Source of the DNA: an uncultured Candidatus Saccharibacteria bacterium
GTDB lineage: Bacteria; Patescibacteriota; Minisyncoccia; Phycocordibacterales; PALSA-1337
Reading direction: 5' to 3'
Length of the DNA stretch: 55,154 bases
Assembly (NCBI GenBank): GCA_964416985.1
Contig: CAYQFS010000002.1
Location: forward strand, 1 to 55,154
In this document: positions 1-55,154 of the stretch, one piece after another
How positions within the stretch are numbered: the stretch's first letter is position 1
Layout of the letters: the number at the start of each line of letters is the position of its first letter
Notes under the pieces: generated by a model
Database searches by the model: none
Seen by the model: the letters and a program-made list of their open reading frames with translations, nothing else
What the model was told of the DNA's origin: nothing
Translations under genes and position numbers: made by a program

Positions 1-318
1 ATGGAATTTGCAGTTATACAGACAGGCGGAAAGCAGTACAAGGTCTCTGCGGGAGAAACCGTAAAGATTGAGAAGCTAGCTGGAGACCACAAGGAAGGCG
101 ACAAAGTCGTCTTTGACAAGGTTGTGCTTGTTGATAATGGCAAAGACACTACTATCGGAACGCCTTTTATCGAGAAGGCAAAGGTTACTGGCGTCATCAC
201 CAAGATCGGCCGAGCAGCAAAGATTAACGTCATCAAGTACAAGCAGAAGAGCAAGTATTTCAAGAAAAACGGACATCGCCAGCCATTCTTTGAGGTCAAA
301 ATTGAGGGGGTGAAGTAA
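1..318 (+). CDS. rplU: 50S ribosomal protein L21
   Basis: MEFAVIQTGGKQYKV N-terminus and KNGHRQPF C-terminal motif of bL21. Confidence 0.97.
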   Translation: MEFAVIQTGGKQYKVSAGETVKIEKLAGDHKEGDKVVFDKVVLVDNGKDTTIGTPFIEKAKVTGVITKIGRAAKINVIKYKQKSKYFKKNGHRQPFFEVKIEGVK

Positions 319-327
319 AGAAATTAA

Positions 328-582
328 ATGATTCCGTCACCATCGTGGCTCATCTTTAATCTTATAGTTGAGCTTTTGATATTAATACTCGTTATTCTCG
401 TACCTCTCGGGATCATTTCAGGGATTGTTTTTATTTTTGTGCGAAAGGCTGAACTAGATCTCAAGAAGAAAAGTATTTATAAAAAGGTAATGATCTGGAG
501 TTTTGTAGGACCTATTGGTGGATTGATTTTTATTTTAATAGTTTGGGGATTTGTTTACGTTCTCGGTCAGACATTAGCTTAA
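328..582 (+). CDS. small hypothetical membrane protein (2 TM)
   Basis: 84 aa, two long hydrophobic stretches separated by a basic loop. Confidence 0.7.
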   Translation: MIPSPSWLIFNLIVELLILILVILVPLGIISGIVFIFVRKAELDLKKKSIYKKVMIWSFVGPIGGLIFILIVWGFVYVLGQTLA

Positions 583-633
583 TGCGCCTTACTGTAAGGT
601 GGTAAAAAATAACGAAAAGTTCGTTAAAAAGTA

Positions 634-1236
634 CTATCCTCGATTCTTCAGCGCACTTTTGATTGTCTCTCCATCCGCATACTCAAGCTCTGTTCCCGTT
701 GAAAGTCCTCGTCCAAGTACCGAGACCTTCAGATTCTTGTCTGAAAAATTCTCTGCGATGTGATCACGAATAAAATCCGCTGTATGTTCGCCGTCAGCTG
801 TTGCATTTAATGAAAGAATAATTTCTTTGAATTGTCCTTTCGAAATTCGGGAATCGAGTTCTTTGAGACGAACTCTTTTCTCAGGTTCTTTTTCAAGAAT
901 GGGAATGATTCCACCTAAAACAAAATAGAAGCCATTGTAGACTTTGCTTTTTTCAATTGCCTCAAAGTCGACGTCGCGAGAGACAATCATGAGCTGTGTC
1001 GCATCACGGTTTGGATCACTACAAACAGGGCAGGTTGTAGAGCGTCCATCAGGATAAAAGCGATAACAGAGAGAGCATATGCGAACACTTTTCTTTATCT
1101 CGGTAATAAGTCGCGAAATGTCCTCGAGTTCGGAGGAATTGCGGGTCAAAAGAAAATAGACAAAGCGTTTTGCCTGGCGGGGACCGATTCCGGGAAATTC
1201 CCTAAAATATTCTGCAAGTTTATGAAGAGGATCCAT
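634..1236 (-). CDS. recR: recombination mediator RecR
   Basis: HhH (FPGIGPRQAKR), Cys4 zinc finger, TOPRIM region (LSLNATADGEHT, GRGLSTGTELEYAD). Confidence 0.96.
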   Translation of the reverse strand: MDPLHKLAEYFREFPGIGPRQAKRFVYFLLTRNSSELEDISRLITEIKKSVRICSLCYRFYPDGRSTTCPVCSDPNRDATQLMIVSRDVDFEAIEKSKVYNGFYFVLGGIIPILEKEPEKRVRLKELDSRISKGQFKEIILSLNATADGEHTADFIRDHIAENFSDKNLKVSVLGRGLSTGTELEYADGETIKSALKNRG

Positions 1237-1254
1237 CGTATGGGTGGGTGTGAA

Positions 1255-2652
1255 TTAAAAATCAGCGCTTCCCGGAGCTGCAAAATCTCCAAAGTCGCTC
1301 TTTTCGACGCTCATGAATGTTGTCTTCTTTTCATCAAAGTAGAGTTCAACCATTCCCGTGGCACCGTTTCGATGCTTTTCAATGAGGATTTTTGCAATGT
1401 TTGGCCGAGCAGAATCCTTGTCATACTTGTCCTCACGATGAATGAACATTACAACATCGGCGTCTTGTTCAATAGATCCTGAATCTCGAAGGTCGGAGAG
1501 TCGTGGCTGGCCTCCTCGTTGCTCAACCGCTCGAGAAAGCTGTGAGAGAGCAATGACGGGAACTTCAAGCTCTCGAGCAAGCTGTTTCAATGAGCGGGAG
1601 ATTTCGGTGACCTGCTGGACCATGTTGTCGCTGTTTCGCGACTGTGTAGGAACCATGAGCTGTAAGTAATCAACGACAATGAGCCCGAGTCCCTTTTCAG
1701 ATTTGAGACGTCGGGCAACAGCGCGCATCTTCAAAATATTGTTTGCAGGCTGGTCATCGATGTAGATAGGTGCATTTGAAAGGCGATCCATTGCATCCCG
1801 GATTGCCTTGAAGTCATGTTCAATGGAAAGGTTGTGTCCTGTTCGGAGTTTCCAAGCATCAACTTGAGATTCTGCAGAAAGCATACGGTCAACGAGTTGC
1901 TGCGAACTCATTTCAAGAGAAAAGATACCGACAGGGACTTTGTGGTCGATTGCTGCCTTGCGAGCAATATCGAGAGCAAGAGAAGTTTTTCCCATGGAAG
2001 GTCTGGCTGCGAGGATAATAAGATCGGACTTCTGGAATCCAGCAAGCTTGTTGTCGAGTCCGACAAATCCTGTTGGAACACCACGAAGTTCATGCTTTGT
2101 ATTGTGGAGATGATCAATTCTCTCCCAAGCTTCAGAGAGCGTGTCTCCGATTGCCACAAATTTGTGAGTTCCGGTGAAGTTTGTCACCTCAAAAATCTTT
2201 TTCTCTGCCTTGTCGAGAAGTTCGTCGAGTTCTCCGGCTTCATCAAAGCCAAGTTCTCCCACAAATTCAGAAGCGGTAATGAGATCTCGCATAATATGCT
2301 TCTTTTGCACAATCTCGGCGTAGTATTTTGCATTTGTTGAAGAAGGAACTCCCTGAACAAGCTCGGTGAGGTAACTCATTCCTCCGCATTGTTCGAGAAG
2401 ATCTTTTTCTTTGAGACGTGATGAAAGGGAAAGGAGATCGATCGGCGTGCCTTTGGTATGAAGTTCCATCATTGTCGCCCAGATCATACGGTGCCGGTCG
2501 GAATAAAAAGATCGTTCAAAAATAATATCGGTTACATCATGCATCACTTCTGGACGAATCATGATTGAACCTAGAAGAGCCTTCTCCGCTTCGAGGCTTT
2601 GTGGGGGAATTCTCAGATCCTTTGTTTTGAAATAAGGCGATGTCGAATTCAT
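1255..2652 (-). CDS. dnaB: replicative DNA helicase DnaB
   Basis: PPQSLEAE N-terminus, Walker A ARPSMGKT, VDYLQLM, SDLRDSGSIEQDAD; no intein. Confidence 0.98.
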   Translation of the reverse strand: MNSTSPYFKTKDLRIPPQSLEAEKALLGSIMIRPEVMHDVTDIIFERSFYSDRHRMIWATMMELHTKGTPIDLLSLSSRLKEKDLLEQCGGMSYLTELVQGVPSSTNAKYYAEIVQKKHIMRDLITASEFVGELGFDEAGELDELLDKAEKKIFEVTNFTGTHKFVAIGDTLSEAWERIDHLHNTKHELRGVPTGFVGLDNKLAGFQKSDLIILAARPSMGKTSLALDIARKAAIDHKVPVGIFSLEMSSQQLVDRMLSAESQVDAWKLRTGHNLSIEHDFKAIRDAMDRLSNAPIYIDDQPANNILKMRAVARRLKSEKGLGLIVVDYLQLMVPTQSRNSDNMVQQVTEISRSLKQLARELEVPVIALSQLSRAVEQRGGQPRLSDLRDSGSIEQDADVVMFIHREDKYDKDSARPNIAKILIEKHRNGATGMVELYFDEKKTTFMSVEKSDFGDFAAPGSADF

Positions 2653-2795
2653 GTGTTTCCAATTATATCACCCTCAAAATAAAAGGGGAGAAGTTCGGCA
2701 AGCACAAAAGTTCATAAGGTGTGGGAAGGGTGGGGAAAAGATCGGCTTAATAAAGGTTTATCCACTTTCATTTATAAAAATGCTATACTTTCCCC

Positions 2796-3245
2796 ATGAA
2801 AATACTTGTCGCTTCGGATCATGCTGGTTTTGAACTCAAAAACAAAGTAAAGGACTTTTTGAAGACCGAGGGCTTTGATGTTGAAGACATGGGAGCCGCA
2901 ACGTTTGTTGAGGATGATGATTACCCAAAATACATGGTTCCAACGGCCATGAGAATCATAAACGACCCGGAAAATACAAAGGCGATTATTTTTGGAAAAT
3001 CAGGTCAAGGAGAGGCAATGGTTTCAAACCGTTTTCCAGGAGTTCGCGCAGCGGTTTATTATTCACACAACCTCGAGATCATTCGACTCTCACGACAGCA
3101 TAATGATGCAAATATACTTTCGATTGGTGCTGGATTTATTACAGAAGAGCAGGCGATAGAAGCAGTGAAAACGTGGATTGCGACACCGTTCAGCGCAGAA
3201 GAGAGACATACGAGACGAATTGAGCAAATGGATAATATTCAATAA
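2796..3245 (+). CDS. rpiB: ribose-5-phosphate isomerase B (Cys-less, GxSGxGE type)
   Basis: ASDHAGFELK, GKSGQGE, SRQHNDANILSIGA motifs. Confidence 0.93.
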   Translation: MKILVASDHAGFELKNKVKDFLKTEGFDVEDMGAATFVEDDDYPKYMVPTAMRIINDPENTKAIIFGKSGQGEAMVSNRFPGVRAAVYYSHNLEIIRLSRQHNDANILSIGAGFITEEQAIEAVKTWIATPFSAEERHTRRIEQMDNIQ

Positions 3246-3256
3246 TTTTTACAACC

Positions 3257-3922
3257 ATGGAAATAATTCCCGCGATTCTGCCAAAAGATTTTAAAGAAAT
3301 AGAAGAAAAGATTGAGCTCATTACTGGCATGGTGACACGTGTGCAGGTGGATATTTGTGATGGAAAATTTGTGCCGTCAACGACATGGCCGTACAAAAAA
3401 CCGGATTCAAATTATGAGGCAATCCTTCGAGAAGAAAGAGGAATGCCGGAATGGGAGACGATTGATTACGAATTTGACCTCATGATCAAGGATCCAACGG
3501 AGGATGATATGAGAAACTGGCTTTCAGTTGGAGCTGCACGAATTGTTCTTCACGCAGATTCATCTCCTGATCTAACACCTTGTATAAATGTTTTGAATGG
3601 ACTTGCGGAAATCGGCCTTGCATTAAATATAAAAACTCCGATAGATGTAATTGAAAAATATAAAGACAAGATCTCGTATATACAACTCATGGGAATTACC
3701 AAAGTCGGTTTTCAAGGACAGGCTTTTGATCCGAGAGTTCTTTCTAAAATTAAGGAAATAAAAGAAAAGTATCCTGAGATGGTTGTGCAAATAGATGGGG
3801 GAGTGAGTCTTGCGACGGCAGAAGAACTTCGAGATGCAGGAGCGGATCGGCTCATTGTGGGTTCGGCCCTTTTTGGATCTGACAACGTTGTGGATACTCT
3901 CTATCAACTTCAGAGAATCTAA
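3257..3922 (+). CDS. rpe: ribulose-phosphate 3-epimerase
   Basis: IIPAIL, DICDGKFVP, QIDGGV, IVGSALF; context between rpiB and tkt. Confidence 0.88.
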   Translation: MEIIPAILPKDFKEIEEKIELITGMVTRVQVDICDGKFVPSTTWPYKKPDSNYEAILREERGMPEWETIDYEFDLMIKDPTEDDMRNWLSVGAARIVLHADSSPDLTPCINVLNGLAEIGLALNIKTPIDVIEKYKDKISYIQLMGITKVGFQGQAFDPRVLSKIKEIKEKYPEMVVQIDGGVSLATAEELRDAGADRLIVGSALFGSDNVVDTLYQLQRI

Positions 3923-3937
3923 TGGTACAATTATGAG

Positions 3938-4828
3938 ATGAGACCCACGTCGCCTCTCACTGAAGAAAAAGCTCGTGCTCTTTTTGAAAAAGCATATACA
4001 ATTCGACAATCAATTGTCGAGATGCTCATTGAGGCAAAATCAGGTCACACCGCGGGCCCTCTCGACATGGCTGATGTTTTTACCTACCTCTATTTTCACG
4101 CCCTGAAGTACGATGCAAAAAATCCTAAATGGGAATATCGAGATAGGGTTGTTCTTTCGAATGGACATATTTGCCCAGTTTTGTATGCCACAATGGCTCA
4201 CGCTGGATATTTTCCTTTGTCTGAATTAAAAACGCTTCGAAAATTTGGTTCAAAACTTCAGGGTCATCCTCACCGGGAATTTTTGCCAGCTCTTGAAACT
4301 TCCTCAGGTCCTCTTGGTTCCGGTTTGTCACAGGCTGTTGGAATGGCTCTCGCCGAAAGAATGGATTTTGGAAAAACTTCAGGAAAGCAGTTTGTTTGTC
4401 TTACGGGTGATGGAGAACTCGATGAAGGACAAAATTGGGAGGCTATTATGCTTGCAGGAAAAGAGAAAATTCAAAACCTCACTGTTTTTGTCGATCGAAA
4501 TAATATCCAGATTGATGGATTTACCGAAGACGTCATGCCTTTGAATCCTCTTGCAGATAAATGGCGCTCATTCGGCTGGCATGTTCAGGAGGTTGATGGG
4601 CACAATTTTCGCGCTCTCGATGGTGCTTGGACTCAGGCCCTCTCTGTTTTTGACCGACCTTCGGTTATCATTTGCTACACCATTGCCTCAAAGGGTGTTC
4701 CAGAATTCGAACGTAAATATGAATGGCACGGCAAACCTCCGACGACGCCGGAGGAAATAGCCACTGCCCGTTCGGCACTCCATATTGTTAGGACAATGGG
4801 AGGAAAGGTGAAAGGAGAGCATGAATAG
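3938..4828 (+). CDS. transketolase, N-terminal (TPP-binding) subunit
   Basis: SGHTAG, LSNGH, GDGELDEGQNWEA TPP motif. Confidence 0.95.
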   Translation: MRPTSPLTEEKARALFEKAYTIRQSIVEMLIEAKSGHTAGPLDMADVFTYLYFHALKYDAKNPKWEYRDRVVLSNGHICPVLYATMAHAGYFPLSELKTLRKFGSKLQGHPHREFLPALETSSGPLGSGLSQAVGMALAERMDFGKTSGKQFVCLTGDGELDEGQNWEAIMLAGKEKIQNLTVFVDRNNIQIDGFTEDVMPLNPLADKWRSFGWHVQEVDGHNFRALDGAWTQALSVFDRPSVIICYTIASKGVPEFERKYEWHGKPPTTPEEIATARSALHIVRTMGGKVKGEHE

Positions 4829-4867
4829 GTGAATATTTAAAAAGTATTAAATAATAATTAAAATAAT

Positions 4868-5134
4868 ATGAAAAAATTTGAAATAACATTGAAGGTAGGT
4901 TTTATTTTACTTGCGCTTGCACTTATCATCACAGGTCAAGTCAATTCAATGGGGCTCATGATTTTCCTTCTTGTGAGCTTTGCTCTTGGAGGAGTTCTCA
5001 TCTTTAATAAGGATTCGAGCTATAGTCACAAGCACACAAAGAAAGAATTTAAGATTCGAAAACTTGAGGGAGTCATTCTTGTTCTCTTTTCAGTCTTTGC
5101 GTGGTGCTGGCTTACTGGAATCATTGTGATGTAA
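4868..5134 (+). CDS. small hypothetical membrane protein (3 TM)
   Basis: 88 aa with three hydrophobic segments, between the two transketolase halves. Confidence 0.7.
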   Translation: MKKFEITLKVGFILLALALIITGQVNSMGLMIFLLVSFALGGVLIFNKDSSYSHKHTKKEFKIRKLEGVILVLFSVFAWCWLTGIIVM

Positions 5135-5159
5135 ATCTGTCCGGTAATTTTTGTCTGTA

Positions 5160-6161
5160 ATGATTAACCCTGATCAAAAATTAAATCCAAAACTTCTCGA
5201 TCTAAATGTCGAGCAGGTTCCTATCCGAAAAGGCTTCGGAGAGGGACTTTTGATTGCGGGTGATCATGACAAAAACGTGGTGGGACTTTGCGCGGATCTC
5301 ACTGATTCGACTCAGATGCATCTATTTAAAAATAAATATCCTGATCGATTTATCCAGATGGGAGTTGCGGAACAAAATCTCGCCTCAGTCGCTTCTGGAC
5401 TTGCAGCAATGGGAAAGATTCCATTCATAACTTCGTATGCAATGTTTTCTCCAGGAAGAAATTGGGAGCAGATTCGTACAACTATTTGTTACAATGATCG
5501 CCCAGTCAAAATTGCCGGATCTCATGCTGGAATTTCTGTCGGTCCTGACGGAGGAACCCATCAAGCTATCGAAGACCTTGCCATTACTCGAGTCATTCCA
5601 AACATGGTTGTTATCTCTCCTTGTGACGTCATTGAGGCCAAAAAGGCGACTATTGTTTCTGCTCAAACAAAATATCCAACATACATTCGTCTTGCTCGTG
5701 AAAAAACGCCGGTCATTACAACTGATGCAAGTCCTTTTGTAATTGGAAAATCCCAACTTCTTTTTGCTCCGGCACACAACCAGCGAGCCGAAGTGGGAAT
5801 TATTGCAACTGGCGCTCTTGTCTACAAGGCTCTTAAGGTTGCAGTGGATCTCGAAAGGGAAGGAAAGAGAGTCAAGGTTTTGAATCTCTCGACCATTAAA
5901 CCTCTCGATGAGGATGCTGTCTGGCGTCTTGGTCACGAGACAGGAGCCCTCGTAACTGTTGAGGAACATCAGATTATTGGTGGAATGGGATCTGCGGTTG
6001 CCGAATGCGTTGCTCGTCACTATCCTGTTCCGATTGAATTTATCGGAGTCAAAGATAAATTTGGCCAGTCAGGAACACCCGATGAACTCCTCGAGCACTA
6101 TGGAATGGGGGAGAGACATATAAGGGAAGCTGTGAAGAAGGTGCTATTGCGAAAAAAATAG
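5160..6161 (+). CDS. transketolase, C-terminal (pyrimidine-binding) subunit
   Basis: GVAEQN, GPDGGTHQ, VTVEEH motifs; ATG 5160 preferred over TTG 5151. Confidence 0.95.
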   Translation: MINPDQKLNPKLLDLNVEQVPIRKGFGEGLLIAGDHDKNVVGLCADLTDSTQMHLFKNKYPDRFIQMGVAEQNLASVASGLAAMGKIPFITSYAMFSPGRNWEQIRTTICYNDRPVKIAGSHAGISVGPDGGTHQAIEDLAITRVIPNMVVISPCDVIEAKKATIVSAQTKYPTYIRLAREKTPVITTDASPFVIGKSQLLFAPAHNQRAEVGIIATGALVYKALKVAVDLEREGKRVKVLNLSTIKPLDEDAVWRLGHETGALVTVEEHQIIGGMGSAVAECVARHYPVPIEFIGVKDKFGQSGTPDELLEHYGMGERHIREAVKKVLLRKK

Positions 6162-6174
6162 ATTTTGCTATAAT
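6147..6174 (+). promoter_or_regulatory. sigma70 promoter TTGCGA-N16-TATAAT with extended -10
   Basis: TTGCGA 6147-6152, TGC-TATAAT 6166-6174, 7 nt before ATG 6182. Confidence 0.6.
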
Positions 6175-6181
6175 TTTCTCC

Positions 6182-6268
6182 ATGAACATCGTTTCATCAT
6201 ATTCATTCATTAAGACCCTATCAACTAAGACTCTTTCCAGAGTTGGTCTTTGTGATGTATCTCGATAA
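6182..6268 (+). CDS. putative leader peptide (28 aa, MNIVSSYSFIKTLSTKTLSRVGLCDVSR)
   Basis: leaderless uORF overlapping alternative RNA stems upstream of a terminator. Confidence 0.45.
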   Translation: MNIVSSYSFIKTLSTKTLSRVGLCDVSR

Positions 6269-6315
6269 ACGATAAATCCTAAAGACGAGCTCTGGAATAA
6301 CCCAGGGCTCGTTTT
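6227..6315 (+). promoter_or_regulatory. putative transcription attenuator (terminator/antiterminator)
   Basis: terminator stem 6285-6295/6302-6312; competing 16/17-bp helix 6235-6251/6281-6297; local 1:2 stem 6230-6243. Confidence 0.6.
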
Positions 6316-6359
6316 GCAATGATTTGCAAAATTAGTACACCGACAACTAAACCAAAATT

Positions 6360-6641
6360 ATGAGTGGAAAAAATCTACCAGGAGTAACGGTCGAATCCTT
6401 TCCCTTTGATTCTAATAAAAAAATCCTAGAATTTCCGGCTGATGCTCCAGTTTTCAAGACGAAAAGAAAGCCTGCCCGAAGAGATCGAGATCCTGCACCA
6501 AGAATTTCAGGGAGGAATCATTGGCTGATTGTTAATGGTCAATTCCAACTTGTCACATTCACTGGGTCAGTTTGGCGTCCTGTTATGAAGCGCCAGTATC
6601 TGCACCAGCGTTTCCCAGGACTGAATGGTGGCGGCGATTGA
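6360..6641 (+). CDS. hypothetical basic protein
   Basis: 93 aa ORF after the attenuator, A-rich initiation context (AAACCAAAATTATG), followed by a terminator. Confidence 0.6.
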   Translation: MSGKNLPGVTVESFPFDSNKKILEFPADAPVFKTKRKPARRDRDPAPRISGRNHWLIVNGQFQLVTFTGSVWRPVMKRQYLHQRFPGLNGGGD

Positions 6642-6662
6642 CGTTGGTCAGTCTCATTGCAC

Positions 6663-6698
6663 AAAAGCCCGTTTGGATAACCTCCAAGCGGCTTTTTT
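6663..6698 (+). terminator. intrinsic terminator
   Basis: imperfect hairpin aaaagc...tttgga-taacc-tccaag...gctttt with T-tract. Confidence 0.6.
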
Positions 6699-6707
6699 AT
6701 TGCAATT

Positions 6708-6741
6708 AAAAAAACAGCGCATCCACTAAGGATGCGCTGTT
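6708..6741 (-). terminator. intrinsic terminator of ORF 6756-7241
   Basis: perfect 12-bp stem AACAGCGCATCC/GGATGCGCTGTT with plus-strand A-tract. Confidence 0.75.
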
Positions 6742-6755
6742 GTGAAAAAGAGACA

Positions 6756-7241
6756 TTAGGAAGTCCGTTGCCCCAGGACATCCACAATTGTGCTAACGAT
6801 CTGAATTCCCCCATCGGGCGAGTCCAGTCGGGCATGTTTTCTACCGAAGTACACAGTCTGGTCTTCTAGTTTCAGCTGTCGACTGAGTAGTATGTTTCTT
6901 GTGCTCGCATGAGTCACTAGTTCAGTAGCCATTCCGACAAGGCTTGGTACGTGCTCAAGTCGGGTCAGATAAAATGTGCAATGAGCAGCATTTTTTTTGG
7001 GGATGATAATATCCCATACCACCTGGTGATTAGAATTTGGAAGCCATCCTTTGTCGTCCAGGGTTACTTCTACAAAGCACATTAATTTTGATAACGAGCC
7101 CAATGTGGCGAGCATATCTGGTTCGCGAATGTCATTTGCAAGTTTTACCGAGAAACAAGTTGATTTCATAGTATCGGGACAAAGATCCGTACTTCGTGTT
7201 GTTGCCATAGCCATATGGCGCACGAAGAGTTGTTTGATCAA
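6756..7241 (-). CDS. hypothetical protein (start uncertain)
   Basis: 161 aa ORF with own terminator and an upstream TTGACT -35-like element; no recognised family. Confidence 0.6.
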   Translation of the reverse strand: MIKQLFVRHMAMATTRSTDLCPDTMKSTCFSVKLANDIREPDMLATLGSLSKLMCFVEVTLDDKGWLPNSNHQVVWDIIIPKKNAAHCTFYLTRLEHVPSLVGMATELVTHASTRNILLSRQLKLEDQTVYFGRKHARLDSPDGGIQIVSTIVDVLGQRTS

Positions 7242-7311
7242 ATATAACCAAATCTTCTGTAATTAGTCAAGTATTTTAATTTCACTAAATATGAGATTCT
7301 TATAGATAATC

Positions 7312-9405
7312 ATGCCCCTCTTTAAAATCGCAAACGACATGAAGCCGGCTGGTGACCAACCAAAGGCCATCGAAGCCCTTGGAAAAGGCCTCGACAAAGG
7401 TTTGACACATCAGACCCTTTTTGGCGTGACAGGATCAGGCAAAACATTCACCATGGCCAATGTCATTGCAAACCATAACAAACCAACACTCGTCATTGCC
7501 CACAACAAAACGCTCGCGGCCCAGCTCGCTCAGGAGTATCGAGAATTTTTTCCAGACAATGCTGTTCATTATTTCGTTTCATACTATGACTACTACCAGC
7601 CTGAGGCCTACATGCCGGTGACTGATACATATATAGAGAAGGAGGCAATGATAAACGAGGAAATAGAGCGCCTTCGTCATGCTTCAACACAGGCTTTACT
7701 CACGAGAAAAGATGTGATCATTGTAGCGTCAGTTTCGTGCATTTATGGTTTGGGAAGTCCTGAAGAATATGAAAAGGAAAATATGAAGATTGCCGTAGGA
7801 ATGGAATTTTCTCGCTCAGATCTCATCCGGCGCCTCATTGATATTCATTTTGAAAGGACAAATGCAGATATAACCTCGGGAACATTTCGAGCAATTGGAA
7901 ACGTCATCGAAGTGATGCCTGTCAACGAAAAAGTTCTTTACCGAATTGAATATGAGGGAAATACGGTTTCAAAAATTCTTGAACTCGATTCTGTAACCCG
8001 AACGATTCGAAAAGAACCCATAACAGTTTTTATTTTCCCAGCAAAGCATTTTATCAGTACCGATGAGCAGTCAAAGAGAGCATTTAAAACAATTCAAGTC
8101 GAACTCGAAGATCGTCTTGCTGAGCTTGGAAAAGCAGGAAAACTTCTTGAGGCAGAACGACTGAAGAGACGTGTAAAGTACGATCTCGCTCTCATTAAGG
8201 AAGTTGGATATTGCAATGGAATCGAGAATTACTCACGACATTTTTCAGGAAAAGCTCCTGGAGAAGCGCCTGATACGCTTCTTTCATATTTTCCGCACAA
8301 GGCAGATGGTACGCCTGATTTTTTGACAGTGATCGATGAATCGCACGTCACTGTTCCGCAGATCGGTGGAATGTACGCAGGGGACGCTTCTCGAAAAAAT
8401 ACTCTCATTGAGTTTGGTTTTCGTCTTCCTTCAGCACGAGACAATAGGCCGCTTAAATTTGAGGAATTTGAAAAACGAGTTGGTCAGGTTATTTACACTT
8501 CTGCAACTCCAGGGAAATTTGAAAAAGAGAAAAGCGAACAAATTGTTGAACAGATCATTCGTCCGACAGGCCTCATTGATCCCGTTGTTGAAGTGCGACC
8601 AATTATTGAGAATGGCTCGTTCAAAGGTCAGATTTTTGATTTTATCGATGAAGCTGAAAAGGTAATTAAAAAGGGCTTCCGAGTTATTGCCACGACATTG
8701 ACCAAAAAGATGGCAGAGGACCTCAGTGAATTTCTAAAGGAAAAGGGAATCAAAGCCGAGTATCTTCATAGCGATGTGAAAACCATCGATCGAATCACTA
8801 TTCTTACTGATCTGCGAAAAGGAAAGTTTGATGTGATTGTAGGTGTTAATCTCTTGCGAGAAGGTCTTGATCTTCCCGAAGTTGCTTTGATTGGAATCCT
8901 TGATGCCGACAAGGAAGGATTTCTTCGCTCTGAAACGTCCCTCATTCAGATTATCGGTCGAGCTGCAAGAAATATTGAGGGTCGCGTTATTCTCTATGCA
9001 GATCATCGTACCGGTTCCATTGAATACGCAATCAGAGAAACTGAACGCCGAAGAAAAATTCAGACTGATTTCAATACCGCACATGGCATTACTCCAAAAA
9101 CCATTATCAAAAAAATACAGGATATTACCGACCAGCTTCAAACTGAGCACGACAAGGCCGTGAGTGAACTTGTGAAAATTGACGAGGAACTTCTCCGCAC
9201 AAACCCGAAACTTCTCATGAAGCAAAAAAGCAAGGAAATGGAAGAGGCTGTGAAGATTCTTGATTTTGAGACAGCGGCACTTATCCGTGATGAACTACTC
9301 GAACTTGAAGCAAAACTTGAGAAAGAGGAGAAGAGAAAGAAGAAGGAATTAAAGAAAGAAAAGGGGACAGATATACGCAAGAAGAAAGAAGAGTTGAGGG
9401 GGTAA
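7312..9405 (+). CDS. uvrB: excinuclease ABC subunit B
   Basis: GVTGSGKT, AHNKTLAAQL, YYDYYQPEAY beta-hairpin, DESH, QIIGRAARN. Confidence 0.98.
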   Translation: MPLFKIANDMKPAGDQPKAIEALGKGLDKGLTHQTLFGVTGSGKTFTMANVIANHNKPTLVIAHNKTLAAQLAQEYREFFPDNAVHYFVSYYDYYQPEAYMPVTDTYIEKEAMINEEIERLRHASTQALLTRKDVIIVASVSCIYGLGSPEEYEKENMKIAVGMEFSRSDLIRRLIDIHFERTNADITSGTFRAIGNVIEVMPVNEKVLYRIEYEGNTVSKILELDSVTRTIRKEPITVFIFPAKHFISTDEQSKRAFKTIQVELEDRLAELGKAGKLLEAERLKRRVKYDLALIKEVGYCNGIENYSRHFSGKAPGEAPDTLLSYFPHKADGTPDFLTVIDESHVTVPQIGGMYAGDASRKNTLIEFGFRLPSARDNRPLKFEEFEKRVGQVIYTSATPGKFEKEKSEQIVEQIIRPTGLIDPVVEVRPIIENGSFKGQIFDFIDEAEKVIKKGFRVIATTLTKKMAEDLSEFLKEKGIKAEYLHSDVKTIDRITILTDLRKGKFDVIVGVNLLREGLDLPEVALIGILDADKEGFLRSETSLIQIIGRAARNIEGRVILYADHRTGSIEYAIRETERRRKIQTDFNTAHGITPKTIIKKIQDITDQLQTEHDKAVSELVKIDEELLRTNPKLLMKQKSKEMEEAVKILDFETAALIRDELLELEAKLEKEEKRKKKELKKEKGTDIRKKKEELRG

Positions 9406-9522
9406 TGGCTTGTGGTATAATTATGCCATCAGAACGCAAGTCTTAACGTTGTCCTTGCGTCAGGCTATTTTCAAAAAGTGATTTCACATCACTGTTTGTT
9501 TTATTAATTAATAATCAAAATT

Positions 9523-10038
9523 ATGAATAAAGAACATACAAATAATATTGTAATTTACGAGGATAAGAAAGGGAATATTGAGTTGAGGGCGGATATTGAA
9601 AAGGATACGATTTGGGCGACGCAGGAGCAGATTAGTAAGTTGTTTGAATGCGAGAGAAGTGTTATTACGAAACACCTCAGGAATATCTTTAAAGACCAAG
9701 AACTACAAGAAAATTCAGTATGTGCAAAACTTGCACATACTGCTACGGATGGTAAGAGGTATAAAGTTCAATGTTACAACCTCGACGCCATCATTGCAGT
9801 CGGTTATCGTGTCAATTCCAAGAAAGCCACCCAATTCCGTATCTGGGCGACAGGGATATTGAAAAGGTATCTCGTCGAAGGACATGTACTCAATAAACGC
9901 AGACTCGAGGAAGCACCTCAGAAGCTTCTCGGTCTTTATGAGACAATTGCACTTCTTGAGTCGAAAGCCCTTGGTGGAAAATTGAGAGGCAAATTAACCT
10001 TAAAATTAACTGAGGAACTTGAACCACTCGAAAAGTAG
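9523..10038 (+). CDS. RhuM-family DNA-binding protein (N-terminal domain only)
   Basis: TIWATQEQISKLF, YNLDAIIAVGYRVNSKKATQFRIWA motifs. Confidence 0.85.
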   Translation: MNKEHTNNIVIYEDKKGNIELRADIEKDTIWATQEQISKLFECERSVITKHLRNIFKDQELQENSVCAKLAHTATDGKRYKVQCYNLDAIIAVGYRVNSKKATQFRIWATGILKRYLVEGHVLNKRRLEEAPQKLLGLYETIALLESKALGGKLRGKLTLKLTEELEPLEK

Positions 10039-10086
10039 CCTCTTACTATCCACATATCCATTTTACCAACATGGTATACTAGTGCC

Positions 10087-10878
10087 ATGAAAGAAAAAGT
10101 TCTCATTGCCTTGAGTGATGTCTCGCTCGCCACTCTCATTTCTCAGAAGCTTTCCTCAGAAGGCTACAAACCATCGGTTGCTAAAACTGGGGAAGAAGCG
10201 CTCGAACAAATGAAGAATTCAAGTCCCGATCTTGTTCTCATTGACCTTGTTTTGCCAGGCAAAAACGGCTACGACGTTCTTTCTGAAAAAAGTTTTGAAA
10301 GAACCATTACAAAAATTCCTGTTATCATTATTTCAAATACCGGGGCACCGATCGAGATGAGAAGAATTCCTTCAACGACGAGTGTTAAGGACTACATTAT
10401 CAAAGCTCATGTAGAGGTTTCGGATGTTATGGAAAAAGTGGCAAAAGTTTTTGGCTATCAAGGTGGAGCTACTGTCCCAAGAGAGACTCGTGACGATGCT
10501 TCCGCAGGAAATGGAAAAAAGATTCTCTGGGCTGAGGATGATAAATTTTTAAGCTCAATTCTTTTGAAGAAATTTGAGTCATCGGGCTATACAGTTATGA
10601 AGGCCGACAATGGGGATCAAGCTCTCGAAATGATTCACAATACTACTCCAGATATAGTAGTTCTCGATATTCTTCTTCCGGGACTTAGCGGTTTCGATAT
10701 TCTCCAAAAGATTCATATGGAAGAAAAATTTAGAACGATCCCCGTCATCATGCTCTCAAATATGAGCCGCCCAAGTGATCTCGAAAAAGCCAAGATGCTC
10801 GGTGCCCAAAAGTTTCTCGTAAAAGCAGCAGTTTCTCTCGACCAAATTGTCAAAGAGGTAGCGAGTCTCATTAAATAG
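10087..10878 (+). CDS. tandem receiver-domain (REC-REC) response regulator
   Basis: two CheY-like domains (DLVLIDLVLPGKNG; AEDD...DIVVLDILLPG), no output domain. Confidence 0.88.
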   Translation: MKEKVLIALSDVSLATLISQKLSSEGYKPSVAKTGEEALEQMKNSSPDLVLIDLVLPGKNGYDVLSEKSFERTITKIPVIIISNTGAPIEMRRIPSTTSVKDYIIKAHVEVSDVMEKVAKVFGYQGGATVPRETRDDASAGNGKKILWAEDDKFLSSILLKKFESSGYTVMKADNGDQALEMIHNTTPDIVVLDILLPGLSGFDILQKIHMEEKFRTIPVIMLSNMSRPSDLEKAKMLGAQKFLVKAAVSLDQIVKEVASLIK

Positions 10879-10895
10879 TTTTATATAAAAGCAAA

Positions 10896-10915
10896 CCGCC
10901 AGTGTGACCTGGCGG
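10896..10915. terminator. terminator between convergent genes
   Basis: CCGCCAG-tgtgac-CTGGCGG stem. Confidence 0.6.
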
Positions 10916-10922
10916 CTTGTTG

Positions 10923-11480
10923 TTATGGTGAGGGTGGACGCTCGATTTCGATAATATGATGAGCAATAGCAAATCGTGTGAGGCCTGCGACATTGTGGAT
11001 ACCAAGCTTTCTCATGATTCTTTCGCGGTGTGTCTCGACAGTTCTCACTCCGATATTCATCAGTACAGCGATTTCCTTATTGGAAAATCCTTCCGCGATC
11101 AATTTCAAGGTCTCGTTTTCTCTTTCTGAAAGCGTTGGCGACAGTTGTCCGTTATTGCCGTATAGCTTGTCTAGAAGGTGTAATGAATCCTGTGGTATTC
11201 CTGGGGTTTTTTTAAAAGAATCACATAAATCCCTTAGCGCAATAAGAACTATATGATCTTCAGCTTTAATGTCCGGAGAGACTTCGGTGTAAGATATACT
11301 TCTGGCTAATTGTCGAGCGATCAATTTTAAAAGTGAAAGCTCGAATGTATTAATAAGTCTATTTTGTGTTCCTTGTCCGAGGATCAAGCCGCAGATTTCG
11401 ATGAGTTTTATCTGTTCTCTACGAAGTGGCTCAGCCGCTCTTATGGTGGTTGAATTGAGAGTAATGGCGTTGGCATTCAT
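10923..11480 (-). CDS. LuxR-family HTH regulator with unknown N-terminal domain
   Basis: C-terminal LSERENETLKLIAEGFSNKEIA...TVETHRERIMRKL; start moved to ATG 11480 because a TTGACA-N18-TACCAT promoter overlaps the longer ORF start. Confidence 0.82.
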   Translation of the reverse strand: MNANAITLNSTTIRAAEPLRREQIKLIEICGLILGQGTQNRLINTFELSLLKLIARQLARSISYTEVSPDIKAEDHIVLIALRDLCDSFKKTPGIPQDSLHLLDKLYGNNGQLSPTLSERENETLKLIAEGFSNKEIAVLMNIGVRTVETHRERIMRKLGIHNVAGLTRFAIAHHIIEIERPPSP

Positions 11481-11579
11481 ATTTTTCAAGGGGTTGTGGG
11501 TTAAACATCTCTTCCCGCATGGTAGCTTGGAGATATGCCTGTTGTCAATCACTCAAATTTGTGATAATATCCTCCCATT

Positions 11580-14195
11580 ATGGCTGGATCCAAAAAGACA
11601 TCTTTTCATGCTGAAGGCAATATGGAAGGAAAAAACAGTGACAAAATCATTGTTAAGGGAGCTCGTACTCACAATTTGAAAAATATTACCGTCGAGATGC
11701 CTCGAAACAAGATGATTGCCATCACTGGGCTTTCAGGATCAGGGAAATCATCACTTGCATTCGATACGATTTTTGCAGAAGGGCAGAGACGATATATAGA
11801 ATCACTTTCTTCGTATGCTCGACAGTTCCTCCGCCAAATGCAAAAACCTGATGTCGATGAGATCATAGGACTTTCACCAGCTATTTCCATTGACCAAAAG
11901 TCCCGCTCAAATAATCCTCGTTCGACTGTTGCGACTATTACAGAAATTTACGACTACCTTCGAATTCTCTTTGCTCGAGTCGGGAAACCTCACTGTCTCG
12001 TCTGTGGGAGGGAAATTCATCGTATTTCAAAAGAGGAAATTTTCAATACCGTTTTGAAACAAGTTCTTTCTCATGAAAAGTCTGGGAAAAAAGTAATGGG
12101 AGTTGAGGTTAGTGCTCAGAAAGTTCTCATTTACGCTCCGGTTATCGTGGGGAGGAAAGGAGAGTACTACCAGCTTCTCTACGACCTTCTTGGGAAAGGT
12201 TATGACCGTGTAAAAATTGATGGAAAAGTTATGCGCCTTCGTGAGCAGATTATTCTCGATAAAAACAAGAAGCATGACATTGACGTTCTTGTTGATGAAA
12301 TATTCTTGAGCGAATTTAAGGACAAAAAGCAGTCGGGAAATGCCAAGGAGCGTCTCTCAGAGGCTCTTGAAAAGGCGATTGATGAAGCCCAGGGTCTTAT
12401 TAAAATAGAATTTCCTGATGAGGAAAAACTGATGTCCGTAAAGTTCATGTGTCCATATGATGGCTTTTCATATCCAGAAATAGAGCCCCGCCTGTTTTCC
12501 TTCAATTCACCGTATGGGGCCTGCCCTACCTGCAATGGTCTTGGAACAAAAGAATTTTTCAGTGATGAAGAATGTCCTTCATGTAAGGGTGCCCGTCTTC
12601 GTGAAGAGGCTCTCTTCGTAAAAATTGGAGACAGGAATATTGTAAATGTCACGGCGCTTTCGATTGAAGAAGCAAAAAATTTCTTCGAGAAAATTACTTT
12701 GACTGAGACAGAAAAGGAAATTGCAAAAGTTATCTTGAAGGAAATTGAATCTCGTCTCCAGTTTATGCTCAATGTAGGTATTGAATATCTCACACTCGAC
12801 CGCCGTGCTCACACGCTCTCGGGTGGAGAAGCGCAGAGAATTCGTCTTGCCTCACAGCTCGGTTCCGGCCTCGTCGGAGCTCTCTATGTGCTTGATGAAC
12901 CGACAATCGGGCTTCATCAGCGGGACAATGATCGTCTCATCAAGACGCTTGTTGATCTTCGTGATCTCGGGAATACCATCATCGTTGTTGAACATGATGA
13001 AGATACAATGTTTGCATCCGATTACATCATTGATATTGGTCCAGGAGCTGGAGTTCACGGAGGTAAGGTTGTTGTTTCCGGATACCTCGACGAACTTTTG
13101 ACTGCAAAGAAAAATGACTCAGATTCCCTTACACTCTCATACCTTCGAGGGGAGACGAAGATCGATCTTCCGGAGACTCGTCGAGAGCCAAAGGGTAAAA
13201 TCATGATTCGAGGTGGAAATATATTTAATATAAAGAATTTGAATATTGATATTCCTCTCGGTTGTTTCAATGTTATCACAGGAGTTTCTGGTTCGGGAAA
13301 ATCATCCTTTATGTATGAAATTCTTTACAAAAATCTCCAGGGTCAGCTCGAACGAAGGCACCGCACGTCACAGATTTATAATGCTGAAAGTTTTACCGGA
13401 GGCGAATACCTCGGCCGAACAATTCTCATTGATCAGTCACCAATTGGCCGAACACCTCGGTCAAATCCTGTCACATACACTGGAGCATGGCAGCACATCC
13501 GTGATCTTTTTGCCGCATCCGATGAAGCACGAGCACGAGGCTGGGGTCCAGGGCGATTCTCCTTTAATGTAAAAGGTGGTCGATGCGAAGCTTGCCAGGG
13601 TAATGGAGAAATTGCCGTTGAAATGCACTTCCTTCCGACTGTTTATGTCCCCTGTGAGGTCTGCGGTGGAAAGAGATTTATGAAAGAAACTCTTGAGGTT
13701 AAATATAAGGGAAAGAGTGTCCATGATGTGCTTCACATGACAATCGAAGAGTCGATGAAATTCTTTGAAGATATTCCTGCTGTGAGTGATCGTCTCGAGA
13801 CTCTTTCTCAAGTTGGTCTCGGGTATCTTCAGCTTGGTCAGTCTGCAACCACCCTTTCGGGCGGAGAAGCCCAACGTGTAAAGATTTCTGCAGAGCTCTA
13901 TCGTGCTCATCTCCAGAAGACTATTTACCTTCTCGACGAACCGACAGTTGGTCTTCACTACGAGGATGTTCGAAAGCTCATCGAAATTCTCCAGCACTTG
14001 GTTGAAAAGGGAAATACTGTTGTTGTGATTGAACACAACCTCGATCTCATCAAATCTTCTGACTATATTATCGACATTGGACCTGAGGGAGGGGATAAGG
14101 GAGGAAAAATAGTTGCAAAAGGGACGCCAGAGGATGTTGCACGAAATGAAAAGTCGTATACAGGAAAATATTTGAAAAGGGTTTTGAAGAAATAA
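11580..14195 (+). CDS. uvrA: excinuclease ABC subunit A
   Basis: two ABC modules ([26 protein letters not shown] x2) and zinc fingers. Confidence 0.98.
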
Positions 14196-14200
14196 AAAAC

Positions 14201-14226
14201 AGCCGGTAGTCGTAAGGACTCCGGCT
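14201..14226. terminator. terminator between convergent genes
   Basis: AGCCGG-t-AGTC-gtaag-GACT-CCGGCT stem with flanking A-tract. Confidence 0.6.
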
Positions 14227-14246
14227 ATTCTGAGTTAACTCGCTCT

Positions 14247-14657
14247 TTACTTTCCAGCCTCTGCTAATGGAAGGAAATCCAGTTGTGCGAGAGCGTGGTC
14301 AAGTATGTCGTGTGTGAACGGTTTTTTGATTTCGACCGTTCTCCATTGTACCTGAAACATGTCGAGGAGGTCGGGGATTAGCTGATGTGCTGACATCAAT
14401 ATGATTCGAGATTCCTTGGGGATGATGTTTTCAGTGGCTAGGGTGTGGCTAAAGCCATCTGGTAGGGCAAAATCCAGGAAAATAAGGTCAAATGTCTCTT
14501 GTGCAAGTAGTTTGCTTGTTTCCGCAAGTGATTTTGCACTAAAAATCTGAGATGGAAGTTCGCCATACCCCTTCTGAAGGGTTCTTCTGAGGCCTTGTGC
14601 GACCAAATCTTCATCCTCAACAATGAGGATGCGAGCTTCGATTGATAATTTTTTCAT
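14247..14657 (-). CDS. single-domain response regulator (CheY-like)
   Basis: ILIVEDED, DLIFLDFALPDG, IILMSA, KKPF. Confidence 0.85.
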   Translation of the reverse strand: MKKLSIEARILIVEDEDLVAQGLRRTLQKGYGELPSQIFSAKSLAETSKLLAQETFDLIFLDFALPDGFSHTLATENIIPKESRIILMSAHQLIPDLLDMFQVQWRTVEIKKPFTHDILDHALAQLDFLPLAEAGK

Positions 14658-14770
14658 GAACTAGGCTTTCTGAGATTGTTGTTGTGTGGGTTGTCTGTCA
14701 ATAAAATACTATCAAGAATGTATTATGTCAATGGCACCTGTGAACAACAATGTGTACAGAATAAAAAACA

Positions 14771-14797
14771 CGCAGCGAAGTCCTGTGACTTGCTGCG
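14771..14797 (-). terminator. intrinsic terminator
   Basis: CGCAGC-g-AAGTC-ctgt-GACTT-GCTGCG with upstream plus-strand A-tract. Confidence 0.6.
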
Positions 14798-14820
14798 CGC
14801 TTGCTGTACGCTACTTTCCT

Positions 14821-15366
14821 TCAGACTCTGACTAAACTTATTCCTTCGTCGTGAAGGGTTTGTCTAAGCTCATTAAAATCTGATGGAGCCTTTATTACCT
14901 TGGGCCTCTGTTCACCAATTATCTTTGTCATGAGCTGAAATATCGTTGCCACTTTGTCGTGAGAAACAATGACAACTTCTAGCTCCTTGGTCCGCTCGTT
15001 ACTATGAAGCCTGCGGTAAAATTGAACGACGTGGTCAATTTGACTATCCTGATCAACGATGACAAACACCAGTTCGAAGGTGTGTATCATTGTCATTGAT
15101 AACGCTGTCTCAAGTTCGCACATACATTCGCAACTCAAAACACCCACCATTGTTATCATCAGCCCAAATTCTTCCACATTCTTTTCATTACCATCCCCCG
15201 TTACCAGAATTGATTTATGGGACATTTTTGCCTTTCGTAATTGGTTTTTCCTACTTAATCTGAAATTGAGAGTAGCACGAATATCCAAATCAGTCAAATT
15301 CGATCTCTCCAAGAAAAAACAGGCATTCCTTACGGTTTGCCTGTTTCTGATATTCACCGACATCAT
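14821..15366 (-). CDS. atypical (pseudo-)receiver-like protein
   Basis: beta/alpha pattern SILVTGD...FELVFVIVD...VVIVS...VIKAP resembles REC without a canonical phospho-Asp; start at ATGA overlap 15366 (alternative 15225). Confidence 0.5.
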   Translation of the reverse strand: MMSVNIRNRQTVRNACFFLERSNLTDLDIRATLNFRLSRKNQLRKAKMSHKSILVTGDGNEKNVEEFGLMITMVGVLSCECMCELETALSMTMIHTFELVFVIVDQDSQIDHVVQFYRRLHSNERTKELEVVIVSHDKVATIFQLMTKIIGEQRPKVIKAPSDFNELRQTLHDEGISLVRV

Positions 15367-15629
15367 ATTCCTTCTTCTCCAGTCTCCGTATTTTGATCCT
15401 TGTTGGCGGAATCTGAAAGGCTCCAGCATAACAACAGGACGAGGAACTCGAAGAATATTTCCTTTGTCCAGTTGACGATTCCTCCAACCCAATAGGGGAT
15501 TTTGCACATGAGCCACCATATACACTGGAGTATGAAGATAAAGAGCAATCCGAATACAGCAGTGGTGCGGTTCTCGAAAAAGTCCATCTCTTCGTAGCCT
15601 GGCGGTGTGCTGTCCTGTATGTTTTTCAT
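15363..15629 (-). CDS. small membrane protein
   Basis: 88 aa, hydrophobic core, AGGAGG SD, TAATG coupling to the upstream gene. Confidence 0.6.
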   Translation of the reverse strand: MKNIQDSTPPGYEEMDFFENRTTAVFGLLFIFILQCIWWLMCKIPYWVGGIVNWTKEIFFEFLVLLLCWSLSDSANKDQNTETGEEGI

Positions 15630-15799
15630 TACAACCTCCTTTCGCTAGTCACCCAGTCCAACACAATCTTCGCAGAGGCGAGACTTATGGCGATGAGAAG
15701 TGTTGTGACGAATCCCGCTTCGTACAGTGAAGCTATTCCCATGGTTACCCAAAGGAAGGTGAGCGGCCAGTATTCGACTGCATAGAGGAGTAGTTTCAT
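15629..15799 (-). CDS. small membrane protein (56 aa)
   Basis: MKLLLYAVEYW... start 15799 with GGAGGAG SD and ATGA overlap; 2 TM. Confidence 0.6.
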   Translation of the reverse strand: MKLLLYAVEYWPLTFLWVTMGIASLYEAGFVTTLLIAISLASAKIVLDWVTSERRL

Positions 15800-16014
15800 G
15801 ATCTCCTCCCTGCGTTTCGCTTTAGCCTGCGCTCTTTTGATTGGATAAAAAGACAACTGATTCCAAAAACGATGGCAAGGAGGGCGATAATTATTCCGAT
15901 AGCCGACCAAAACGTCTTTGTCCCAAGAGTCACCCAGAATCCAAAAAAGAATAGGAAGAACAGTATGATGGGAGCAATGCACGATAGTCTTTCAAAAAAG
16001 GTTTTTCCATCCAT
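15796..16014 (-). CDS. small membrane protein (72 aa)
   Basis: 2 TM plus basic tail, GAGGTG SD. Confidence 0.6.
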   Translation of the reverse strand: MDGKTFFERLSCIAPIILFFLFFFGFWVTLGTKTFWSAIGIIIALLAIVFGISCLFIQSKERRLKRNAGRRS

Positions 16015-16086
16015 AAATCACCTCACAAGGTTTCAGTGACAAGCTACATGCTTGCCAAGGTCTCATATATTGATACTATGTAAATC

Positions 16087-17310
16087 ATGAAGAGTCAATC
16101 ATATGACAGTGCACAACTTCCTGATGCTCCTGGAGTCTATTTCTTTAAAAACAAGGAGGGAAAAATTCTCTATATTGGCAGAGCGACATCACTTCACGAC
16201 CGGGTGAAGAGCTATTTTGGTAATGACCTTATTCGTACAAGAGGACCGCTTCTCGTCGACATGGTGACGGAAGCAGAGGTAATTGAATACGAAGAAACTG
16301 ACTCTGTTCTTGAGGCGATCATCCTTGAGAGCAATTTGATAAAGGAGCATCAGCCGTACTTCAATACAAAGGAAAAAGATAATAAAAGCTACAACTATGT
16401 CATTATTACCGAAGAAGAATATCCGCGCGTTCTTCTTGTGCGAGGTAGGACACTTGAAGTAGTAAAGAAGGAACTTCTTAAGTTTAAAATAAAAAATCAG
16501 TTTGGACCGTATCCTCAAGGGTCGCTTCTCCGCGAAGCACTTCGCATTGTAAGAAAAATTTTCCCGTTCAGGGATGCAAAGGCACTCATTCCTCACCAGG
16601 AATCTTTCTACCGCTCCCTCGGTCTTTCTCCAAAGACAGATTCTCCCGAAGCAAAAAAGGAATACCTGAGAACAATCAGGAATCTCACTATCTTTTTTCA
16701 AGGAAAGAAAAAGGAGCTTGTAAAAACTCTTGATAAGGAAATGGCAGCGTATGCCGCTCACAAGGAATTTGAAAAGGCAGGCGAAATTAAAAAAACTCTT
16801 TATGCTCTGAGTCACATTGAAGATGTGGCTCTCATTAAAACAGAGTCAAGCACAAAAAGAGAGGGCTTTCGAATCGAAGCGTACGACATTGCTCATATGT
16901 CAGGAAAAAATGTTGTTGGAGTAATGACGGTTGCCTATGATTTTGAAATTGAGAAATCCGAGTATAAAAAGTTTCGAGTCTCCAAAAGCGTGAATGATGA
17001 CACAGGAAATCTAAAAGAGATACTCACTCGCCGACTCAGACATGCTGAATGGGGAATGCCAAGCCTCATCGTCGTCGATGGTGGACTGGGGCAATTGAAT
17101 GCGGCACAGGAAATCGTCACAATGTTTGGTCTGAACATTCCTCTTGTTTCTGTCATTAAAAATGACGCTCACAAACCAAGCTACTTTTTGGGAAATGAAG
17201 AATTGGCTCTGAAATACAAAGATATTATTTTAAAGCTTAATGCTGAGGCGCATCGGTTTGGTATTGCCTATCATAAAAATCTTAGAAAAAGGAACTTCTT
17301 GAAGCCATAA
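16087..17310 (+). CDS. uvrC: excinuclease ABC subunit C (short, no C-terminal HhH)
   Basis: GIY-YIG (PGVYFF...LYIGRA), UVR region, RNase H-like IEAYDIAH...IVVDGG, EAHRF. Confidence 0.93.
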   Translation: MKSQSYDSAQLPDAPGVYFFKNKEGKILYIGRATSLHDRVKSYFGNDLIRTRGPLLVDMVTEAEVIEYEETDSVLEAIILESNLIKEHQPYFNTKEKDNKSYNYVIITEEEYPRVLLVRGRTLEVVKKELLKFKIKNQFGPYPQGSLLREALRIVRKIFPFRDAKALIPHQESFYRSLGLSPKTDSPEAKKEYLRTIRNLTIFFQGKKKELVKTLDKEMAAYAAHKEFEKAGEIKKTLYALSHIEDVALIKTESSTKREGFRIEAYDIAHMSGKNVVGVMTVAYDFEIEKSEYKKFRVSKSVNDDTGNLKEILTRRLRHAEWGMPSLIVVDGGLGQLNAAQEIVTMFGLNIPLVSVIKNDAHKPSYFLGNEELALKYKDIILKLNAEAHRFGIAYHKNLRKRNFLKP

Positions 17311-17329
17311 TTTGTATGGAAAGGCTGCA

Positions 17330-17358
17330 TTGCATTTACATGGGGAATGTGTTATGAT
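17330..17358 (+). promoter_or_regulatory. sigma70 promoter TTGCAT-N17-TATGAT
   Basis: near-consensus hexamers with 17-nt spacer and TG extension. Confidence 0.6.
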
Positions 17359-17363
17359 GTTTG

Positions 17364-17525
17364 CAGGTTGTTTTTTTCCTTCTCGTGGTTCCTCCGATGT
17401 TAGACATCCATGCATCGATGTCGTCGAGGTGTTGCGAGAAGGAACTTACTTGGTCCGGGCATGTTTGAACCTATAGGTTGCCATCGCGTGGTGGTTAAAA
17501 AGGTTCGTCAGCCCGGGCCTTTTTC
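17364..17525 (+). ncRNA. candidate structured small RNA (family unassigned)
   Basis: own promoter; long hairpins 17376-17444 and 17452-17519; terminal T-tract; ddl has a separate -10. Confidence 0.4.
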
Positions 17526-17577
17526 TTTTCCATCTTTCCCATTCTTTTTAAATACAATTGTTTGCTATACTTATTCC

Positions 17578-18516
17578 ATGAAAGCATCTCACCCACTTCG
17601 TGTTGCAGTTCTTCGCGGAGGACCGAGCGATGAATTTGACGTTTCGCTCAAAACAGGGGCGACTGTCATTGAACATATTCCAAAAGATTTTTATCATGTC
17701 CAAGATATTGTCATTGCCAGCGATGGAGTCTGGCACAAGAACGGCGTTCCTATTACTCCGCACAAAGCTATTTCTCAAACTGACATCATTTTTAATGCTC
17801 TTCACGGTGCATATGGCGAAGACGGAAAGCTCCAGCATATTCTCGAACTTCACCGAATTCCTTTTACGGGTTCTGGTTCTTTTGCTTCTGCTGTGGCTAT
17901 GAACAAGGTACTTGCAAAAGAGGTGTTTAAAAAGAGTGGAATTAAAACTCCACAGTATAAAGTTGCTCGTGCAGCTGACAGACTTTCTTCAAGTGATCAC
18001 GCTACTCTCTTTCGTACATTCTCATTGCCGTTCATCGTGAAGCCAGTTTCGAGTGGTTCATCCGTTGGTGTTACGCTTGTCAAAGATTTTGCTTCGTTTG
18101 AACCGGCACTTCAAAATGTCTTTGCTCTCGATAATGATGCTCTCATCGAAGAGTTTATTCCGGGAGTTGAGGCAACCGTTGGGATAATCGAGGGGTACCG
18201 TGACCATGATCTCTATGCTCTACCTCCAATCGAGATACGTCAGTCAGATAAAATTGTCCCCGGTAACTTTTCTCATGATATTAAAAAAGAACTCGAGGAT
18301 CTTGCACGCAAGGTTCATAGCGTCCTTGACCTTCGCCACTATTCCCGCACCGATTTTATCGTCACACCAAAGAGAGGGATTTTTGTTCTCGAGGTCAATA
18401 CCTTGCCTGGTCTCACTTCAGAATCCCTTATTCCAAGGGCTCTTTACTCAGTTGGCTCATCGCTCTCTCATTTTCTTGATCATCTTTTAAAGCTTGCGGT
18501 GGGGAAGAAGAGGTAA
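17578..18516 (+). CDS. ddl: D-alanine--D-alanine ligase family protein
   Basis: GGPSDEFDVSL, ALHGAYGEDG, KPVSSGSSVG, EVNTLPGLT; ATG 17578 follows TGCTATACT. Confidence 0.92.
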   Translation: MKASHPLRVAVLRGGPSDEFDVSLKTGATVIEHIPKDFYHVQDIVIASDGVWHKNGVPITPHKAISQTDIIFNALHGAYGEDGKLQHILELHRIPFTGSGSFASAVAMNKVLAKEVFKKSGIKTPQYKVARAADRLSSSDHATLFRTFSLPFIVKPVSSGSSVGVTLVKDFASFEPALQNVFALDNDALIEEFIPGVEATVGIIEGYRDHDLYALPPIEIRQSDKIVPGNFSHDIKKELEDLARKVHSVLDLRHYSRTDFIVTPKRGIFVLEVNTLPGLTSESLIPRALYSVGSSLSHFLDHLLKLAVGKKR

Positions 18517-18583
18517 GGCGGTTCCGGCTTTGATTTTTAATACGAAATACGCTATATTACTCCTGTTAGGAAAGTATGTAATT

Positions 18584-18656
18584 GGGCCCTTAGCTCATCT
18601 GGTAGAGCACCTCATTTGCAATGAGGGGGTGGCAGGTTCGAGTCCTGTAGGGTCCA
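18584..18656 (+). tRNA. tRNA-Ala(TGC)
   Basis: cloverleaf: acceptor GGGCCCT/AGGGTCC with G3:U70, anticodon arm CCTCA-TTTGCAA-TGAGG, T arm GCAGG-TTCGAGT-CCTGT; CCA not encoded. Confidence 0.96.
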
Positions 18657-18683
18657 CAACGATTTGTGTTATAATACAATCAA

Positions 18684-18974
18684 ATGGGACTAATACTTAT
18701 CTTCATTATATTTCCGGTAGCATTTGTATTTTTTATTTCAGTAAAGTTATTTAGAAATAAAAGATTAGTAATTTCGTCAAGCCGTGAAGTTTCCGGAGTT
18801 TTTGTGAAAATACTCGCTTGGATTTATTTACTAATTGGTATTATTGCTACGACACAGTTTTTTTATTTTGGTGATAATCTTAGCGCAAGCACAAAGATGT
18901 ATCCATTATTTGGAATTATAATAGTAAGTGCTACCATTGTCAGTGTATTTTTTAGTAAATCTCGCCAACCTTAA
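18684..18974 (+). CDS. hypothetical membrane protein (3 TM)
   Basis: 96 aa hydrophobic; TGT-TATAAT 8 nt before ATG. Confidence 0.7.
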   Translation: MGLILIFIIFPVAFVFFISVKLFRNKRLVISSSREVSGVFVKILAWIYLLIGIIATTQFFYFGDNLSASTKMYPLFGIIIVSATIVSVFFSKSRQP

Positions 18975-19151
18975 TTTAAGGTGAGAATTATGACCGAGTC
19001 CTGTAGGATATATCTCATATCGTAATTTGTTTCAAAGCTAATGAACCATTATGGACATATTGACTTTACTGTTCTAGTATGTTATTATTAACGTAGAACC
19101 ACAGAACGTGGAACTAGGAAGACATTCCTGAACCTTGAACTAGGAGTAATT

Positions 19152-19604
19152 ATGTTTGGAAAAAAGAAAAGTCCCGTACTCACTGCCACTACATGTACCA
19201 TGCTTGAGCAGCTTCGGCTCGCCATAGAGGTAGCCACAGGAAAAAGAACATGTTTTGTAAGTATGGATCTCAATACTTGCCGCGGTAAGGTGAGGATGGG
19301 AGATAAAGAGGAGGAAGTTACAGTTATCTATAGGAGGGATGACCTTCTCGAATTTAGTTTTGGTGCCGATAAAGATTGGCTTACGGCAGTATTTTGGAAC
19401 CATAACACGTATGTAAAGGTCGGAAGTCTGCACAATGCTTCTGTGAGATTAACGGTCGCAGGTGATTTTACGATGCAGTGGGTCGGTACCTCCATGAGTG
19501 ACCGAAAGGAAGAACCACTATTTTTTTCCGAAGCCCAATATTGTGCTAAAGTGAGGGGTTTGACCTTGGACCAATTACTTGCATCGAGGCCTGTAAATCA
19601 ATAA
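19152..19604 (+). CDS. hypothetical protein
   Basis: 150 aa ORF with TTGACT-N17-TATTAT promoter, AGGAG SD and downstream terminator. Confidence 0.65.
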   Translation: MFGKKKSPVLTATTCTMLEQLRLAIEVATGKRTCFVSMDLNTCRGKVRMGDKEEEVTVIYRRDDLLEFSFGADKDWLTAVFWNHNTYVKVGSLHNASVRLTVAGDFTMQWVGTSMSDRKEEPLFFSEAQYCAKVRGLTLDQLLASRPVNQ

Positions 19605-19649
19605 CCCGCCAGAACACAAAACCCGTCGTTCGTTTGGCGGGTTTCTTTT
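19603..19649 (+). terminator. intrinsic terminator
   Basis: AACCCGCCA...TGGCGGGTT stem then TCTTTT. Confidence 0.65.
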
Positions 19650-19782
19650 AATACCCCTGCTTCTTCGGAAGGATACCTCTTTACTTATAGGAGTAAATAT
19701 TTTAAATAAAAAACCGCACCAGAATCCCTAAAGGGGAGACTGGTGCGAGTTCTGAGTCTGAGGACAACCATTGAGACATCTA

Positions 19783-20211
19783 TCACCAATAATCATAACG
19801 ACGAGGTACGCTGTACCCAAACATTGCCGCCGCTGTTGGCCGTGGCTGGTTGAGAAAACTCAAATCCGGAGCGGTGAATTCCATGGTCTGAGCCTTCTCA
19901 GTGAGCTTCACAACGATGCGCATTTTGTCAGGCTCAAATGAGATGATTTGGAAAGCTTCGGTAAGATCAACGCACCCAATGCCTGTCCAGGTATTTTTTG
20001 TCCGGCTTGCGGCTGCATAGGCCATGGCGATGCGCTTGGCATATGTGAATGATCCTCCGAACTCTGAAGTAAATTCTCCGAGAATGCCGTCGAAGGAGAT
20101 TTTGAGACCAGCTCCGCATTCTTTGCTAAGAAGATTGGGCATTGGATCAGTAGTTGTTTGCACCAATGCAATCTTGGTCTTAGCAAGTTTCGGCTTTTTT
20201 GTTGCACTCAT
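19783..20211 (-). CDS. hypothetical protein
   Basis: 142 aa ORF, AATCAAAATTATG initiation context, terminator near 19710-19750. Confidence 0.65.
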   Translation of the reverse strand: MSATKKPKLAKTKIALVQTTTDPMPNLLSKECGAGLKISFDGILGEFTSEFGGSFTYAKRIAMAYAAASRTKNTWTGIGCVDLTEAFQIISFEPDKMRIVVKLTEKAQTMEFTAPDLSFLNQPRPTAAAMFGYSVPRRYDYW

Positions 20212-20316
20212 AATTTTGATTCACTTTCATTACTGGGTTTGACCGTCTACCCAAAACTTTACTCCTAAAGCGTTTTTTGTCAACAAATCCGCAAGATGCT
20301 AGGATAGTTAGTACAT

Positions 20317-21189
20317 ATGCATTCCATCCTCCTTTATTACAAATATATCCCTCTCGAACATCCTGAAAAAATCACCGGATTGCAGAAAGTTTTGTGTCAA
20401 AAATTAAACCTCAAGGGTCGCATCATTATTGCTAAAGAGGGAATAAATGGAACGGTAGAAGGGCTCGATCATGACATTACAACCTACATGGAAGAGACGA
20501 GGAAGATTCCTGAGTTTGCAGATATTCAATTTAAAATAAGTAAAGGAACAGGAACCGCATTTCCGAGACTCTCAGTGAAAACAAGAAATGAAATTGTAAC
20601 ACTTGGACGGCCAGAACTTTTTCCAAGGCCTGGTGAGACTGGGGCAGCGTATCTTTCGCCTGATGAACTTCATAGTTGGTTTCAAAACAAGGAGAAGGAT
20701 TTTGTAATATTTGATATGAGGAATGACTACGAATTTGAAGCGGGAAGATTTGATAATTCGGTGGTGATGCCGGTCAGATATTTTAGAGACATTCCACAAC
20801 ACGTAAGGGAGATTGAAAAAATGAAACATAAAACAGTTGTGGCTGTTTGTACAGGAGGAGTGCGTTGTGAAAAGGGAACAGCATATCTCAAAAAAGAACT
20901 CGGATTTAAGGATGTCTACCAATTACATGAGGGAATCGTGACGTATATGAACAAGTATCCACAAGGGCATTTCAAGGGATCGCTTTATGTTTTTGACAAT
21001 AGGATGACCATGAGGAGCGAAGGAATGCCGGAAGTAATTCTCGGAAAATGTGAAGGCTGTGCAGAGGCCTGTGAGCAATTTGTAAATTGTTCACTTTCAA
21101 CCTGCAGAAAGCAGTCTATTTTTTGTAATGAATGCCTCGAAAAAATGGGAGGGAAGGACAAGTGTATCTGTCGAGAGCACGTGGTATAA
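20317..21189 (+). CDS. trhO: rhodanese-domain tRNA uridine(34) hydroxylase TrhO/YceA family
   Basis: LLYYKY, LKGRIIIAKEGINGT, DMRNDYE, CTGGVRCEK, GSLYVFDNR. Confidence 0.88.
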   Translation: MHSILLYYKYIPLEHPEKITGLQKVLCQKLNLKGRIIIAKEGINGTVEGLDHDITTYMEETRKIPEFADIQFKISKGTGTAFPRLSVKTRNEIVTLGRPELFPRPGETGAAYLSPDELHSWFQNKEKDFVIFDMRNDYEFEAGRFDNSVVMPVRYFRDIPQHVREIEKMKHKTVVAVCTGGVRCEKGTAYLKKELGFKDVYQLHEGIVTYMNKYPQGHFKGSLYVFDNRMTMRSEGMPEVILGKCEGCAEACEQFVNCSLSTCRKQSIFCNECLEKMGGKDKCICREHVV

Positions 21190-21199
21190 TCACTGCATT

Positions 21200-22333
21200 A
21201 TGAAAACAACAGGATTATCAGGCAATGAAATATATTGCCTTGACAAAATTGGCTACAAAGCTGGTGATTTACTCGTGGGAAACAGCGTGCATTCATTGGG
21301 TTTGGGACGAAGTATTGGCTCAACATTTAGGGCAATCGCCGGTGGAGAAGTAACTCAGTTTACACATTTGATAGAGGAGGGTCGTGAAGCCGCTCTCATG
21401 CGAATGGAAAAGGAGGCACAAGATCGTGGAGCAGTCGGTATTACGGGGGTGACAAGTGAAATCGTCTTTCACGGAACAAATATTGAATTCCTTTCTGTTG
21501 GATCATCCCTCCATACAAAAGGAAATGATGGAACACCTGAAAAATATTCATTCAGCACTTCAGCAGATGGTCAGGATCTCTATGCTCAGGAAGATGCAGG
21601 ATATAAACCCTTAAAATTTGTCTTTGGAAATGTTGCCTATTCGATAGGAATTGCAAGCGGAATTCTTGGGGCACTCAAGACTCTCGCGAGAGGTGAGGTT
21701 CGTGAATTCTCAGATATTTTTAATAAGACACGCCATCTTGCTCTTGAACGAATTACAAATGAAGCAAAAAAAGCTGGAGCAAATGCTGTCGTCGGAATCG
21801 AGACGACCATCCTCCCGCTTATGGGCTCTGGTCTCCAGGAAATGCTCATGATCGGAACGGCAGCTCACAACCCCTATTTACCAAAGGACTCAGTCGTAAC
21901 AAGCGACCTTACACCACAAGAAATGTGGAATCTCAATAAGATGGGATATGCTCCTGAGAAAATCCTCATCGGGACGTCGGTGTATTCCCTTGGACTTGTA
22001 GGAAGCATAACATCAGCATTTAAGTCTCTCGTTAAGGGTGAAATAAAGGAACTTTCACATCTTATTTATGAAGCTCGCGAAAACGCTCTCAAAATTGTAA
22101 ATGCAGAAGCAGAAAAAATAGGTGCAGATGAGGTTGTTGGTGTAAAGACATATGTGTACCAGCTTGGTAGTGGCCTCATCGAATTTTTGGCAATTGGAAC
22201 AGCGGTCAAAAAGATTCCTGGACTCAAGAACCAGAGTGCTGAACTCGTTCCTCAGGTTTTTGCTCAGGACTGGGATACATTTGTAAACACTGCTGAGTTC
22301 AGCTTTGGCGTTGATCTCAACAAAGGAATGTAG
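21200..22333 (+). CDS. triple YbjQ/UPF0145 (heavy-metal-binding-like) domain protein
   Basis: three repeats of GE(V/I)xxF/L...R..AL.R/K...EA...GA..VVG; start 21200 after TGGTATAAT. Confidence 0.8.
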   Translation: MKTTGLSGNEIYCLDKIGYKAGDLLVGNSVHSLGLGRSIGSTFRAIAGGEVTQFTHLIEEGREAALMRMEKEAQDRGAVGITGVTSEIVFHGTNIEFLSVGSSLHTKGNDGTPEKYSFSTSADGQDLYAQEDAGYKPLKFVFGNVAYSIGIASGILGALKTLARGEVREFSDIFNKTRHLALERITNEAKKAGANAVVGIETTILPLMGSGLQEMLMIGTAAHNPYLPKDSVVTSDLTPQEMWNLNKMGYAPEKILIGTSVYSLGLVGSITSAFKSLVKGEIKELSHLIYEARENALKIVNAEAEKIGADEVVGVKTYVYQLGSGLIEFLAIGTAVKKIPGLKNQSAELVPQVFAQDWDTFVNTAEFSFGVDLNKGM

Positions 22334-22345
22334 TAGCATTTGACT

Positions 22346-22492
22346 ATGGAAATCATAGAAACGATCTGGGAAATCCTCTTTAAAGCGATAAAGTTCCTTC
22401 TGTGGGTACTCGTGGGAGTTCTTGTTCTTCCATGTGTGTTTGTTTCCGGTATTCTCTATCCAAAGTGGGAAAAGTGGGGAGAAAAATTCTAG
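22346..22492 (+). CDS. small membrane protein (48 aa), not in ORF track
   Basis: MEIIETIWEILFKAIKFLLWVLVGVLVLPCVFVSGILYPKWEKWGEKF fills the gap between genes. Confidence 0.6.
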   Translation: MEIIETIWEILFKAIKFLLWVLVGVLVLPCVFVSGILYPKWEKWGEKF

Positions 22493-22507
22493 AGCATCTA
22501 CTACAGA

Positions 22508-23881
22508 ATGACACCGACAATCTTTATCATTTTTGGAATCACCGGAGACCTTTCGGGGAGAAAACTTCTTCCGTCACTTTTAAATTTGTATGTAAAAAAG
22601 CAGCTTCCTGCAAAGTTTGCTATTGTCGGTTTTTCTCGCCGTTCATTTACCCGTGAAGAGTTTCGTGAATACATTCGCAGTCACATGAAGGTGAAGCCCG
22701 GTGAATATCGCGAAGAGGAGATCAAACATTTTCTCGATCATATGTACTACGAGCAGGGGATGTTTGACGATGCACGCTCGTATGCGTCTCTTGCAGGCCG
22801 GCTCAAGATTCTTGATGATAATTTTCATCAGTGTTCAAACAAACTCTTTCATCTTGCCGTTGCTCCGACATTCTACGAGACAATTCTCACTCATCTCTCG
22901 AACTCTGGCCTTACCGTTCCATGTGGGGGAAATGAGGGCTGGACTCGCGTGCTTGTTGAAAAGCCTTTTGGAAATGATATTGAAACCGCCAGAGCTCTCG
23001 ACAAAAAACTCGCGGATCTTTTTGATGAAACGCAGATTTTCCGCATTGACCACTACCTTGCAAAAGAAGCGCTCCAGAATATTATGGCTTTTCGATTTAC
23101 AAACTCTCTCTTTGAGCCTCTCTGGAAAAAAGAGCATATCGACGCCGTTCACATTAAACTTTTTGAAAAAATCGCAATTGAAGGTCGAGGAAGCTTTTAT
23201 GATGATGTGGGAGCTCTGAAAGATGTTGGACAAAACCACATTCTTCAGATGCTTGCCGTCATTGCAATGGAGCAGCCAAAAACTCTCGACGCTGTTTCAA
23301 TTCGAAAAGAGCGTGCAAAAGTCCTTGGCCAGCTCACTCCGATTACTGCAAAAAATATACGAGATGTAGGAATTCGTGGTCAGTACGAGGGTTATGTCAA
23401 TGAAAACGGAGTACGCAGAAACAGTCAGACTGAGACATATTTTCGTCTTGAAACATATGTAAATAGTCCGCGTTGGAAAAAGGTCCCTTTTTATCTCGAA
23501 AGTGGTAAGTCACTTGCAGAAAACAAATCGGAAATCGATGTCTATTTCAAAAATGAAAAGGATCCAGAGAAACAGAACATTCTCACGTTTCGCATTCAGC
23601 CTGATGAGGGAATTAAGATTCGTTTTTGGGTAAAGACCCCAGGCTTTGACATGAAAGTCGAGCCGAAGACTCTCAAATTTAAGTATGCTGATTTTGCATC
23701 TCTCCAGCTCCTTCCTGATGCATATGAGCGTGTGCTCTTCGATGCCATCATGGGGGATCAGACACTTTTTACCTCGACCGATGAAGTGCTTGCCGCCTGG
23801 AAATTCATTACGCCAATTGTTGGTGCGTGGAGCAAGGTACCTTTGACGATATATAAAAAGGGTGCCCAAAGTGTGGTATAG
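22508..23881 (+). CDS. zwf: glucose-6-phosphate 1-dehydrogenase
   Basis: GITGDLS, EKPFG, RIDHYLAKE, DVGQNH, AYERVL. Confidence 0.97.
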   Translation: MTPTIFIIFGITGDLSGRKLLPSLLNLYVKKQLPAKFAIVGFSRRSFTREEFREYIRSHMKVKPGEYREEEIKHFLDHMYYEQGMFDDARSYASLAGRLKILDDNFHQCSNKLFHLAVAPTFYETILTHLSNSGLTVPCGGNEGWTRVLVEKPFGNDIETARALDKKLADLFDETQIFRIDHYLAKEALQNIMAFRFTNSLFEPLWKKEHIDAVHIKLFEKIAIEGRGSFYDDVGALKDVGQNHILQMLAVIAMEQPKTLDAVSIRKERAKVLGQLTPITAKNIRDVGIRGQYEGYVNENGVRRNSQTETYFRLETYVNSPRWKKVPFYLESGKSLAENKSEIDVYFKNEKDPEKQNILTFRIQPDEGIKIRFWVKTPGFDMKVEPKTLKFKYADFASLQLLPDAYERVLFDAIMGDQTLFTSTDEVLAAWKFITPIVGAWSKVPLTIYKKGAQSVV

Positions 23882-23911
23882 TTTCAGAAATTAAAATTAA
23901 TTATAGAAAAT

Positions 23912-24139
23912 ATGTTTGGAAACTTTCTAATGAAAGCAATGCTTAAGAAGCAGATGAAGGGAATGCCTGAGGAACAGCAGGAATATTTTTTGACTTTGAT
24001 TGAAAAGAATCCTGATTTCTTTATGAAAATTGCACAAGAAGTGCAGGAAAAGACAAAGGGAGGAATGTCTCAGAATGATGCGATGATGATGGTGATGAAA
24101 AACCACGAGGCGGAATTGAAGGAGATTGTTAAAAAATAG
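23912..24139 (+). CDS. small hypothetical helical protein
   Basis: 75 aa K/E/M/Q-rich ORF with AT-rich leader. Confidence 0.75.
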   Translation: MFGNFLMKAMLKKQMKGMPEEQQEYFLTLIEKNPDFFMKIAQEVQEKTKGGMSQNDAMMMVMKNHEAELKEIVKK

Positions 24140-24286
24140 TTAAGACACACTTCCTACACTTTTCTATCTTGATTTTTTGCTGTCGCTTTTGATATTATTA
24201 CTCACAACACAACCACTACGTTTATTACAGTACCGATTGAGGTATTGTCCAGCATTAGTTTTATCAATCGTTAGCGCACAATACCC

Positions 24287-24673
24287 ATGATAGAAGAAAA
24301 AGAACCACCATATTTTAAAGAGTTCAGGAATCTTGTTGTAAAGAGGTTTGATCAATTGGAAGTAAAAATAGAGAAAGAAGTAGAAAGTCTCGCTCTTTCG
24401 ACCGCAAATCAATTTAAAAGAATAGATGAACGGTTTGATGAAATAGATCTTAGATTTGATGGAGTAGATCAAAGATTAGATCGGCTAGAGATAAGAATCG
24501 AGGCGGTAGAAAATGTCTGTGACGGTCTTGTCCATAACATGGCTGGAATAAAGAAAAATATAGAGATGATAGAAGTATACATTGGTGGGTACGAGGTAAG
24601 AGCCACTAACTTTGAACAAATTGTTTTGCAGGATTTAAGACCTAGGATTGTCGCTCTTGAGAAATTGGCCTAA
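24287..24673 (+). CDS. coiled-coil hypothetical protein
   Basis: heptad-like RFD/RID/RLD repeats. Confidence 0.7.
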   Translation: MIEEKEPPYFKEFRNLVVKRFDQLEVKIEKEVESLALSTANQFKRIDERFDEIDLRFDGVDQRLDRLEIRIEAVENVCDGLVHNMAGIKKNIEMIEVYIGGYEVRATNFEQIVLQDLRPRIVALEKLA

Positions 24674-24694
24674 CGATGCTACAGTTCTTGCACT

Positions 24695-25792
24695 ATGAGT
24701 CTTTCCATCGGCATCGTCGGCCTTCCGAATGTGGGCAAATCGACTCTCTTTAATGCTCTTACAAAAAAGAGCGTGCTTGTTGCAAACTATCCTTTTGCGA
24801 CGATTGACCCCTCAGTTGGAGTCGTAGCTGTTCCTGACGAGCGACTTTGGAAGCTTTCTGAATTTTCAAAGACCCAAAAAACTGTTCCGGCAGTCGTGGA
24901 GTTTGTTGATATTGCTGGACTTGTCAAAGGAGCATCCGACGGAGAAGGTCTCGGAAACCAATTTCTTTCTAATATTCGTGAGACAGATGCTATTGCTGAA
25001 GTCGTAAGAATTTTTGAAGATGACAATATTATCCATGTTGATGGAAAAATAAATCCCATTAAGGATATTGAGGTAATTAATCTTGAACTCATTCTTGCTG
25101 ATCTTCAGACAGTTACAAAACGTCTTGCAAATCTCAACAAAGAAGTCAAAGCAGGTAAAAAAGAGGCCATTATCGAAAATGGACTCGTTGAACGGATCAA
25201 AATTGCACTCGAGGCTGGAAAGCTCGCATCGACTGTTGAGGCAAATGAATTTGAAAAGCCATTTTTGAAATCACTCCACCTCCTCACTTCAAAACCATTT
25301 ATGTATATTTTGAATAAGAAAGCAGGAGGGAAGAATCTTGATGAAATGAATGATGAACGCTACAAAGCCCTTATTTCATTTTTTGCTGACAACAAAGCAA
25401 AATGGGTAATCGTTGACGCTGGAATTGAACATGAACTTAAAGACATTGATGATAAAGATAAAAAAGAACTGAGGGAGGGTCTTGGTTCAAAGGATGACGG
25501 AATCGATGATCTCATTAAAAAAGGTTACGAACTTTTGAATCTTATTACCTATTTTACAACTGGCGAAAAGGAGACACGAGCCTGGACGATCGGTCGTGGC
25601 TGGACTGCACCTGAGGCTGGGACTGCTATTCATGGAGATTTTAAGGATAAATTTATTCGGGCAGAAGTCATTGAGTGGGACAAACTGATCGAATCGGGAT
25701 CATTTGGCGCTGCGCGCGAAAAAGGGCTTTTGAGGACGGAGGGGAAAGAGTATGTGGTGAAGGATGGGGATGTGATGGAGTTTAAGATCTAG
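24695..25792 (+). CDS. ychF: redox-regulated ATPase YchF
   Basis: GLPNVGKSTLFN, NYPFATI, DIAGLVKGAS, TGS domain ending YVVKDGDV. Confidence 0.97.
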   Translation: MSLSIGIVGLPNVGKSTLFNALTKKSVLVANYPFATIDPSVGVVAVPDERLWKLSEFSKTQKTVPAVVEFVDIAGLVKGASDGEGLGNQFLSNIRETDAIAEVVRIFEDDNIIHVDGKINPIKDIEVINLELILADLQTVTKRLANLNKEVKAGKKEAIIENGLVERIKIALEAGKLASTVEANEFEKPFLKSLHLLTSKPFMYILNKKAGGKNLDEMNDERYKALISFFADNKAKWVIVDAGIEHELKDIDDKDKKELREGLGSKDDGIDDLIKKGYELLNLITYFTTGEKETRAWTIGRGWTAPEAGTAIHGDFKDKFIRAEVIEWDKLIESGSFGAAREKGLLRTEGKEYVVKDGDVMEFKI

Positions 25793-25869
25793 GCACCTTG
25801 CAAAAACTGCGTTTTCTGGTACTCTTTCGGGGACGTATTTCTGCTCTTTAACCCAAATCTATTCCGCCT

Positions 25870-25971
25870 ATGACGACATCTCGACGTACAAGGATGGGCG
25901 TTGGTCTGCTCATTATCTCGTTGGTTCTGCTTGCTTGGGTGGTTGTTATTGCAAAAGCATTCAGTAAGTGA
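25870..25971 (+). CDS. putative 33-aa single-TM peptide
   Basis: MTTSRRTRMGVGLLIISLVLLAWVVVIAKAFSK with upstream promoter-like sequence and hairpin at 25979-26022. Confidence 0.45.
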   Translation: MTTSRRTRMGVGLLIISLVLLAWVVVIAKAFSK

Positions 25972-26043
25972 TCAAATAAACCCCGCTAGATCTGTACAGG
26001 TTTCTGTACTCTAGTGGGGTTTTGTTATATGATACTCATCACT

Positions 26044-28887
26044 ATGACCCCGTATGACCACAGCAAAATTGAGAAGAAATGGCAGAAGTATTGGGAAGCA
26101 AAGAAACTGTACAAGGCAAGCGACACATCCAAGGCAAAGAAATTCTATGCACTCATCGAATTTCCATATCCATCAGGAGATGGACTCCATGTTGGACACA
26201 TCAGAAGCAACACGGCCATGGATGTCATTTCAAGAAAGCGCCGAGCAGAAGGATACAATGTACTCTATCCAATTGGCTGGGATGCATTTGGACTTCCGAC
26301 AGAAAATTATGCAATTAAGACAGGAATTCAGCCTGCAGTCGTAACAAAAAGGAACACCGCAACATTTCGAAAGCAGCTTAAGGCACTCGGCTTCTCATTT
26401 GACTGGTCGCGGGAGATAGATACGACGGATCCAAAATACTACAAATGGACACAATGGATTTTCTTGCAGTTTTTGAAGAAAGGACTCGCATACAAAAAAA
26501 AGATGACGATCAATTGGTGTCCAAAGGATTTAATCGGCCTTGCAAACGAGGAAGTTGTGAACGGCTGTTGTGAACGCTGTGGTACAAAAGTTGAGAAAAA
26601 AGAAAAGGAACAATGGATGCTTGCCATTACAAAGTACGCAGACCGACTCGACAAGGATCTCGATGAGACGGAATTTCTCGAGAAAATAAAAATCCAACAG
26701 CGAAATTGGATTGGTAAGAGCGAGGGGGCAGAAATTGAATTTGAAATAAAGGGAAGAGACAAGAAGATAAAGGTCTTTACCACTCGACCAGATACGATTT
26801 TTGGTGTTACGTATGTTGTTCTTGCTCCTGAACATGAATATGTAAAAGAACTCAGTGCTTCAGCTGCAAATAATTCCGAAATTGAATCATATATAAAAGG
26901 AGTAAAGACAAAATCGGATATTGAGAGAACTGATGCGACTTCATTAAAAACTGGTGTGCAAATAAAAGGCGTTAGTGCTCTACATCCTGCCACAAAAGAA
27001 GAAATTCCAGTCTGGATTGCTGACTATGTTCTTGCTGACTATGGAACGGGAGCTGTAATGGCTGTTCCGGCACACGATGAGCGAGATGGAGCCTTCGCAA
27101 AGAAATATAAATTGCCCGTGAAGCAGGTTATCGAGCCACTCTATATTAAAAAGGACGGGGTTGATGCTGTAAAAGAAGGAAAACCGTTTGTGGAAAGGGA
27201 AGCTGCAATTTGTATCGTAAAGCACTGGTCTGAGGATAAGTATCTTTGTTCAAAATGGAAAACAAATGACTGGAGGGGATTTGTTATTGGAGGAATTGAA
27301 CGGGGAGAAAATGAGGGAGTGGCTGCTGTAAGAGAGCTCGCGGAAGAGACAGGATATATTAATGGGAAATACATAAGGACTCTCGGAAAATTTCATTCAA
27401 AGTTTTGGCATGATGTAAAAGCAGTCAATCGTCACGCGCATTTTAAAGTTGTATATATTGAACTTCAAAGTAATGCACGACAGGTGGTAGCAGAAGAAGA
27501 AAAGAAGCTTCATGATATCGAGTGGGTTTCAAAAAAAGAGGTGAGGGATTTTATCAATCGCCCTGATCTTAAATATTCCTGGGATCTTTTTGCTTCTTCC
27601 TATGTTGCCTATGCTGGCGATGGAATTCTCATTAATTCTAGTGATTTCAACGGAAAAGAATCTCAGACTGTTCACAAAGAAATTACAGAATTTGCCCAAG
27701 GAAAGTGGGTTACCAAGTTCAAACTTCGCGACTGGATCTTTTCACGTCAGAGATATTGGGGTGAGCCGATCCCAGTTGTTCACTGCGAAAAATGCGGAAT
27801 CGTCCCATTGCCTGAAAAAGAATTACCTCTCAAGTTACCAAAAGTAAAAAACTATCAGCCAACAGAAACAGGAGAATCGCCCCTTGCAACGATTTCAAAA
27901 TGGGTAACTACAAAGTGTCCAACATGCAAAGGACCGGCACGACGAGAGACCGACACTATGCCAAACTGGGCAGGATCAAGTTGGTATTACTTGCGTTACA
28001 TTGATCCAAAAAATACAAAGGCATTTGCTGACCCGGAGAAAATAAACTACTGGACGCCGGTTGACTGGTACAACGGAGGAATGGAACACACGACACTCCA
28101 CCTTCTTTACTCGCGATTTTGGCACAAATTTCTCTTTGACCTCGGACTTGTACCGACCTCTGAACCATACAAAAAAAGAACATCTCACGGACTTATCCTT
28201 GCTTCTGGAGGAGAGAAGATGTCAAAGTCAAAAGGTAATGTCATTAACCCTGATTCAATTGTAAAAACCGTCGGGGCTGATGCCTTGCGTGTATACGAAA
28301 TGTTCATGGGGCCTTTTGATCAGCATATTGCCTGGGATACCAACAACATTGCCGGATCTCGACGATTTATCGAGCGAGTTTGGAAACTTGCCGAGAGAGT
28401 TGGTTCTCCAACAGCCGAAAGTGCTCTAAAAGTTGATGCAATTATTCACAAGACGATCAAAAAAGTCTCTGATGATATTGAGGAGATGAAATTTAATACA
28501 GCAATTAGCGCGATGATGATTGCTGTAAATGAACTTGAAAAAGAGACAGTTATTTCGCCAGATTCGTACAGAATTCTCGTAAAACTTTTCTCACCATTTG
28601 CACCACATGCTGCAGAAGAGCTCTGGGCAGGGCAAAAGGAGAAAAAGTCGGTGCACGTAGCTCCCTGGCCAGTTTTTGACCCTTCAAAGGTGGTCGAAAG
28701 CTCGGTAAAGATCGTCGTTCAGATCAATGGAAAGGTCCGTGCAGAGTTTGAGATGGCTGCAGGGGCTTCAGATGATGAAATCAAGAAGGTCGCCCTTGAG
28801 CGTCCTGAGATAGCAAAATGGATAGAGGGGAAGGAGATCAAAAAGGTCATCGCAATAAAGGGAAGGCTTGTCAATATCGCGGTATAG
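26044..28887 (+). CDS. leuS: leucine--tRNA ligase with inserted NUDIX domain
   Basis: HVGH, GWDAFGLP, editing motifs FTTRPDT and GTGAVMAVPAHDERD, KMSKS; start refined to ATG 26044. Confidence 0.97.
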   Translation: MTPYDHSKIEKKWQKYWEAKKLYKASDTSKAKKFYALIEFPYPSGDGLHVGHIRSNTAMDVISRKRRAEGYNVLYPIGWDAFGLPTENYAIKTGIQPAVVTKRNTATFRKQLKALGFSFDWSREIDTTDPKYYKWTQWIFLQFLKKGLAYKKKMTINWCPKDLIGLANEEVVNGCCERCGTKVEKKEKEQWMLAITKYADRLDKDLDETEFLEKIKIQQRNWIGKSEGAEIEFEIKGRDKKIKVFTTRPDTIFGVTYVVLAPEHEYVKELSASAANNSEIESYIKGVKTKSDIERTDATSLKTGVQIKGVSALHPATKEEIPVWIADYVLADYGTGAVMAVPAHDERDGAFAKKYKLPVKQVIEPLYIKKDGVDAVKEGKPFVEREAAICIVKHWSEDKYLCSKWKTNDWRGFVIGGIERGENEGVAAVRELAEETGYINGKYIRTLGKFHSKFWHDVKAVNRHAHFKVVYIELQSNARQVVAEEEKKLHDIEWVSKKEVRDFINRPDLKYSWDLFASSYVAYAGDGILINSSDFNGKESQTVHKEITEFAQGKWVTKFKLRDWIFSRQRYWGEPIPVVHCEKCGIVPLPEKELPLKLPKVKNYQPTETGESPLATISKWVTTKCPTCKGPARRETDTMPNWAGSSWYYLRYIDPKNTKAFADPEKINYWTPVDWYNGGMEHTTLHLLYSRFWHKFLFDLGLVPTSEPYKKRTSHGLILASGGEKMSKSKGNVINPDSIVKTVGADALRVYEMFMGPFDQHIAWDTNNIAGSRRFIERVWKLAERVGSPTAESALKVDAIIHKTIKKVSDDIEEMKFNTAISAMMIAVNELEKETVISPDSYRILVKLFSPFAPHAAEELWAGQKEKKSVHVAPWPVFDPSKVVESSVKIVVQINGKVRAEFEMAAGASDDEIKKVALERPEIAKWIEGKEIKKVIAIKGRLVNIAV
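27139..27606 (+). other. NUDIX hydrolase domain inserted in LeuRS
   Basis: exact GX5EX7REUXEEXGU box GGIERGENEGVAAVRELAEETGY at 27289-27357. Confidence 0.88.
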
Positions 28888-28983
28888 GGGCAATTTAAGA
28901 TGAGATTAATCATTAATACACCAAACAGTTGACTTATATACAAGAAGGTGATAAAACATAGATATCTAATTACACAATAATCC

Positions 28984-30030
28984 ATGGCATCTACAACATT
29001 CAAACCAAAGCAGTCTATCAAGCGCCTTCTCTCGGTTCTTCCTGATCGTGCCCGTGACGTGCTTGTGAGCCGATATGGTCTTGGAAAAAATACTGAAAAA
29101 ATGACACTTGATGCCATTGGAAAACTCTACGGAATTACCCGAGAGCGAGTTCGACAGATCGAAAATTACGCCATCGCTAACATTCGAAAGTCAGATGCTT
29201 ACAAAGCAGAAAGAGCTGCCTTTTCTGAGCTCGAGGATCTCATACACTCTCTCGGAGGGATTGTTGTTGAGGATGATTTTCTTGGACATGTTTCAAAGGA
29301 CAAGTCACTCCAGAATCACATTAACTTTCTTCTCGTAGTTGGTGATATCTTTAAGAAAAAGAAGGAAGACGAAGAGTTCAAGCATCGATGGCATGTAAAT
29401 GAGGAGCTTGCGAAGCAGGTTGAGGCTTCTCTTCAGAAACTTTATACAGGTCTTACCGACCAGGATCTTTTGCCTGAATCAGAAATGGTTGGAAAGTTCC
29501 TCGAACACCTCGAAGATGTTTCAGAAAAATACAAAAATCAGGAAGTTGTTCGACGATGGCTCTCTCTTTCAAAGAAAATAGGAAAAAATGCAATTGGTGA
29601 ATGGGGAGTTGCTCATTCTTCAAACGTAAAAACAAAGGGTATGAGAGACTATGCCTTCCTCGTCATTCGAAAGCATGGTTCACCTATCCATTTCCGAGAA
29701 GTTGCAAAGCAGATCTCGCAGGTTTTCAAAAAGAAGGCCCATGTCGCTACAACTCACAATGAACTCATCAAGGATCCTCGATTTGTACTCGTTGGACGTG
29801 GACTTTATGCTCTTGCAGAATGGGGATACATGTCAGGAGTAGTGAAGGACGTTATAAAGAAAATTCTCGAAAAGAGTGGACCTCTCACAAAGGATGAGAT
29901 CGTTGCAAAGGTTTTGAAGGAGCGATACGTCAAGGAAAACACCATCATGGTCAATCTCCAGAACCAGAAATACTTCAAGAAAGACAAGGAGGGAAGATAC
30001 AGCGCCATCTCACAGGCAGTTACAGCATAA
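28984..30030 (+). CDS. sigma70 region-4 HTH plus C-terminal winged-HTH (RNAP delta/HARE-like) protein
   Basis: LSVLPDRARDVL..RYGL...TLDAIG..YGITRERVRQIE; C-terminal PIHFREVA...HNELIKDPRFVLVGRGLYAL. Confidence 0.75.
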   Translation: MASTTFKPKQSIKRLLSVLPDRARDVLVSRYGLGKNTEKMTLDAIGKLYGITRERVRQIENYAIANIRKSDAYKAERAAFSELEDLIHSLGGIVVEDDFLGHVSKDKSLQNHINFLLVVGDIFKKKKEDEEFKHRWHVNEELAKQVEASLQKLYTGLTDQDLLPESEMVGKFLEHLEDVSEKYKNQEVVRRWLSLSKKIGKNAIGEWGVAHSSNVKTKGMRDYAFLVIRKHGSPIHFREVAKQISQVFKKKAHVATTHNELIKDPRFVLVGRGLYALAEWGYMSGVVKDVIKKILEKSGPLTKDEIVAKVLKERYVKENTIMVNLQNQKYFKKDKEGRYSAISQAVTA

Positions 30031-30057
30031 AAAACTTCTGGTATACTGTAGGGGTAT

Positions 30058-31332
30058 ATGATCATATTCGGAGAATATTTTCCCCAGCTCTACGAACAGT
30101 TTCACTCTGCTCTTCTTCCCGATGTTCTAAGTATCCTCATCACGGTGGCATTTCCTGTGCTAGCCTTTATTCTCGGTTCAATCTTTTTTCCTCTGTGGGT
30201 TGATTATGTTCGAGGTCGTAATTTTCTTTCGATAAAGTACACAGTCCTCGAAATCAGGCTTCCCAAGGAGACAACAAAATCTCCTCTCGCTATGGAACTT
30301 TTTTTACATTCCATCCACAATACATCCGATGGAAGTAAATTCAAGCAATTCTGGCTCGGAGAAACAAGACCTTGGTACTCTCTCGAACTTGTGTCGTTCG
30401 CTGGACAGGTTAAATTTATGATTTGGACAGAGGACCGAAGAAAAATCACGCTTATGAGTGCACTCTACGCTCAGTATCCAGGGATCGAAATCCATGAAGT
30501 CGAGGATTACACAAAAGGTGTTTTCTATGATGGAAGTATCCATAAAATATGGTCAACTGAATTTGAATTTACTAAGCCTGATCCGTACCCAATCAAAACA
30601 TACGTTGATTATGCCCTCGACAAGGATCCAAAGGAGGAATACAAAGTCGATCCTCTCGTTCCGGTTCTCGAATACCTTGGAAGCGTAGGTCCAAATCAGA
30701 TTGTCTGGATGCAGTTTATTATTCGCGCACATGTTCCTGAGCAATTTAAACCAGGGCATTGGTTTGCAAGGACAGACGCATGGAAGGATGCAGCTATTAA
30801 AGAGGTCAATAAAATCCTCATGCGCGATTCAAAATCAAAGATTGCCGGGATAACAGCTGAGAATCCAGAAGGAACTCGAGTTACTATTAGTCCTGGTGAG
30901 CAGGAGGTGGTCAAGGCACTCGAGAGGAGTATTTCGAAGTTGCCGTTTGATGTTTGTATTCGCTGCATGTACATGGCGAAGAAGGATATTTTTGATACGC
31001 CGTTCGGAATTGGGGGAATCATCGGTGGCATGAAGCATTTTTCTTCTGAACATCTCAATGGATTTAAACCGGCAAAAAGATGGACGTCGAAGCTCGATTC
31101 CCCGTGGCATGATTACAATAATATCCGTCGAAACAGGATCTCGAAAGATTTTTTGATGGCCTACAAGCTTCGCTCGGCTTTTTATAGTCCCTATGCTGAC
31201 AGCAAGATTCTCGTCATGAATACCGAGGAGCTTGCGACGATGTATCATTTCCCTGGTTCTACAGCTGGAACGCCAACTCTCACACGTGTTCCTTCAAAGA
31301 AGAGCCAGGCTCCAGCCAATCTTCCTATCTAG
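30058..31332 (+). CDS. conserved hypothetical protein with N-terminal TM
   Basis: 424 aa, YSLELVS, ALYAQYP, NTEELATMYHFP motifs recalled from CPR proteins. Confidence 0.7.
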   Translation: MIIFGEYFPQLYEQFHSALLPDVLSILITVAFPVLAFILGSIFFPLWVDYVRGRNFLSIKYTVLEIRLPKETTKSPLAMELFLHSIHNTSDGSKFKQFWLGETRPWYSLELVSFAGQVKFMIWTEDRRKITLMSALYAQYPGIEIHEVEDYTKGVFYDGSIHKIWSTEFEFTKPDPYPIKTYVDYALDKDPKEEYKVDPLVPVLEYLGSVGPNQIVWMQFIIRAHVPEQFKPGHWFARTDAWKDAAIKEVNKILMRDSKSKIAGITAENPEGTRVTISPGEQEVVKALERSISKLPFDVCIRCMYMAKKDIFDTPFGIGGIIGGMKHFSSEHLNGFKPAKRWTSKLDSPWHDYNNIRRNRISKDFLMAYKLRSAFYSPYADSKILVMNTEELATMYHFPGSTAGTPTLTRVPSKKSQAPANLPI

Positions 31333-31347
31333 TTCTCACACTCTTAT

Positions 31348-32304
31348 ATGCGGATTACCCGAAAGAAATACAGTTACGCGGTCGTCACTCTTTCTGTTTC
31401 TATCTTTTTAATTCTCCTCGGTCTTGCATCGAGAGCGCCATACGGTTTTCCTAAGGAATCGTTTGATGTTCACATTGCAAAGAATTCCTCGCTTTCAAGC
31501 CTGACAAAGGATCTAGTTTCTAAAAAAGTAATTTTATCGCCGTTTCTTTTTAAGGTTGCAGTCGTACTATTTGGTGGTCAGGGTGGAGTAAAGAGCGGGG
31601 ATTATCGTTTTCATAAGCCTCAGACAGTTTGGACTGTGGCATACCGAGTTGTCCACGCAGATCAGGGCCAGCCAAAAGTGAGTGTCACCATCCCTGAAGG
31701 TACAAATGTTTCCGACATGGCATTTATCCTCATGAAGCAGCTTACTGATTTTAATGCTCCTCGTTTTGTTTCCCTCGCAGCAAAATATGAGGGCTATCTT
31801 TTCCCTGATACATATTTCTTTTTGGCAAATGCTGATTCAGAAGAAGTTATACGGACTATGCGATCCCGTTTTGATGAAAAAATAAAGACAGCTGATGCTC
31901 AAATTAAATCATTCAGGAAGCCTTTGAAAGATGTGATTATTATGGCCTCGATTGTTGAAAAAGAAACGTACAATGACGAGACTCGAAGAATTGTCGCAGG
32001 GATTCTTTGGAAACGTCTCGAAAAGGGAATGGCTCTTCAAGTTGATGCACCATTTTATTATATTACCGGAAAAGCAGGAAATTTTTCTCAGGCAGACTTG
32101 AAAATTGATTCTCCCTACAACACCTACAAATATGCCGGTCTTCCAAAGGGGCCCATTTCAAACCCTGGCCTCTCAACAATTATCGATACTGTGATGCCGA
32201 TGCAGACGCCATACTGGTTCTATTTGACTGATAAAAAGGGAGAGATGAGGTTTGCGGAGACATACGAAGGTCATTTGGCGAATATTAATAAGTATTTAAG
32301 GTAA
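31348..32304 (+). CDS. mltG: endolytic transglycosylase MltG
   Basis: TIPEG, EGYLFPDTY, MASIVEKE, SPYNTY..GLP.GPISNPG. Confidence 0.95.
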   Translation: MRITRKKYSYAVVTLSVSIFLILLGLASRAPYGFPKESFDVHIAKNSSLSSLTKDLVSKKVILSPFLFKVAVVLFGGQGGVKSGDYRFHKPQTVWTVAYRVVHADQGQPKVSVTIPEGTNVSDMAFILMKQLTDFNAPRFVSLAAKYEGYLFPDTYFFLANADSEEVIRTMRSRFDEKIKTADAQIKSFRKPLKDVIIMASIVEKETYNDETRRIVAGILWKRLEKGMALQVDAPFYYITGKAGNFSQADLKIDSPYNTYKYAGLPKGPISNPGLSTIIDTVMPMQTPYWFYLTDKKGEMRFAETYEGHLANINKYLR

Positions 32305-32413
32305 TGTAAGCACAAGGGGGCAGTATAGTTTAATTTGAGGCACTTCAGCTAACTGTAGTGCTCAAAAAAGAAAGCCGGACGCGGGGTCCGGCTTTGTGCG
32401 AGGGGAGAAAGGA

Positions 32414-32632
32414 TTATTTCTCTATAAATTCCTTGCTTTGATTAGATTTGTCTTGCAAATCGGCCTTCTTCATGTGCGGCCTTAAAAAGGCCAGACCCGC
32501 CAGAGATATCGCCATGAGCAAAAGGGCGACAGTTGTCTTTTTTCGTGACGCAGAAAGTATACAGAAAATTAATGACATCAGGAACACCGCAGAGCAAGTC
32601 GCAGAGAGGTTGGCAGCATTTATCGAATTCAT
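32414..32632 (-). CDS. small membrane protein
   Basis: 72 aa, 2 TM, terminator AAAGCCGGAC/GTCCGGCTTT downstream (about 32368-32396). Confidence 0.5.
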   Translation of the reverse strand: MNSINAANLSATCSAVFLMSLIFCILSASRKKTTVALLLMAISLAGLAFLRPHMKKADLQDKSNQSKEFIEK

Positions 32633-32706
32633 GATTAATAATGGGAAGAAGTTCTTGTCGATGAGCGTTATTGCTCAAATTCAAATTTAGTTATATAGTA
32701 GATTAT

Positions 32707-33792
32707 ATGAAAAGTCAAGGCTTGGCAAGAGGGATGGGAAAGAAAGTCTACATCGGCATGTCGGGCGGAGTTGATAGCTCTGTCTCTGCTGCTTTGCTCA
32801 AAAAAGAAGGGTACGATGTTACTGGAGTTTTTATAAAAGTTTGGCAGCCAGATTGGATCAATTGCACATGGAAAGAAGATAGACTTGATGCAATGCGGGT
32901 AGCTGCTCAGCTTGGAATTCCATTCGTAACTCTTGACCTTGAAAGAGAATATAAAGAAGAGGTCGTCGACTATATGATTCGAGAATATAAACTCGGAAGA
33001 ACCCCCAACCCAGACGTGATGTGCAATCGTTTTGTGAAGTTCGGCGGGTTTTGGAGCTGGGCCATGAAACAAGGTGCAGATTTTGTTGCGACTGGGCACT
33101 ATGCTCAAGTACAAAAGAATGATAAAGGTTTATACGAGCTTATTGCCGGAAATGATTCAAACAAGGATCAGTCGTATTTTCTATGGACCCTGACACAGGA
33201 GCAGCTTTCAAAAACACTTTTTCCTGTGGGAAATATTGAAAAACCTGAGGTCCGTGAACTTGCAAGGAAATTTAATTTACCGACTGCAGAAAAAAAAGAC
33301 AGTCAAGGACTTTGCTTCATCGGAAAGATCGATGTGAAAGAATTTCTTTCGCACTACATTGACCTGAAAAAGGGAAATGTACTCAATGAAAAGGGAGAAA
33401 TAATCGGGGAACACGACGGAGCATTTTTTTATACAGTCGGGGAACGTCACGGCTTTACCATTACAAAAAAATCACCAAACGATAAGCCACACTACGTTAT
33501 CTCGAAAGACATTGATGCAAACACGATAACTGTTTCATGTAAATTGGTTGATGGAAGTTTTCCGAATGCTCAGACTGAGGTCTCTCTACGAGAGATAAAT
33601 TGGAATCAGGGGAAAATTCCAAAAGGAAATAACCTCTATGTCCGATCACGATACCGAGAGCCCTTACAGAAGATAGTAAAAATTAACGAAAAATTCGTTA
33701 ATTTTGAAAACCCACAATCAACACTGTCTCCTGGGCAATCTCTAGTTGTTTATGACGGTGACATTTGTCTAGGGGGTGGGATTATAGAGTAG
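32707..33792 (+). CDS. mnmA: tRNA 2-thiouridine(34) synthase MnmA
   Basis: SGGVDSS, NPDVMCN, ATGHYA, KDQSYFL, DSQGLCF, PGQS. Confidence 0.97.
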   Translation: MKSQGLARGMGKKVYIGMSGGVDSSVSAALLKKEGYDVTGVFIKVWQPDWINCTWKEDRLDAMRVAAQLGIPFVTLDLEREYKEEVVDYMIREYKLGRTPNPDVMCNRFVKFGGFWSWAMKQGADFVATGHYAQVQKNDKGLYELIAGNDSNKDQSYFLWTLTQEQLSKTLFPVGNIEKPEVRELARKFNLPTAEKKDSQGLCFIGKIDVKEFLSHYIDLKKGNVLNEKGEIIGEHDGAFFYTVGERHGFTITKKSPNDKPHYVISKDIDANTITVSCKLVDGSFPNAQTEVSLREINWNQGKIPKGNNLYVRSRYREPLQKIVKINEKFVNFENPQSTLSPGQSLVVYDGDICLGGGIIE

Positions 33793-33825
33793 CCCCATGC
33801 TATACTATTTCCAATACCAATAACC

Positions 33826-34665
33826 ATGAACCACCTCATAACCATTACCAAGGCTGATGGAACAAAGGAGCTTTTTGAGGAGCAGAAACTGGCTGATTCT
33901 CTTTTAAATGCTGGTGGAAATCCTGAAATTGTAGAAAGTATAGTAGGCCTTGTTGAAAAGGAGATGAGGGATGGGATGCCGACAAGCGAGATTTATTCGA
34001 GGGCATTCAAGCTACTTCGGGAACACTCAATGCCTCTCGCAGTCAAATATTCCCTCCGCAGAGCACTCTCAGAACTCGGGCCGGATGGATTTCCATTTGA
34101 AAAGTACGTGGCGAGAATTTTTCAGTCAAAAGGATACGAGACTCTTACAGACCAGATGGTTCTCGGAGCATGCGTACCTCACGAGGTTGATGTTGTTGCC
34201 TGGAACAATGAAAAGCTTATAATGGTCGAAGCGAAGTTTCATAATGAATTTGGTCTCAAGTCAGATCTCAAGGTAGCACTCTACATCAAGGCGCGCTTTG
34301 ACGATCTTAGAGGCAATATGTTTTCATACGGAGGATTTAAAAGAAAACTTGATGAAGGCTGGCTTGTAACAAATACAAAATTTACGGACCAGGCAATTCG
34401 CTACGGAGAATGCCAGGGAATAAAGATGATCGGATGGAATTATCCCAAAAAAGGCAACCTCCAAGATATAATCGAGGAATTGCGCCTCCATCCATTTACC
34501 TGCCTTGCATCTCTTTCAAATGTTCACAAGAAAAATCTCCTAGCAAAGGGCGTGGTGCTCTGTAGCGATCTCGTGAGTCACCCGGAATACCTAAAAGAAA
34601 TCAAAATGAGTCCTGAGGAATCTACGAAGGTTCTAGAAGAAATAAAAATGGTAAGCGGTATCTAA
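33826..34665 (+). CDS. ATP-cone plus PD-(D/E)xK (Mrr-like) nuclease domain protein
   Basis: N-terminal ITKADGTKELFEEQKL ATP-cone; GFPFEKYVARIF, EVDVVA...VEAK. Confidence 0.8.
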   Translation: MNHLITITKADGTKELFEEQKLADSLLNAGGNPEIVESIVGLVEKEMRDGMPTSEIYSRAFKLLREHSMPLAVKYSLRRALSELGPDGFPFEKYVARIFQSKGYETLTDQMVLGACVPHEVDVVAWNNEKLIMVEAKFHNEFGLKSDLKVALYIKARFDDLRGNMFSYGGFKRKLDEGWLVTNTKFTDQAIRYGECQGIKMIGWNYPKKGNLQDIIEELRLHPFTCLASLSNVHKKNLLAKGVVLCSDLVSHPEYLKEIKMSPEESTKVLEEIKMVSGI

Positions 34666-34685
34666 TTTCCAAATTAAAAAATATC

Positions 34686-35276
34686 ATGGCAAAAATAGAT
34701 GAGATGGAAAAAATAAAGAATGAAGTTTGGAACCTCAAAAAATCTCCTCTCTATGCCTACCGCACCGAGAACAATTATTTCCCTGTAATTGGTGAAGGAA
34801 GCCACAATGCAAACATTATGTTTGTCGGGGAAGCTCCCGGAAAAAATGAGGCGAAAACAGGCCGGCCATTTTGTGGTGCTGCAGGAAAAATTCTTGATGA
34901 ACTTCTTGCTACTGTAATAATTGACCGGAAAAACGTCTATATAACTAACATTGTAAAGGACAGACCACAAATGAACCGCGATCCACTTCCCGAGGAAATA
35001 GAGGTCTATGGACCATTCCTTGATCGGCAGATAGAAATTATCAAGCCGAAAGTGATTGCTACTCTTGGTCGCTATGCAATGGGATACATCATGAAGAAGT
35101 TTGGGCTCGATCTCGAGCTTGAACCGATAGGGAAGGCTCATGGGAAGGTGTATACAGCACAAGCATCCTACGGCCCTATTGAAATAGTGACTCTCTACCA
35201 TCCGTGCGTTGCAATCTATAACAGAAGCACGCTCGATACCCTGAAAAAGGATTTTGAGGTACTGCGAGGGCATTAA
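34686..35276 (+). CDS. uracil-DNA glycosylase, family 4-like
   Basis: VIGEG, GEAPG..E...GRPF, YITNIVK.RP..NRDP, LYHP. Confidence 0.92.
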   Translation: MAKIDEMEKIKNEVWNLKKSPLYAYRTENNYFPVIGEGSHNANIMFVGEAPGKNEAKTGRPFCGAAGKILDELLATVIIDRKNVYITNIVKDRPQMNRDPLPEEIEVYGPFLDRQIEIIKPKVIATLGRYAMGYIMKKFGLDLELEPIGKAHGKVYTAQASYGPIEIVTLYHPCVAIYNRSTLDTLKKDFEVLRGH

Positions 35277-35288
35277 TTAAAAACTATC

Positions 35289-35855
35289 ATGAACGCCAAT
35301 AAAGATGTATCGATTGAATATGCTCACATCTACACCAACAACAAGATTGGCGAAGAACATGAACTTTCACTTGAAATTTTAAGTACGCTCTACAAGCAGG
35401 AGGAGGACAGGGAGCACACGATTTCCCTCGTTGTTCTGATTGATGACTATGCCTTCCCTGATTCATCATTTGATTACGATACATTTTCTGGATGGCTTCA
35501 GGAAATGGGATTTACTCCCGATGTCATGCTCAGAGAGTCACAGCTTGTCTCGCTTGCAGAGGAGGTACGCTGGCTTATTAGAGATGACGAACTCCGGGAT
35601 AAGATCTCGGATTTTATTAAAACAAAAAAGTATCCGTGCTCGCTTCTCACGGCCGCCTGGTATCTCTTGAGACTTGGCTACCTCTCATCACCACTTTTTG
35701 ACACACGATATATCTCCCGCGGCCTCATTAACATTCTTCCTCTTGATTTCAAGCCCTACGAAGAAAAAGCACTCGAGATTATTCGCTCAACAAAGTTCTC
35801 TCAGGCGGCAAACCAGATTCAGTATCGGTATTTTGAAGGAAGGCTTGTAGCCTGA
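35289..35855 (+). CDS. hypothetical protein, possibly SCO2522-like
   Basis: motifs SIEYAHIY, LIDDY, LRES, CSLLTAAWYLLRLG, INILP. Confidence 0.6.
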   Translation: MNANKDVSIEYAHIYTNNKIGEEHELSLEILSTLYKQEEDREHTISLVVLIDDYAFPDSSFDYDTFSGWLQEMGFTPDVMLRESQLVSLAEEVRWLIRDDELRDKISDFIKTKKYPCSLLTAAWYLLRLGYLSSPLFDTRYISRGLINILPLDFKPYEEKALEIIRSTKFSQAANQIQYRYFEGRLVA

Positions 35856-35868
35856 TATACTTGCCGAT

Positions 35869-37695
35869 ATGAAAAGATCACAGAAAAAGTTTGCGACGGC
35901 CACGAAGCTCCTTGACTATCTAAACGATACATACTACAAACTCCACGAGGATTTTGAAAAAAATTTTTGGATTTCCTATATGGGGGATCATAGTGTCGAT
36001 GCAGAGATGAACAGGGCCGAATCCGCCCGGGATTCTTTTAGTGCTGACACCTTTCTAGCGGCAGTGGTCGCAGCTTTCATTAAAACATCAAGAGGAAATA
36101 TTAAAGACCGGCTTCTTGTCTGGAAAAGATATTTTGATGCCTGGCAGGTTCCTCCGGAGGCACTGAAACTCAAAGAAAAAATTGCTGATCTTGAGGCGAA
36201 AATAATGAAAATCCAAACAAAAAGAAAGGAGGGTTATATCGACCCTTCAACAGGAAAGTTTGTTGAAGCTTCTGAGAACAAAATGAGGACAATTATGAGA
36301 ACTCATCCTGACGAAGCAGTTCGAAAAGCTTGTTTTGAAAGCATGGAAAAACTCCCCTACAATACTATCAATGAATACGTCGAGGTTCTTAAACTACGAA
36401 ATCAGTTTGCACAGATGACCGGCTACAAGGATTTTTACGATTATAAACTACAGACAGTTGAGGGAATGACAAAGAAAGAAGTTTTTTCTATTTTTAATCA
36501 AATTTACGAGAAAACGAAATACGCCTTCAAGAATATTGAGAAACTTGAAAAAGAGAAACCTGGCCTCAGAAAGCCGTGGAATTTTGGCTACATGCTTGCG
36601 GGGAATTTTACCAAGGAGGAGGATCCGTATTTTCAGTTTGAGGATGCTCTCATGTACTGGGGAAAATCGTTTATGGCTCTCGGCGTGAAATTTAGAAAGG
36701 GAACTCTCACTCTCGATCTCGTCGACAGGAAGGGAAAATACAATAACGGTTTCTGCCACGCTCCTGCGCCAGTTTTTTATAAAAATGGGAAACGCATTCC
36801 AGGAAGGAGTAATTTCACCTGCAATGCTGTTCCGGGCCAGGTTGGTTCCGGAGTCCAGGCAATTAACACCCTTTTTCACGAAGGAGGGCATGCTGCGCAG
36901 TTTTCAAATGTCGATGAAAAGGAGGTCTGTCTCAATCATGAATATGCACCAATGACTGTGTCCTGGGCAGAGACTCAGAGCATGTTTATGGATGATATTT
37001 CAAGCAGTATTGAATGGAAAATGAGGTACGCAAAGTCAAAAGATGGAAGACCCTACCCCTTCGAGCTCTATGAAAGGAAGGTCAGAGCTCTTCATGTCAT
37101 TCGCCCTCTCGAGATGATGCATATGTGTAGAATTATTTTCTTTGAAAAGGCCATCTATGAAGCAAAAGACATCACTCCTGAATTTGTTATGGAAACCGCG
37201 AGAAAAACCCTCGAGAAATACATGTGTTTCTCAGAAGAATCTCTTTCTATCTTAAATACTCCCCATATTTATTCATGGAATAGTTCTGCCTACTATCATG
37301 GCTACGGTCTTGCTCAGCTTGGTGTCGAGCAGTGGAAGGAATATTTTTTCAAAAAGTACGGATACATCGTGGATAACCCAAATATTGGAAAAGAAATGCA
37401 AGAAATTTGGAAATTCGGCTCTCGATACTCAGTCAATAAATTTATGAAAATGGCGACTGGGAAAAAATTGAGCCCCAATGCCTTTATTAAAGACGCAACA
37501 ATGCCACTCCCGAAGATTCTGAGGCAAGCAAAGACGAGGATTGCTCGGCTCGAGAAAGTCCCTCGTTCCTCAAAGTTGGTTGATCTCGACGTTTCAATCT
37601 TTCTTGTTCATGGTAAAATGAAGATCTCAGACAATTCTAAGAGTTTCGAAGACATGGATGCAAAATACCGAAAGTGGCTTGCCAAGCTTAGTTAA
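35869..37695 (+). CDS. M3-family metallo-oligopeptidase
   Basis: HEGGH zinc motif, downstream WAETQS glutamate, YYHGY. Confidence 0.85.
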   Translation: MKRSQKKFATATKLLDYLNDTYYKLHEDFEKNFWISYMGDHSVDAEMNRAESARDSFSADTFLAAVVAAFIKTSRGNIKDRLLVWKRYFDAWQVPPEALKLKEKIADLEAKIMKIQTKRKEGYIDPSTGKFVEASENKMRTIMRTHPDEAVRKACFESMEKLPYNTINEYVEVLKLRNQFAQMTGYKDFYDYKLQTVEGMTKKEVFSIFNQIYEKTKYAFKNIEKLEKEKPGLRKPWNFGYMLAGNFTKEEDPYFQFEDALMYWGKSFMALGVKFRKGTLTLDLVDRKGKYNNGFCHAPAPVFYKNGKRIPGRSNFTCNAVPGQVGSGVQAINTLFHEGGHAAQFSNVDEKEVCLNHEYAPMTVSWAETQSMFMDDISSSIEWKMRYAKSKDGRPYPFELYERKVRALHVIRPLEMMHMCRIIFFEKAIYEAKDITPEFVMETARKTLEKYMCFSEESLSILNTPHIYSWNSSAYYHGYGLAQLGVEQWKEYFFKKYGYIVDNPNIGKEMQEIWKFGSRYSVNKFMKMATGKKLSPNAFIKDATMPLPKILRQAKTRIARLEKVPRSSKLVDLDVSIFLVHGKMKISDNSKSFEDMDAKYRKWLAKLS

Positions 37696-37706
37696 TTAAA
37701 CCCTCA

Positions 37707-38003
37707 ATGATAAATCCTCAAATAGTTGATTATATACGAACACAATTGCGTCAGGGCGCGACAAAGGAAAGCATCTTGACCTCTATGACCGCAGGCGGAT
37801 GGAACGCCACTGATGTCGAAGCTGCTTTTGGGGAGGCAACCAAGGGCTTCGAACAGATCAAATCATCTCAATCCTTCGCCCCAGTTCTACAGAAAGAGGA
37901 GGGGCATCCTATACTTAAAGTGATTGGGGTTATTATACTTCTCGTCATAATTATTCTCTGCGTTCTATTTTTCATTGGTTCGGCAGAAGCTCCACTACTC
38001 TAA
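37707..38003 (+). CDS. hypothetical membrane-anchored protein
   Basis: N-terminal helical module (IVDYIRTQLRQG...GW...DVEAAF) plus C-terminal TM. Confidence 0.7.
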   Translation: MINPQIVDYIRTQLRQGATKESILTSMTAGGWNATDVEAAFGEATKGFEQIKSSQSFAPVLQKEEGHPILKVIGVIILLVIIILCVLFFIGSAEAPLL

Positions 38004-38080
38004 TCAATTGACATATTTCTATATAATAGTATTGTATAGCGAGACGCACCAATAGTAACTCGGTCAACCAAACCAAACTT

Positions 38081-38194
38081 ATGTTCATTGGAGTTCTTCT
38101 TATTGTGGTCGCAGTAGTCATTGCACCCTTTCTCATCTTCGTTCTTCACCCATCCTGGAGGCATGGGGCTTCTCGAAGGTTCAGTGGTGAGTAA
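38081..38194 (+). CDS. putative 37-aa single-TM peptide
   Basis: MFIGVLLIVVAVVIAPFLIFVLHPSWRHGASRRFSGE, AAACCAAACTTATG context, strong terminator downstream. Confidence 0.55.
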   Translation: MFIGVLLIVVAVVIAPFLIFVLHPSWRHGASRRFSGE

Positions 38195-38217
38195 TCGCAA
38201 AATCAATCACCCCTCAG

Positions 38218-38256
38218 AATCCGCCACACGGCTCACGTGGCGGATTTCTTTTTTTA
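38218..38256 (+). terminator. intrinsic terminator
   Basis: perfect 10-bp stem AATCCGCCAC/GTGGCGGATT plus T-tract. Confidence 0.75.
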
Positions 38257-38271
38257 TGCTAAACTCCTTGC

Positions 38272-40092
38272 ATGAATTCATCCGAGATACGTTCACGATT
38301 TCTACGCTTTTTCGAGAAAAGGGGGCACACGACAATCCCTTCAGCTTCTCTCGTGACATCCGATGAAAAAGGGGTAACAAATTCCACCCTTTTTAATACT
38401 GCGGGCATGCAGCCTCTTGTTCCGTATCTCCTTGGAAAATCTCATCCGCAAGGAACTCGGCTTGTCGATGTCCAGAAATGCCTCCGCACTGTCGATATTG
38501 ATGATATCGGAGACAAAACACATGCGACGTTCTTTGAAATGCTTGGAAACTGGTCACTCGGAGATTACTTTAAAGAAGAGGCGATCAAGTGGAGCTATGA
38601 ATTTTTGACTTCAAAAGAGGAAGGGCTTGGGCTCGATCCATCCCGACTCTACGTTACGGTCTTTGAAGGAGATGCAAACGCTCAGAGGGATGACGAATCT
38701 GCAAAAATCTGGCAGTCAGTCGGCGTAGCAAAAAACAGAATATATTTTAAAGATGCGAGCGCAAACTGGTGGCCGGCTGTAAAGGTAGGGAAAGAAGATG
38801 GGTGGACCGGGCCGACTGGACCATGCTCCGAGATGTTTTATGATATTACAGTAGATGGCTTGGGCGATCTTACTCCTGAGGAATTTGAAAAAGCAGACAG
38901 CGAACAAAAGGTAGTCGAGATCTGGAACGACGTTTTTATGGAATTCGAGAAAGTTGATGGAAAAATTGTCCAAAAACTTGCAAAGAAAAATGTTGATACA
39001 GGAGCCGGACTTGAGCGTCTCGCGGCGGTTTTACAGAAAGTAGACAATATTTATGATACGGATCTTTTGAAGCCAATGATGGCTCTCATGAAGAATCCTG
39101 CAGCAACTCTCGAGAGCAAGCGTATTGTTGCCGACCATCTCAAGGCAAGTACATTCCTCATTTGTGATGGAATTACTCCATCAAACTCGGACAGAGGCTA
39201 CATCCTTCGTCGCCTCATTCGCCGTGCAATTATAAATACTACGGACCGCAAGCTAGACGAACCTCGAATATCTCGTTTTGTTGACACTCTCGTCTCAATA
39301 TACGAATCTGCATATCCAGAACTCGCTGCAAAAAAGGACCACATTAAAAAAGTACTCCTCGACGAATCGACAAAGTTTTCTGAGGCACTGACAAATGGTA
39401 TTCGTGAATTTAATAGGATAGCTACATCGGGGTCAATTTCTGGAAGTGATGCCTTCAAGCTTTTCTCTTCGTACGGTTTACCGATTGACGTAACTCGCGA
39501 ACTAGCCAAAGAAAAAGGACTAACTGTTGACATCAATGGATACGAGACTGAATTTAAAAACCACCAATCCCTCTCTCGCTCTGGTGCCGAACAAAAGTTC
39601 AAAGGTGGACTTGGGGATGCAAACGACCCGATGGTTGTCCGTTACCACACAGCAACCCACCTCCTCCACCAAGCACTTCATGATGTTCTCGGAGAAAATG
39701 AAGGAAATCAGAAGGGTTCAAACATTACCGCAGAAAGATTGAGATTTGATTTTGCCGGAACAAAACTTTCAGATGAACAAAAAAAGAGAGTAGAAGAAAT
39801 TGTAAATGAAAAAATACGGGAGGCTTTGCCGGTGCAGCACATTACAATGCCACGAGAAAAAGCAGAAAAGACAGGGGCACGGCATTTCTTTGGAGAAAAG
39901 TATGGGGACGAGATTTCTATTTATTTTGTAGGAAATGACCTCGGGTCAGCATATTCAAAGGAATTCTGTGGAGGACCACATGTCACCAACACAAAGGAAC
40001 TCGCTGGGCCAGAGGGAACATGGAAATTTAAGATACAGAAGGAAGAGGCAGTGTCTCAAGGTGTGCGAAGAATCAAGGCTGTTCTCGCGTAA
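38272..40092 (+). CDS. alaS: alanine--tRNA ligase (no C-Ala domain)
   Basis: AGMQP, FFEMLGN, DTGAGLER, editing motifs HTATH and CGGPH; ends after editing domain. Confidence 0.96.
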   Translation: MNSSEIRSRFLRFFEKRGHTTIPSASLVTSDEKGVTNSTLFNTAGMQPLVPYLLGKSHPQGTRLVDVQKCLRTVDIDDIGDKTHATFFEMLGNWSLGDYFKEEAIKWSYEFLTSKEEGLGLDPSRLYVTVFEGDANAQRDDESAKIWQSVGVAKNRIYFKDASANWWPAVKVGKEDGWTGPTGPCSEMFYDITVDGLGDLTPEEFEKADSEQKVVEIWNDVFMEFEKVDGKIVQKLAKKNVDTGAGLERLAAVLQKVDNIYDTDLLKPMMALMKNPAATLESKRIVADHLKASTFLICDGITPSNSDRGYILRRLIRRAIINTTDRKLDEPRISRFVDTLVSIYESAYPELAAKKDHIKKVLLDESTKFSEALTNGIREFNRIATSGSISGSDAFKLFSSYGLPIDVTRELAKEKGLTVDINGYETEFKNHQSLSRSGAEQKFKGGLGDANDPMVVRYHTATHLLHQALHDVLGENEGNQKGSNITAERLRFDFAGTKLSDEQKKRVEEIVNEKIREALPVQHITMPREKAEKTGARHFFGEKYGDEISIYFVGNDLGSAYSKEFCGGPHVTNTKELAGPEGTWKFKIQKEEAVSQGVRRIKAVLA

Positions 40093-40116
40093 TTGAACAC
40101 ATGCTATACTTTATGC

Positions 40117-41292
40117 ATGTTCTCCCTGCTTTCTCGTAAAGTTCACAAAGATCTTTCCCTCATCATCGATGTTCAGAGCGGAGTTGTCCGCGGCTCTCTT
40201 GTCTCATTGAATAAGAACGAAATTCCCCACGTCATTTATCTTTTCTCACGGACACTTCCTCACAAAAACGAGGTTGATGGATCTTACCTTACGACGCTTA
40301 TGCTCAAGGCACTCGAGGAAGTTGCTCTCAAAATTTCAACAGAAGGTTTTGCTCGAGCAGGGGAGGTTGGTTACGGAGGTCATTCACTCCAGACAATACA
40401 CTATGTGATGTCTTCACCATGGATTGTCTCGCAGTCGAAAACAGTAAAAATTGCATATGAAAAAGATACAGAAGTGACCGAGGCCTCGGTGCATACCTTG
40501 GTCGAAAAGGAACGCGACTCACTGATCAAGAAATTTCATGAGGGAAATCTAAGTGCTGAGTACGAGAAAGATCTGACATTCATTGAACAAAAAATATTTG
40601 ATGTACGTCTTAATGGCTACACTGTCCAGGACTATCGTGGAAAAAAGGCAAAGAGTTTTGAGATTTCATTTGCTGTAACGACGAGTTCAAAATATATCCT
40701 TTCAAAAATGGAGGAAATCGTGGGTAAGGTTCTCCGAAGTAAAGAGCAGGAGTTTCATTCAGCCCTTCTTCTCCAGTACTCTGCCCTAAGGACAATCGTA
40801 GGGAACCGGGATGAATATATTTCACTCCACGTCCATAGCGAACTTACCGATATTGTAGTCGTCAAAAGGGGAATCAGCTCCTACCTCGCATCATTTCCTT
40901 TTGGAACTGCGGAGCTTTTGCGAAGGCTTTCAGCTGCTCTTGGCACGAGTGAGGAATCGGGAAATTCTCTTCTCGCCCTTCACCAAAATGGAAAACTCGA
41001 GGATACAGAACATCATCGTGTTGATGCAATTCTCAAACCAATTCTTGCTGAATGGCAGAGTACGCTCCTTTCAGTGCTTGGAACAATAGGTGAGAAAACT
41101 GTCCTTCCTCGGCTCGTGTATCTTTCGGCTCATTCAAATGCAGAACTATTCAAGATGACTCTCATCGAGACAAAATTTGAGGTTCTCCCGTTCAACTATA
41201 CTCTTGTGGAAAAGGCTGTAGCGTTCGAAAAAACCTCTGAGAAAAGTTCATTTATGGGAATTTATGCAGTGGCCCTTAATGGTATGATATAA
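40117..41292 (+). CDS. FtsA/PilM-like actin-fold protein
   Basis: IIDVQSG N-terminal motif, LNGY, LHVHSELTDI...SFPFG; start 40117 after TGCTATACT. Confidence 0.6.
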   Translation: MFSLLSRKVHKDLSLIIDVQSGVVRGSLVSLNKNEIPHVIYLFSRTLPHKNEVDGSYLTTLMLKALEEVALKISTEGFARAGEVGYGGHSLQTIHYVMSSPWIVSQSKTVKIAYEKDTEVTEASVHTLVEKERDSLIKKFHEGNLSAEYEKDLTFIEQKIFDVRLNGYTVQDYRGKKAKSFEISFAVTTSSKYILSKMEEIVGKVLRSKEQEFHSALLLQYSALRTIVGNRDEYISLHVHSELTDIVVVKRGISSYLASFPFGTAELLRRLSAALGTSEESGNSLLALHQNGKLEDTEHHRVDAILKPILAEWQSTLLSVLGTIGEKTVLPRLVYLSAHSNAELFKMTLIETKFEVLPFNYTLVEKAVAFEKTSEKSSFMGIYAVALNGMI

Positions 41293-41294
41293 TT

Positions 41295-42698
41295 ATGGCA
41301 ATGAGATCAGAAAAAAAAGTGGTGCAAGATATCGTGCCGAGTTCACGAAGAACGATACGCAACATTTCATTCGAAGAAGAAACAGCCGCTAGGTCTGGAG
41401 GTCGCACTCGTGCCCGAAGGGAAGTAAGTGAGGAGGTAGACGAGGATCGAGGAGTAAAAATCCCCATTCATACAAAAAAAGTCGTTCGCGAGGAAGTGGA
41501 GTACGAGGAACGACCTGCCCCAAAACAGAGGAAAAAAAGAAGGGCGTCTGGAACCCTCATTACATTTATAATTGTTTTTCTCTGCATTGCCGTCATTGCG
41601 GTAGCACTTTCCCTTTTGTATTCGAAGGCGGTTGTGACTATTGTACCTAAAGTCATAAATATTCAGGTCGATGGAACATTCACCGCGAAGAAAGCCCTTA
41701 CTTCAGTGAATTCTGCTGATCTTTCCTATGACGTCATAACACAAAAGGCCACTGCAAGCTCACCAATACCGGCAACAGATGGTCCATTTACTCAAACAAA
41801 AGCAAAAGGGACAGCATACCTCTATAACGAACAAAGCTCTGCACAAAAAATAGTAGCTGGAACACGCCTATCAAATACAAATGGACTTATATATCGCACA
41901 GTTGCAACTGTTACGATTCCCGCTGCAAAAACTACTGCAGGAAAACTTGTTCCGGGGAGTATCTCAAGCTCCATCATTGCAGATCAGGCTGGAGCACAGT
42001 ACAACATGCTTCTTTCAGACCTCACTGGTGACCTCAAAGTTGTAGCATACAAGGGTGGAGACAAATATACCAAGGTCTATGGCCGAACAAAAACAGATGT
42101 AGTCGGAGGTTTCCTAGGAAATAAAAAAATAATTTCTCCAGAAGCACGAAAGGCAGCGGTTGATACACTCGAAGCATCCCTCAAGGCAAAACTCGCCCAA
42201 CAGATCGCGACTTCTCACCCTGAAGGTTCAATCGTGTACGACAGTGCCTCGATATATGAGTATCAAGTCACCGATGTCACTAGTAAGGCATCGAGTACCG
42301 CTGAGGTTTCAGTCACGGCAACTGCGTACAGTATCGCCTTCAAGTCGGATACCCTTCTCAAGGCTATTGGAGCAAAAGAGCTTGAAAGATTCCCAGTACC
42401 AACCTATTCAACTGAAGGCCTCGACAAACTCTCATTCTCTATTATTAATGCAAAGGACTTTTCAGCTAAAAAAGGAACCACTCTCATTTTCCTACTCAAA
42501 GGCCCCTTGAAACTTACTGGAACATTTCCAGAAAATACACTTAAAAATGAACTCAGGGGTATAACTCTTGAGGCAAGTAATCCTGTTTTTGCTAGGTATC
42601 CGGCTATTGGAAATGCCCAAGTTCTCATTACTCCGTTCTGGATGAGATCATTCCCGAACTCAGCAAGTAAAATCACACTTGAGGTGAAAACAGAGTAG
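41295..42698 (+). CDS. bitopic membrane protein with baseplate-J-like domain
   Basis: charged N-terminus, single TM, KAKGTAYLYN...GTRL...ADQAGAQYN...GG segment. Confidence 0.6.
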   Translation: MAMRSEKKVVQDIVPSSRRTIRNISFEEETAARSGGRTRARREVSEEVDEDRGVKIPIHTKKVVREEVEYEERPAPKQRKKRRASGTLITFIIVFLCIAVIAVALSLLYSKAVVTIVPKVINIQVDGTFTAKKALTSVNSADLSYDVITQKATASSPIPATDGPFTQTKAKGTAYLYNEQSSAQKIVAGTRLSNTNGLIYRTVATVTIPAAKTTAGKLVPGSISSSIIADQAGAQYNMLLSDLTGDLKVVAYKGGDKYTKVYGRTKTDVVGGFLGNKKIISPEARKAAVDTLEASLKAKLAQQIATSHPEGSIVYDSASIYEYQVTDVTSKASSTAEVSVTATAYSIAFKSDTLLKAIGAKELERFPVPTYSTEGLDKLSFSIINAKDFSAKKGTTLIFLLKGPLKLTGTFPENTLKNELRGITLEASNPVFARYPAIGNAQVLITPFWMRSFPNSASKITLEVKTE

Positions 42699-42817
42699 TG
42701 CTATACTGACCTTACATAAGACGAAACCCAATCGCAGAAATGCAAACTGGGGGTGGAATTCGTTGGTATTGACTTCTACCCAGTGTTTCTGATAGTATGT
42801 GCAAACGCGCAAAATTG

Positions 42818-43078
42818 ATGGATTTAAACAAAAACAAGCCACAAATAGGAGGGTCAGTCGCTCCAATCACACCTAACGCGAACCTCGCGTACGGAGTTGT
42901 GACCGAAGCTCTGCCAAACACCCTCTTTCGAGTGAAGCTTGATGGAAAAGATGAAATCGTGATGGCGTATCTTGCGGGAAAAATGAGAATGCACCGCATA
43001 AAGGTTTTGATCGGAGACAAGGTAGAACTTATCATTGATCCGTACGGAGGAAGGGCTCGAATAAGCAAACGACTTTAA
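42818..43078 (+). CDS. infA: translation initiation factor IF-1
   Basis: [32 protein letters not shown]; start 42818 or 42797. Confidence 0.96.
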
Positions 43079-43083
43079 TACAC

Positions 43084-43200
43084 ATGAAAGTAAAAGCTTC
43101 AGTAAAAAAAATCTGTCCGAAATGCGAAACTGTCCGACGAAAGGGCTATGTGTATGTTATATGCAAGGCAAACCCTCGACACAAGCAGCGACAAGGCTAA
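43084..43200 (+). CDS. rpmJ: 50S ribosomal protein L36 (not in ORF track)
   Basis: [38 protein letters not shown], zinc-binding form. Confidence 0.97.
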
Positions 43201-43232
43201 TCAATTAACCCACTTTTAATACTTACACTATA

Positions 43233-43613
43233 ATGCGTATCCTCGGTATCACAATTCCAGACAATAAACAGCTCGAAATCGCCCTTACTGAGCTTTATGG
43301 TGTTGGACGAGCACGATCTAGATTTGTTTTAAATAAAGTCAAAGTAAATCCAGCCATGAAGGTCAAGGAACTTTCAGTCGATCAGGAAAATGAAATTCGA
43401 AAAGTTGTAGAATCATTCCGAATAGAAGGAGACCTCAAGCGAGAAGTTGCAAGCAACATCAAGCGACTGAAAGACATCAAGACATACCGCGGAAGCCGCC
43501 ACGCTCGACGACTCCCTTCACGAGGACAGAGAACAAAGACAAATTCACGAACTATCCGAGGAAACGTCAGAAAGACCATGGGTTCAGGACGAAAGAAGGA
43601 GGAAAAGAAATAA
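43233..43613 (+). CDS. rpsM: 30S ribosomal protein S13
   Basis: LTELYGVG, YRGSRH..LPSRGQRTKTNSRT. Confidence 0.98.
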   Translation: MRILGITIPDNKQLEIALTELYGVGRARSRFVLNKVKVNPAMKVKELSVDQENEIRKVVESFRIEGDLKREVASNIKRLKDIKTYRGSRHARRLPSRGQRTKTNSRTIRGNVRKTMGSGRKKEEKK

Positions 43614-43637
43614 CATAACATCATTACTACCACTATC

Positions 43638-44072
43638 ATGGGAAAGAATCGAATCGTTACAACAGAAACAAAGCCAAAAGATGCTGCAGCTGATGCGGGA
43701 GCAAAGCAAGTTGCCGCAAAAAAGCGAGTTGATGTCGGTATTCTCTATGTTCAGTCAACCTACAACAACACAAAGGTCCTCTTTACCGATGTAAGTGGGA
43801 ACGCACTCATGTGGTCCTCGAGCGGGTCTCTTGGTTTCAAGGGTGCAAAGAAAGGAACTCCTTTTGCAGCAGCTAAAGTTGGGGAAACTCTCGCTATCAA
43901 GGCTCAGGCTCTTGGTGTTAAAGAAATAAAAGTGGTTGTAAAGGGTGTTGGTTCTGGAAGAGAATCAGCTATCCGAGGTTTCGTTTCAAAGGGAATTCTC
44001 ATTAACTCGATCAAAGACGAAACTCCTGTCCCACACAACGGACCGCAGCCAAAGAAGCCGCGACGAGTATAA
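43638..44072 (+). CDS. rpsK: 30S ribosomal protein S11
   Basis: STYNNT, GFKGAKKGTPFAA, TPVPHNG. Confidence 0.98.
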   Translation: MGKNRIVTTETKPKDAAADAGAKQVAAKKRVDVGILYVQSTYNNTKVLFTDVSGNALMWSSSGSLGFKGAKKGTPFAAAKVGETLAIKAQALGVKEIKVVVKGVGSGRESAIRGFVSKGILINSIKDETPVPHNGPQPKKPRRV

Positions 44073-44100
44073 CGTATAACCCTTAAATTATTTATCATAT

Positions 44101-44712
44101 ATGAAAATCGGACCAAAATATAAAATTGCACGAAGACTCGGAGCGCCTGTGTTTGAAAAGACACAGACTCAGAAGTATGCTATCCGCCTTGGACAGCGAA
44201 ATGAATCGAGCGGAAAGGGACGACCTCGAGCAAAGAGCGATTATGGTCTCGGACTTATTGAGAAGCAGAAGGCGCGATTTAGCTACGGTATTACCTCAAA
44301 GCAGTTTGGAAATTACGTAAAGAAGGCTGTCGAAAAAAAGGGTAACTCAGGAGAGCTTCTTGTTCGAATTCTTGAAGGACGTCTTGATAACGTCGCTCTC
44401 CGAGCTGGTTTTGCTCCGACACGACAGGCAGCGCGCCAACTTACGTCCCATGGCCACCTTACGGTCAATGGAAGTATTGTAACCATTCCTTCATACCAGG
44501 TGAAGGTTGGGGATGTAGTAGGTATCAGAGAGGGAAGCAAGAAGAAGCCTCTTTTTGCAACTCTTGATGAGCGATTGAAGGCAGTGAAGATCCCAGCATG
44601 GCTTAAGCTCAATTATGACAAGAAAGAAATTACCGTCGACGGCATACCGCACGTGGAGCAGAGCGAGCTCCTCTTCAATGTTGGTGCAGTGCTCGAGTTC
44701 TACAGCCGTTAA
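44101..44712 (+). CDS. rpsD: 30S ribosomal protein S4
   Basis: GPKYKIARRLG, LEGRLDNV..RAGFA.TRQAARQL.SHGH. Confidence 0.98.
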   Translation: MKIGPKYKIARRLGAPVFEKTQTQKYAIRLGQRNESSGKGRPRAKSDYGLGLIEKQKARFSYGITSKQFGNYVKKAVEKKGNSGELLVRILEGRLDNVALRAGFAPTRQAARQLTSHGHLTVNGSIVTIPSYQVKVGDVVGIREGSKKKPLFATLDERLKAVKIPAWLKLNYDKKEITVDGIPHVEQSELLFNVGAVLEFYSR

Positions 44713-44756
44713 TTTTTAACAATCATTATCAAAGCCATTAATTTTTAAATAAAACC

Positions 44757-45725
44757 ATGTCGACAAACCACACAATCGTAGTTCCATCAAAGCCTAAGAT
44801 CATCCGAGAGGAAGGATTCAGCGGCATTTATGAAATTGACGGCCTTTACCCAGGCTACGGTCACACTCTTGGAAACTCACTCCGACGAATTATTCTTTCG
44901 TCTCTTCCTGGTGCTGCGGTCACAAAGGTGAAGGTCAAGGGAGTCGAGCATGAATTTTCTTCAATGAGCGGCGTTAAGGAAGACGTCATCACACTCCTTT
45001 TGAATTTGAAGAAACTCCGAATCAAACTTATTACTGAGGAGCCACAGGTTCTCATTCTCAAAGCAAAGGGAGTAAAGACTGTTTCTGCAAAGGACATCGA
45101 AGTACCTGGGCAGGTTGAAATTTTGAACCCAGATCTCGTTATTGCCCAGCTCACTGACAAATCAGCAGAGCTTGACATGGAAATCACTGTTGAAAAGGGA
45201 CTCGGCCTTGTTCCAAAGGAAATGCTTCACAAGGATCGTGTTGATATCGGAACAATTGCTCTCGATGCCACATTTACCCCTATCAAAAAGGTAAATTACG
45301 AAGTCGAGAACATGCGTGTCGGAGACCGAACAGACTTCAACCGCCTCCGCATTTCAATTGAAACTGATGGAACTCTCACTCCAAACGAAGCTCTCGAGCA
45401 GTCTATCATCCTCATGATTACTCAGCTCAAGGCTATTGTTGGATTTAAGGAAGAAGAAGTTGTTGCTGAAACTCCAAGCGAATCAAAAGATTCTGCAAAG
45501 GGAGAGGTTAAAGGAGATTTTGATGTTGAGTTCCTCAAGACTCGAATTGATTCTATTGGCCTTTCTCCTCGAACAACAAAGGCTCTTGCGAACGCAAACA
45601 TCCGAACAATCGGAGGTCTTGCTCGAAAGAAGGAAGTCGACATCCTCGATATCGAAGGCCTTGGAAGCAAGGGGATCCAGGAGATCAAGAAGACTCTTGC
45701 TCAGTACAACATTACGCTTAAATAA
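44757..45725 (+). CDS. rpoA: RNA polymerase subunit alpha
   Basis: GYGHTLGNSLRRIILSS, HEFS...GVKED, alphaCTD LSPRTTKAL. Confidence 0.98.
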   Translation: MSTNHTIVVPSKPKIIREEGFSGIYEIDGLYPGYGHTLGNSLRRIILSSLPGAAVTKVKVKGVEHEFSSMSGVKEDVITLLLNLKKLRIKLITEEPQVLILKAKGVKTVSAKDIEVPGQVEILNPDLVIAQLTDKSAELDMEITVEKGLGLVPKEMLHKDRVDIGTIALDATFTPIKKVNYEVENMRVGDRTDFNRLRISIETDGTLTPNEALEQSIILMITQLKAIVGFKEEEVVAETPSESKDSAKGEVKGDFDVEFLKTRIDSIGLSPRTTKALANANIRTIGGLARKKEVDILDIEGLGSKGIQEIKKTLAQYNITLK

Positions 45726-45739
45726 TTTAAAGAACTTCC

Positions 45740-46090
45740 ATGCGACACCATTCATCAACACGAAAATTCGGACGCGAAATGAACCAGAGAGACGCTCTTA
45801 TGCGATCTTTGGCGCGCAATTTGGTGAATGAAGGCCGCATTACAACTACTCTCGCCAAGGCAAAATCTCTCCGACCATACGTCGAGAAGCTTGTGACCAA
45901 GGCAAAGTCAGGAACTCTCGCATCACGACGACTTTTGGTAAGCAAAATTCATGGAGAACCTGAGGCAAAGGTCCTCATTGAAACCCTTGCTCCAAAGTAC
46001 AAGGATCGAAAAGGAGGATATACACGAATCATTCGCCTTCCTCGCCGAGAGCTTGACGCGGCAGAGATGGCTATGATTGAATTTGTTTAA
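45740..46090 (+). CDS. rplQ: 50S ribosomal protein L17
   Basis: MRH...RKFGR, RITTTLAKAK, GGYTRI. Confidence 0.98.
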   Translation: MRHHSSTRKFGREMNQRDALMRSLARNLVNEGRITTTLAKAKSLRPYVEKLVTKAKSGTLASRRLLVSKIHGEPEAKVLIETLAPKYKDRKGGYTRIIRLPRRELDAAEMAMIEFV

Positions 46091-46105
46091 TACTAAATAA
46101 CCACC

Positions 46106-46450
46106 ATGATATATACAATTGACGCACAGGGTAAGAGGATCGGACGAGTTGCTTCGCAAGCAGCTGTATATCTCATGGGCAAAAATTCTGTAAAGTTCGT
46201 GCGAAATGCCGCTCCCGACGTCAAGGTCAAAATCATCAACTGCGCTAAGGCTTACATTTCTGCAAAAAAGAAGGATGACAAGGAGTACGTAACATTCACA
46301 GGATTCCGAGGAGGTATCAATACCGAAAAGCTCTCAGCTCTCATTGCCCGAAAGGGAGTTGCCGAGCCTTTCCGACTCGCTGTCTACCGAATGCTTCCTT
46401 CAAACAGCCTCCGAAAGGCCATGATGAAGAATTTAACTATCACTGAATAA
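46106..46450 (+). CDS. rplM: 50S ribosomal protein L13 (short)
   Basis: IDAQGKRIGRVAS, VKIINC, AVYRMLP. Confidence 0.94.
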   Translation: MIYTIDAQGKRIGRVASQAAVYLMGKNSVKFVRNAAPDVKVKIINCAKAYISAKKKDDKEYVTFTGFRGGINTEKLSALIARKGVAEPFRLAVYRMLPSNSLRKAMMKNLTITE

Positions 46451-46455
46451 CTTTT

Positions 46456-46872
46456 ATGACTACAGCTACAAAAACTCACGATAAATATATTGAAACTGTT
46501 GGCCGAAGAAAGACTTCGATTGCCCGCGTTCGAATGACTCCTGCCACAAAGACGTCGTATGAAATTAACGAAAAGACTGTCGAGGCATATTTTCCTACAA
46601 AAGAACTCCAGATCACAGCTCACGAAGCTCTCACAACATCAAAGCTTGCTACTACCAAGTTCAAGATTACTGTTCTTGTAAAGGGGGGAGGAATCAGCTC
46701 ACAGGCAGATGCGATTCGACATGGTATCGCCCGAGGCCTCATTGAATATGACAAGGAACTTCGAGGAAGGCTCAAGAAAGCTGGACTCTTGAAACGAGAT
46801 CCGCGAGCAAAGGAACGACGAAAGTTTGGACTCAAGAAGGCTCGAAAGTCTCCACAGTGGAGCAAGCGATAG
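46456..46872 (+). CDS. rpsI: 30S ribosomal protein S9
   Basis: GRRKTSIARV, GGGISSQADAIRHG, RKSPQWSKR. Confidence 0.98.
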   Translation: MTTATKTHDKYIETVGRRKTSIARVRMTPATKTSYEINEKTVEAYFPTKELQITAHEALTTSKLATTKFKITVLVKGGGISSQADAIRHGIARGLIEYDKELRGRLKKAGLLKRDPRAKERRKFGLKKARKSPQWSKR

Positions 46873-47004
46873 TAGCTATTCAACTCATGAAGAAACGGCC
46901 GAGGTTATCCACTCCGGCCTTTTCTTTTATCTTTTGATAGGAGTATACTTAGTACCAGTAAACCGACGTAAACCAAAGTTGTACAGATAGAAAGACAATT
47001 GCGC

Positions 47005-47115
47005 ATGTTCTTACTATTTAAAACATTGGAATTGATCAAAAAGATTCGTGACTGGATGACTCCGCCCGTAGGGTATGAGGATGAAAGAGGCTTTCACGAA
47101 GTTGCCAAGGAGTGA
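47005..47115 (+). CDS. putative 36-aa protein with GYEDExGFH motif
   Basis: MFLLFKTLELIKKIRDWMTPPVGYEDERGFHEVAKE, between a -10 element and terminator 47120-47150. Confidence 0.5.
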   Translation: MFLLFKTLELIKKIRDWMTPPVGYEDERGFHEVAKE

Positions 47116-47119
47116 GGTT

Positions 47120-47153
47120 AGGGATCGAGGCTTGTAGATGCTCGATCCCTTTC
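47120..47153 (+). terminator. intrinsic terminator
   Basis: AGGGATCGAG/CTCGATCCCT perfect 10-bp stem. Confidence 0.7.
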
Positions 47154-47205
47154 TATTTAGAAAATTCTTGCAAAAAGACTCTACGGACCGTATACTATTT
47201 TTACT

Positions 47206-47766
47206 ATGGACGAAAATACTAAAGAAAATAATGAGGAAGTTATAATCGAAGCTGATGAAAACCTTGATGACTCTGTTCTTGCTGAGGAATCAGCACTTGA
47301 GACAGTAAAATCCCTCAAAGAAAAGCTCAAAAAGGCACTTGCAGAAAAGCAGGAATATTTAAATAGCTGGCAAAGGGACAAGGCTGAATTTATAAACGCA
47401 CGAAAAAGAGACCAGGAAGCGCAGAAGGACTTTGCTCGTTTTTCTAATGAAAATTTGATCTCTGAACTCATTCCAGTGCTCGATAGTTTTAATATGGCAA
47501 TGGGAAACAAGGAGGCTTGGGAAAAGGCTGATAAAAATTGGCGAGTGGGTGTTGAGTACATTGCAAATCAGCTCAAGAAAACCCTTGAGGATTTCGGTTT
47601 GAAGGAAATTGATCCTCTTGGAAAGCCATTTGATCCGATGCGAGATGAAGCAATAGAAGACGGGAAGGAGGGTAATCTCGTGACCACAGTCATACAGAAG
47701 GGTTATGAGCTTAATGGAAAGGTGCTCAAGGCGCCGAGGGTGAAGATTGGGGAGGTTAAGAAGTAG
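47206..47766 (+). CDS. grpE: nucleotide exchange factor GrpE
   Basis: RDKAEFINARKR, LIPVLDSF, FDPMRDEA, QKGYELNGKVLKAPRV. Confidence 0.96.
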   Translation: MDENTKENNEEVIIEADENLDDSVLAEESALETVKSLKEKLKKALAEKQEYLNSWQRDKAEFINARKRDQEAQKDFARFSNENLISELIPVLDSFNMAMGNKEAWEKADKNWRVGVEYIANQLKKTLEDFGLKEIDPLGKPFDPMRDEAIEDGKEGNLVTTVIQKGYELNGKVLKAPRVKIGEVKK

Positions 47767-47770
47767 GTAC

Positions 47771-47797
47771 AAAAAATCCGCACTAATGCGGTTTTTT
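47771..47797. terminator. bidirectional terminator
   Basis: AAAAAATCCGCA-ctaa-TGCGGTTTTTT. Confidence 0.75.
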
Positions 47798-47841
47798 GCG
47801 AAGTTTACCTTCGTGGTTTCCCCTTCTCGCTAGATAGATAA

Positions 47842-47870
47842 AGCATAGGCGATCTTGTACATAAAGTCAA
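47842..47870 (-). promoter_or_regulatory. sigma70 promoter TTGACT-N17-TATGCT, no downstream ORF
   Basis: near-consensus hexamers on the minus strand, ~65 nt before the bidirectional terminator. Confidence 0.55.
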
Positions 47871-47887
47871 GAACAATCTTTTTTCCC

Positions 47888-47902
47888 TGTGGACATAGAC
47901 CG
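47888..47902 (+). repeat. attL-like site (core TGTGGA plus P' arm ACATAGACCG)
   Basis: TGTGGA repeated at 55100-55105; arm is an 8/10 inverted match to 55093-55102. Confidence 0.75.
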
Positions 47903-48190
47903 TAAAACATCGAACACCATCAAAATCTTTGTTTTTGAATGGTATCAATTCTTAAATCACCGTAATAACGGGAAAATAACGGTGAAATTGTAGGAAAAAT
48001 TTATTTTTAAGTACCACAATTCTCATATTAGAATTGTATGTATTTCTCTTTCTTCTTGTACTGGCGCGAATTTTTTTCAAAAAGAGCTTTTGCCCGTATT
48101 AGCGGGCAATTAGCGGGTAATGAAAGCTTAATTTTTCTTTAACTAGTGAATCAAGCCTTAAAATGATAAAATCGTATTATAAATGCCTTT

Positions 48191-49813
48191 ATGTTAAAAA
48201 CTTCCGACCAACAATTTAAAGAATGGCTTACTAAACCAGAAGGACTAAATTTAGAGTTCAAAAAAGCGGAGAATAGTTTCAGTGAATCAAAAGATTTGCC
48301 TGATTATTGTGCTGCCCTGGCTAACGAAGGTGGCGGGAAACTAATCCTCGGAGTAACGAATGATAAGCAAATAACAGGCACGAAGGCTTTTGAAGGTAAT
48401 ACAGACTCACTATCTCATAAAATTTTGCAAATCATAAAAATACGAGTAGATGTTGAAGAAACAATTATTGATGATAAACGCATTTTAATTTTTCATGTTC
48501 CAAGTCGTCCTATAGCAACAATAATTAGTTCTGGCGGTGATTATAGATATCCTATGCGGGCAGGTAGTTCTTTAGTAGAAATGACTCAAGAAAAGATAAG
48601 AGAAATTCACAGCGAAACGCAATCAGATTTTTCAACACAGATTGTTCCAAAGTTAGCAATTGATGATATGGACCCGTCAGCAGTCGATACTTTTAAAGCT
48701 CTTTGGGCAAGACAGCAAAACAATGATGAGTACCTTAATTTCTCGATGGAAAAGGTATTGAGTTCAATTCACGTTCTTTCAGATGAAGGAATAAACTATG
48801 CTGGTCTTGTTCTTTTTGCCAAAAGCGAGAAAATAAGCGAATTATTGCCTGGTGCAGAAATTATCTTTGAATGGAGGCAGGAAGAAAAAATAGGGCATGA
48901 CTTTCGTAAAGAATGGCGAGTTCCTTTCTTCTCTATCTTTGATGATATTTGGGCGACTATCAATGCAAGAAACATAAGGTTCCCTTTCCAAGAGGGCTTT
49001 ATACAAAGAGAGGTTTTTGCTTTTAATGAGAAAACTATTCGAGAGGCTGTTTTAAATGCAGTAACACATAGAGACTACAATATTCAGTCACAATCAGTGT
49101 TTATTAAAGCTTCGCCCGAACAATTTTTAATACTAAGTCCTGGTGGTTTTGTAAAAGGCATTACAGCAGAAAATATACTTAATCGTTCCGCTTGGCGTAA
49201 CCGTCGTATTGCAGAAGTGTTGCAAATGGCGGGCTTGGTAGAAAGGGCGGGGCAAGGTATGGATACAATTTTCGGTAATACTATTCGTGAGGGTAAGGGG
49301 GTCCCAGATTTTAGCGGTAGCGATAATGATTGGGTTAGTTTGCATATACCAGCAAAGGTGAAAGATGAACAGTTTATTCTCTTTTTAGAGAAAGTGACAA
49401 ATGACAAACAAATTACTCTCTCCTTTGAAGAAATTTGTGAGCTAGAGAGTATTAGAGAACATCAAAAGGTTACAGATGTCAGTTCAAAAGAGAAATTCTT
49501 GAGTTTGGGAATTATTGAAAAAGTGGGTAGGACCAGTGGGGCAAAATATATTCTTTCTCATAAATGGTATCAATACAAAGAGAGACCAGGTTTGTATACA
49601 AAGATTGTTGGGCTTTCTCGCGAAAAAAATAAAGAACTAATTCTTACTCATCTTATAAAAAATCCTGAAGGAGCAAAAAGTGCTGATTTTCAAGACGCAC
49701 TCGGGCTTGACCAAAAGACGGTTAATAATATGTTACAAGAATTAAAGCAGGAAAATAAAGTTCGATTTGAAGGCGCTAAAGCCTCGGGAAAATGGTTTAT
49801 CGCAAGTAGTTAA
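48191..49813 (+). CDS. AlbA_2/Schlafen-domain ATP-binding protein (RecG-C/HATPase-like plus wHTH)
   Basis: LEFKKA..AALANEGGGKLILGV; IREAVLNAVTHRDY; RNRRIAEVL..GLVERAGQG; C-terminal wHTH. Confidence 0.88.
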   Translation: MLKTSDQQFKEWLTKPEGLNLEFKKAENSFSESKDLPDYCAALANEGGGKLILGVTNDKQITGTKAFEGNTDSLSHKILQIIKIRVDVEETIIDDKRILIFHVPSRPIATIISSGGDYRYPMRAGSSLVEMTQEKIREIHSETQSDFSTQIVPKLAIDDMDPSAVDTFKALWARQQNNDEYLNFSMEKVLSSIHVLSDEGINYAGLVLFAKSEKISELLPGAEIIFEWRQEEKIGHDFRKEWRVPFFSIFDDIWATINARNIRFPFQEGFIQREVFAFNEKTIREAVLNAVTHRDYNIQSQSVFIKASPEQFLILSPGGFVKGITAENILNRSAWRNRRIAEVLQMAGLVERAGQGMDTIFGNTIREGKGVPDFSGSDNDWVSLHIPAKVKDEQFILFLEKVTNDKQITLSFEEICELESIREHQKVTDVSSKEKFLSLGIIEKVGRTSGAKYILSHKWYQYKERPGLYTKIVGLSREKNKELILTHLIKNPEGAKSADFQDALGLDQKTVNNMLQELKQENKVRFEGAKASGKWFIASS

Positions 49814-49983
49814 TAGTAGTTAATAATTGGCACTAAATCTTAAACAAAAGTACTAGTTTAAAGGATAAAAAGTGTCTTAAATAAGTTAAGAATAAGTTGA
49901 GTTTGTTTTAAATGAGGTATGTTTTTTTTAAATGCAAAACATTGTAAAGTGGCCGTTTTTATGGCACAATACTTCTCAATACG

Positions 49984-51192
49984 ATGAACTCGGAAAAGGT
50001 CCAAAAAATTGTAGAGAACATTGGTACTCCCTGCTTTATCTACGACAAAGCGGTTCTTGACCAGAATATACAGAGGGTTTTTACATCTGCTTCTCATCAC
50101 GAATTAAATGAAAGAATAAAAATTTACATCTCATATTTTTCTAATTCTAATCCGGCTTTATTTTCTGAAATTAAGAATGAAAAAATCGGACTCTTACTTC
50201 AAACCGAGGAAGAATGGTACCAGCTTCAGAAAGGGGGTCTTCAGAAAAATATGCTTGTTTCGCCCTCATTTCTTTCTAACGAAGAAATTGATTTTTGGGT
50301 TAGCAAAGGAATTAGAGTAAATCTCGCCTCGCTTGAGGAAGTTCAGTATACATTGGAAAAATACCCAGATTATCCTATCAGCTTTAGGTTGGACTTTACC
50401 TTTTGGCAAAATCAGAGAACAGGAATAAAGAAGAAAGAGCTACCTGCTTTATTAGAAATACTACATAAATACAATAGAAAACCTCACTCATTTCATGTAT
50501 ACGCTGGTACAGGAAGTAGTTTGTCACAGATGAAAAAAGCGGCACAAAGGACACTAAAGCTCTATGAGTCTCATTTCCCTGACGTTGAGGAAATAAACTT
50601 TGGCGGTGGTTTTGGTTTTGACTACACCGCTAAAAAACCAGAGGATAAGCATTTTGATTGGGATAGTTATTTTGCTTTTTTAACCACTCTTATTTCAGAA
50701 AGTAAGGTCCCTAAAAACGTAAAGTTATCTTTTGAGCCAGGTCGTGATTTGTTCGCAGATATTGGAGTTCTTGCGACTAGGGTAAAAAGAGTCCTGAATA
50801 ACAGGTCTGTTTTAGACGTCGCTACTGATAGCTCATTTGTTTATATGCCTTCAGCGACAAAGAGGGCGCGAACTCATCAATTAAATTTTATGAGGGACTA
50901 CAAGATTATGACGGACTTCAGAGCTACAAAAGCTATGTTAAGTGGTTGTACTACTCTCTCAAAAGATTATCTTCTACCTGAAAAGGTTGAGGTACCATCA
51001 GATATAAAAATCGGAGACTTAGTAATCGTAAAAGATGTTGGGGCTTATGGTGCAACGCAACATCTTGAATTTTTGAATAAAAGACCAGCACCGGAAGTCT
51101 TGATAAATGGCGATGAAAACTACTTGATTTCAGAGAGAGGGGCCCTTGAAGATAGGGTACGATATTTGGTTTCTCCCATTAAGAAAATATAA
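49984..51192 (+). CDS. fold-III PLP decarboxylase (LysA/ODC family) homologue, atypical active site
   Basis: GTPCFIYD, INFGGGFG, FEPGR, DVGAYG; YAxKAN motif appears as SYFSNSN. Confidence 0.85.
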   Translation: MNSEKVQKIVENIGTPCFIYDKAVLDQNIQRVFTSASHHELNERIKIYISYFSNSNPALFSEIKNEKIGLLLQTEEEWYQLQKGGLQKNMLVSPSFLSNEEIDFWVSKGIRVNLASLEEVQYTLEKYPDYPISFRLDFTFWQNQRTGIKKKELPALLEILHKYNRKPHSFHVYAGTGSSLSQMKKAAQRTLKLYESHFPDVEEINFGGGFGFDYTAKKPEDKHFDWDSYFAFLTTLISESKVPKNVKLSFEPGRDLFADIGVLATRVKRVLNNRSVLDVATDSSFVYMPSATKRARTHQLNFMRDYKIMTDFRATKAMLSGCTTLSKDYLLPEKVEVPSDIKIGDLVIVKDVGAYGATQHLEFLNKRPAPEVLINGDENYLISERGALEDRVRYLVSPIKKI

Positions 51193-51986
51193 TGAAAATT
51201 GAAGACACAAAACTCTATACATCAGCCGACACCTACTTTGAAGGTCCTGATGGTATGAAAAATGAAGTAGCGATGTGGTACATTGCCTCTGGTTTACTCA
51301 TGAGAGAAATTGCAAAAAGAAAGGGTAATTTACCTTTTGGCGGACTAGGTAAAACACAAGGATATGCCATTACTCCTGACAAAGCTGACACTCTTGATTT
51401 GCTAGACCTTTGTAGCGGTCCTGGTAATTTTGTAAATCACTTAAGCTTTGCTTTTCCCTGGCTCAATGCCGTATGTGTTGATGTGAATGATACTTTCTTG
51501 AAGGCGGGACAAAAGCAGTTTGATAAATGGTCCTTTATCAATGCAGATGTTACAAAGCTTGATTTGGGTAAACAATTTGATTGCGTTACTGCCAGCTCTG
51601 CTTATCACCACATAGAACATAGTCAAAAGATAGATTTCTTAAAAACTATTAAGAAGCACTTGAAGAAGGGTGGTTTTGCTTTGATATGTGAAAACTTCTT
51701 GCCTGAATATTCTTCAGATGAAGAAAGAACTGAAAGCATAAAGCTGTATTACAGCGAACTTATAAGCTACTACAAAGAGGGTAATGCAACAGAAAAATCT
51801 ATTGAGGCTATTGATGAGGTCTTTAAGCTTGAATTAGCCGGAGTGGAAGAACATAAGGTAACAAGAGCTATATTTGAAAAACAGGTGAAAGAAGTGGGAT
51901 TGTCCATAGATATTGATATTGTCGTTTGGCAATCTGAAAAGTTGCGTTCAAGTAATGCAGGTTCGCATGTTTTGGTTTTATCATAG
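51192..51986 (+). CDS. class I SAM-dependent methyltransferase
   Basis: LLDLCSGPG motif I, VCVD, NAD, FDCV.ASSAYHH, LKKGG; TAATG overlap with the upstream gene. Confidence 0.9.
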   Translation: MKIEDTKLYTSADTYFEGPDGMKNEVAMWYIASGLLMREIAKRKGNLPFGGLGKTQGYAITPDKADTLDLLDLCSGPGNFVNHLSFAFPWLNAVCVDVNDTFLKAGQKQFDKWSFINADVTKLDLGKQFDCVTASSAYHHIEHSQKIDFLKTIKKHLKKGGFALICENFLPEYSSDEERTESIKLYYSELISYYKEGNATEKSIEAIDEVFKLELAGVEEHKVTRAIFEKQVKEVGLSIDIDIVVWQSEKLRSSNAGSHVLVLS

Positions 51987-52000
51987 ATAGCCTCGGACCC

Positions 52001-52029
52001 TTGCATTGAATTATACCTCTACGTATAAT
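52001..52029 (+). promoter_or_regulatory. sigma70 promoter TTGCAT-N17-TATAAT
   Basis: near-consensus, 7 nt before ATG 52037. Confidence 0.65.
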
Positions 52030-52036
52030 ATGGGGT

Positions 52037-52852
52037 ATGAAGGAAAAACCTATAGTTATATGCGGTGACTGGTACGACATTGCTTTCGCTAATTTCGTAC
52101 AGAAAGATAAAGAGTTATACGAAAATTACTATTTACTTCTCCAGGTCCCTCGTTATCGTGTCTCTGATACTGATGAAAAATATCGAGTTATAAATTATTG
52201 GGACGAACAAGGCTTGCTCTTGAATGAGCGAGGTAAGACGGACTCGTGGCGCAAGTTTAGTATCCTTGATGTTATTTGGATACGCATACTCCAAACACTC
52301 AAAGAGTACGGCATGGAAGGCGACAAAATTTTACGTCTCAAATCGGACCTATTTCAGGTCCAAGATAAAGAAGGACGATATACGGAGTTTGCTTTCTGGG
52401 TGAATATGGCGCACCACTACAAAGATGTATTTTTGATTGTGTTATCAGATGGCAGAGGGACCATAGCCACAACAACCGACATTGAGTTTCAACAGCTTAT
52501 CGAGCCATTTAAGCAGTCATTTATTTCCGTTGATTTTCGATACATTGTTCGGTCCATTATCTTTCCTAAAAATAAAGGTAAAAAGGTTGTTGAGTTTAAT
52601 CGCAAACTCGATGAGAAAGAAATTGAGCTATTGAACGCACTCTCGAATGTGAACGTTGAGACTGTTACAGCGCATTTGAAGAAAGGCAAGATTGACCGTA
52701 TCGAATGGAAAAGCGTTGAGCAAAACCCTGAACGGCTTTTTGAGATGTTGAGAAAGAAAATTTATGAGTCTCCAAACCAGACCATCACCCTCAAAAGGCA
52801 AGATGGAAAAGTTCTTTTTATAGAGCAGAAAAAGAGTCAGAAATTACCCTGA
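52037..52852 (+). CDS. MerR-family HTH protein
   Basis: YRVINYWDEQGLL...WRKFSILDVIWIRIL..LKEYG. Confidence 0.8.
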   Translation: MKEKPIVICGDWYDIAFANFVQKDKELYENYYLLLQVPRYRVSDTDEKYRVINYWDEQGLLLNERGKTDSWRKFSILDVIWIRILQTLKEYGMEGDKILRLKSDLFQVQDKEGRYTEFAFWVNMAHHYKDVFLIVLSDGRGTIATTTDIEFQQLIEPFKQSFISVDFRYIVRSIIFPKNKGKKVVEFNRKLDEKEIELLNALSNVNVETVTAHLKKGKIDRIEWKSVEQNPERLFEMLRKKIYESPNQTITLKRQDGKVLFIEQKKSQKLP

Positions 52853-52940
52853 CTCGAATAAGGTGACCGAGTAGCGGAGCCATTATATTTCCCGAGACAG
52901 ATGACCGATAAACGGAGTTTGCTCACAAGAAAAATATGAA

Positions 52941-53102
52941 GTGCTTACTCCACAACAAGCTCGGAAGTATCTCAAGAAACGAGACATTTCCGACGAACGA
53001 TTGAAAGTGATACTTGGGTATCTGTACGGATTGGTCGAAACAATGATTAAACAAGAACGAAAAAGCTATGAGCGACATATCAGACAAACAGCACGAGGCT
53101 AA
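52941..53102 (+). CDS. small hypothetical protein (53 aa from GTG; possible frameshifted start)
   Basis: VLTPQQARKYLKKRDISDERLKVILGYLYGLV..., a helical small protein typical upstream of LSRs; not in ORF track. Confidence 0.45.
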   Translation: MLTPQQARKYLKKRDISDERLKVILGYLYGLVETMIKQERKSYERHIRQTARG

Positions 53103-53547
53103 CAAACAAAACGCTCTTTTGGGCGGTGTTAAAACCGACGAGGGTAAGGCTATTTCTCGCTACAACGCCGTACGTCATGGAATTTTGAGAGAAACCATAA
53201 CGGAGTACGAGAAGATAGACCATGAACGCATATTCAACGAGTTTGCCGACTTCTATAAGCCTGAAAATCTCGTTGAGGAAATTCTGGTTGAACGTTTGAC
53301 TGTGGCTTATATAAAAATGGCTCGTGTCTCTCGGGCAGAAAACGAGCTTATGAAAAGTGCTATTGACCCCACGATACCTTTTGGCGAGGGTGTTTCCTAT
53401 TATGAAAAGATTGGATATAAGGTGGTCCTGCCATCGGATAAAGTGACACTACTTTCCGATGTCTATGCTCGATATGAGACTGCTGTAGAAAAGCGTTTCT
53501 ATAGGGCTATGAACACCCTTAATGAGCTTAAAAAGACATACGCATGA
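53068..53547 (+). CDS. hypothetical mobile-element protein
   Basis: GGVKTDEGKAISRYNAVRHG motif; ATGA coupling to the LSR. Confidence 0.75.
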   Translation: MSDISDKQHEANKQNALLGGVKTDEGKAISRYNAVRHGILRETITEYEKIDHERIFNEFADFYKPENLVEEILVERLTVAYIKMARVSRAENELMKSAIDPTIPFGEGVSYYEKIGYKVVLPSDKVTLLSDVYARYETAVEKRFYRAMNTLNELKKTYA

Positions 53548-55139
53548 GTACTAAATCCTCAAAAATGGGTTTGTTTGGTAAAAAGCTCAAGATTGAGGAT
53601 TATGAGTTTGCCCTTAGCTATTGTCGTGTATCTTCAAAGAAACAAGAGCTTGAGGGTAGTGGGCTTGATAGCCAAGAGACCCGAAATGAACAACTCGCAA
53701 AATATCACAAGCTAAAAATCGAGAAAGTTTTTCGGGATACGTTCTCGGGTGGTGGCGATTTCATGAAGCGTCCCGACATGCGTGAGCTTATTGAATATCT
53801 CGACGCACACCCGTACAGAAAATACGTAGTTATCTTTGATGACCTCAAGCGCTTTGCTCGTGACACAAAATTTCACTTTGAGCTTAGGACGGCTCTTGAG
53901 GCTCGCAACGCTTTACCTCTGTGCTCAAACTTTGTCTTTGACGATACGCCCGAAGGTGTCTTTGTCGAGACAATTCAAGCGGCACATAATCAGCTCGAAC
54001 GCGAACAGAATAGACGACAGGTGATAGAAAAGCAGAGAGCATGTCTTGAACGTGGCTATTGGGCTTTTCACTCGCTTAAGGGCTATTCAAAGAGTAAAAC
54101 GAGCATTGGTAAGCGTGATGAGCCTAACGAGCAAAATAAGTACATCAGAGAGCTTTTTGAGGGGTTCTTTTCCGGTCGTTTTCAGCAATTTATTGATGGG
54201 GCACGTTTTCTCAAAGAGACGAAAGTGCTCGGGAAGGCACACCCTGAAAAATATATTGAGACGGTTAAGAGTATTCTCACGCAACCTTTCTACGCAGGCT
54301 TTTTAGAATACCCGAAATGGGAAGTGTCTCGACGACAAGGAATACATGAACCGACTGTCAGCCCTGAATTGTTTGAGGCGGTCCAAAAGAAAATCACCCG
54401 TAACTACAATGTTGTAAAAGTAAGACAAGATATTAACCCTGATTTTCCTTTGCGTGGTTTAGTGAGCTGTGCAGTTTGCAAGAGTAAACTCACTGGCGCA
54501 TGGTCCAAAGGCAAAAAACAATTGTACCCGTATTACTTTTGTCAGAATAAAAAGTGTCCGCTCAAGAGTTCTGTTATCCGAAGGAAGGACCTCGAAGATA
54601 AATTCGAGGAGCTCTTGCAGAAGATGACAACCGACGACGATATTATCGAGCTCGCAAAAGCTGTTTTCATTGACGCAAAAGAAACTGATGAAAAAGAGTC
54701 AGTTTTGGAAAAGAAAACGTATGCCAAGCGAAAAGAAGAATGTGAGGCTGATATTGAAAACTATATGGAGCGTGCCGGTAAAGCCAAGGTCCCGTCAGTG
54801 ATTGCTCAATACGAAAAGAAAATCGAGAAGTTGGCGGCCGAACTTGAACAATTGGAGTCAGATAGCCTTGCCGAGTACGACTATGGCGTACCTTATCGAA
54901 CAGCCTTGGACAAAGTAATGGGCGTGCTTAAAAACCCTTATCCTACTTGGGCGGAGTTCGATGTTTTCGGGCAACAGAAGTTCTTTTCATTCCTTTTTGA
55001 GGTGAATTTAGAGTACGACAAAAAAGAGGGTTATCGAACACCAAAATATACAGTCCTTAAAAGGGTTTTAGAGGAAATTGAGTCCTCTGGCTCGGTTGAT
55101 GTGGAGATGACGGGAGTCGAACCCGCAAACCCCAGCTAG
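53544..55139 (+). CDS. large serine recombinase
   Basis: YCRVSS catalytic Ser, DDLKRFAR, recombinase domain, zinc ribbon CAVC...YYFCQNKKC, coiled coil. Confidence 0.95.
   Translation: MSTKSSKMGLFGKKLKIEDYEFALSYCRVSSKKQELEGSGLDSQETRNEQLAKYHKLKIEKVFRDTFSGGGDFMKRPDMRELIEYLDAHPYRKYVVIFDDLKRFARDTKFHFELRTALEARNALPLCSNFVFDDTPEGVFVETIQAAHNQLEREQNRRQVIEKQRACLERGYWAFHSLKGYSKSKTSIGKRDEPNEQNKYIRELFEGFFSGRFQQFIDGARFLKETKVLGKAHPEKYIETVKSILTQPFYAGFLEYPKWEVSRRQGIHEPTVSPELFEAVQKKITRNYNVVKVRQDINPDFPLRGLVSCAVCKSKLTGAWSKGKKQLYPYYFCQNKKCPLKSSVIRRKDLEDKFEELLQKMTTDDDIIELAKAVFIDAKETDEKESVLEKKTYAKRKEECEADIENYMERAGKAKVPSVIAQYEKKIEKLAAELEQLESDSLAEYDYGVPYRTALDKVMGVLKNPYPTWAEFDVFGQQKFFSFLFEVNLEYDKKEGYRTPKYTVLKRVLEEIESSGSVDVEMTGVEPANPS
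55093..55105 (+). repeat. attR-like site (P arm CGGTTGATGT plus core)
   Basis: core TGTGGA 55100-55105 inside the LSR ORF. Confidence 0.75.
55102..55126 (-). other. tmRNA/tRNA-Ala-like 3' end fragment (T arm, acceptor 3' strand, discriminator)
   Basis: GCGGG-TTCGACT-CCCGT-CATCTCC-A; upstream bases lack the GGAC or anticodon arm expected of an intact gene. Confidence 0.65.
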
Positions 55140-55154
55140 CGAGAAGGAGTTCCA

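Follow-up and report, generated by a model that had tools for sequence, protein, structure and literature searches.

The architecture of bacterial aminoacyl-tRNA synthetases (aaRS) is usually viewed as conservative, and additional functional domains as a speciality of eukaryotes, such as the GST, WHEP, or EMAPII domains appended to eukaryotic aaRS. A comparable arrangement is captured by the NCBIfam model NF040702 ([quoted passage not shown]), where an essential aaRS likewise hosts an unrelated second module. Nucleotides of the Ap4A family arise when enzyme-bound aminoacyl-AMP reacts with ATP; the strongest producers include LysRS and PheRS, and LeuRS is not known to be among them. The aaRS are the main source of Ap4A, and NUDIX enzymes are one of its main sinks (PMC10148737). 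Pairs of an Ap4A-making aaRS and a NUDIX enzyme that destroys Ap4A or removes caps have been described as the LysRS-Ap4A-NUDT2/HINT1 axis and the LysU/ApaH/RppH Np4A-cap system (PMC10148737; PMC7044304).

The leuS gene in the window (the whole 55,154-nt stretch of DNA analyzed here, from an uncultured bacterium of the Paceibacteria, CPR) encodes a leucyl-tRNA synthetase (LeuRS) with a NUDIX hydrolase domain inside it. While producer and hydrolase are separate and unlinked in the LysRS and LysU systems, here and in relatives the NUDIX domain, whose activity is predicted, is fused to LeuRS or ProRS or is their operon partner. In contrast to NF040702 and the eukaryotic aaRS, the LeuRS module is an internal NUDIX domain whose site varies and which can be present up to three times, sometimes together with a HAD, alpha/beta-hydrolase, or RdgB domain. 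NCBIfam holds no model for a NUDIX-bearing LeuRS (the best match is the plain leuS_bact), and we found no description of this architecture in the literature on LeuRS or aaRS with Nudix, CPR, Patescibacteria, or Parcubacteria. The NUDIX-synthetase partnership is widespread and, as far as we found, apparently undescribed; a whole class of uncultured bacteria carries an active-looking nucleotide hydrolase inside an essential synthetase, in its editing domain.

A NUDIX domain in the CP1 editing domain of LeuRS

The window LeuRS is collinear with other bacterial LeuRS (TIGR00396; T. thermophilus 1H3N/2BYT, E. coli 4AQ7). It scored 1011 bits against TIGR00396 leuS_bact (cut-off 548.4), in two stretches with the insert between them, and matched T. 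thermophilus LeuRS (1H3N) over its full length (E=4e-219). This score, the HIGH and KMSKS signatures, and the CP1 editing motifs all place it within the LeuRS class. The ATG start at 26044 gives a product of 947 a.a., the length of an identical (100%) database copy (P0002), while the reading frame remains open up to a GTG at 26014, which would give 957 a.a. The features of the gene are as follows:

26044..28887 (+), leuS, bacterial-type leucyl-tRNA synthetase, stop codon included (ORF, TIGR00396, 1H3N match)
26188..26199 (+), HIGH-type signature HVGH of the class I synthetic site (column invariant in alignment A3)
26701..27138 (+), N-terminal three quarters of the CP1 editing domain (PF13603 positions 1-144 of 185, E=1.3e-65)
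26779-26796 (+), T-rich editing motif TTRPDT (motif search)
27043-27087 (+), GTGAVMAVPAHDERD, the GTG...AHDERD editing motif of the CP1 domain (motif search)
27139..27606 (+), inserted NUDIX hydrolase domain, 156 a.a., "site A" (PF00293, AF2, Foldseek)
27289..27357 (+), NUDIX box GGIERGENEGVAAVRELAEETGY (exact fit to GX5EX7REUXEEXG)
27403..27432 (+), specificity ("X") loop of the insert, with F464-W465-H466 and K469-x-x-N472-R473, W465 lying 17 a.a. past the box
27607..27726 (+), remainder of the CP1 editing domain and the strand back to the catalytic core (AYAGDG...KFKL), aligning with T. thermophilus LeuRS from residue 376 onward
27916..27927 (+), CPTC zinc knuckle, empty in the window LeuRS ("site C" in relatives)
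28216..28230 (+), KMSKS loop (motif search, 1H3N alignment)

The anticodon-binding and C-terminal domains and the ZN knuckles are also retained. Besides the insert, a difference to T. thermophilus LeuRS is the leucine-specific domain (residues 583-636, preceding KMSKS in that enzyme), which is missing from the window LeuRS.

The insert comprises 156 codons between KQVIEP (ending at 27138) and AYAGDG (starting at 27607), corresponding to LeuRS residues 376-531 in the 957-a.a. numbering. It takes the place of a 12-residue loop in T. thermophilus LeuRS (residues 364-375, 1H3N alignment), and an insert-free relative (L082) has ~15 residues here. PF13603 positions 1-185 match contiguously in an insert-free relative. 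A preliminary description of this DNA placed the insert in a short linker at the end of CP1; the short CP1 loop is borne out, but the site lies inside the Pfam editing model, at position 144 of 185 and so within its last quarter, rather than after it.

Coordinates 27139-27606 form a self-contained, well-folded NUDIX domain, placed in frame in a CP1 surface loop of a fully equipped LeuRS. The preliminary description's reading of an intact NUDIX hydrolase next to intact editing motifs holds, and the profile scan it suggested put both PF00293 and TIGR00396 above their cut-offs. Taken alone, the 156-a.a. insert matched PF00293 with 50.2 bits (E=3.4e-13; cut-off 21.1), and 46.3 bits were obtained with the whole protein. 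The box GGIERGENEGVAAVRELAEETGY, in which the final U position is a Tyr and not I/L/V, is the single match to the NUDIX-box pattern in a six-frame translation of the whole 55-kb window. The catalytic residues of the insert are E441, E444, and E445, the counterparts of E53, E56, and E57 in MutT. AF2 modeled the domain alone with a pLDDT of 96.5 and a pTM of 0.89, and within full-length LeuRS with a pLDDT of ~85-95, the editing domain remaining folded. For the insert model, Foldseek gave 430 PDB matches (E<=1e-3), of which the 50 best listed are without exception NUDIX proteins (probability 1.0), in agreement with the alpha/beta/alpha sandwich fold of the superfamily.

Given the rarity of enzyme-in-enzyme insertions, which is the sole support for such a reading, we considered whether the arrangement is an artefact or a selfish element, i.e., a chimeric assembly, an intein, or a mobile element that had inserted recently. 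A chimera, the possibility raised in the preliminary description, is ruled out by independent assemblies and by homologues: contigs from at least three independent runs of two studies span both junctions collinearly and without differences, PF00293 is present in all 120 of the best 120 LeuRS homologues (Paceibacteria MAGs), and more than 200 homologous LeuRS clusters (NCBI, JGI, ENA, Logan) have a NUDIX domain at the same site. An intein, which should show a Hint domain, a Cys/Ser at the N-junction, and a His-Asn followed by Cys/Ser/Thr at the C-junction, is likewise rejected, as LeuRS has no Hint/intein Pfam match and its junctions (EP|LY and YV|AY) lack splice residues. Against a mobile insertion, the GC content of the insert equals that of its flanks. 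We regard this whole class of explanations as vanishingly improbable. A strain variant of leuS differs by 21 synonymous and 4 non-synonymous codon changes, of which 3 and 0, respectively, fall inside the insert, in keeping with a genuine domain under selection. The metatranscriptome run X17 yielded one exact 193-nt contig and a few short imperfect pieces over leuS, and is uninformative on the expression or splicing of the insert.

Distribution of the NUDIX subfamily and its ties to synthetases

The subfamily of the insert was delineated by an exhaustive search of 1.84 billion representatives (E<=1e-3), which returned 339 clusters; among the best 150 of these, nearly all long matches are LeuRS. 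An initial word-indexed search with the insert alone had recovered a single fragment (P0001), a sparse picture that the full-length and exhaustive searches replaced. Related loci were collected with a narrow alignment (A2), so this set is biased to copies with the [IV]KHWSEDK motif.

The survey of aaRS-NUDIX fusions proposed in the preliminary description revealed a lineage-wide domain. In LeuRS it occupies at least four sites (A, B, B2, and C), with one to three copies per protein; in some genomes it is encoded beside leuS, and in archaea it is fused to ProRS. Two of the sites (A and B2) belong to the editing domain, while site C, the CPxC zinc knuckle, holds either a NUDIX or a HAD domain in relatives. 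We had considered site C to be the leucine-specific domain, but rejected this assignment as the 1H3N alignment places it at the knuckle. Judging from their sequences, the multiple copies within one LeuRS are old paralogues; identity is 31-47% between paralogous copies and reaches up to 89% between orthologous ones.

Outside LeuRS, stand-alone NUDIX genes of the subfamily are located 2 nt (P0136) and 10 nt (P0150) upstream of an insert-free or uninterrupted leuS, within a leuS operon (P0132), and two genes from a ProRS that carries a NUDIX domain too (P0170). An aaRS is encoded within five genes in four of the seven informative stand-alone contexts, and within two genes in three of those four. 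Fusions of NUDIX to ProRS form five clusters in a small DPANN-archaeal clade. This narrow NUDIX subfamily is genetically tied to aminoacyl-tRNA synthetases, be it in LeuRS, beside leuS, or in DPANN ProRS, and the operon partners, the multi-copy LeuRS, and the archaeal class II synthetase together constitute strong "Rosetta-stone" evidence linking aminoacylation to nucleotide or alarmone turnover.

Catalytic residues and candidate substrates

Conservation of the metal-binding and catalytic Glu triad across 306 domain copies predicts that the insert is an active enzyme: E16 is kept in 301/302, E19 in 289/302, and E20 in 301/302. A NUDIX fold can also serve without catalysis, as in CFIm25, and the domain might instead provide structure, bind tRNA, or sense a regulatory nucleotide. 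Activity may indeed be lowered in the roughly one-quarter of copies, mostly B and B2 paralogues, that have box E7 replaced by Q and R15 by A, and several copies per protein could act as scaffolding. However, both box glycines and the three key Glu are kept in ~96-100% of the 306 copies, including all 25 B-site copies, and the box of the window copy is canonical throughout, which makes a non-catalytic module very unlikely.

The NUDIX specificity loop and its meaning have been described (PMC5389931), and a Tyr ~17 a.a. downstream of the box has been linked to ApnA hydrolases (Dunn 1999, as cited in PMC5389931). In the LeuRS-associated subfamily, this position is aromatic in 97% of copies, with Tyr in 158 of the 306 (52%), Phe in 122 (40%), His in 9 (3%), and Trp in 5 (2%); the window copy has Trp465 where the ApnA hallmark is Tyr. 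The K-x-x-N-R motif of the X loop is similarly well kept in these 306 copies (K in 295, N in 297, and R in 269), and the conserved basic residues R20, K41, K94, and R98 would suit a polyphosphate chain.

The best profile and fold matches of the insert include the cap hydrolase AvrM14, 2AZW, the lupin and Aquifex Ap4A hydrolases, CT771, Rv2985/MutT1, RppH, Dcp2, and DIPP, all characterized NUDIX proteins being 14-26% identical (TM 0.55-0.71). Within this set, the Ap4A-related 3I7U, 1F3Y, CT771, and Rv2985 have E-values of 1e-5 to 1e-7 and are mixed with other specificities; identity to 3I7U, CT771, and Rv2985 is 15-19%. Compared to the Ap4A hydrolases and RNA 5′-pyrophosphohydrolases of known structure (Aquifex aq_158 3I7U, Chlamydia CT771 4MPO, M. 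tuberculosis Rv2985 9CXX, E. coli RppH 4S2X, and flax-rust AvrM14 8DP8), the insert shares the fold (probability 1.0), the canonical box, the aromatic residue at ~+17, and the basic residues, but differs in its own K-x-x-N-R, R20, and W129 signature and in lying inside or beside another enzyme. For the insert, none of the NCBIfam subfamily models came near its curated cut-off, with the RppH models (PRK00714 and TIGR02705 YtkD) at 16-24 bits (cut-offs 116-259; RppH itself 23 bits, with a cut-off of 116 or more) and the MutT-type 8-oxo-(d)GTPase model NF052459 MutT1 at 24 bits (cut-off 475). Of the Ap4A or RNA 5′-end function put forward in the preliminary description, the nearest solved relatives and the aromatic +17 residue lend support, while the 14-26% identity and the subfamily cut-offs do not.

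Based on the Ap4A and decapping relatives and the aromatic specificity loop, we favor, with a probability of roughly 40%, the reading that the insert is a tethered enzyme hydrolyzing Ap4A-type compounds that the synthetase forms as by-products. The NUDIX domain would act as a loosely positioned enzyme outside the aminoacylation and editing chemistry, while LeuRS would go on charging and proofreading tRNA-Leu as normal. Its substrates would most likely be members of the Ap4A family, adenine-containing (di)nucleoside polyphosphates made by the synthetase, cleaved asymmetrically to AMP and ATP close to their origin, which could restrain both the accumulation of alarmones and the Np4A capping of RNA in cells proposed to have very few other nucleotide-sanitizing enzymes. 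No fixed geometry or channeling is implied, since the NUDIX domain occurs at varied places in LeuRS and as a separate gene product. The fate and importance of such synthetase side products is an old question, which can now be tested in one polypeptide.

The same relatives could also point to RNA ends. Here, the domain would strip a 5′-triphosphate or a cap (Np4A, NAD) from synthetase-bound tRNA-Leu or tRNA-Pro, i.e., an RppH/Dcp2-like 5′-end maturation or quality control coupled to charging. AvrM14, Dcp2, and RNA-bound E. coli RppH are among the best neighbors, the YtkD/RppH models are weak matches, and sites A and B2 are on the domain that handles the tRNA acceptor end. The ProRS-NUDIX clade is moreover one of DPANN archaea, as is Nanoarchaeum equitans, which reportedly lacks RNase P and has leaderless tRNAs with 5′-ppp ends. 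However, the RppH-family models remain far under their cut-offs, an RNA-binding extension is not evident in the 156-a.a. domain, and the differing sites (B, B2, A, and C) and separate-gene forms make it unlikely that the domain would reach the 5′ end of the tRNA from a fixed position. We also know of no reason why only Leu and Pro tRNAs should need such processing, and consider this role unlikely.

Additional hydrolases and the genomic context of leuS

Relatives of the window LeuRS carry further hydrolase domains at the same or other loops (HAD_2, a Ser_hydrolase alpha/beta fold, or RdgB/Ham1), with such extra inserts in 21 of the 80 species loci. The RdgB/Ham1 domain within one LeuRS (P0180) scored 184 bits against TIGR00042 (cut-off 145). 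A match of the HAD insert to the PpaX pyrophosphatase (E=7e-5, 22 bits; cut-off 218) was too weak to use. In one locus (L085), the leuS operon additionally encodes TatD, a YfbR-like 5′-nucleotidase, and two NUDIX proteins, one of which is unrelated to the insert subfamily. The RdgB, HAD, and alpha/beta-hydrolase inserts and this operon would fit general nucleotide house-cleaning as well as they fit Ap4A clearance.

The NUDIX domain may accordingly be a passenger, a general sanitizer of the nucleotide pool (e.g., of oxidized or non-canonical (d)NTPs) that has no mechanistic tie to aminoacylation and is carried by LeuRS because the insertion-tolerant CP1/CP2 loops and constitutive expression of this enzyme secure its inheritance and expression in tiny genomes. 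In addition to the further hydrolases, the presence of as many as three divergent NUDIX paralogues in one LeuRS could be understood if they differ in specificity, the variable insertion sites speak against a geometry-dependent role, and the fold matches of the insert also include M. smegmatis MutT1 and NTP pyrophosphatases. In contrast, E. coli MutT and MTH1-type enzymes are absent from the best profile and fold matches, and the best 150 matches of the exhaustive search lie almost exclusively within LeuRS or ProRS or beside them, and include no other essential protein. Loop tolerance of LeuRS alone can hardly explain the separate tie to a class II synthetase in archaea, nor the close nudix-leuS gene pairs kept between lineages whose LeuRS are only ~40-55% identical. 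On balance, we regard an unconnected sanitizer as the main alternative to Ap4A clearance, though a somewhat less likely one.

A broader proposal can be put forward tentatively, at less than even odds: a synthetase-associated NUDIX family in CPR and DPANN would be an obligate partner of LeuRS or ProRS, fused at interchangeable loops or encoded in the same operon, that removes an adenylation by-product or cap, with paceibacterial LeuRS serving as a scaffold for up to at least four extra hydrolases (NUDIX copies, HAD, alpha/beta-hydrolase, RdgB), an arrangement that we did not find reported for a bacterial aaRS. The insertion sites in LeuRS also represent natural permissive positions for protein engineering, and the locus is relevant to the way in which symbionts with reduced genomes package house-cleaning functions. 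The proposed hosts of the family (CPR bacteria and DPANN archaea) are ultra-small episymbiotic prokaryotes.

Upstream of leuS, Rfam identified no T-box or other leader, its only match in the window being a tRNA-Ala. A gene upstream of leuS lies on the same strand:

24695..25792 (+), ychF, ribosome-associated GTPase/ATPase (Pfam)

The order ychF ... (nudix) leuS is common to the window and a relative (L081) in which NUDIX is its own gene, the order there being ychF, three small genes, nudix, and leuS.

The leuS gene and its NUDIX insert

The leuS product of the window, a bacterial leucyl-tRNA synthetase (LeuRS), scored 1011 bits against TIGR00396 (cut-off 548) and matched the Thermus thermophilus LeuRS (1H3N) with E = 4e-219. 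The HVGH and KMSKS motifs, two zinc knuckles, and the editing-site motifs TTRPDT and GTG...AHDERD were located in it.

Features of leuS in the window
26014 (GTG) or 26044 (ATG) to 28887, forward strand: leuS, bacterial leucyl-tRNA synthetase, single open reading frame
27139-27606, forward strand: NUDIX insert of 156 in-frame codons, with KQVIEP on one side and AYAGDG on the other
28150-28230 (LeuRS aa ~723-735): junction to the KMSKS loop without the leucine-specific domain, from the alignment to T. thermophilus

The preliminary description, made from the sequence alone, had placed an intact NUDIX hydrolase between KQVIEP and AYAGDG in a LeuRS with intact editing motifs, and both observations hold, the insert coordinates being the same. 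In the HMM scan that it had proposed, the insert alone matched the Pfam NUDIX model (E = 3.4e-13), and its NUDIX box, GGIERGENEGVAAVRELAEETGY, is an exact fit to GX5EX7REUXEEXG, a pattern that occurs nowhere else in the six translated frames of the window. Aligned with 1H3N, the insert takes the place of a 12-residue loop (364-375) of the CP1 editing domain, breaking the Pfam editing-domain model at position 144 of 185. The leucine-specific domain (T. thermophilus 583-636) is absent from the window LeuRS, where the alignment skips straight to the KMSKS loop.

The insert is real and old. Base composition is constant over both junctions, and three contigs from independent assemblies of wastewater and freshwater metagenomes in different studies (X1, 26746-28274; X2, 27009-28900; X5, 27043-27758) run collinearly across both with zero differences, which rules out the assembly chimera that had been named as the refuting case. 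An intein was also ruled out, its signature being absent from the insert and its junctions. In a strain variant (contig X6), 25 leuS codons differ, 21 of them synonymously, including all three in the insert. PF00293 was present in 120/120 of the best LeuRS homologues (59-86% identity, best local alignment) from a collection of 5.8 billion proteins; these came from NCBI, JGI, ENA, MGnify, and Logan; the few with a name are Patescibacteria/Paceibacterota, Parcubacteria, or Taylorbacteria MAGs. When one genome per GTDB species was scanned, the motif [IV]KHWSEDK turned up in 153 species, with titles spanning Nomura-, Kaiser-, Adler-, Vogel-, Taylor-, and Sungbacteria and Paceibacterota.

Organism labels are unreliable for many MAGs in our set of LeuRS-NUDIX loci. 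Bacterial genes of the Paceibacteria type occur in records titled "uncultured Saccharibacteria/Gammaproteobacteria" (L006, L020, L025, and others) and Nanoarchaeota archaeon (L028), and such labelling as other phyla or archaea is probably due to mis-binning or automatic mislabelling.

Insertion sites, partner genes, and co-inserted enzymes

With the 156 residues as query, an exhaustive HMMER search against 1.84 billion cluster representatives gave no more than 339 proteins at E ≤ 1e-3; the subfamily is thus a narrow one, not NUDIX in general. Among the best 150 of the 339, which were inspected and placed on the window LeuRS, nearly all long hits are LeuRS, and the domain sits at four or more distinct sites.

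NUDIX insertion sites (residues of the window LeuRS, read from GTG)
Site A: behind aa 375, as in the window LeuRS
Site B: behind ~aa 218, directly ahead of the WIG(K/R)SEG linker
Site B2: behind ~aa 247, in the editing domain's first hairpin
Site C: ~aa 635-642, adjoining the CPxC knuckle

In 80 species-level loci (L001-L080, a set biased to one sequence motif), the architectures included A only (53), B+A (9), B only (5), B+B (3), and B+B+A (2), and several LeuRS hold two or three copies (e.g., P0122, P0056, L005, and L079). Copies within one protein share only 31-47% identity, compared with values reaching 70-89% when copies at one site are compared between proteins; the duplications are therefore old, and every copy has been kept. 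At four NUDIX-bearing leuS loci, an extra stand-alone copy of the domain lies ~1 kb downstream. Protein P0128 (379 aa) consists of tandem copies of the subfamily without a LeuRS part, the first two 74% identical, and may be either a piece of a LeuRS with several copies or a genuine tandem of NUDIX domains alone.

Stand-alone NUDIX proteins of 155-190 aa account for ~40 of the best 150 of the 339 hits, and genomic context was examined for eight, one of which lies on too short a contig. The P0136 gene stops 2 nt short of the start codon of a leuS that has no insert and an uninterrupted editing domain, and ychF lies upstream as in the window; the gene of P0150 stops 10 nt short of a leuS start. 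The P0132 operon runs TatD, NUDIX, two small genes, a YfbR-like nucleotidase, an unknown gene, a second and unrelated NUDIX, and an insert-free leuS. P0170 is encoded two genes ahead of a prolyl-tRNA synthetase (ProRS) that itself holds a domain of this subfamily (L090), and three of the eight showed no synthetase link in their neighbourhoods.

NUDIX genes ending 2-10 nt ahead of an insert-free leuS
L081, 3451-3936
L082, 492-977
L089, 4001-4573
L085, 7476-7913: a different, MutT-like NUDIX, in an operon shared with TatD and a YfbR-like HD nucleotidase

NUDIX-bearing ProRS
L084, 2906-4837 (P0263)
L090, 2762-4693
P0271-P0274

The NUDIX-bearing ProRS, a class II enzyme of archaeal type, has the NUDIX inserted between its anticodon-binding domain and its C-terminal one. 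Its five clusters make up a small clade, apparently from DPANN archaea, judging by nearest insert-free relatives named Nanoarchaeota or Woesearchaeota. The survey of synthetase-NUDIX fusions that had been suggested recovers this subfamily in both LeuRS (at least four sites) and ProRS. Taken together, the operon partners, interchangeable sites, multiple copies, and a second, unrelated synthetase are strong genomic evidence that this subfamily is functionally linked to aminoacyl-tRNA synthetases.

Both parts of the window protein belong to well-known families, bacterial LeuRS and NUDIX. We found no description of their combination in the literature and no NCBIfam model for it, although NCBIfam does model one synthetase with an extra enzyme domain (IleRS with a GNAT domain). 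Public databases already list these proteins under generic names ("class I tRNA ligase family protein", "leucyl-tRNA synthetase"); the novelty lies not in the sequences but in recognising the architecture with its variants and a NUDIX subfamily associated with synthetases.

In LeuRS relatives 1100-1500 aa long, other enzyme domains are inserted as well; such extra non-NUDIX inserts occur in 21 of the 80 loci (e.g., L004, L005, L007, L014, L024, and L027).

Other enzyme domains inserted in LeuRS
Site C, behind the CPxC knuckle: HAD_2 phosphatase-like domains (P0014, P0029, P0056)
Site B2, first editing-domain hairpin: Ser_hydrolase-type alpha/beta-hydrolase domains (P0040, P0111, P0198)
P0180, aa 984-1167, lying between catalytic core and anticodon-binding domain: RdgB/Ham1 non-canonical NTP pyrophosphatase, bona fide (TIGR00042, 184 bits; cut-off 145)

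With these inserts, the paceibacterial LeuRS is a mosaic scaffold for hydrolases. The RdgB, HAD, and alpha/beta-hydrolase co-inserts, together with the TatD/YfbR operon holding NUDIX and leuS, make a generic house-cleaning passenger on LeuRS a serious, if somewhat less likely, rival to the Ap4A-type role proposed below.

Predicted catalysis and candidate substrates

AlphaFold2 (AF2) predicted the insert alone with a pLDDT of 96.5; in the full-length LeuRS (overall pLDDT 86, pTM 0.75), the insert reached ~85-95 and the editing domain was intact. In an alignment of 306 domain copies from 271 proteins, the glutamates matching MutT E53, E56, and E57 are kept in 301/302, 289/302, and 301/302 copies and the box glycines in 299-301, while R20, K41, W45, K94, N97, R98, E121, and W129 are near-invariant outside the box. 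The window copy has a fully canonical box and looks catalytically competent; a non-catalytic role is very unlikely, given the conserved glutamate triad. About a quarter of the copies, mostly of one paralogous lineage, have Q at E7 and A at R15. This variant box, GG[VI]ExGQT..AAxAEIxEETGY, keeps the triad, marks B/B2-site copies (e.g., P0051 249-390 and P0029 240-381) and some A-site and stand-alone ones, and may alter catalysis or specificity.

Against PDB sequences, the family profile matched, in order, AvrM14 (a cap-hydrolysing effector), 2AZW, the lupin and Aquifex Ap4A hydrolases, Dcp2, CT771, and DIPP (E = 1e-7 to 1e-4). Foldseek matches (TM 0.55-0.71, 14-26% identity) were 2AZW, Aquifex Ap4A hydrolase, M. 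smegmatis MutT1, M. tuberculosis Rv2985 (a diadenosine polyphosphatase), AvrM14, CT771, YmfB, RppH, and DIPP. The +17 residue past the box, in the X-loop, is aromatic in 97% of copies (Y 52%, F 40%; Trp in the window), and a Tyr at this distance has been correlated with ApnA hydrolases (Dunn 1999, as relayed in PMC5389931). Ap4A classically arises from synthetases, and NUDIX hydrolases are among its main sinks (PMC10148737); bacterial RNA can also carry an NpnN cap, which RppH can remove (PMC7044304). On these grounds we rank first, at roughly 40%, a tethered hydrolase that would remove Ap4A-type by-products of the synthetase. The low similarity to characterised enzymes counts against this, as does LeuRS not being known as a notably strong producer of Ap4A. 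The insert also reached no curated NCBIfam subfamily cut-off, and the variable sites and separate-gene versions point to co-localisation or co-expression, not precise channelling. An RppH-like action at the 5′ end of the bound tRNA is possible, if rather improbable.

Other genes of the window

24287-24673, forward strand, upstream of ychF: 128 aa, RFDxxDxR(F/L)D-type repeats, no Pfam match
28984-30030, forward strand, immediately 3′ of leuS: 348 aa, Sigma70 region 4 and HARE-HTH domain
33826-34665, forward strand: 279 aa, ATP-cone, Mrr-type restriction-endonuclease catalytic, and AF1548-like C-terminal domains
21128-22333, forward strand: 401 aa, three YbjQ_1 ("putative heavy-metal-binding") stretches, an unusual triplicated architecture

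What the first reader, a model, noticed from the sequence alone, without database searches (positions are those of the whole stretch)
47771..55154. Inverted repeat outside the att cores and a promoter-driven ~65-nt RNA
CCTTCTCGCTAG (47822-47833) is the exact reverse complement of 55136-55147, extendable to 14 bp with one G:U plus a terminal TGG/CCA match. A minus-strand promoter (47842-47870) would produce a short RNA starting with this sequence, then a CGAAG/CTTCG hairpin and the terminator. That RNA could pair with the minus-strand RNA just upstream of the tmRNA-like 3' end. In the empty site the repeats are ~115 nt apart. Options: a trans-pairing RNA, or ends of an older element.
Basis: partly seen in the sequence, partly recalled or inferred. 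Interest (0 to 1): 0.6.

Follow-up and report, generated by a model that had tools for sequence, protein, structure and literature searches.

The report
tRNA mimic and dedicated antisense RNA
The inverted repeat marks a small alanine-type tRNA look-alike and a short RNA built to pair with it, a conserved two-gene RNA module of Saccharibacteria-like bacteria that a mobile island has split apart in this genome; what the pair is for is still unknown.

Summary
The repeat is real: CCTTCTCGCTAG (47822-47833) is the exact reverse complement of 55136-55147, and pairing extends to 14 bp plus a second 7-bp block. It is not chance and not an element end.

The "tmRNA-like 3' end" is a separate 70-nt tRNA-like gene on the minus strand (contig 55171-55102). 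The true tmRNA lies on another contig.

In relatives without the island, this tRNA-like gene is usually followed about 60 nt later, on the same strand, by a sigma-70-type promoter, a 62-77-nt RNA and a terminator. The first 12-30 nt of that RNA are antisense to the tRNA-like "anticodon" loop, the 5' strand of its stem and often the D arm.

I found 30 tRNA-like copies and 24 cognate small RNAs. They lie in the genus, in other families, in another order, and one partnerless copy in another class. The pairing covaries strongly, with G:U in place of C:A mismatches, so selection acts on RNA-RNA pairing.

The tRNA-like RNA has a G3:U70 alanine-type acceptor stem, a variable "anticodon", and C where tRNAs have a purine at position 37.

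In this genome a 7.2-kb serine-recombinase island, which sits at tmRNA in relatives, inserted between the two genes.

No expression data were available and the function is unknown. My best reading is antisense sequestration of a tRNA mimic.

The parts
47771..47835 (-). Short RNA gene, about 65 nt. It has a single-stranded 5' seed, a CGAAG/CUUCG hairpin, GCAAAAAA, and a terminator hairpin followed by a U run (47776->47771).
   Evidence: Sequence; fold; promoter and terminator scan. Homologous RNAs of 62-77 nt occur at 19 of the 21 loci listed; for the other two the script found no T run and printed 95 nt.
47842..47870 (-). Promoter of the short RNA: TTGACT (47870->47865), 17-nt spacer, TATGCT (47847->47842).
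   Evidence: A promoter of the same kind (TTGAC[A/T]-N16-17-TAnnnT at most loci, a weaker -35 hexamer at four) stands at 20 other loci. The complementarity starts 7-8 nt after the -10 hexamer at most loci (6-10 nt over all 21; offsets).
47813..47833 (-). Seed of the short RNA. CUAGCGAGAAGGGG (47833->47820) pairs with the tRNA-like loop and 5' stem strand. AAACCAC (47819->47813) pairs with its D-arm region.
   Evidence: duplex -39.8 kcal/mol.
47778..47791 (.). Two-way intrinsic terminator stem, shared by the short RNA (minus strand) and grpE (plus strand, ends at 47766).
   Evidence: GrpE domain.
47871..47893 (-). Displaced 3' trailer of the tRNA-like gene (TCCACAGGGAAAAAAGATTGTTC on the minus strand), including the att core at 47888-47893. 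In relatives this sequence directly follows the tRNA-like 3' end and pairs with its 5' leader.
   Evidence: Compare with the trailers of relatives. Core verified.
47894..55099 (.). Integrated island of about 7.2 kb. Its cargo is an AlbA_2/Schlafen-type + HATPase_c_4 protein (48191-49813), a weak PLP-decarboxylase-like protein (49984-51192), a methyltransferase (51192-51986), a MerR-like protein (52037-52852) and a 159-aa ORF with no family (53068-53547).
   Evidence: ORFs; Pfam. Island-side junction sequence is identical to islands at the tmRNA 3' end of G035 and G003.
53544..55139 (+). Large serine recombinase gene (Resolvase + Recombinase + Zn_ribbon_recom). It reads across the att core into the tRNA-like gene on the opposite strand.
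   Evidence: It is 531 aa as integrated and 553 aa if read through the joined ends.
55100..55105 (.). att core TGTGGA at the tRNA-like side. It overlaps the last four bases of the tRNA-like gene.
55102..55154 (-). 3' 53 nt of the 70-nt tRNA-like gene; the gene runs on to contig position 55171, outside the window. It has a 7-bp acceptor stem GGGGAUG/CAUCUCC with G3:U70 and A73, a 4-bp D stem with a 5-nt GG loop, a long 'anticodon' arm with loop CUCGCUA, and a normal T arm.
   Evidence: cloverleaf is the minimum-energy fold. Model R1 scores it 88.4 bits. ARAGORN does not call it.
55136..55154 (-). Target of the short RNA within the tRNA-like RNA. CUCCUUCUCGCUAG (55149->55136) is the 5' stem strand plus the loop. 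The second block GUGGUUU starts at 55154 and continues outside the window.

Best explanation
The two arms belong to a conserved two-gene RNA module of Saccharibacteria-like (Patescibacteria) bacteria.

Gene 1 makes a 67-71-nt tRNA-shaped RNA. It has an alanine-type acceptor stem (G3:U70, A73), a normal T arm, a reduced D arm and an over-long 'anticodon' arm. The 7-nt U-turn-type loop reads Y-U-NNN-C-A.

Gene 2 usually lies about 60 nt downstream on the same strand, with its own promoter and terminator. It makes a roughly 65-nt RNA whose 5' end, from about its first nucleotide, is antisense to that loop, to the 5' strand of the arm, and often to the D arm.

Inferred mechanism:
- The free 5' end of the short RNA nucleates on the exposed loop.
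- Pairing then zips through the stem and D arm into a 12-30-bp duplex. This unfolds the tRNA mimic and leaves only its acceptor/T minihelix.
- The duplex is probably a substrate for the genome's RNase III. The short RNA would thus set how much correctly folded, probably alanine-chargeable, mimic exists.

In this genome a 7.2-kb serine-recombinase island, whose relatives sit at the tmRNA 3' end, used the tmRNA-like acceptor end of the mimic as its attachment site. It thereby separated the two genes by 7.2 kb and cut the mimic off from its pairing 3' trailer.

Shown: the sequences, the family, the covariation, the promoters and terminators by consensus, and the island junctions.
Inferred: transcription, pairing in trans, RNase III cleavage, alanine charging, and the cellular role.
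For: **Family.** Covariance model R1 finds 20 strong copies (46-122 bits) in 15 of the 45 genus genomes searched. Further copies lie in other families of the order (G128, G076, G135, G142 x2, G042, G102, G188), in another order (G303) and in another class (G369). That makes 30 copies.

**Partner RNA.** A cognate short RNA was found for 24 of them.

**Specificity.**
- The short-RNA window was defined by the promoter alone. Cognate duplexes then average -34.9 kcal/mol against -20.6 (sd 5.1) for non-cognate ones. The cognate ranks first of 21 for 17 of 21 mimics.
- Among the 4 paralogues of G033 and the 3 of G065, the cognate is best in every row.

**Covariation.**
- In a fixed ungapped register, loop and stem positions 38 to 27 pair in 248 of 252 cells, with 2-5 pair types at the variable positions. 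There are 20 G:U pairs against 1 C:A.
- On MAFFT alignment A3 (20 rows, 15 pairs) 85.2% of cells pair against 68.2% in shuffles. 13 of 15 pairs carry changes on both sides, 0 of 500 shuffles reach the observed score, and slid registers pair at 43-58%.

**Trans rather than cis.**
- The promoter is conserved, and complementarity starts 7-8 nt after the -10 hexamer at most loci.
- In G142 the short RNA lies upstream of the mimic, with its own terminator between them.

**Mimic anatomy.**
- The cloverleaf is supported by covariation: acceptor stem 98.6% paired, T stem 100%.
- Pair 3:70 is G:U in 17 and G:C in 3 of 20 rows, while neighbouring pairs covary freely.
- Acceptor stems equal those of the genome's own tmRNA (G000) or of tRNA-Ala (G025).
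- Loop-proximal stem pairs are often open (8-13 of 20 rows), so the landing site is exposed.

**Machinery present in G000.** RNase III, RNase P RNA, CCA-adding enzyme and AlaRS.

**Uniqueness of the target.** The strongest predicted partner of the G000 short RNA is the G000 mimic (first of 21 mimics). No canonical tRNA has such a partner.

**Island.**
- Serine recombinase domains.
- The junction ...CATCTCCAC|ATCAACCGAGCCAGAGG... is identical to junctions at the tmRNA of G035 and G003.
- Shared core TGTGGA.
Against: - No transcript data: neither RNA has been seen, and start sites, ends and processing are all inferred from consensus.
- No terminator separates mimic and short RNA in most loci. 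A read-through transcript carrying both arms (pairing in cis) is therefore possible.
- Background complementarity between non-cognate pairs is high, because one arm is pyrimidine-rich and the other purine-rich. 4 of 21 mimics do not rank their cognate first; one of these (G017) is a falsely called promoter with no partner RNA.
- Five mimics have no partner found (G017, G006, G042, G102, G369). For G017, G042 and G102 the contigs are short or end nearby.
- 4 of 30 copies have G3:C70, so alanine identity is not universal.
- In G000 the mimic has lost its pairing trailer and may be misprocessed or inactive. Intact complementarity there could simply reflect a recent insertion.
- Which RNA is the regulator and which the regulated is not known, and no phenotype or protein partner is indicated by gene neighbourhood.
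Confidence: 0.6

Rival explanations
1. One RNA, pairing in cis. The tRNA-like part and the downstream 'short RNA' are made as one roughly 230-nt transcript from the upstream promoter. The seed folds back onto the anticodon arm as a long-range pseudoknot, so there is no separate regulator.
For: The two lie on the same strand, with the short RNA directly downstream, for 22 of the 24 partner RNAs. No intrinsic terminator is seen between them. The single terminator lies after the short RNA.
Against: A sigma-70-type promoter is conserved, and complementarity starts 7-8 nt after its -10 hexamer at most loci, while the spacer sequence between the hexamers varies. In G142 the short RNA lies upstream of the mimic with a terminator between them. 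The leader-trailer helix (about 18 bp, with covariation) closes the tRNA-like part off as a unit of its own. In G000 the arms are 7.2 kb apart, each with a promoter.
Confidence: 0.15
2. The roles are reversed. The stable tRNA-shaped RNA is the regulator, acting as a sponge or antisense RNA in the manner of RNA-OUT. The short RNA is the effector, and its activity (on other targets, or on a protein through its 3' hairpin) is what matters.
For: The mimic is highly structured and driven by a strong promoter cassette used elsewhere in the genome. The short RNA keeps a middle hairpin at nearly all loci; its sequence, including a GGUA-type loop, and the following GCAAAA are alike only in many of the five aligned.
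Against: The seed changes from locus to locus and between orthologous loci, so any third target would have to change with it. In G000 the only strong genomic match to the seed is the mimic. No consistent reading frame exists in the short RNAs (my hand reading of the sequences).
Confidence: 0.15
3. The signal is at the DNA level. The inverted repeat is a recombination or inversion site for the island's serine recombinase, or the relic terminal repeat of an older mobile element.
For: The arms flank a recombinase-bearing island in G000.
Against: The same inverted repeat exists about 90-100 nt apart in relatives that have no island there. Mismatches between the arms are almost only those read as G:U on the transcribed strand: 20 against 1. 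The island's own junctions lie elsewhere, at the TGTGGA core.
Confidence: 0.02

Closest known systems
Antisense RNA pairs that start by a 5'-end-to-loop contact (IS10 RNA-IN/RNA-OUT) and the U-turn loop rule for fast antisense recognition (recalled from the literature; no paper read here)
   Same: A linear 5' end pairs with a 7-nt YUNR-type loop, and pairing then spreads down one strand of the stem. A dedicated partner is encoded nearby.
   Different: The looped partner here is a whole tRNA-shaped RNA with an alanine-type acceptor stem. Neither RNA is an mRNA, and the two genes lie in tandem rather than overlapping on opposite strands.
Sib/Ibs type I toxin-antitoxin family (PMC2943612, abstract read)
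   Same: Several paralogous RNA pairs sit in one genome, and repression works only between cognate pairs. Recognition domains can be swapped to switch specificity. Here too, paralogues within G033 and G065 prefer their own partner.
   Different: No toxin peptide is encoded, and the target is a tRNA-like RNA. Membership in type I systems is not met.
tRNA-like domain of tmRNA, and tRNA-Ala
   Same: G3:U70 and A73; acceptor stems identical to the genome's tmRNA (G000) or tRNA-Ala (G025); the same T arm. Rfam's tmRNA model matches both ends of the mimic at 25-42.7 bits. The same island family uses both as attachment sites.
   Different: The mimic is only 70 nt and has no reading frame or pseudoknots. 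The scores lie below the 47-bit gathering score. The real tmRNA is elsewhere. The D region is unlike that of tmRNA.
Compact-core tRNAs: M. alvus tRNA-Pyl and mitochondrial tRNA-Ser(UCN) (PMC7609411, passages read)
   Same: No or one nucleotide between the acceptor and D stems, a 4-5-nt D loop, a lengthened anticodon stem and a very short variable region. As in mt-tRNA-Ser(UCN), the G18 G19 and T-Psi-C elements are kept.
   Different: The arm here is longer still (6-9 bp). Position 37 is C, not a purine. The 'anticodon' differs from copy to copy, and a canonical decoder for the same codon coexists.
Synthetic antisense oligonucleotides that sequester a chosen tRNA (PMC6158751, abstract read)
   Same: Pairing to the anticodon-arm region of a folded tRNA binds it tightly and abolishes its activity. 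This is the action proposed for the natural short RNA.
   Different: That is an engineered in vitro tool aimed at real tRNAs. Here the pair is natural, genetically linked and co-evolving.
Bacterial Y RNA YrlA with its tRNA-like module (recalled)
   Same: A non-coding RNA with a tRNA-like T arm and D arm.
   Different: As I recall, the ends of YrlA form the Ro-binding stem on the anticodon side. Here the ends extend the acceptor stem. No TROVE/Rsr protein is found in G000.

Membership tests
Canonical tRNA | Called by a tRNA finder as a cloverleaf of standard dimensions | tested here: not met
   ARAGORN calls none in G000 and 1 of the 5 other copies scanned: the G001 copy, called tRNA-Thr(cgt). 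There is no 8-9 linker, the D loop is 4-5 nt, and the arm is 6-9 bp.
Canonical tRNA | Purine at position 37 and a fixed anticodon within orthologues | tested here: not met
   C at that place in 26 of the 28 loops I read by eye (G000 has U, G021 has G). The triplet varies: CGU, CAU, CGA, CAC, UAC, CGC, UGU, CAA, UGC, UGA. All 41 canonical tRNAs of G000 were printed; those I checked have a purine there.
Canonical tRNA | Needed as a decoder | tested here: not met
   A canonical tRNA-Thr(CGT) coexists with a CGU-loop mimic in G001, G061 and G065, 3 of the 5 genomes searched.
tmRNA | tRNA-like domain plus tag reading frame and pseudoknots; score at or above Rfam's gathering score | tested here: not met
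   Only the two tRNA-like-domain ends match, at 18-43 bits against a 47-bit gathering score, and the RNA is 70 nt long. The true tmRNA lies at C1:109672-110087 and scores 98.9 bits.
Alanine-accepting RNA (AlaRS substrate) | G3:U70 in a 7-bp acceptor stem, with A73 | tested here: met
   G:U in 17 of the 20 aligned rows, with covarying neighbour pairs. By my reading 26 of 30 copies carry it. A73 is present in all those parsed.
Alanine-accepting RNA (AlaRS substrate) | Mature free CCA end and actual charging | not testable with these tools
   CCA is not encoded. The leader-trailer helix must be removed first. The enzymes are present, but there is no biochemical test.
Trans-acting antisense RNA pair | Complementarity kept by compensatory change | tested here: met
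Trans-acting antisense RNA pair | Both RNAs expressed as separate molecules | not testable with these tools
   The promoter and terminator rest on consensus only. No RNA run was available.
Type I toxin-antitoxin | Target RNA encodes a small toxic peptide | tested here: not met
   No conserved reading frame in either RNA. Frames from the first nucleotide hit stops at codons 7-13 in 5 loci and have none in the others (my hand reading of the sequences).
Y RNA / Rsr system | Ro60 (TROVE) protein in the genome | tested here: not met
   No match in G000, which is 96.5% complete.
Large serine recombinase integrative island (the intervening DNA) | Resolvase + Recombinase + zinc-ribbon domains; short shared core at both junctions | tested here: met
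   TGTGGA at both ends; the same junction at tmRNA in relatives.

The most novel reading that the evidence does not exclude
An RNA-only conflict or control system. The alanine-charged tRNA mimic, with an arbitrary 'anticodon', acts on the ribosome or on the alanine-charging machinery. It might misread codons as alanine, or enter stalled ribosomes like a tag-less tmRNA. Each copy is held in check by its own antisense RNA. That would make it a toxin-antitoxin-like or regulated-mistranslation pair built entirely of RNA, with fast-evolving, mutually insulated specificities.
Probability: 0.15. Interest if true: 0.9.

Novelty: new variant of a known kind. Interest (0 to 1): 0.72.

Why it matters
Antisense RNAs are known to control mRNAs, plasmid primers and transposase messages. 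A natural, co-evolving antisense RNA whose only conserved target is a tRNA-shaped, alanine-type RNA has not turned up in Rfam or in the papers I could search.

The family is defined by clear sequence rules and strong covariation, so it can be tested directly:
- Is the mimic charged with alanine?
- Does it reach the ribosome or SmpB?
- What happens when the antisense RNA is removed?

It also shows that integrases aimed at tmRNA can land on a mimic and split an RNA-RNA partnership, and it adds two unannotated RNA genes to the very small genomes of Saccharibacteria.

Tried and rejected
**Expression and read data**
- The look-up of sequencing runs listed 20 DNA-type runs and no RNA holder.
- Read laying on X1, X5, X6 and X7 gave no contig joining the mimic directly to the short RNA. 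The only joint was a 22-nt-sided skip (3574 to 7914), which I did not interpret. X1 contigs cover both island junctions, but that run may be the source sample.

**Functional ideas rejected**
- Two-piece or permuted tmRNA. The short RNA has nothing 5' of the seed and no frame with a stop before the terminator, and a normal tmRNA exists.
- Short RNA as a leaderless or SD-led mini-mRNA. Start codons, frames and stops are not conserved (hand reading).
- T-box-like leader of a downstream gene. The next gene runs toward the module at most of the 20 loci tabulated, and is co-oriented at only a few (G001, G021, G036, G076, G128, G303).
- Shine-Dalgarno / anti-Shine-Dalgarno mimicry. GGAG-type cores are present in only about 15 of 24 seeds by eye.
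- Dedicated alanine donor for cell-wall Fem-type transferases. FemAB occurs in 4 of 45 genus genomes, none of which has a strong copy of the mimic, and is absent from G000.
- Y RNA. No TROVE protein is present.

**Context and carriage**
- Conserved protein neighbour: none. Flanks are housekeeping genes, though aminoacyl-tRNA synthetase genes adjoin 6 of the 20 loci (two of them, G025 and G006, share the same TatD-MetRS neighbourhood); I did not test this for significance.
- Phage carriage. The leader pattern gave 22 hits in viral contigs, and none matched model R1.
- Distant partner search for G042 and G017. Only unconvincing hits were found.

**Retracted**
- The leader-trailer helix as a general feature of tRNA precursors in this genome. 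0 of 41 canonical tRNAs of G000 have one.

**Literature** (listings only unless named elsewhere)
- Searches found nothing on a tRNA-like RNA with an antisense partner in Patescibacteria or Saccharibacteria.

**Tools**
- The repeat finder did not list the pair among its top 25.

Full report
**1. The observation**

The window is G000:C2:1-55154, and the contig continues beyond it. CCTTCTCGCTAG at 47822-47833 is the exact reverse complement of 55136-55147. On the minus strand the left copy reads CUAGCGAGAAGGGG and the right copy CUCCUUCUCGCUAG. That is 14 pairs with one G:U.

A sigma-70-type promoter (TTGACT-17-TATGCT, 47870->47842) and a two-way terminator (stem 47778-47791) frame a roughly 65-nt minus-strand RNA that begins with this sequence. 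The plus-strand gene ending at 47766 is grpE.

**2. What the right-hand arm lies in**

Rfam matched 55099-55154 to the 3' end of tmRNA at only 18 bits. In the whole genome the true tmRNA is on contig C1 (98.9 bits). The C2 match is a 73-nt tRNA-sized element at 55171-55099.

Reading past the window end gives a 70-nt gene with these features:
- a GGGGAUG/CAUCUCC acceptor stem with G3:U70 and A73;
- a D stem directly abutting the acceptor stem, with a 5-nt GG loop;
- a 6-bp stem carrying a 12-nt loop region that contains CUCGCUA;
- a canonical T arm.

The cloverleaf is its minimum-energy fold. ARAGORN does not call it.

**3. The island**

ORF 53544-55139 is a large serine recombinase (Resolvase, Recombinase and Zn_ribbon_recom domains). 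The other ORFs are an AlbA_2/HATPase_c_4 protein, a weak PLP-decarboxylase-like protein, a methyltransferase, a MerR-like protein and one of unknown family.

The sequence beyond the tRNA-like 3' end (…CATCTCCAC|ATCAACCGAGCCAGAGG…) is identical to what follows the tmRNA 3' end in G035 and G003, and is related in G014. G000's own tmRNA site is empty. The acceptor stem of the G000 tRNA-like gene equals that of its tmRNA, so the island evidently used a look-alike site.

TGTGGA occurs at both junctions, 47888-47893 and 55100-55105. The recombinase gene crosses the junction: it is 531 aa as integrated and 553 aa if the island ends are joined.

On the far side the host sequence resumes as TCCACAGGGAAAAAAG… (minus strand). 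This matches the trailers that directly follow the tRNA-like gene in relatives.

**4. Empty sites and the family**

A BLAST of the tRNA-like region against relatives found homologues. In G033 and G029 the tRNA-like gene is followed, on the same strand, by TTGAC(A/T)-N17-TA(A/G)ACT, then a short RNA, then a terminator. The arms are different in sequence but again complementary: CCUUCUCACCAG/CUGGUGAGAAGG in G033, and ACCUCCUUUCGUCAG/CUGACGAAGGGAGGU in G029.

A covariance model of the tRNA-like RNA with leader and trailer (A1, R1) then gave these results.

| Sample | Genomes searched | Result |
|---|---|---|
| Genus | 45 | 20 strong places in 15 genomes |
| Order | 151 | Family-like copies in G128, G076, G135, G142 (two), G042, G102, G188 |
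| Class | 151 | G303 |
| Phylum | 151 | G369, without a partner |

I did not inspect the weaker genus hits (below 42 bits), nor three order-level places (G142:C1:71117, G075:C3, G188:C3).

The other R1 hits I read were ordinary tRNAs that happen to carry long leader-trailer helices. Public contigs matching a family pattern are titled Candidatus Saccharibacteria or Patescibacteria group.

**5. The partner RNA**

A cognate short RNA stands downstream of 18 of the 20 genus copies, and of G128, G076, G135 and G303. In G188 it lies between two tRNA-like copies. In G142 it lies upstream of the tRNA-like gene, with its own terminator between them. None was found for G017, G042 or G102 (short contigs or contig ends), nor for G369. 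G006 keeps only the 3' end of the short RNA.

The short RNAs are 62-77 nt at 19 of the 21 loci listed. Each has a single-stranded seed, a middle hairpin, GCAAAA and a terminator.

**6. Is the pairing selected?**

With the short-RNA window defined only by the promoter (from 4 to 36 nt after the -10 hexamer), cognate duplexes average -34.9 kcal/mol against -20.6 (sd 5.1) for non-cognate ones. The cognate ranks first of 21 for 17 of 21 mimics. One of the four failures (G017) is a false promoter call.

In a fixed ungapped register, positions 38 to 27 (numbered by analogy with tRNA) pair in 248 of 252 cells. Positions 36, 35 and 34 show 3, 2 and 2 pair types, and the stem positions show 4-5 types. 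There are 20 G:U pairs but only 1 C:A. This asymmetry is what RNA-level selection on these strands predicts; DNA-level homogenisation of a repeat would not produce it.

On a plain MAFFT alignment of 20 empty-site loci (A3; four rows are shifted by one or more columns and count against the structure), the results were:
- 85.2% of cells pair, against 68.2% in shuffles;
- 13 of 15 pairs have changes on both sides;
- 0 of 500 shuffles reach the observed score;
- slid registers give 43-58% pairing.

In many members pairing continues through the D arm, covering roughly positions 8-38, or about 30 nt. Paralogues within one genome prefer their own partner.

As a control, none of the 41 canonical tRNAs of G000 has an antisense run longer than 10 nt within 300 nt. 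The mimic has 14.

**7. Anatomy of the mimic**

The cloverleaf is supported on A3: the acceptor stem is 98.6% paired, with four covarying pairs. Pair 3:70 stays G:U in 17 rows and G:C in 3. The T stem is 100% paired and the D stem 81%.

The arm's own stem is only 74% paired, and its loop-proximal pairs are often open. The pairing with the short RNA is therefore better kept than the intramolecular stem, and the landing site is exposed.

The loop reads Y-U-NNN-C-A. The C at the place of the usual purine 37 is nearly invariant, while the triplet varies among close relatives and even at syntenic loci. Examples are TatD-mimic-MetRS in G025, G017 and G006, and HolB-mimic in G033a and G011.

Canonical tRNA-Thr(CGT) coexists with CGU-loop mimics in 3 of the 5 genomes checked. 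G000 has a full canonical set, with tRNA-Ala(UGC) only for alanine. So the mimic is not a required decoder.

Rfam sees the mimics as the two ends of a tmRNA with the middle missing (25-42.7 bits, below threshold). It has nothing for the short RNA.

A roughly 18-bp leader-trailer helix extends the acceptor stem in the empty-site loci, and it covaries in the G033d/G017/G036 variant. In G000 no canonical tRNA has such a helix (0 of 41). In G000 the island has also removed the mimic's trailer.

**8. Mechanism**

Shown:
- two linked genes;
- consensus promoters and terminators;
- a tRNA-like fold;
- an alanine-type acceptor;
- a co-evolving RNA-RNA duplex that starts at the short RNA's first nucleotides and at an anticodon-like loop.

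Inferred:
- The 5' end of the short RNA docks on the U-turn-type loop, as recalled for IS10 RNA-IN/RNA-OUT.
- Pairing then spreads into a 12-30-bp duplex that unfolds the D and anticodon arms. The result is sequestration and probably RNase III cleavage. RNase III, RNase P RNA, the CCA enzyme and AlaRS are all present.
- Engineered antisense oligonucleotides against the same region of real tRNAs do inactivate them (PMC6158751, abstract).

What the folded mimic does is open. Its long arm and C37 argue against normal decoding. Its acceptor stem argues for alanine charging.

I rejected the roles listed under Tried and rejected: Fem-type cell-wall donor, Y RNA, two-piece tmRNA, mini-mRNA and T-box-like leader.

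**9. Comparison and novelty**

The module works like an antisense RNA pair and, in its cognate-only paralogues, like the Sib/Ibs family (PMC2943612, abstract). It fails the defining test of type I systems, because there is no peptide. The mimic resembles the tRNA-like domain of tmRNA, tRNA-Ala and compact-core tRNAs (PMC7609411, passages), but it is a member of none of them.

Six full-text searches and Rfam 15 gave no description of such a pair. I could not see subscription-only papers.

**10. Verdict**

The partner is a tRNA mimic rather than a tmRNA, and the island is an intruder that split an older RNA module. Function and expression remain to be shown.

Noticed in passing
Contig C2:55200-55271 (just outside the window; L003 1602-1673). 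Copies at G000 C7:487-558, C1:80853-80923, C4:5314-5382, C1:45040-45116(-), C3:95078-95142, C1:160086-160155, C1:179291-179331.: A roughly 70-nt cassette is repeated at least 8 times in G000 at 82-90% identity, and occurs in many genus relatives. It reads cTTGACA..GAyTTTATCAAAACTTTATTTATTTTTTATCAGGATTTTATCTCG..TGnTAnnGT. It stands in front of protein genes and of the tRNA-like gene. It looks like a shared strong promoter with two GATTTTATC boxes and an extended -10.
   Followed up: partly
G000 C1:~160160-160240 (L026, after a cassette copy): A second tRNA-like sequence, GCCGGAG…GGGTTCGAATCCC…CTTCGGC, follows a cassette copy. Neither ARAGORN nor Rfam at E<=0.1 calls it.
   Followed up: no
window 53544-55139 with 47894-47993: The attachment site lies inside the 3' end of the serine recombinase gene. 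Integration replaces the last 34 codons of the 553-aa excised-form frame with 12 codons read from the antisense of the tRNA-like gene, giving 531 aa.
   Followed up: partly
L013 (G035), L016 (G003), L018 (G014): Relatives of the island are integrated at the 3' end of the tmRNA gene in three genus genomes. The island-side junction sequence is the same or related.
   Followed up: partly
Loci L065, L069, L078, L076, L068, L070, L079, L080, L072, L075, L077, L073 (order); L082, L084-L088 (class); L154-L164 (phylum): In other Patescibacteria lineages, ordinary tRNA genes (Ser, Leu, Pro, Ala and others) are flanked by 15-20-nt inverted repeats that would extend the acceptor stem as a leader-trailer helix. 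Several are followed by partial copies of their own 3' half (for example G375 and G319). G000's own tRNAs lack such helices.
   Followed up: partly
L157 (G415:C2:64462-64578, minus strand): A tRNA with the tmRNA-type alanine acceptor stem GGGGATG/CATCTCC (G3:U70), a normal D arm, and the anticodon loop TTATCAA, which is not an alanine anticodon. It has a leader-trailer helix.
   Followed up: no
L160 (G369:C2:16327-16432, minus strand): A family-like tRNA mimic in another class. About 60 nt downstream lies a direct (not inverted) copy of its arm, GCCCCGACTTGTC. No antisense partner was found.
   Followed up: no
Flanks of 20 module loci: Aminoacyl-tRNA synthetase genes (MetRS, SerRS, Leu/Ile-type, ArgRS, Asp/Lys/Asn-type, AlaRS) or tRNA-modification genes (MiaA, RluA) adjoin the module at 8 of the 20 loci. 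The significance was not tested.
   Followed up: no
window 48191-49813: The island's cargo includes an AlbA_2 (Schlafen-type) + HATPase_c_4 protein of 540 aa. Together with the methyltransferase and the MerR-like gene, this resembles a small defence or regulatory cargo.
   Followed up: no

Follow-up and report, generated by a model that had tools for sequence, protein, structure and literature searches.

At the right of the window, by which we mean the whole 55,154-nt stretch of DNA analysed here, two copies of the hexamer TGTGGA lie 7212 bp apart (Table 1). Comparison with relatives confirms that they bound a mobile island of 7.2 kb in a Taylorbacteria/Paceibacteria-like chromosome of the Patescibacteria (CPR), with ends as a preliminary description of this DNA had proposed them. 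The island comprises positions 47894-55099 plus one TGTGGA copy; its G+C content is 0.32-0.40, lower than the 0.44 of the flank. The segment encodes one recombinase, a large serine recombinase (LSR), with no second recombinase and no transposase. This corrects the picture implicit in the preliminary description, since the other large ORF encodes an AlbA_2/Schlafen and HATPase_c_4 protein, which also matches the PHROG family 'DNA helicase' (3e-40) and, weakly, Argonaute-associated proteins in PADLOC. Searches of Pfam and PHROG returned no phage structural genes in the island.

Between the cargo genes and the LSR gene lie two further genes. The MerR-like protein has homologs at 27-56% identity (BLASTP) directly upstream of the LSR gene in L002, L003, L005 and the un-integrated L129; in L132 and L134 the equivalent position is taken by a Pfam MerR_1 protein. 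This conserved protein may be a regulator or a recombination directionality factor, and is the best candidate for the latter. The 159-aa protein, likewise a candidate only, has no match in Pfam, PHROG or PADLOC; it is 55-61% identical to the ORFs at the same position in L003 and L005, L132 has a 160-aa ORF there, and it is missing from L002 and L129.

Table 1. Features of the island and its flanks, in window coordinates.
Feature	Position	Strand	Remarks
Host flank RNA unit, outside the island	47771..47870	-	promoter-like TTGACT-N17-TATGCT (47870-47842), ~65-nt RNA
attL core TGTGGA	47888..47893	.	host DNA left, element DNA right; crossover placed at GG 47891-47892 by symmetry
Detached integrase 3' end, VDIDRKTSNTIKIFVFEWYQFLNHRNNGKITVKL then stop	47889..47993	+	in frame only in the excised circle
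Cargo: 540-aa AlbA_2/Schlafen + HATPase_c_4 protein	48191..49813	+	Pfam 1.6e-14, 1.2e-10
Cargo: 402-aa PLP-dependent decarboxylase-like protein	49984..51192	+	weak: Pfam Orn_Arg_deC_N 3.3e-5, near curated cut-off
Cargo: 264-aa SAM-dependent methyltransferase	51192..51986	+	Pfam Methyltransf_25 1e-13; PADLOC mad2-like 3e-13
Core module: 271-aa MerR-like HTH protein	52037..52852	+	Pfam MerR_1 3.7e-5
Core module: 159-aa protein	53068..53547	+	4-nt overlap with LSR start
LSR, 531 aa as integrated	53544..55139	+	Pfam, PHROG and PDB matches
attR core TGTGGA	55100..55105	.	crossover placed at GG 55103-55104 (C72-C71 of the mini-tmRNA acceptor stem)
Mini-tmRNA, 3' 53 nt (attB; tRNA-like domain only)	55102..55154	-	truncated Rfam tmRNA match, E=8e-6

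Two regions can share a 6-mer by chance, and the delimitation rests on the comparison, not on the statistics of the repeat. Inward from TGTGGA, L002 and L100 are ~91-93% identical to the window over ~70 nt and are unrelated outside it, and in L003 homology begins at GTGGA, next to an unrelated left flank. The left breakpoint is thus common to four independent elements (window, L002, L003 and L100). In 6/6 right junctions examined (window, L002, L003, L005, L132 and L134), GTGGA leads into a tmRNA or tRNA-Ala gene, 3' end first. The left flank of L003 still carries TGGTGG, which is the native CCACCA end of its tmRNA after displacement, and this narrows the shared core to GTGGA. Independent Logan assemblies of two sequencing runs reproduce the two junctions, attR in L001 and attL in L006. 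The claim of a 7,212-bp element with TGTGGA at both ends is therefore borne out, by the two copies and by the homology breakpoints in relatives. The empty site predicted alongside it restores the gene order of the island-free loci L021, L065 and L073, in which the mini-tmRNA gene is directly followed by a promoter, a short RNA and the grpE terminator, although a search for the empty site of this exact element found none.

The island lies at the 3' end (C71-C72) of a 70-nt mini-tmRNA gene between grpE and dnaK. The preliminary description, right about the ends, had missed that attB is the end of a tRNA-like gene and that the integrase frame crosses the att site. The window edge cuts the gene, and its 5' 17 nt are present in L001 (2133-2149), where the full Rfam match runs from model position 1 to 374 and lacks 306 internal positions. 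With such deletions of ~300 internal positions, the RF00023 scores of L001, L073 and L065 are 21, 39 and 19 bits, none of which reaches the gathering score of 47. The acceptor stem and T-arm match both ends of the tmRNA model and there is no tag reading frame, in keeping with the 'Standard, no CDS' class of mini-tmRNAs (PMC11915505). The window copy folds as a cloverleaf with G3:U70 and A73. Syntenic homologs occur in L021, L065 and L073; G3:U70 and A73 are shared by L021 and L073, whereas L065 is without G3:U70. The copies measure 69-71 nt, and a loop of 9-12 nt replaces the mRNA-like domain. No smpB gene was found in the window or in the loci of GrpE relatives. After insertion the mini-tmRNA gene is intact through A73 and two further bases, as are the tmRNA and tRNA-Ala genes into which relatives have inserted.

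This choice of target extends across the family. Verified targets are tmRNA (L002, L003/L004 and L132), tRNA-Ala(UGC) (L005 and L134) and mini-tmRNA (window/L001), all of them predicted alanine-identity RNAs. The LSR clade numbers 2572 matches at E<=1e-20, and among 118 full-length homologs the C-terminus is an antisense reading of a T-arm in at least 82.

The LSR has the catalytic domain (Resolvase PF00239, 1.4e-18, residues 24-171), the recombinase domain (PF07508, 1e-9) and the zinc ribbon (Zn_ribbon_recom PF13408, 5.3e-9) of its family, and matches PHROG integrases at 3.5e-63. Its PDB matches are distant: the A118 RD-ZD region at E=5e-5 (aligning to 4KIS and 6DNW) and the TP901-1 catalytic domain at 9e-4. 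Residues 28-31 form an RVSS motif, in which Ser30 is by homology the probable nucleophile. The codons up to ~55103 are encoded by the element, and the last 11 (EMTGVEPANPS, then stop) are the antisense of the host mini-tmRNA gene. A detached 3' end of the integrase frame lies at the opposite end of the island, and its first ~25 nt double as the P' arm of attP. Comparison of four elements has the integrase frame carrying on into their left ends, where it is open for 32-40 codons while the other two frames stop within 3-5. Between the window and L002, 5/6 differences in this segment fall at third codon positions. In alignments it matches the genuine C-termini found in un-integrated homologs (P0047, P0084, P0070 and others), and the tail is conserved at the amino-acid level across the family, with the pattern DVD..R..SN..K..FW. 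Since attP lies inside the integrase frame, integration swaps a conserved 34-residue C-terminal tail for 11 host-encoded residues, and the coding-type substitution in the detached segment implies recurrent passage through a circular state. Without its native tail the integrated enzyme could be impaired.

Joining the element ends gives ...ctcggttgaTGTGGAcatagaccg..., and the attP reconstructed for the excised circle reads ...CGGTTGATGT-GG-ACATAGACCG..., a short site with imperfect inverted repeats about a central 2 bp. The circle junction that had been predicted, GATGTGGACA, is continuous in two un-integrated homologs, L129 (ccgttGATGTGGACAgtg) and L131 (gacGATGTGGACATAAtaag), where it stands intact inside the ORF with no tRNA or tmRNA gene downstream. 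The L129 contig has no terminal overlap as a sign of circularity. For this exact element, neither an excised circle junction nor a circle-form contig was found when looked for. The reconstructed attB sites have no clear dyad symmetry (<=5/10 at every centre), and their left arm differs from host to host; the site fits the textbook description less well for it, but the enzyme's family assignment is unaffected.

Taken together, we put at roughly 85% the probability that the locus is an LSR-borne integrative island, inserted by its own serine recombinase, with attP inside the integrase gene and attB at the 3' end of the mini-tmRNA gene. In the excised circle, the integrase gene would run across attP and encode a protein of ~554 residues with the conserved C-terminal tail. 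By analogy with LSR biochemistry, integrase dimers would bind attP and attB, the last bases of the 70-nt tmRNA-like gene, cut in a staggered manner at the GG in the centre, which corresponds to acceptor-stem positions C71-C72, and rejoin the ends after subunit rotation. The element would supply A73 and the next two bases, and therefore the RNA gene stays intact. Upon integration the enzyme would lose its native tail for residues read antisense from the host T-arm, with a possible effect on its function. The full-length gene would be re-created by excision, a step for which a directionality factor is probably required.

Where exactly would the strands be exchanged? The crossover dinucleotide of LSRs sits at the dyad centre. 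Around GG, 8/10 flanking positions of the window attP are inverted matches, as the preliminary description had claimed, against <=5 at the 13 other centres tested; by our own binomial estimate, at least 8/10 matches at a single centre have a probability of ~4e-4. GG is also the best of 14 centres in each of three reconstructed attP sites from independent elements (window 8/10, L002 7/10, L003 7/10), and is flanked by the perfect palindrome ATGT/ACAT. The comparison of attL with attR in the window, L002 and L003, on the other hand, confines the exchange only to GTGGA, and a TG centre at offset 1 reaches 6/10 in both L002 and L003, close to the 7/10 of GG. The earlier placement of the crossover at GG thus holds as the best centre of symmetry, on which it depends. 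That the ends are right and another dinucleotide of the shared core (GT, TG or GA) is used seems unlikely to us in view of the symmetry in all three sites.

Further from the preferred reading, the TGTGGA repeat might be coincidental, with the element having other ends or the locus arising by transposition, by a tyrosine integrase or as an assembly chimera. Apart from the ease with which two regions share a 6-mer, this could draw on the window stopping 49 nt past the right core. It is hard to reconcile with the left breakpoint common to four elements, the right core common to six, the junctions confirmed in separate assemblies and the lack of another recombinase or transposase in the segment, and we regard it as highly improbable. 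A fixed, non-excising remnant, in contrast, is compatible with the delimitation above: the island would be rightly bounded and the hybrid integrase inactive or too weak. Integration does remove a tail that is conserved across the family, the prophage-form integrase IntX of Mx8 has been reported as less active (PMC4701971, as related there from Magrini 1999), and the search for a circle-form contig of this element came back empty. Yet the ORF is intact, as are the two att sites and the detached segment that codes for the tail, the coding-type substitution between elements speaks for a recurrent circular state, and un-integrated relatives exist. A remnant is therefore possible, though we doubt it.

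An integrative island of the kind we favour shares with the phage LSRs (Listeria A118/LI, TP901-1, Bxb1 and phiC31) the Resolvase, Recombinase and zinc-ribbon architecture and a short attP with an imperfect dyad about a non-palindromic 2-bp centre and few bases of attP/attB identity. It differs in targeting the 3' end of an RNA gene instead of a protein-coding gene or intergenic site, in its only distant sequence similarity, in having attP inside the integrase ORF and in being a 7-kb island without phage structural genes. The serine integrases of streptococcal rumA ICEs (PMC4701971) also have att inside the integrase gene, with C-termini that differ between excised and integrated forms, but these are large conjugative Firmicutes elements that reciprocally exchange the 3' end of a protein-coding target, whereas here a small CPR island leaves a tRNA-like gene intact. 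Serine recombinases at tRNA genes have been described as rare, the cases being Mycobacterium AICEs at tRNA-Leu and a resolvase-like enzyme of phiRSM1 at tRNA-Ser (PMC3218068); clades, hosts and target genes differ from ours. Searches of the open-access literature yielded no serine integrase described at a tmRNA gene. Mx8 IntP/IntX and SSV-type elements likewise have attP within an integrase gene that is altered or split, and tRNA targets (PMC4383910, PMC4701971, PMC7253208), but their enzymes are tyrosine recombinases with different chemistry and much longer identity blocks. Islands of the Islander class at tRNA and tmRNA genes integrate at the same 3' end and restore the gene end with element DNA; here the recombinase is of the serine family instead of a tyrosine integrase, only three bases (A73 and two more) are restored, and Islander-style detection would not pick up so short a displaced fragment. 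The unusual traits thus have rare published precedents (PMC3218068, PMC4701971), and the type is unusual, not unprecedented.

What could such a system offer? Patescibacteria are a phylum with very few genetic tools, for which the locus provides a sequence-defined set of integrase, attP and attB and, credibly, a new integrase/att pair. The integrase is also a member of a large LSR clade, as yet uncharacterised, that in nature targets tmRNA or tRNA-Ala genes at their conserved 3' end. As one half of attB is a near-universal RNA-gene sequence and the other half varies freely from one natural site to another, the enzymes could be tested as integrases without a pre-installed landing pad. The placement of attP inside the integrase gene gives a way to ask if the C-terminal tail of an LSR affects its activity or directionality, and searches for islands by tyrosine integrases and displaced tRNA-gene fragments will miss serine-integrase islands of this sort. 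More tentatively, the tail swap may be a built-in switch, in a clade that would recognise the alanine-identity acceptor/T-arm DNA shared by tmRNA, mini-tmRNA and tRNA-Ala and would tolerate almost any other half-site. Only the full-length integrase encoded by the circle, with the DVD..R..SN..K..FW tail, would then be competent for integration, and the prophage-encoded hybrid, with a tail from the host T-arm, would be altered in activity or directionality, so that integration limits itself. If true, this would make for a landing-pad-free integrase at a near-universal bacterial site.

Finally, the host flank to the left of the island contains a promoter-like element and, reaching as far as the bidirectional grpE terminator (47778-47791), the gene of an antisense-like RNA of ~65 nt. 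The island splits this RNA unit from the mini-tmRNA gene. The 5' end of the RNA is complementary to nt 25-36 of the mini-tmRNA through 12 Watson-Crick pairs, or 14 pairs counting one further G-C and one G-U. L065 has an equal arrangement with a different sequence.

The island that the preliminary description placed between two copies of TGTGGA is indeed flanked by this hexamer at both ends, the copies being separated by 7212 bp (see the table below). The hexamer repeat has no significance by itself, and the predicted ends of the island are therefore judged by comparison, for which close homologs of its large serine recombinase (LSR; 72-78% identity) were followed to their contigs. The 4.6-kb element in one such contig, L002, has the left end ttaattTGTGGAcatagaccgtaaaacatc and matches the window at ~91-93% over ~70 nt inward of TGTGGA, with no match outward, and the left end in the homolog contig L100 shows the same pattern, matching the window inward of TGTGGA only. 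In a further homolog contig, L003, the left junction reads ctacacTGGTGGACATAGACCGTG and its flank retains TGGTGG, the displaced native ...CCACCA end of the L003 tmRNA, which narrows what attL and attR have in common to GTGGA. In all six right junctions examined, GTGGA adjoins the 3' end of an RNA gene. The breakpoints shared with L002, L100 and L003 thus agree with the ends proposed from the sequence alone. An assembly chimera as the source of the window junctions is ruled out, because separate Logan assemblies of two runs also contain them (attR in L001, attL in L006). G+C falls from ~0.44 outside to 0.32-0.40 within the island segment.

Coordinates of the island, its att sites and associated features
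Feature	Location	Remarks
attL core TGTGGA	window 47888-47893	
attR core TGTGGA	window 55100-55105	
Predicted attP of the window element		contains ...GAGTCCTCTGGCTCGGTTGATGTGGACATAGACCGTAAAACATCGAAC...
Predicted attB of the window element		contains ...AAGAACAATCTTTTTTCCCTGTGGAGATGACGGGAGTCGAACCC...
LSR	window 53544-55139	531 aa, last ORF; Resolvase, Recombinase and Zn_ribbon_recom domains
Mini-tmRNA	window 55102-55154 (-), continued in L001 2080-2149 (-)	tRNA-like domain only, without tag reading frame
Promoter-like site TTGACT-N17-TATGCT and ~65-nt unit to grpE terminator	window 47771-47870 (-)	
grpE region	window 46456-47766	
tRNA-Ala(UGC)	window 18584-18656 (+)	ends ...GGGTCCACA
Cargo genes	window 48191-51986	
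Terminator-like hairpin	window 48090-48109 (-)	
Full tmRNA	L003 11556-11951; L004 5092-5487	106 bits, E=2e-40 (Rfam)
LOOT RNA (RF03000)	L002 7772-7896 (-); L005 1003-1118 (-); L073 3591-3705 (-)	71-87 bits
Un-integrated (attP-form) integrase	L131 10001-11674	ENA ERZ27235839, 105-kb contig
Cargo genes (type I restriction-modification, GmrSD)	L134 1-2707	

The joined ends of the window element read CGGTTGATGT-GG-ACATAGACCG, and the GG-centred symmetry expected of an attP was reproduced, with inverted matches at 8/10 positions about GG and none of 13 other centres tested in the window above 5/10. The reconstructed attB lacks dyad symmetry and its left arm varies with the host, a departure from the textbook picture that may reflect tolerance in one half-site. 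For the elements in L005, L132 and L134, a simple search found no left ends.

What does the island use as its target? At its right flank, the window matches the 3' end of a tmRNA model, broken by the window edge. The 88 extra nt in L001 reveal a complete 70-nt gene and so rule out a canonical tmRNA truncated at the edge. Encoded on the minus strand, this mini-tmRNA (GGGGAUG...CAUCUCCA) has a cloverleaf fold in which G3:U70, discriminator A73 and a normal T-arm are present and a 6-bp stem carries a 12-nt loop at the position of the anticodon loop. In the Rfam alignment it covers the two ends of the tmRNA model, 306 internal positions being deleted, and an ARAGORN run on it gave no call. The central GG corresponds to C72-C71 of its acceptor stem; A73 and the next two bases come from the element, so the mini-tmRNA gene is left unaltered. 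Relatives identified by their GrpE are Taylorbacteria/Paceibacteria-like Patescibacteria, and syntenic mini-tmRNA homologs, convergent with grpE and lying between grpE and dnaK, occur in contigs L021, L065 and L073, the last with 39 bits against the tmRNA model (E=2e-12). In 36 relatives, ARAGORN calls neither a tRNA nor a tmRNA gene near grpE, and there is no smpB near the mini-tmRNA loci. Since tmRNAs of ~65 nt without a tag reading frame have been catalogued as rare forms in some plastids, phage DS6A and one bacterial group (PMC11915505), the gene type is already known. In the window, grpE comes right after rpsI where the ribosomal-protein/rpoA cluster ends; in the relatives a small conserved ORF follows grpE, and then dnaK. 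ARAGORN also misses the full tmRNA of L003/L004 that Rfam scores highly, so tmRNAs of CPR genomes can be overlooked when ARAGORN is the sole annotation tool.

Directly downstream of the mini-tmRNA and on the same strand lies a small unit with a sigma-70-like promoter-like site, and the island puts 7.2 kb between the two genes. The 5' end of this small RNA is complementary to 12 nt of the mini-tmRNA (0/5000 shuffles as long). L065 has the same layout (~6530-6640, minus strand) with a different, perfectly complementary 15-mer (0/5000 shuffles); the antisense sequences differ between the two loci but occupy the same positions, with cofold-predicted ddG values of -23 kcal/mol in the window and -30 kcal/mol in L065. 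L021 and L073 share a promoter-like site in the corresponding place, with only 7-9-nt complementarities that are not significant; the neighbour there carries UGGUGGA(C/AG), whose complementarity to the mini-RNA 3' end with CCA added is likewise not significant. We set aside a two-piece tmRNA composed of the mini-tmRNA and its neighbour: base pairing between them would engage the mini-RNA's own stem (5' strand and loop) and would compete with the tRNA-like fold, and no convincing tag reading frame was found in the partner. The neighbour RNA could act in antisense to regulate a mini-tmRNA that is itself potentially inhibitory. LOOT RNA, not found in the window, occurs within the L002 element and on the L073 chromosome; in L005 it lies close to the contig end, upstream of the integrase.

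The choice of target extends across the integrase family. Among close homologs, the elements in L002 and L003/L004 adjoin a full tmRNA beside smpB and that in L005 adjoins tRNA-Ala(UGC), and distant homologs (44-46% identity) adjoin tmRNA in L132 and tRNA-Ala(UGC) in L134; the verified targets are alanine-identity RNA genes throughout. In every case compared the integrase ORF runs antisense into the RNA gene, which gives integrated copies C-terminal peptides such as VEMxGIEP; at least 82 of 118 full-length homologs have such a T-arm antisense end. The window's own tRNA-Ala(UGC) has the same 3' end with the TCCACA core. As this end equals the attB of the 77%-identical integrase in L005 and the window copy is unoccupied, it is a potential secondary site of the element.

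The integrase ORF extends 34 nt beyond the right core, and across the predicted circle junction it would run 34 codons into the left end instead, so that the circle form would comprise 520 codons of the integrated ORF and this 34-codon tail. In the window, L002, L003 and L100 alike, only the tail frame stays open, the other two meeting a stop within 3-5 codons. Its product has a conserved DIDR..SN.IK.FVFEWY.F.N motif, and 5/6 window-vs-L002 substitutions fall at third codon positions. About 12 homologs end otherwise than in the T-arm peptide, several with tails homologous to that of the window. In the un-integrated homologs L129/L130 and L131, GATGTGGACA is intact within the ORF and no tRNA or tmRNA gene follows the integrase. 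Such a maintained tail implies that the elements would pass through a circular state often enough for selection to act on it.

The circle junction put forward earlier is thus borne out in homologs, the L129 and L131 contigs being its closest available confirmation, and not for this exact element: a search with ATGTGGACATAGACCGT gave 42 matches and no circle, all by chance except L100 and possibly L112, both integrated left junctions. An empty site of this exact element was likewise not found, as an exact-GrpE look-up returned only one occupied attL and mini-gene patterns had no match in GTDB genomes or JGI metagenomes. Sequence and comparison establish the ends, target, domain architecture and tail swap. 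In the predicted reaction, which follows established LSR biochemistry, LSR dimers on attP and attB would synapse, the four strands would be cut with a 2-nt stagger at GG, and the subunits would rotate 180 degrees before the ends rejoin. To run in reverse, recombination would require a directionality factor. The best candidate is a conserved MerR-like protein (27-56% identity) that every element, un-integrated L129 among them, encodes just before the integrase gene; a 159-aa ORF is kept in some elements only.

Serine-recombinase integration at tRNA genes has been described as rare, with examples in Mycobacterium AICEs (tRNA-Leu) and phiRSM1 (tRNA-Ser; PMC3218068), and the Islander authors knew of none in 2014 (PMC4383910). 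An att site inside the integrase gene also occurs in the serine systems of streptococcal rumA ICEs (PMC4701971) and in the tyrosine systems Mx8 and SSV (PMC4701971; PMC4383910). Given these precedents, neither trait of the window element is new; for the combination of a large CPR clade, tmRNA-type targets and a conserved swapped tail, we found no description in the open-access literature searched.

The island segment holds six ORFs, all on the same strand, and is preceded by the core host genes rpoA, rpsI and grpE and a bidirectional terminator. The LSR matches a PHROG integrase family (3.5e-63), has the A118 and TP901-1 integrase structures as distant matches and is the sole recombinase between the TGTGGA copies; a second one as in ccrAB, the 540-aa ORF at 48191, is ruled out as an AlbA_2/Schlafen and HATPase_c_4 protein. 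This cargo protein has weak matches to Argonaute-associated defence proteins and is accompanied by a PLP-decarboxylase-like protein and a methyltransferase. L134 carries type I restriction-modification subunits and GmrSD upstream of its MerR-like protein, and the differing cargo suggests small defence-type islands. A terminator-like hairpin occurs in the left, non-coding part of the window island, where no minus-strand gene is apparent. Around the L131 integrase, the contig encodes a beta-helix protein and very large ORFs of 1077, 714 and >1598 aa that are unannotated; it may represent a CPR phage or another large replicon of such a bacterium.

Follow-up and report, generated by a model that had tools for sequence, protein, structure and literature searches.

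An island at the 3' end of the host tmRNA gene

The window analysed here, a 55,154-nucleotide stretch (positions 1 to 55,154, forward strand) of contig CAYQFS010000002.1 from an uncultured Candidatus Saccharibacteria bacterium (GCA_964416985.1; GTDB lineage Bacteria; Patescibacteriota; Minisyncoccia; Phycocordibacterales; PALSA-1337), carries a 7.2-kb mobile island (47889-55105) in the end of the host's tmRNA gene, with the following features at and around it.

47206..47766 (+): host grpE, the last host gene to the left of the island (Pfam PF01025, E 1.1e-33)
47778..47791 (no strand): bidirectional terminator-like hairpin in the host intergenic DNA between grpE and the former tmRNA 3' end
47889..47893 (+): attL core GTGGA, the left junction of the island, antisense of the tRNA/tmRNA 3' end ...UCCAC
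47889..47915 (+): P' half-site of attP, retained in attL, with the T-loop-like TCGAAC at 47910-47915, offset 22 from the core
47889..47993 (+): orphan tail-coding fragment (V + DIDRKTSNTIKIFVFEWYQFLNHRNNGKITVKL + TAG) with no start codon of its own, which becomes codons 520-553 of the integrase gene after excision
48191..49813 (+): cargo, Schlafen/AlbA_2 + HATPase_c_4 protein (Pfam; PHROG 'DNA helicase' and weak PADLOC matches)
49984..51192 (+): cargo, PLP-dependent decarboxylase related to LysA, below the family cut-off
51192..51986 (+): cargo, SAM-dependent methyltransferase
52037..52852 (+): first integration module gene, a MerR-like HTH protein (271 aa; Pfam MerR_1), conserved upstream of the integrase in relatives (21-56% identity to the neighbours of related integrases)
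52941..53102 (+): second integration module gene, a conserved 53-aa ORF with a GTG start (tblastn hits in the same position in 17 loci)
53068..53547 (+): third integration module gene, a conserved 159-aa protein of unknown family whose stop overlaps the integrase start (ATGA), with 46-62% identity in related loci L093, L089, L006 and L004 and no Pfam, PHROG or NCBIfam hit
53544..55139 (+): large serine recombinase (LSR), integrated isoform (531 aa)
55076..55100 (+): P half-site of attP, inside LSR codons 512-519, where AlphaFold2 (AF2) predicts a low-confidence linker
55101..55105 (+): attR core GTGGA (codon 520 GTG plus the first two bases of codon 521)
55099..55154 (-): 3' part of the host tmRNA (ssrA) gene, cut by the window end, whose B' half-site has TCGAAC at 55117-55122, offset 17

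The cargo has 34-39% GC against 44% in the host DNA. The recombinase has the domain order of a large serine integrase, with an N-terminal resolvase-type catalytic domain (PF00239, residues 24-171, E 1.4e-18; R28, V29 and S30 invariant in 31 and in 50 homologues), a recombinase domain (PF07508, 196-287) and a zinc ribbon (PF13408, Zn_ribbon_recom, 302-358; C309, C312 and C338 invariant), followed in the AF2 prediction by long helices (365-413 and 417-441) consistent with a coiled-coil insertion. It matched the PHROG_95 integrase profile (E 3.5e-63), and the top Foldseek hits were the Bxb1, SPbeta-type, phiC31 and LI integrases (E 1e-17 to 1e-10).

The LSR ends ...SGSVDV-EMTGVEPANPS, and as positions 55154..55099 on the minus strand match the 3' end of Rfam tmRNA RF00023 (a partial match, E 1e-5, which locus L001 extends by 88 nt), its last 11 codons are tmRNA antisense. 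At the left end GTGGAC starts at 47889 and the same frame is open to the TAG at 47991-47993, and joining the two ends at the shared GTGGA (55101 / 47889; codon 520 is 55101-55103) gives a 553-aa protein, ...SVDV-DIDRKTSNTIKIFVFEWYQFLNHRNNGKITVKL. The preliminary description, which had placed the crossover in codons 520-521 and derived the 531- and 553-aa forms, was found to be correct in every coordinate. An open frame of 33 codons in DNA of this composition is not rare by itself (estimated at about 0.1), and as the shared core is only (T)GTGGA, the window alone could not prove the boundary of the island.

The orphan tail is conserved in related islands

To establish the boundary we compared relatives, here given as loci (L) and proteins (P) with serial numbers. 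Five relatives whose LSR is 75-98% identical (L008, L009, L014, L088 and L089) carry the same GTGGAC + VDIDRKTSNTIK.FVFEWY tail upstream of the LSR, and the sequence to the left of GTGGAC is unrelated in L009, L014, L088 and L089, while the contig of L008 starts at the core. This proves the boundary. Lack of conservation of the tail as coding sequence had been named beforehand as grounds for rejecting the two-isoform reading, and this was not what was found: the tail is conserved as coding sequence, over 23 to 35 residues, at the left end of at least 30 related islands, always on the LSR strand and always starting at the core. A profile built from 16 free tails, with the window left out, scored the window tail at 18.4 bits, and in six-frame scans of 88 sequences it gave 47 hits of at least 14 bits, all on the LSR strand (best minus-strand hit 13.1 bits).

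The family is large and mostly uncultivated (2,638 homologues detected). Nearly all of the 120 listed homologues end in tRNA/tmRNA-antisense peptides straight after the conserved V, and about 10 carry a non-tRNA tail like the one predicted for the window. Genes for tmRNA, tRNA-Ala, tRNA-Tyr and tRNA-Leu are used as targets, and ARAGORN called the 3' end of the tmRNA or tRNA at the first base of the V codon in most relatives where a gene was called. The core is always GTGGA, which lies at both ends in 27 attL/attR pairs, and every paired attL carries a tail in frame with its LSR. The T-loop-like TNGAAY motif sits at offset 22 in 23/27 P' arms and at offset 17 in 19/24 tRNA/tmRNA arms, which equals the 5-bp outward shift of the zinc-ribbon motif in attP relative to attB, and the 25-bp half-site, of Rutherford et al. 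2013 (PMC3783163); the crossover is placed within (T)GTGGA, though not at a particular dinucleotide. In-frame joints of an LSR to a neighbour's tail occur naturally in L004, L006, L018 and L036, and in L096 (protein P0121), which carries the window-type tail.

Codon analysis separated two parts of the tail. In group A tails, codons 1-9, the attP P' half-site, evolve like a DNA site (pN/pS 1.02, pS 0.30), whereas codons 10-32 show protein-level constraint (pS 0.72, pN 0.30, with differences by codon position of 1899/1482/2743). In the window's subfamily, codons 10-23 gave pS 0.48 and pN 0.078, but only the first ~23 tail residues are constrained, residues 24-34 changing freely, with only nonsynonymous change among near-identical elements. 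AF2 placed the crossover in a flexible linker (pLDDT below 50) before a tail predicted to be helical, with pLDDT about 72 in the window form and 80-85 in the natural free form P0070; these are confidence values only and do not place the tail on the enzyme body.

Two state-specific C-termini and their possible role

Taken directly from these comparisons is that 47889-55105 is an integrative island inserted by an LSR at the extreme 3' end (…UCCA|C) of the host tmRNA gene, and that its attP straddles the boundary between the LSR body and a C-terminal tail, with the P arm in LSR codons ~512-519, the crossover in GTGGA and the P' arm and rest of the tail following. Integration leaves the RNA gene intact and moves the tail-coding piece 7.2 kb away to attL, the LSR then reading on into tmRNA antisense, as junk, until a chance stop, and excision or a tandem neighbour restores the tail in frame. 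By inference, as the orphan fragment can only be exposed to selection as protein when joined to the LSR and is nevertheless under protein-level purifying selection beyond the 25-bp half-site, the excised (or tandem) isoform must be made and its tail must matter. Catalysis of attP x attB integration by this enzyme is putative, as is control of its excision by an RDF, for which the genes at 52941-53102 and 53068-53547 are candidate partners, and excision of this copy is inferred rather than seen, as no attP junction of the window's subfamily was found in JGI metagenome contigs. We hold this account with moderate confidence. Bacteroidota relatives keep the intact tail in chromosomal contigs with no tRNA nearby, so the tail is not tied to cycling in every branch.

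The interpretation in the preliminary description was therefore only partly supported: the crossover position, the different C-termini of integrated and excised states and the conserved tail were upheld, but that the two isoforms differ in directionality, stability or RDF-like activity remains a hypothesis. Its analogies to SSV1 and to mycobacteriophage integration-dependent immunity are fair as analogies, whereas the novelty claimed for a serine recombinase was anticipated in 2011 for DsiB of Dehalococcoides ssrA islands. What is added here is the conserved tail, the att architecture and the breadth of the family.

The most likely role for the tail, which is speculative and tentative, is that of a small helical module on a flexible linker acting in cis on the zinc-ribbon/coiled-coil region of the LSR. 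The free-form enzyme would favour attP x attB and the tail-less integrated enzyme would be the one open to excision, possibly helped by the co-transcribed 53-aa or 159-aa proteins, so that the state of the DNA would select the isoform. A C-terminal addition can reset LSR directionality in integrase-RDF fusions (PMC5737554; phiC31 cryo-EM preprint). However, either of the two conserved genes just upstream of the LSR could be a conventional RDF, which would make a tail-based switch unnecessary. In a stronger form, which is doubtful but not excluded, the tailed protein made only from the circle would integrate and the tail-less protein made only from the prophage-like state would be excision-competent, with directionality encoded by the substrate and not (or not only) by a separate RDF, as a natural counterpart of the engineered fusions across this family.

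How serine integrases, widely used for genome engineering, choose between integration and excision is a central question, for which the known answer is a separate directionality protein. Here a large natural family exchanges a selected C-terminal module, predicted to be folded, each time the element changes state. If the tail affects activity, directionality or stability, it is a self-contained switch that could be copied in engineered integrases, and it would also explain how minimal 4.6- to 10-kb islands cycle in the reduced genomes of Patescibacteria. Whatever the tail does, the family has a clean, predictable att grammar (a GTGGA core with the T-loop motif at +17 in attB and +22 in attP) and shows that tRNA and tmRNA genes can be targeted at their very end without being disrupted.

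Of the alternatives, all unlikely, a degradation tag making the free-form LSR short-lived and the integrated form stable survives best: many group A tails end ...ALENA, ...ALEKA or ...ALISA, the Bacteroidota homologue P0098 ends ...SIALAA, and removal of ssrA-like tags has a precedent in phage BPs and its relatives (PMC9262239). However, the window's tail ends ...ITVKL with its C-terminal 11 residues unconstrained, the best-conserved residues are internal aromatics (YLxRFWxYY) and not the last three, and the tail is predicted to be folded.

About equally unlikely is that the tail is an incidental by-product of attP lying at the end of the gene, with the frame simply running on and the conservation reflecting only the DNA requirements of the P' arm. 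The behaviour of codons 1-9, the conserved S/L/W-N dipeptide (which is the TNGAAY T-loop mimic), the unconstrained last 11 codons of the window's tail and the chance of such an open frame favour this, but conservation runs to about codon 32 (about 96 bp), far beyond a 25-bp half-site, with pS saturated there and changes concentrated at third codon positions. L15, F18 and W19 are also invariant across LSRs that are only about 40-50% identical, and AF2 folds the tail with pLDDT 80-85.

It is slightly less likely again that this copy is a fixed, no longer mobile island for which the two-isoform cycle is only history. No circle or empty site was found in the metagenome searches and the flank carries an odd inverted tmRNA-like fragment, but the LSR, both half-sites, the tail and the three module genes are all intact, near-identical elements (98% LSR identity) sit in different flanks, and contig L008 is cut exactly at both cores, as expected if the assembly graph branches there. 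Translation of the orphan fragment on its own, from the in-frame GTG that the core supplies in every element, as a 34-aa peptide acting in trans on the LSR as, for example, an inhibitor or an RDF, is very unlikely, as the DNA upstream is host flank that differs in every locus, so that no promoter or ribosome-binding site can be conserved, and tandem arrays and free forms show the fragment read as part of an LSR.

Comparison with known systems

The closest system is that of the Dehalococcoides ssrA-specific genomic islands and their serine recombinase DsiB (McMurdie et al. 2011, BMC Genomics 12:287, PMC3146451), of about 540 aa, whose gene faces the 3' end of ssrA with its own 3' end, always overlaps the att site and stops only outside the island, in ssrA or in a neighbouring island of a tandem array; the overlap and the external stop are also found here. 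Those authors already suggested that dsiB may be fully functional only on the circle or next to a neighbour supplying the 3' fragment. They judged the overlapping part divergent, showed no conserved tail, and reported a 20-bp direct repeat and a crossover in the T-loop, whereas here only (T)GTGGA is shared, at the discriminator/CCA end, the rest being gapped similarity between the half-sites. Their module (DsiA, RecF-like, ParB, Mom and an embedded tRNA-Gly-like gene) is absent, the module here being MerR-like, 53 aa and 159 aa, and the only tRNA called in the window is at 18584. Both recombinases are weakly CcrB-like (NCBIfam CcrB E 9.6e-17, below the cut-off, for the window LSR; DsiB is 22% identical to CcrB).

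The canonical phage large serine integrases (LI/A118, Bxb1, phiC31 and SPbeta SprA) share the domain order, fold, short att sites and 5-bp motif shift, but there attP lies outside the integrase ORF, the protein is the same in both states and directionality comes from a separate RDF. Identity to them is only 23-28%, and the family is almost absent from the phage and plasmid collections searched. In the SSV1-type 'suicidal' integrases (PMC8371274) attP also lies inside the integrase ORF, so that integration rewrites the gene, but these are tyrosine recombinases, reported only in archaea, whose gene is split into two inactive parts, whereas here only a tail of 33 aa or less, after residue 520, is exchanged and all catalytic and DNA-binding domains stay together.

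In the integration-dependent immunity of mycobacteriophages (BPs, Brujita; Broussard et al. 2013; review PMC9262239), integration at a tRNA gene likewise removes the C-terminus of a phage protein to make a state-specific isoform, but the altered gene is the repressor, the integrase is of the tyrosine type and the part removed is an ssrA-like degron, which is not evident in the window's tail. Engineered integrase-RDF fusions (Olorunniji et al. 2017, PMC5737554) show that what is attached to the C-terminus of an LSR can set directionality, although they are artificial and the fused part is a whole RDF protein.

The end of the recombinase gene and the boundaries of the island

As the preliminary description had placed the crossover within the last codons of the recombinase gene, the gene end and the left end were first examined in the window itself, where the following features were found:

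53544-55139: ORF encoding a 531-aa large serine recombinase (LSR), with Resolvase (residues 24-171), Recombinase (196-287) and Zn_ribbon_recom (302-358) domains
55154..55099, minus strand: match to the 3' end of the Rfam tmRNA model (T-arm and acceptor, E 1e-5), cut by the window end
55101: GTGGA core, with GTG as codon 520 of the LSR
55117: TCGAAC in the tmRNA arm
47889: GTGGA core at the left end
47910: TCGAAC in the tail arm
47991-47993: stop codon of the orphan tail frame

The protein was identified as an LSR by its match to PHROG_95 'integrase' (E 3.5e-63) and by its AlphaFold2 model, for which the Bxb1, SPbeta-type, phiC31 and Listeria LI integrases were the best structural matches. The tmRNA was not called by ARAGORN or by Rfam at gathering thresholds, because the window cuts it, but was found by a permissive search, and a 2.2-kb public contig with the identical gene extends the match by 88 nt. 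The last 11 LSR codons (EMTGVEPANPS) are therefore tmRNA antisense. Joining the two GTGGA cores gives exactly the 553-aa protein that had been predicted in the preliminary description, all of whose coordinates are right; its observation is confirmed. The predicted attP would read ...GGCTCGGTTGAT-GTGGA-CATAGACCGTAAAAC... and the predicted empty attB ...AATCTTTTTTCCCT-GTGGA-GATGACGGGAGTCGAACCC...; the element is held in samples such as SRR13287425.

Within the window alone this arrangement is no more than could be expected by chance, as the shared core is 5-6 bp and a 33-codon open frame in this AT-rich DNA has a chance of roughly 0.1 (our estimate), but comparison with relatives settles the matter. 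The protein has 2,638 detected homologues, mostly from Patescibacteria/CPR metagenome bins. Of 120 of these, nearly all end, straight after the residue aligned with V520, in peptides such as VEMxGIEP or VDPTGxEP, which are antisense readings of tRNA/tmRNA T-arms, while about ten end instead in tails such as DVDTIRNLSNEVKEYLSRFWLLYQNSSNLQKALEEV or DVDSVAKSSNTVKRYILEWSEFFKYNPP, which align with the predicted tail of the window, DVDIDRKTSNTIKIFVFEWYQFL. A profile of 16 such tails, built without the window, scored the window tail at 18.4 bits. When 80 genomic loci of relatives, plus others, were scanned in all six frames with this profile, 47 hits of at least 14 bits were obtained, all on the strand of the LSR, with the best minus-strand hit at 13.1 bits. 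In integrated loci the hit is a short orphan fragment about 3-11 kb upstream of the LSR, in which similarity starts exactly at V-D/E and the residues before it are unrelated from locus to locus.

To test whether the left boundary might be a chance match of 6 bp, we compared the flanks within the window's own subfamily (loci L008, L009, L014, L088 and L089, with LSRs 75-98% identical). The DNA is GTGGACATAGACCG... in all, and the sequence to the left is completely different in each of the four that extend leftward. This rejects a chance match and fixes the left boundary at 47889. That the tail might be the remnant of a disrupted host gene was likewise rejected, as the tail travels with the element and not with the host flank. 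The GC content of the cargo is 34-39%, compared to 44% in host DNA.

The host flank left of attL (47812-47833, plus strand) holds GTGGTTT----CCCCTTCTCGCTAG, which matches 21 of 25 positions of the tmRNA sense strand (GTGGTTTGGAACTCCTTCTCGCTAG), but in the opposite orientation to the tmRNA gene at the right end. This may be a relic of an older rearrangement or a chance match. In relatives (L088-L092) the targeted tmRNA gene lies next to smpB and ftsH, and the smallest island of the window's subfamily is only 4.6 kb (L088, 6965-11560).

Att sites, selection and predicted structure of the tail

In 27 pairs of attL and LSR end the core GTGGA(C/G) was universal. In most relatives where ARAGORN called the target, the 3' end of the RNA gene was the first base of the V codon, the targets called being tmRNA (14), tRNA-Ala (17), tRNA-Tyr (5) and tRNA-Leu (2). 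The crossover is thus at the discriminator/CCA end, and the RNA gene is not disrupted. The T-loop antisense motif TNGAAY starts at offset 17 from the core in 19/24 RNA-gene arms and at offset 22 in 23/27 tail arms. A 5-bp outward shift of the zinc-ribbon-domain motif in attP relative to attB, with 25-bp half-sites, is the architecture found for the Listeria integrase (Rutherford et al. 2013, PMC3783163). These are therefore genuine LSR B' and P' half-sites, and the conserved 'S/L/W-N' of the tail is this DNA motif read as codons.

To investigate whether the tail is a protein or only a DNA site, Nei-Gojobori estimates were computed on 22 group A tails (consensus VDxxGKxLNRLKxYLSRFWxYYQxSPxLQKALExA). 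Codons 1-9 gave a pN/pS of 1.02 with a pS of only 0.30 and flat codon-position counts, which is DNA-level constraint, as expected for the half-site. Codons 10-32 gave a pS of 0.72 (saturated) and a pN of 0.30, with differences by codon position of 1899/1482/2743 and with L15, F18 and W19 invariant. This is protein-level purifying selection, 30-96 bp from the core and so beyond any half-site. In the window's subfamily, codons 10-23 gave a pS of 0.48 and a pN of 0.078, whereas codons 24-34 showed only nonsynonymous change among near-identical elements and differed entirely in L088 and L089. For this element the meaningful tail is therefore about 23 residues, VDIDRKTSNTIK(I/T)FVFEWYQFLN. As the fragment has no start codon and its upstream DNA is host flank, it can only be selected as protein when it is fused to an LSR.

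AlphaFold2 prediction of the reconstructed 553-aa form (mean pLDDT 83) gave a low-confidence linker at 513-526 and a helix at 522-544, with a mean pLDDT of 72 for residues 531-540. For P0070, a natural free-form homologue, it gave a linker at 520-526 with pLDDT below 50, followed by two helices (523-548 and 550-558) at pLDDT 80-85. From these confidence values and secondary structures, the crossover coincides with a predicted flexible linker between the enzyme body and a predicted small helical module. A Pfam search with the tails alone gave nothing meaningful.

Tailed recombinases in relatives and the genes of the island

Tailed LSRs were seen in tandem arrays (L006, L018, L036 and L004), where the upstream LSR reads in frame into the tail of the next element and the last LSR reads into tmRNA. 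Several orphan tails were found in a row upstream of one LSR (L016, three tails, at 1353, 2948 and 3909; L004, at 214; L026, at 6492), which look like remnants of tandem or decayed islands, as with the multiple ssrA repeats of Dehalococcoides. A profile search with the C-terminal 100 aa plus tails returned only 33 short fragments, of which only the protein P0121 was useful. Its contig, L096, joins a different LSR at GTGGA to a window-type tail, and the next ~190 bp are 86% identical to window 47888-48081. This includes about 90 bp after the tail stop (47994-48081, plus strand), with the palindrome ACAATTCTCATATTAGAATTGT. The left-end module may hold a terminator or an operator.

The contig L008 (positions 1-5320), which carries a 98% identical LSR, begins exactly at the left core and ends 54 nt after the start of the right core. 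This is the pattern expected if the assembly graph branches at both att cores, for example from mixed integrated and empty or excised states, and we read it as suggestive only. No circular contig was found, as tests for terminal overlap were negative (L002, L003, L004, L094 and L095), and exact and degenerate pattern scans of JGI metagenome contigs for the window-type attP junction found nothing. The family is almost absent from the phage, plasmid and IMG/VR collections: IMG/VR holds two distant relatives, neither informative, and the plasmid and phage collections hold only relatives of 30% identity or less, so that no free replicon form was found there.

Bacteroidota relatives (L005, L033 and L055) keep an intact tail in chromosomal contigs with no tRNA or second LSR within 10 kb. 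The L005 protein, P0098 (10001-11641), ends ...SIALAA, like an ssrA tag, and lies next to a tyrosine integrase and a TrwB-like coupling protein. In cultured Roseobacter-group genomes (L057-L087, Rhodobacterales and other Alphaproteobacteria) the same LSR family reads into tRNA-Ala or tRNA-Tyr antisense, and in high-GC hosts the frame runs on for up to several hundred junk codons.

Upstream of the LSR lie three genes which, with it, form a four-gene module, and further cargo:

52037-52852: MerR-like protein
52941-53102, plus strand: conserved 53-aa ORF with a GTG start
53068-53547: conserved 159-aa protein, whose stop overlaps the LSR start
48191-49813, plus strand: cargo protein with Schlafen/AlbA_2 and HATPase_c_4 domains

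All three module genes recur in relatives, and none has a known family. The 53-aa ORF is conserved just upstream of the LSR or of the 159-aa gene in 17 related loci and is a candidate small directionality factor, although any of the three could be a conventional directionality factor. The Schlafen/AlbA_2 protein has weak PADLOC matches to pAgo-associated proteins and the neighbouring methyltransferase matches 'mad2', so the cargo may be defence-related.

Interpretation and comparison with known systems

The analysis shows that this is an LSR island in the tmRNA 3' end, that its attP straddles the boundary between the LSR body and its tail, and that integration exchanges the tail for junk, while a tandem neighbour, or excision, which is inferred for this copy, restores the tail in frame. 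That the tailed isoform is made, and that its tail is functional, is inferred with good support, and the recombination activity of the protein is inferred from sequence. The preliminary description had further proposed that the two isoforms form a possible built-in switch for directionality, stability or RDF-like activity, and this interpretation is only partly supported. How the tail might act remains speculative: it may act in cis on the zinc-ribbon/coiled-coil region that sets LSR directionality and at whose hinge RDFs bind, in which case the free-form enzyme would integrate and the tail-less form would be the one open to excision. Engineered integrase-RDF fusions show that C-terminal additions can do this. 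The main mechanistic rival, which we consider unlikely, is a degron role, as some group A tails end ...ALENA and P0098 ends ...IALAA; however, the end of the window's tail is unconstrained and the conserved residues are internal aromatics.

The core idea is not new. McMurdie et al. 2011 (PMC3146451) described the ssrA islands of Dehalococcoides, whose recombinase is DsiB (for example DhcVS_1282), and noted that its gene overlaps the att site and may be fully functional only on the circle or next to a neighbour that supplies the 3' fragment; they considered the overlapping part divergent and did not report a conserved tail, and our literature search found no follow-up. SSV1-type integrases (archaeal tyrosine recombinases, whose gene is split into inactive halves) and mycobacteriophage integration-dependent immunity (in which a repressor is truncated and a degron removed) are analogies, not relatives. 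What is new here is the selected tail, the att grammar and the breadth of the family across Patescibacteria, with branches in Bacteroidota and Rhodobacterales.
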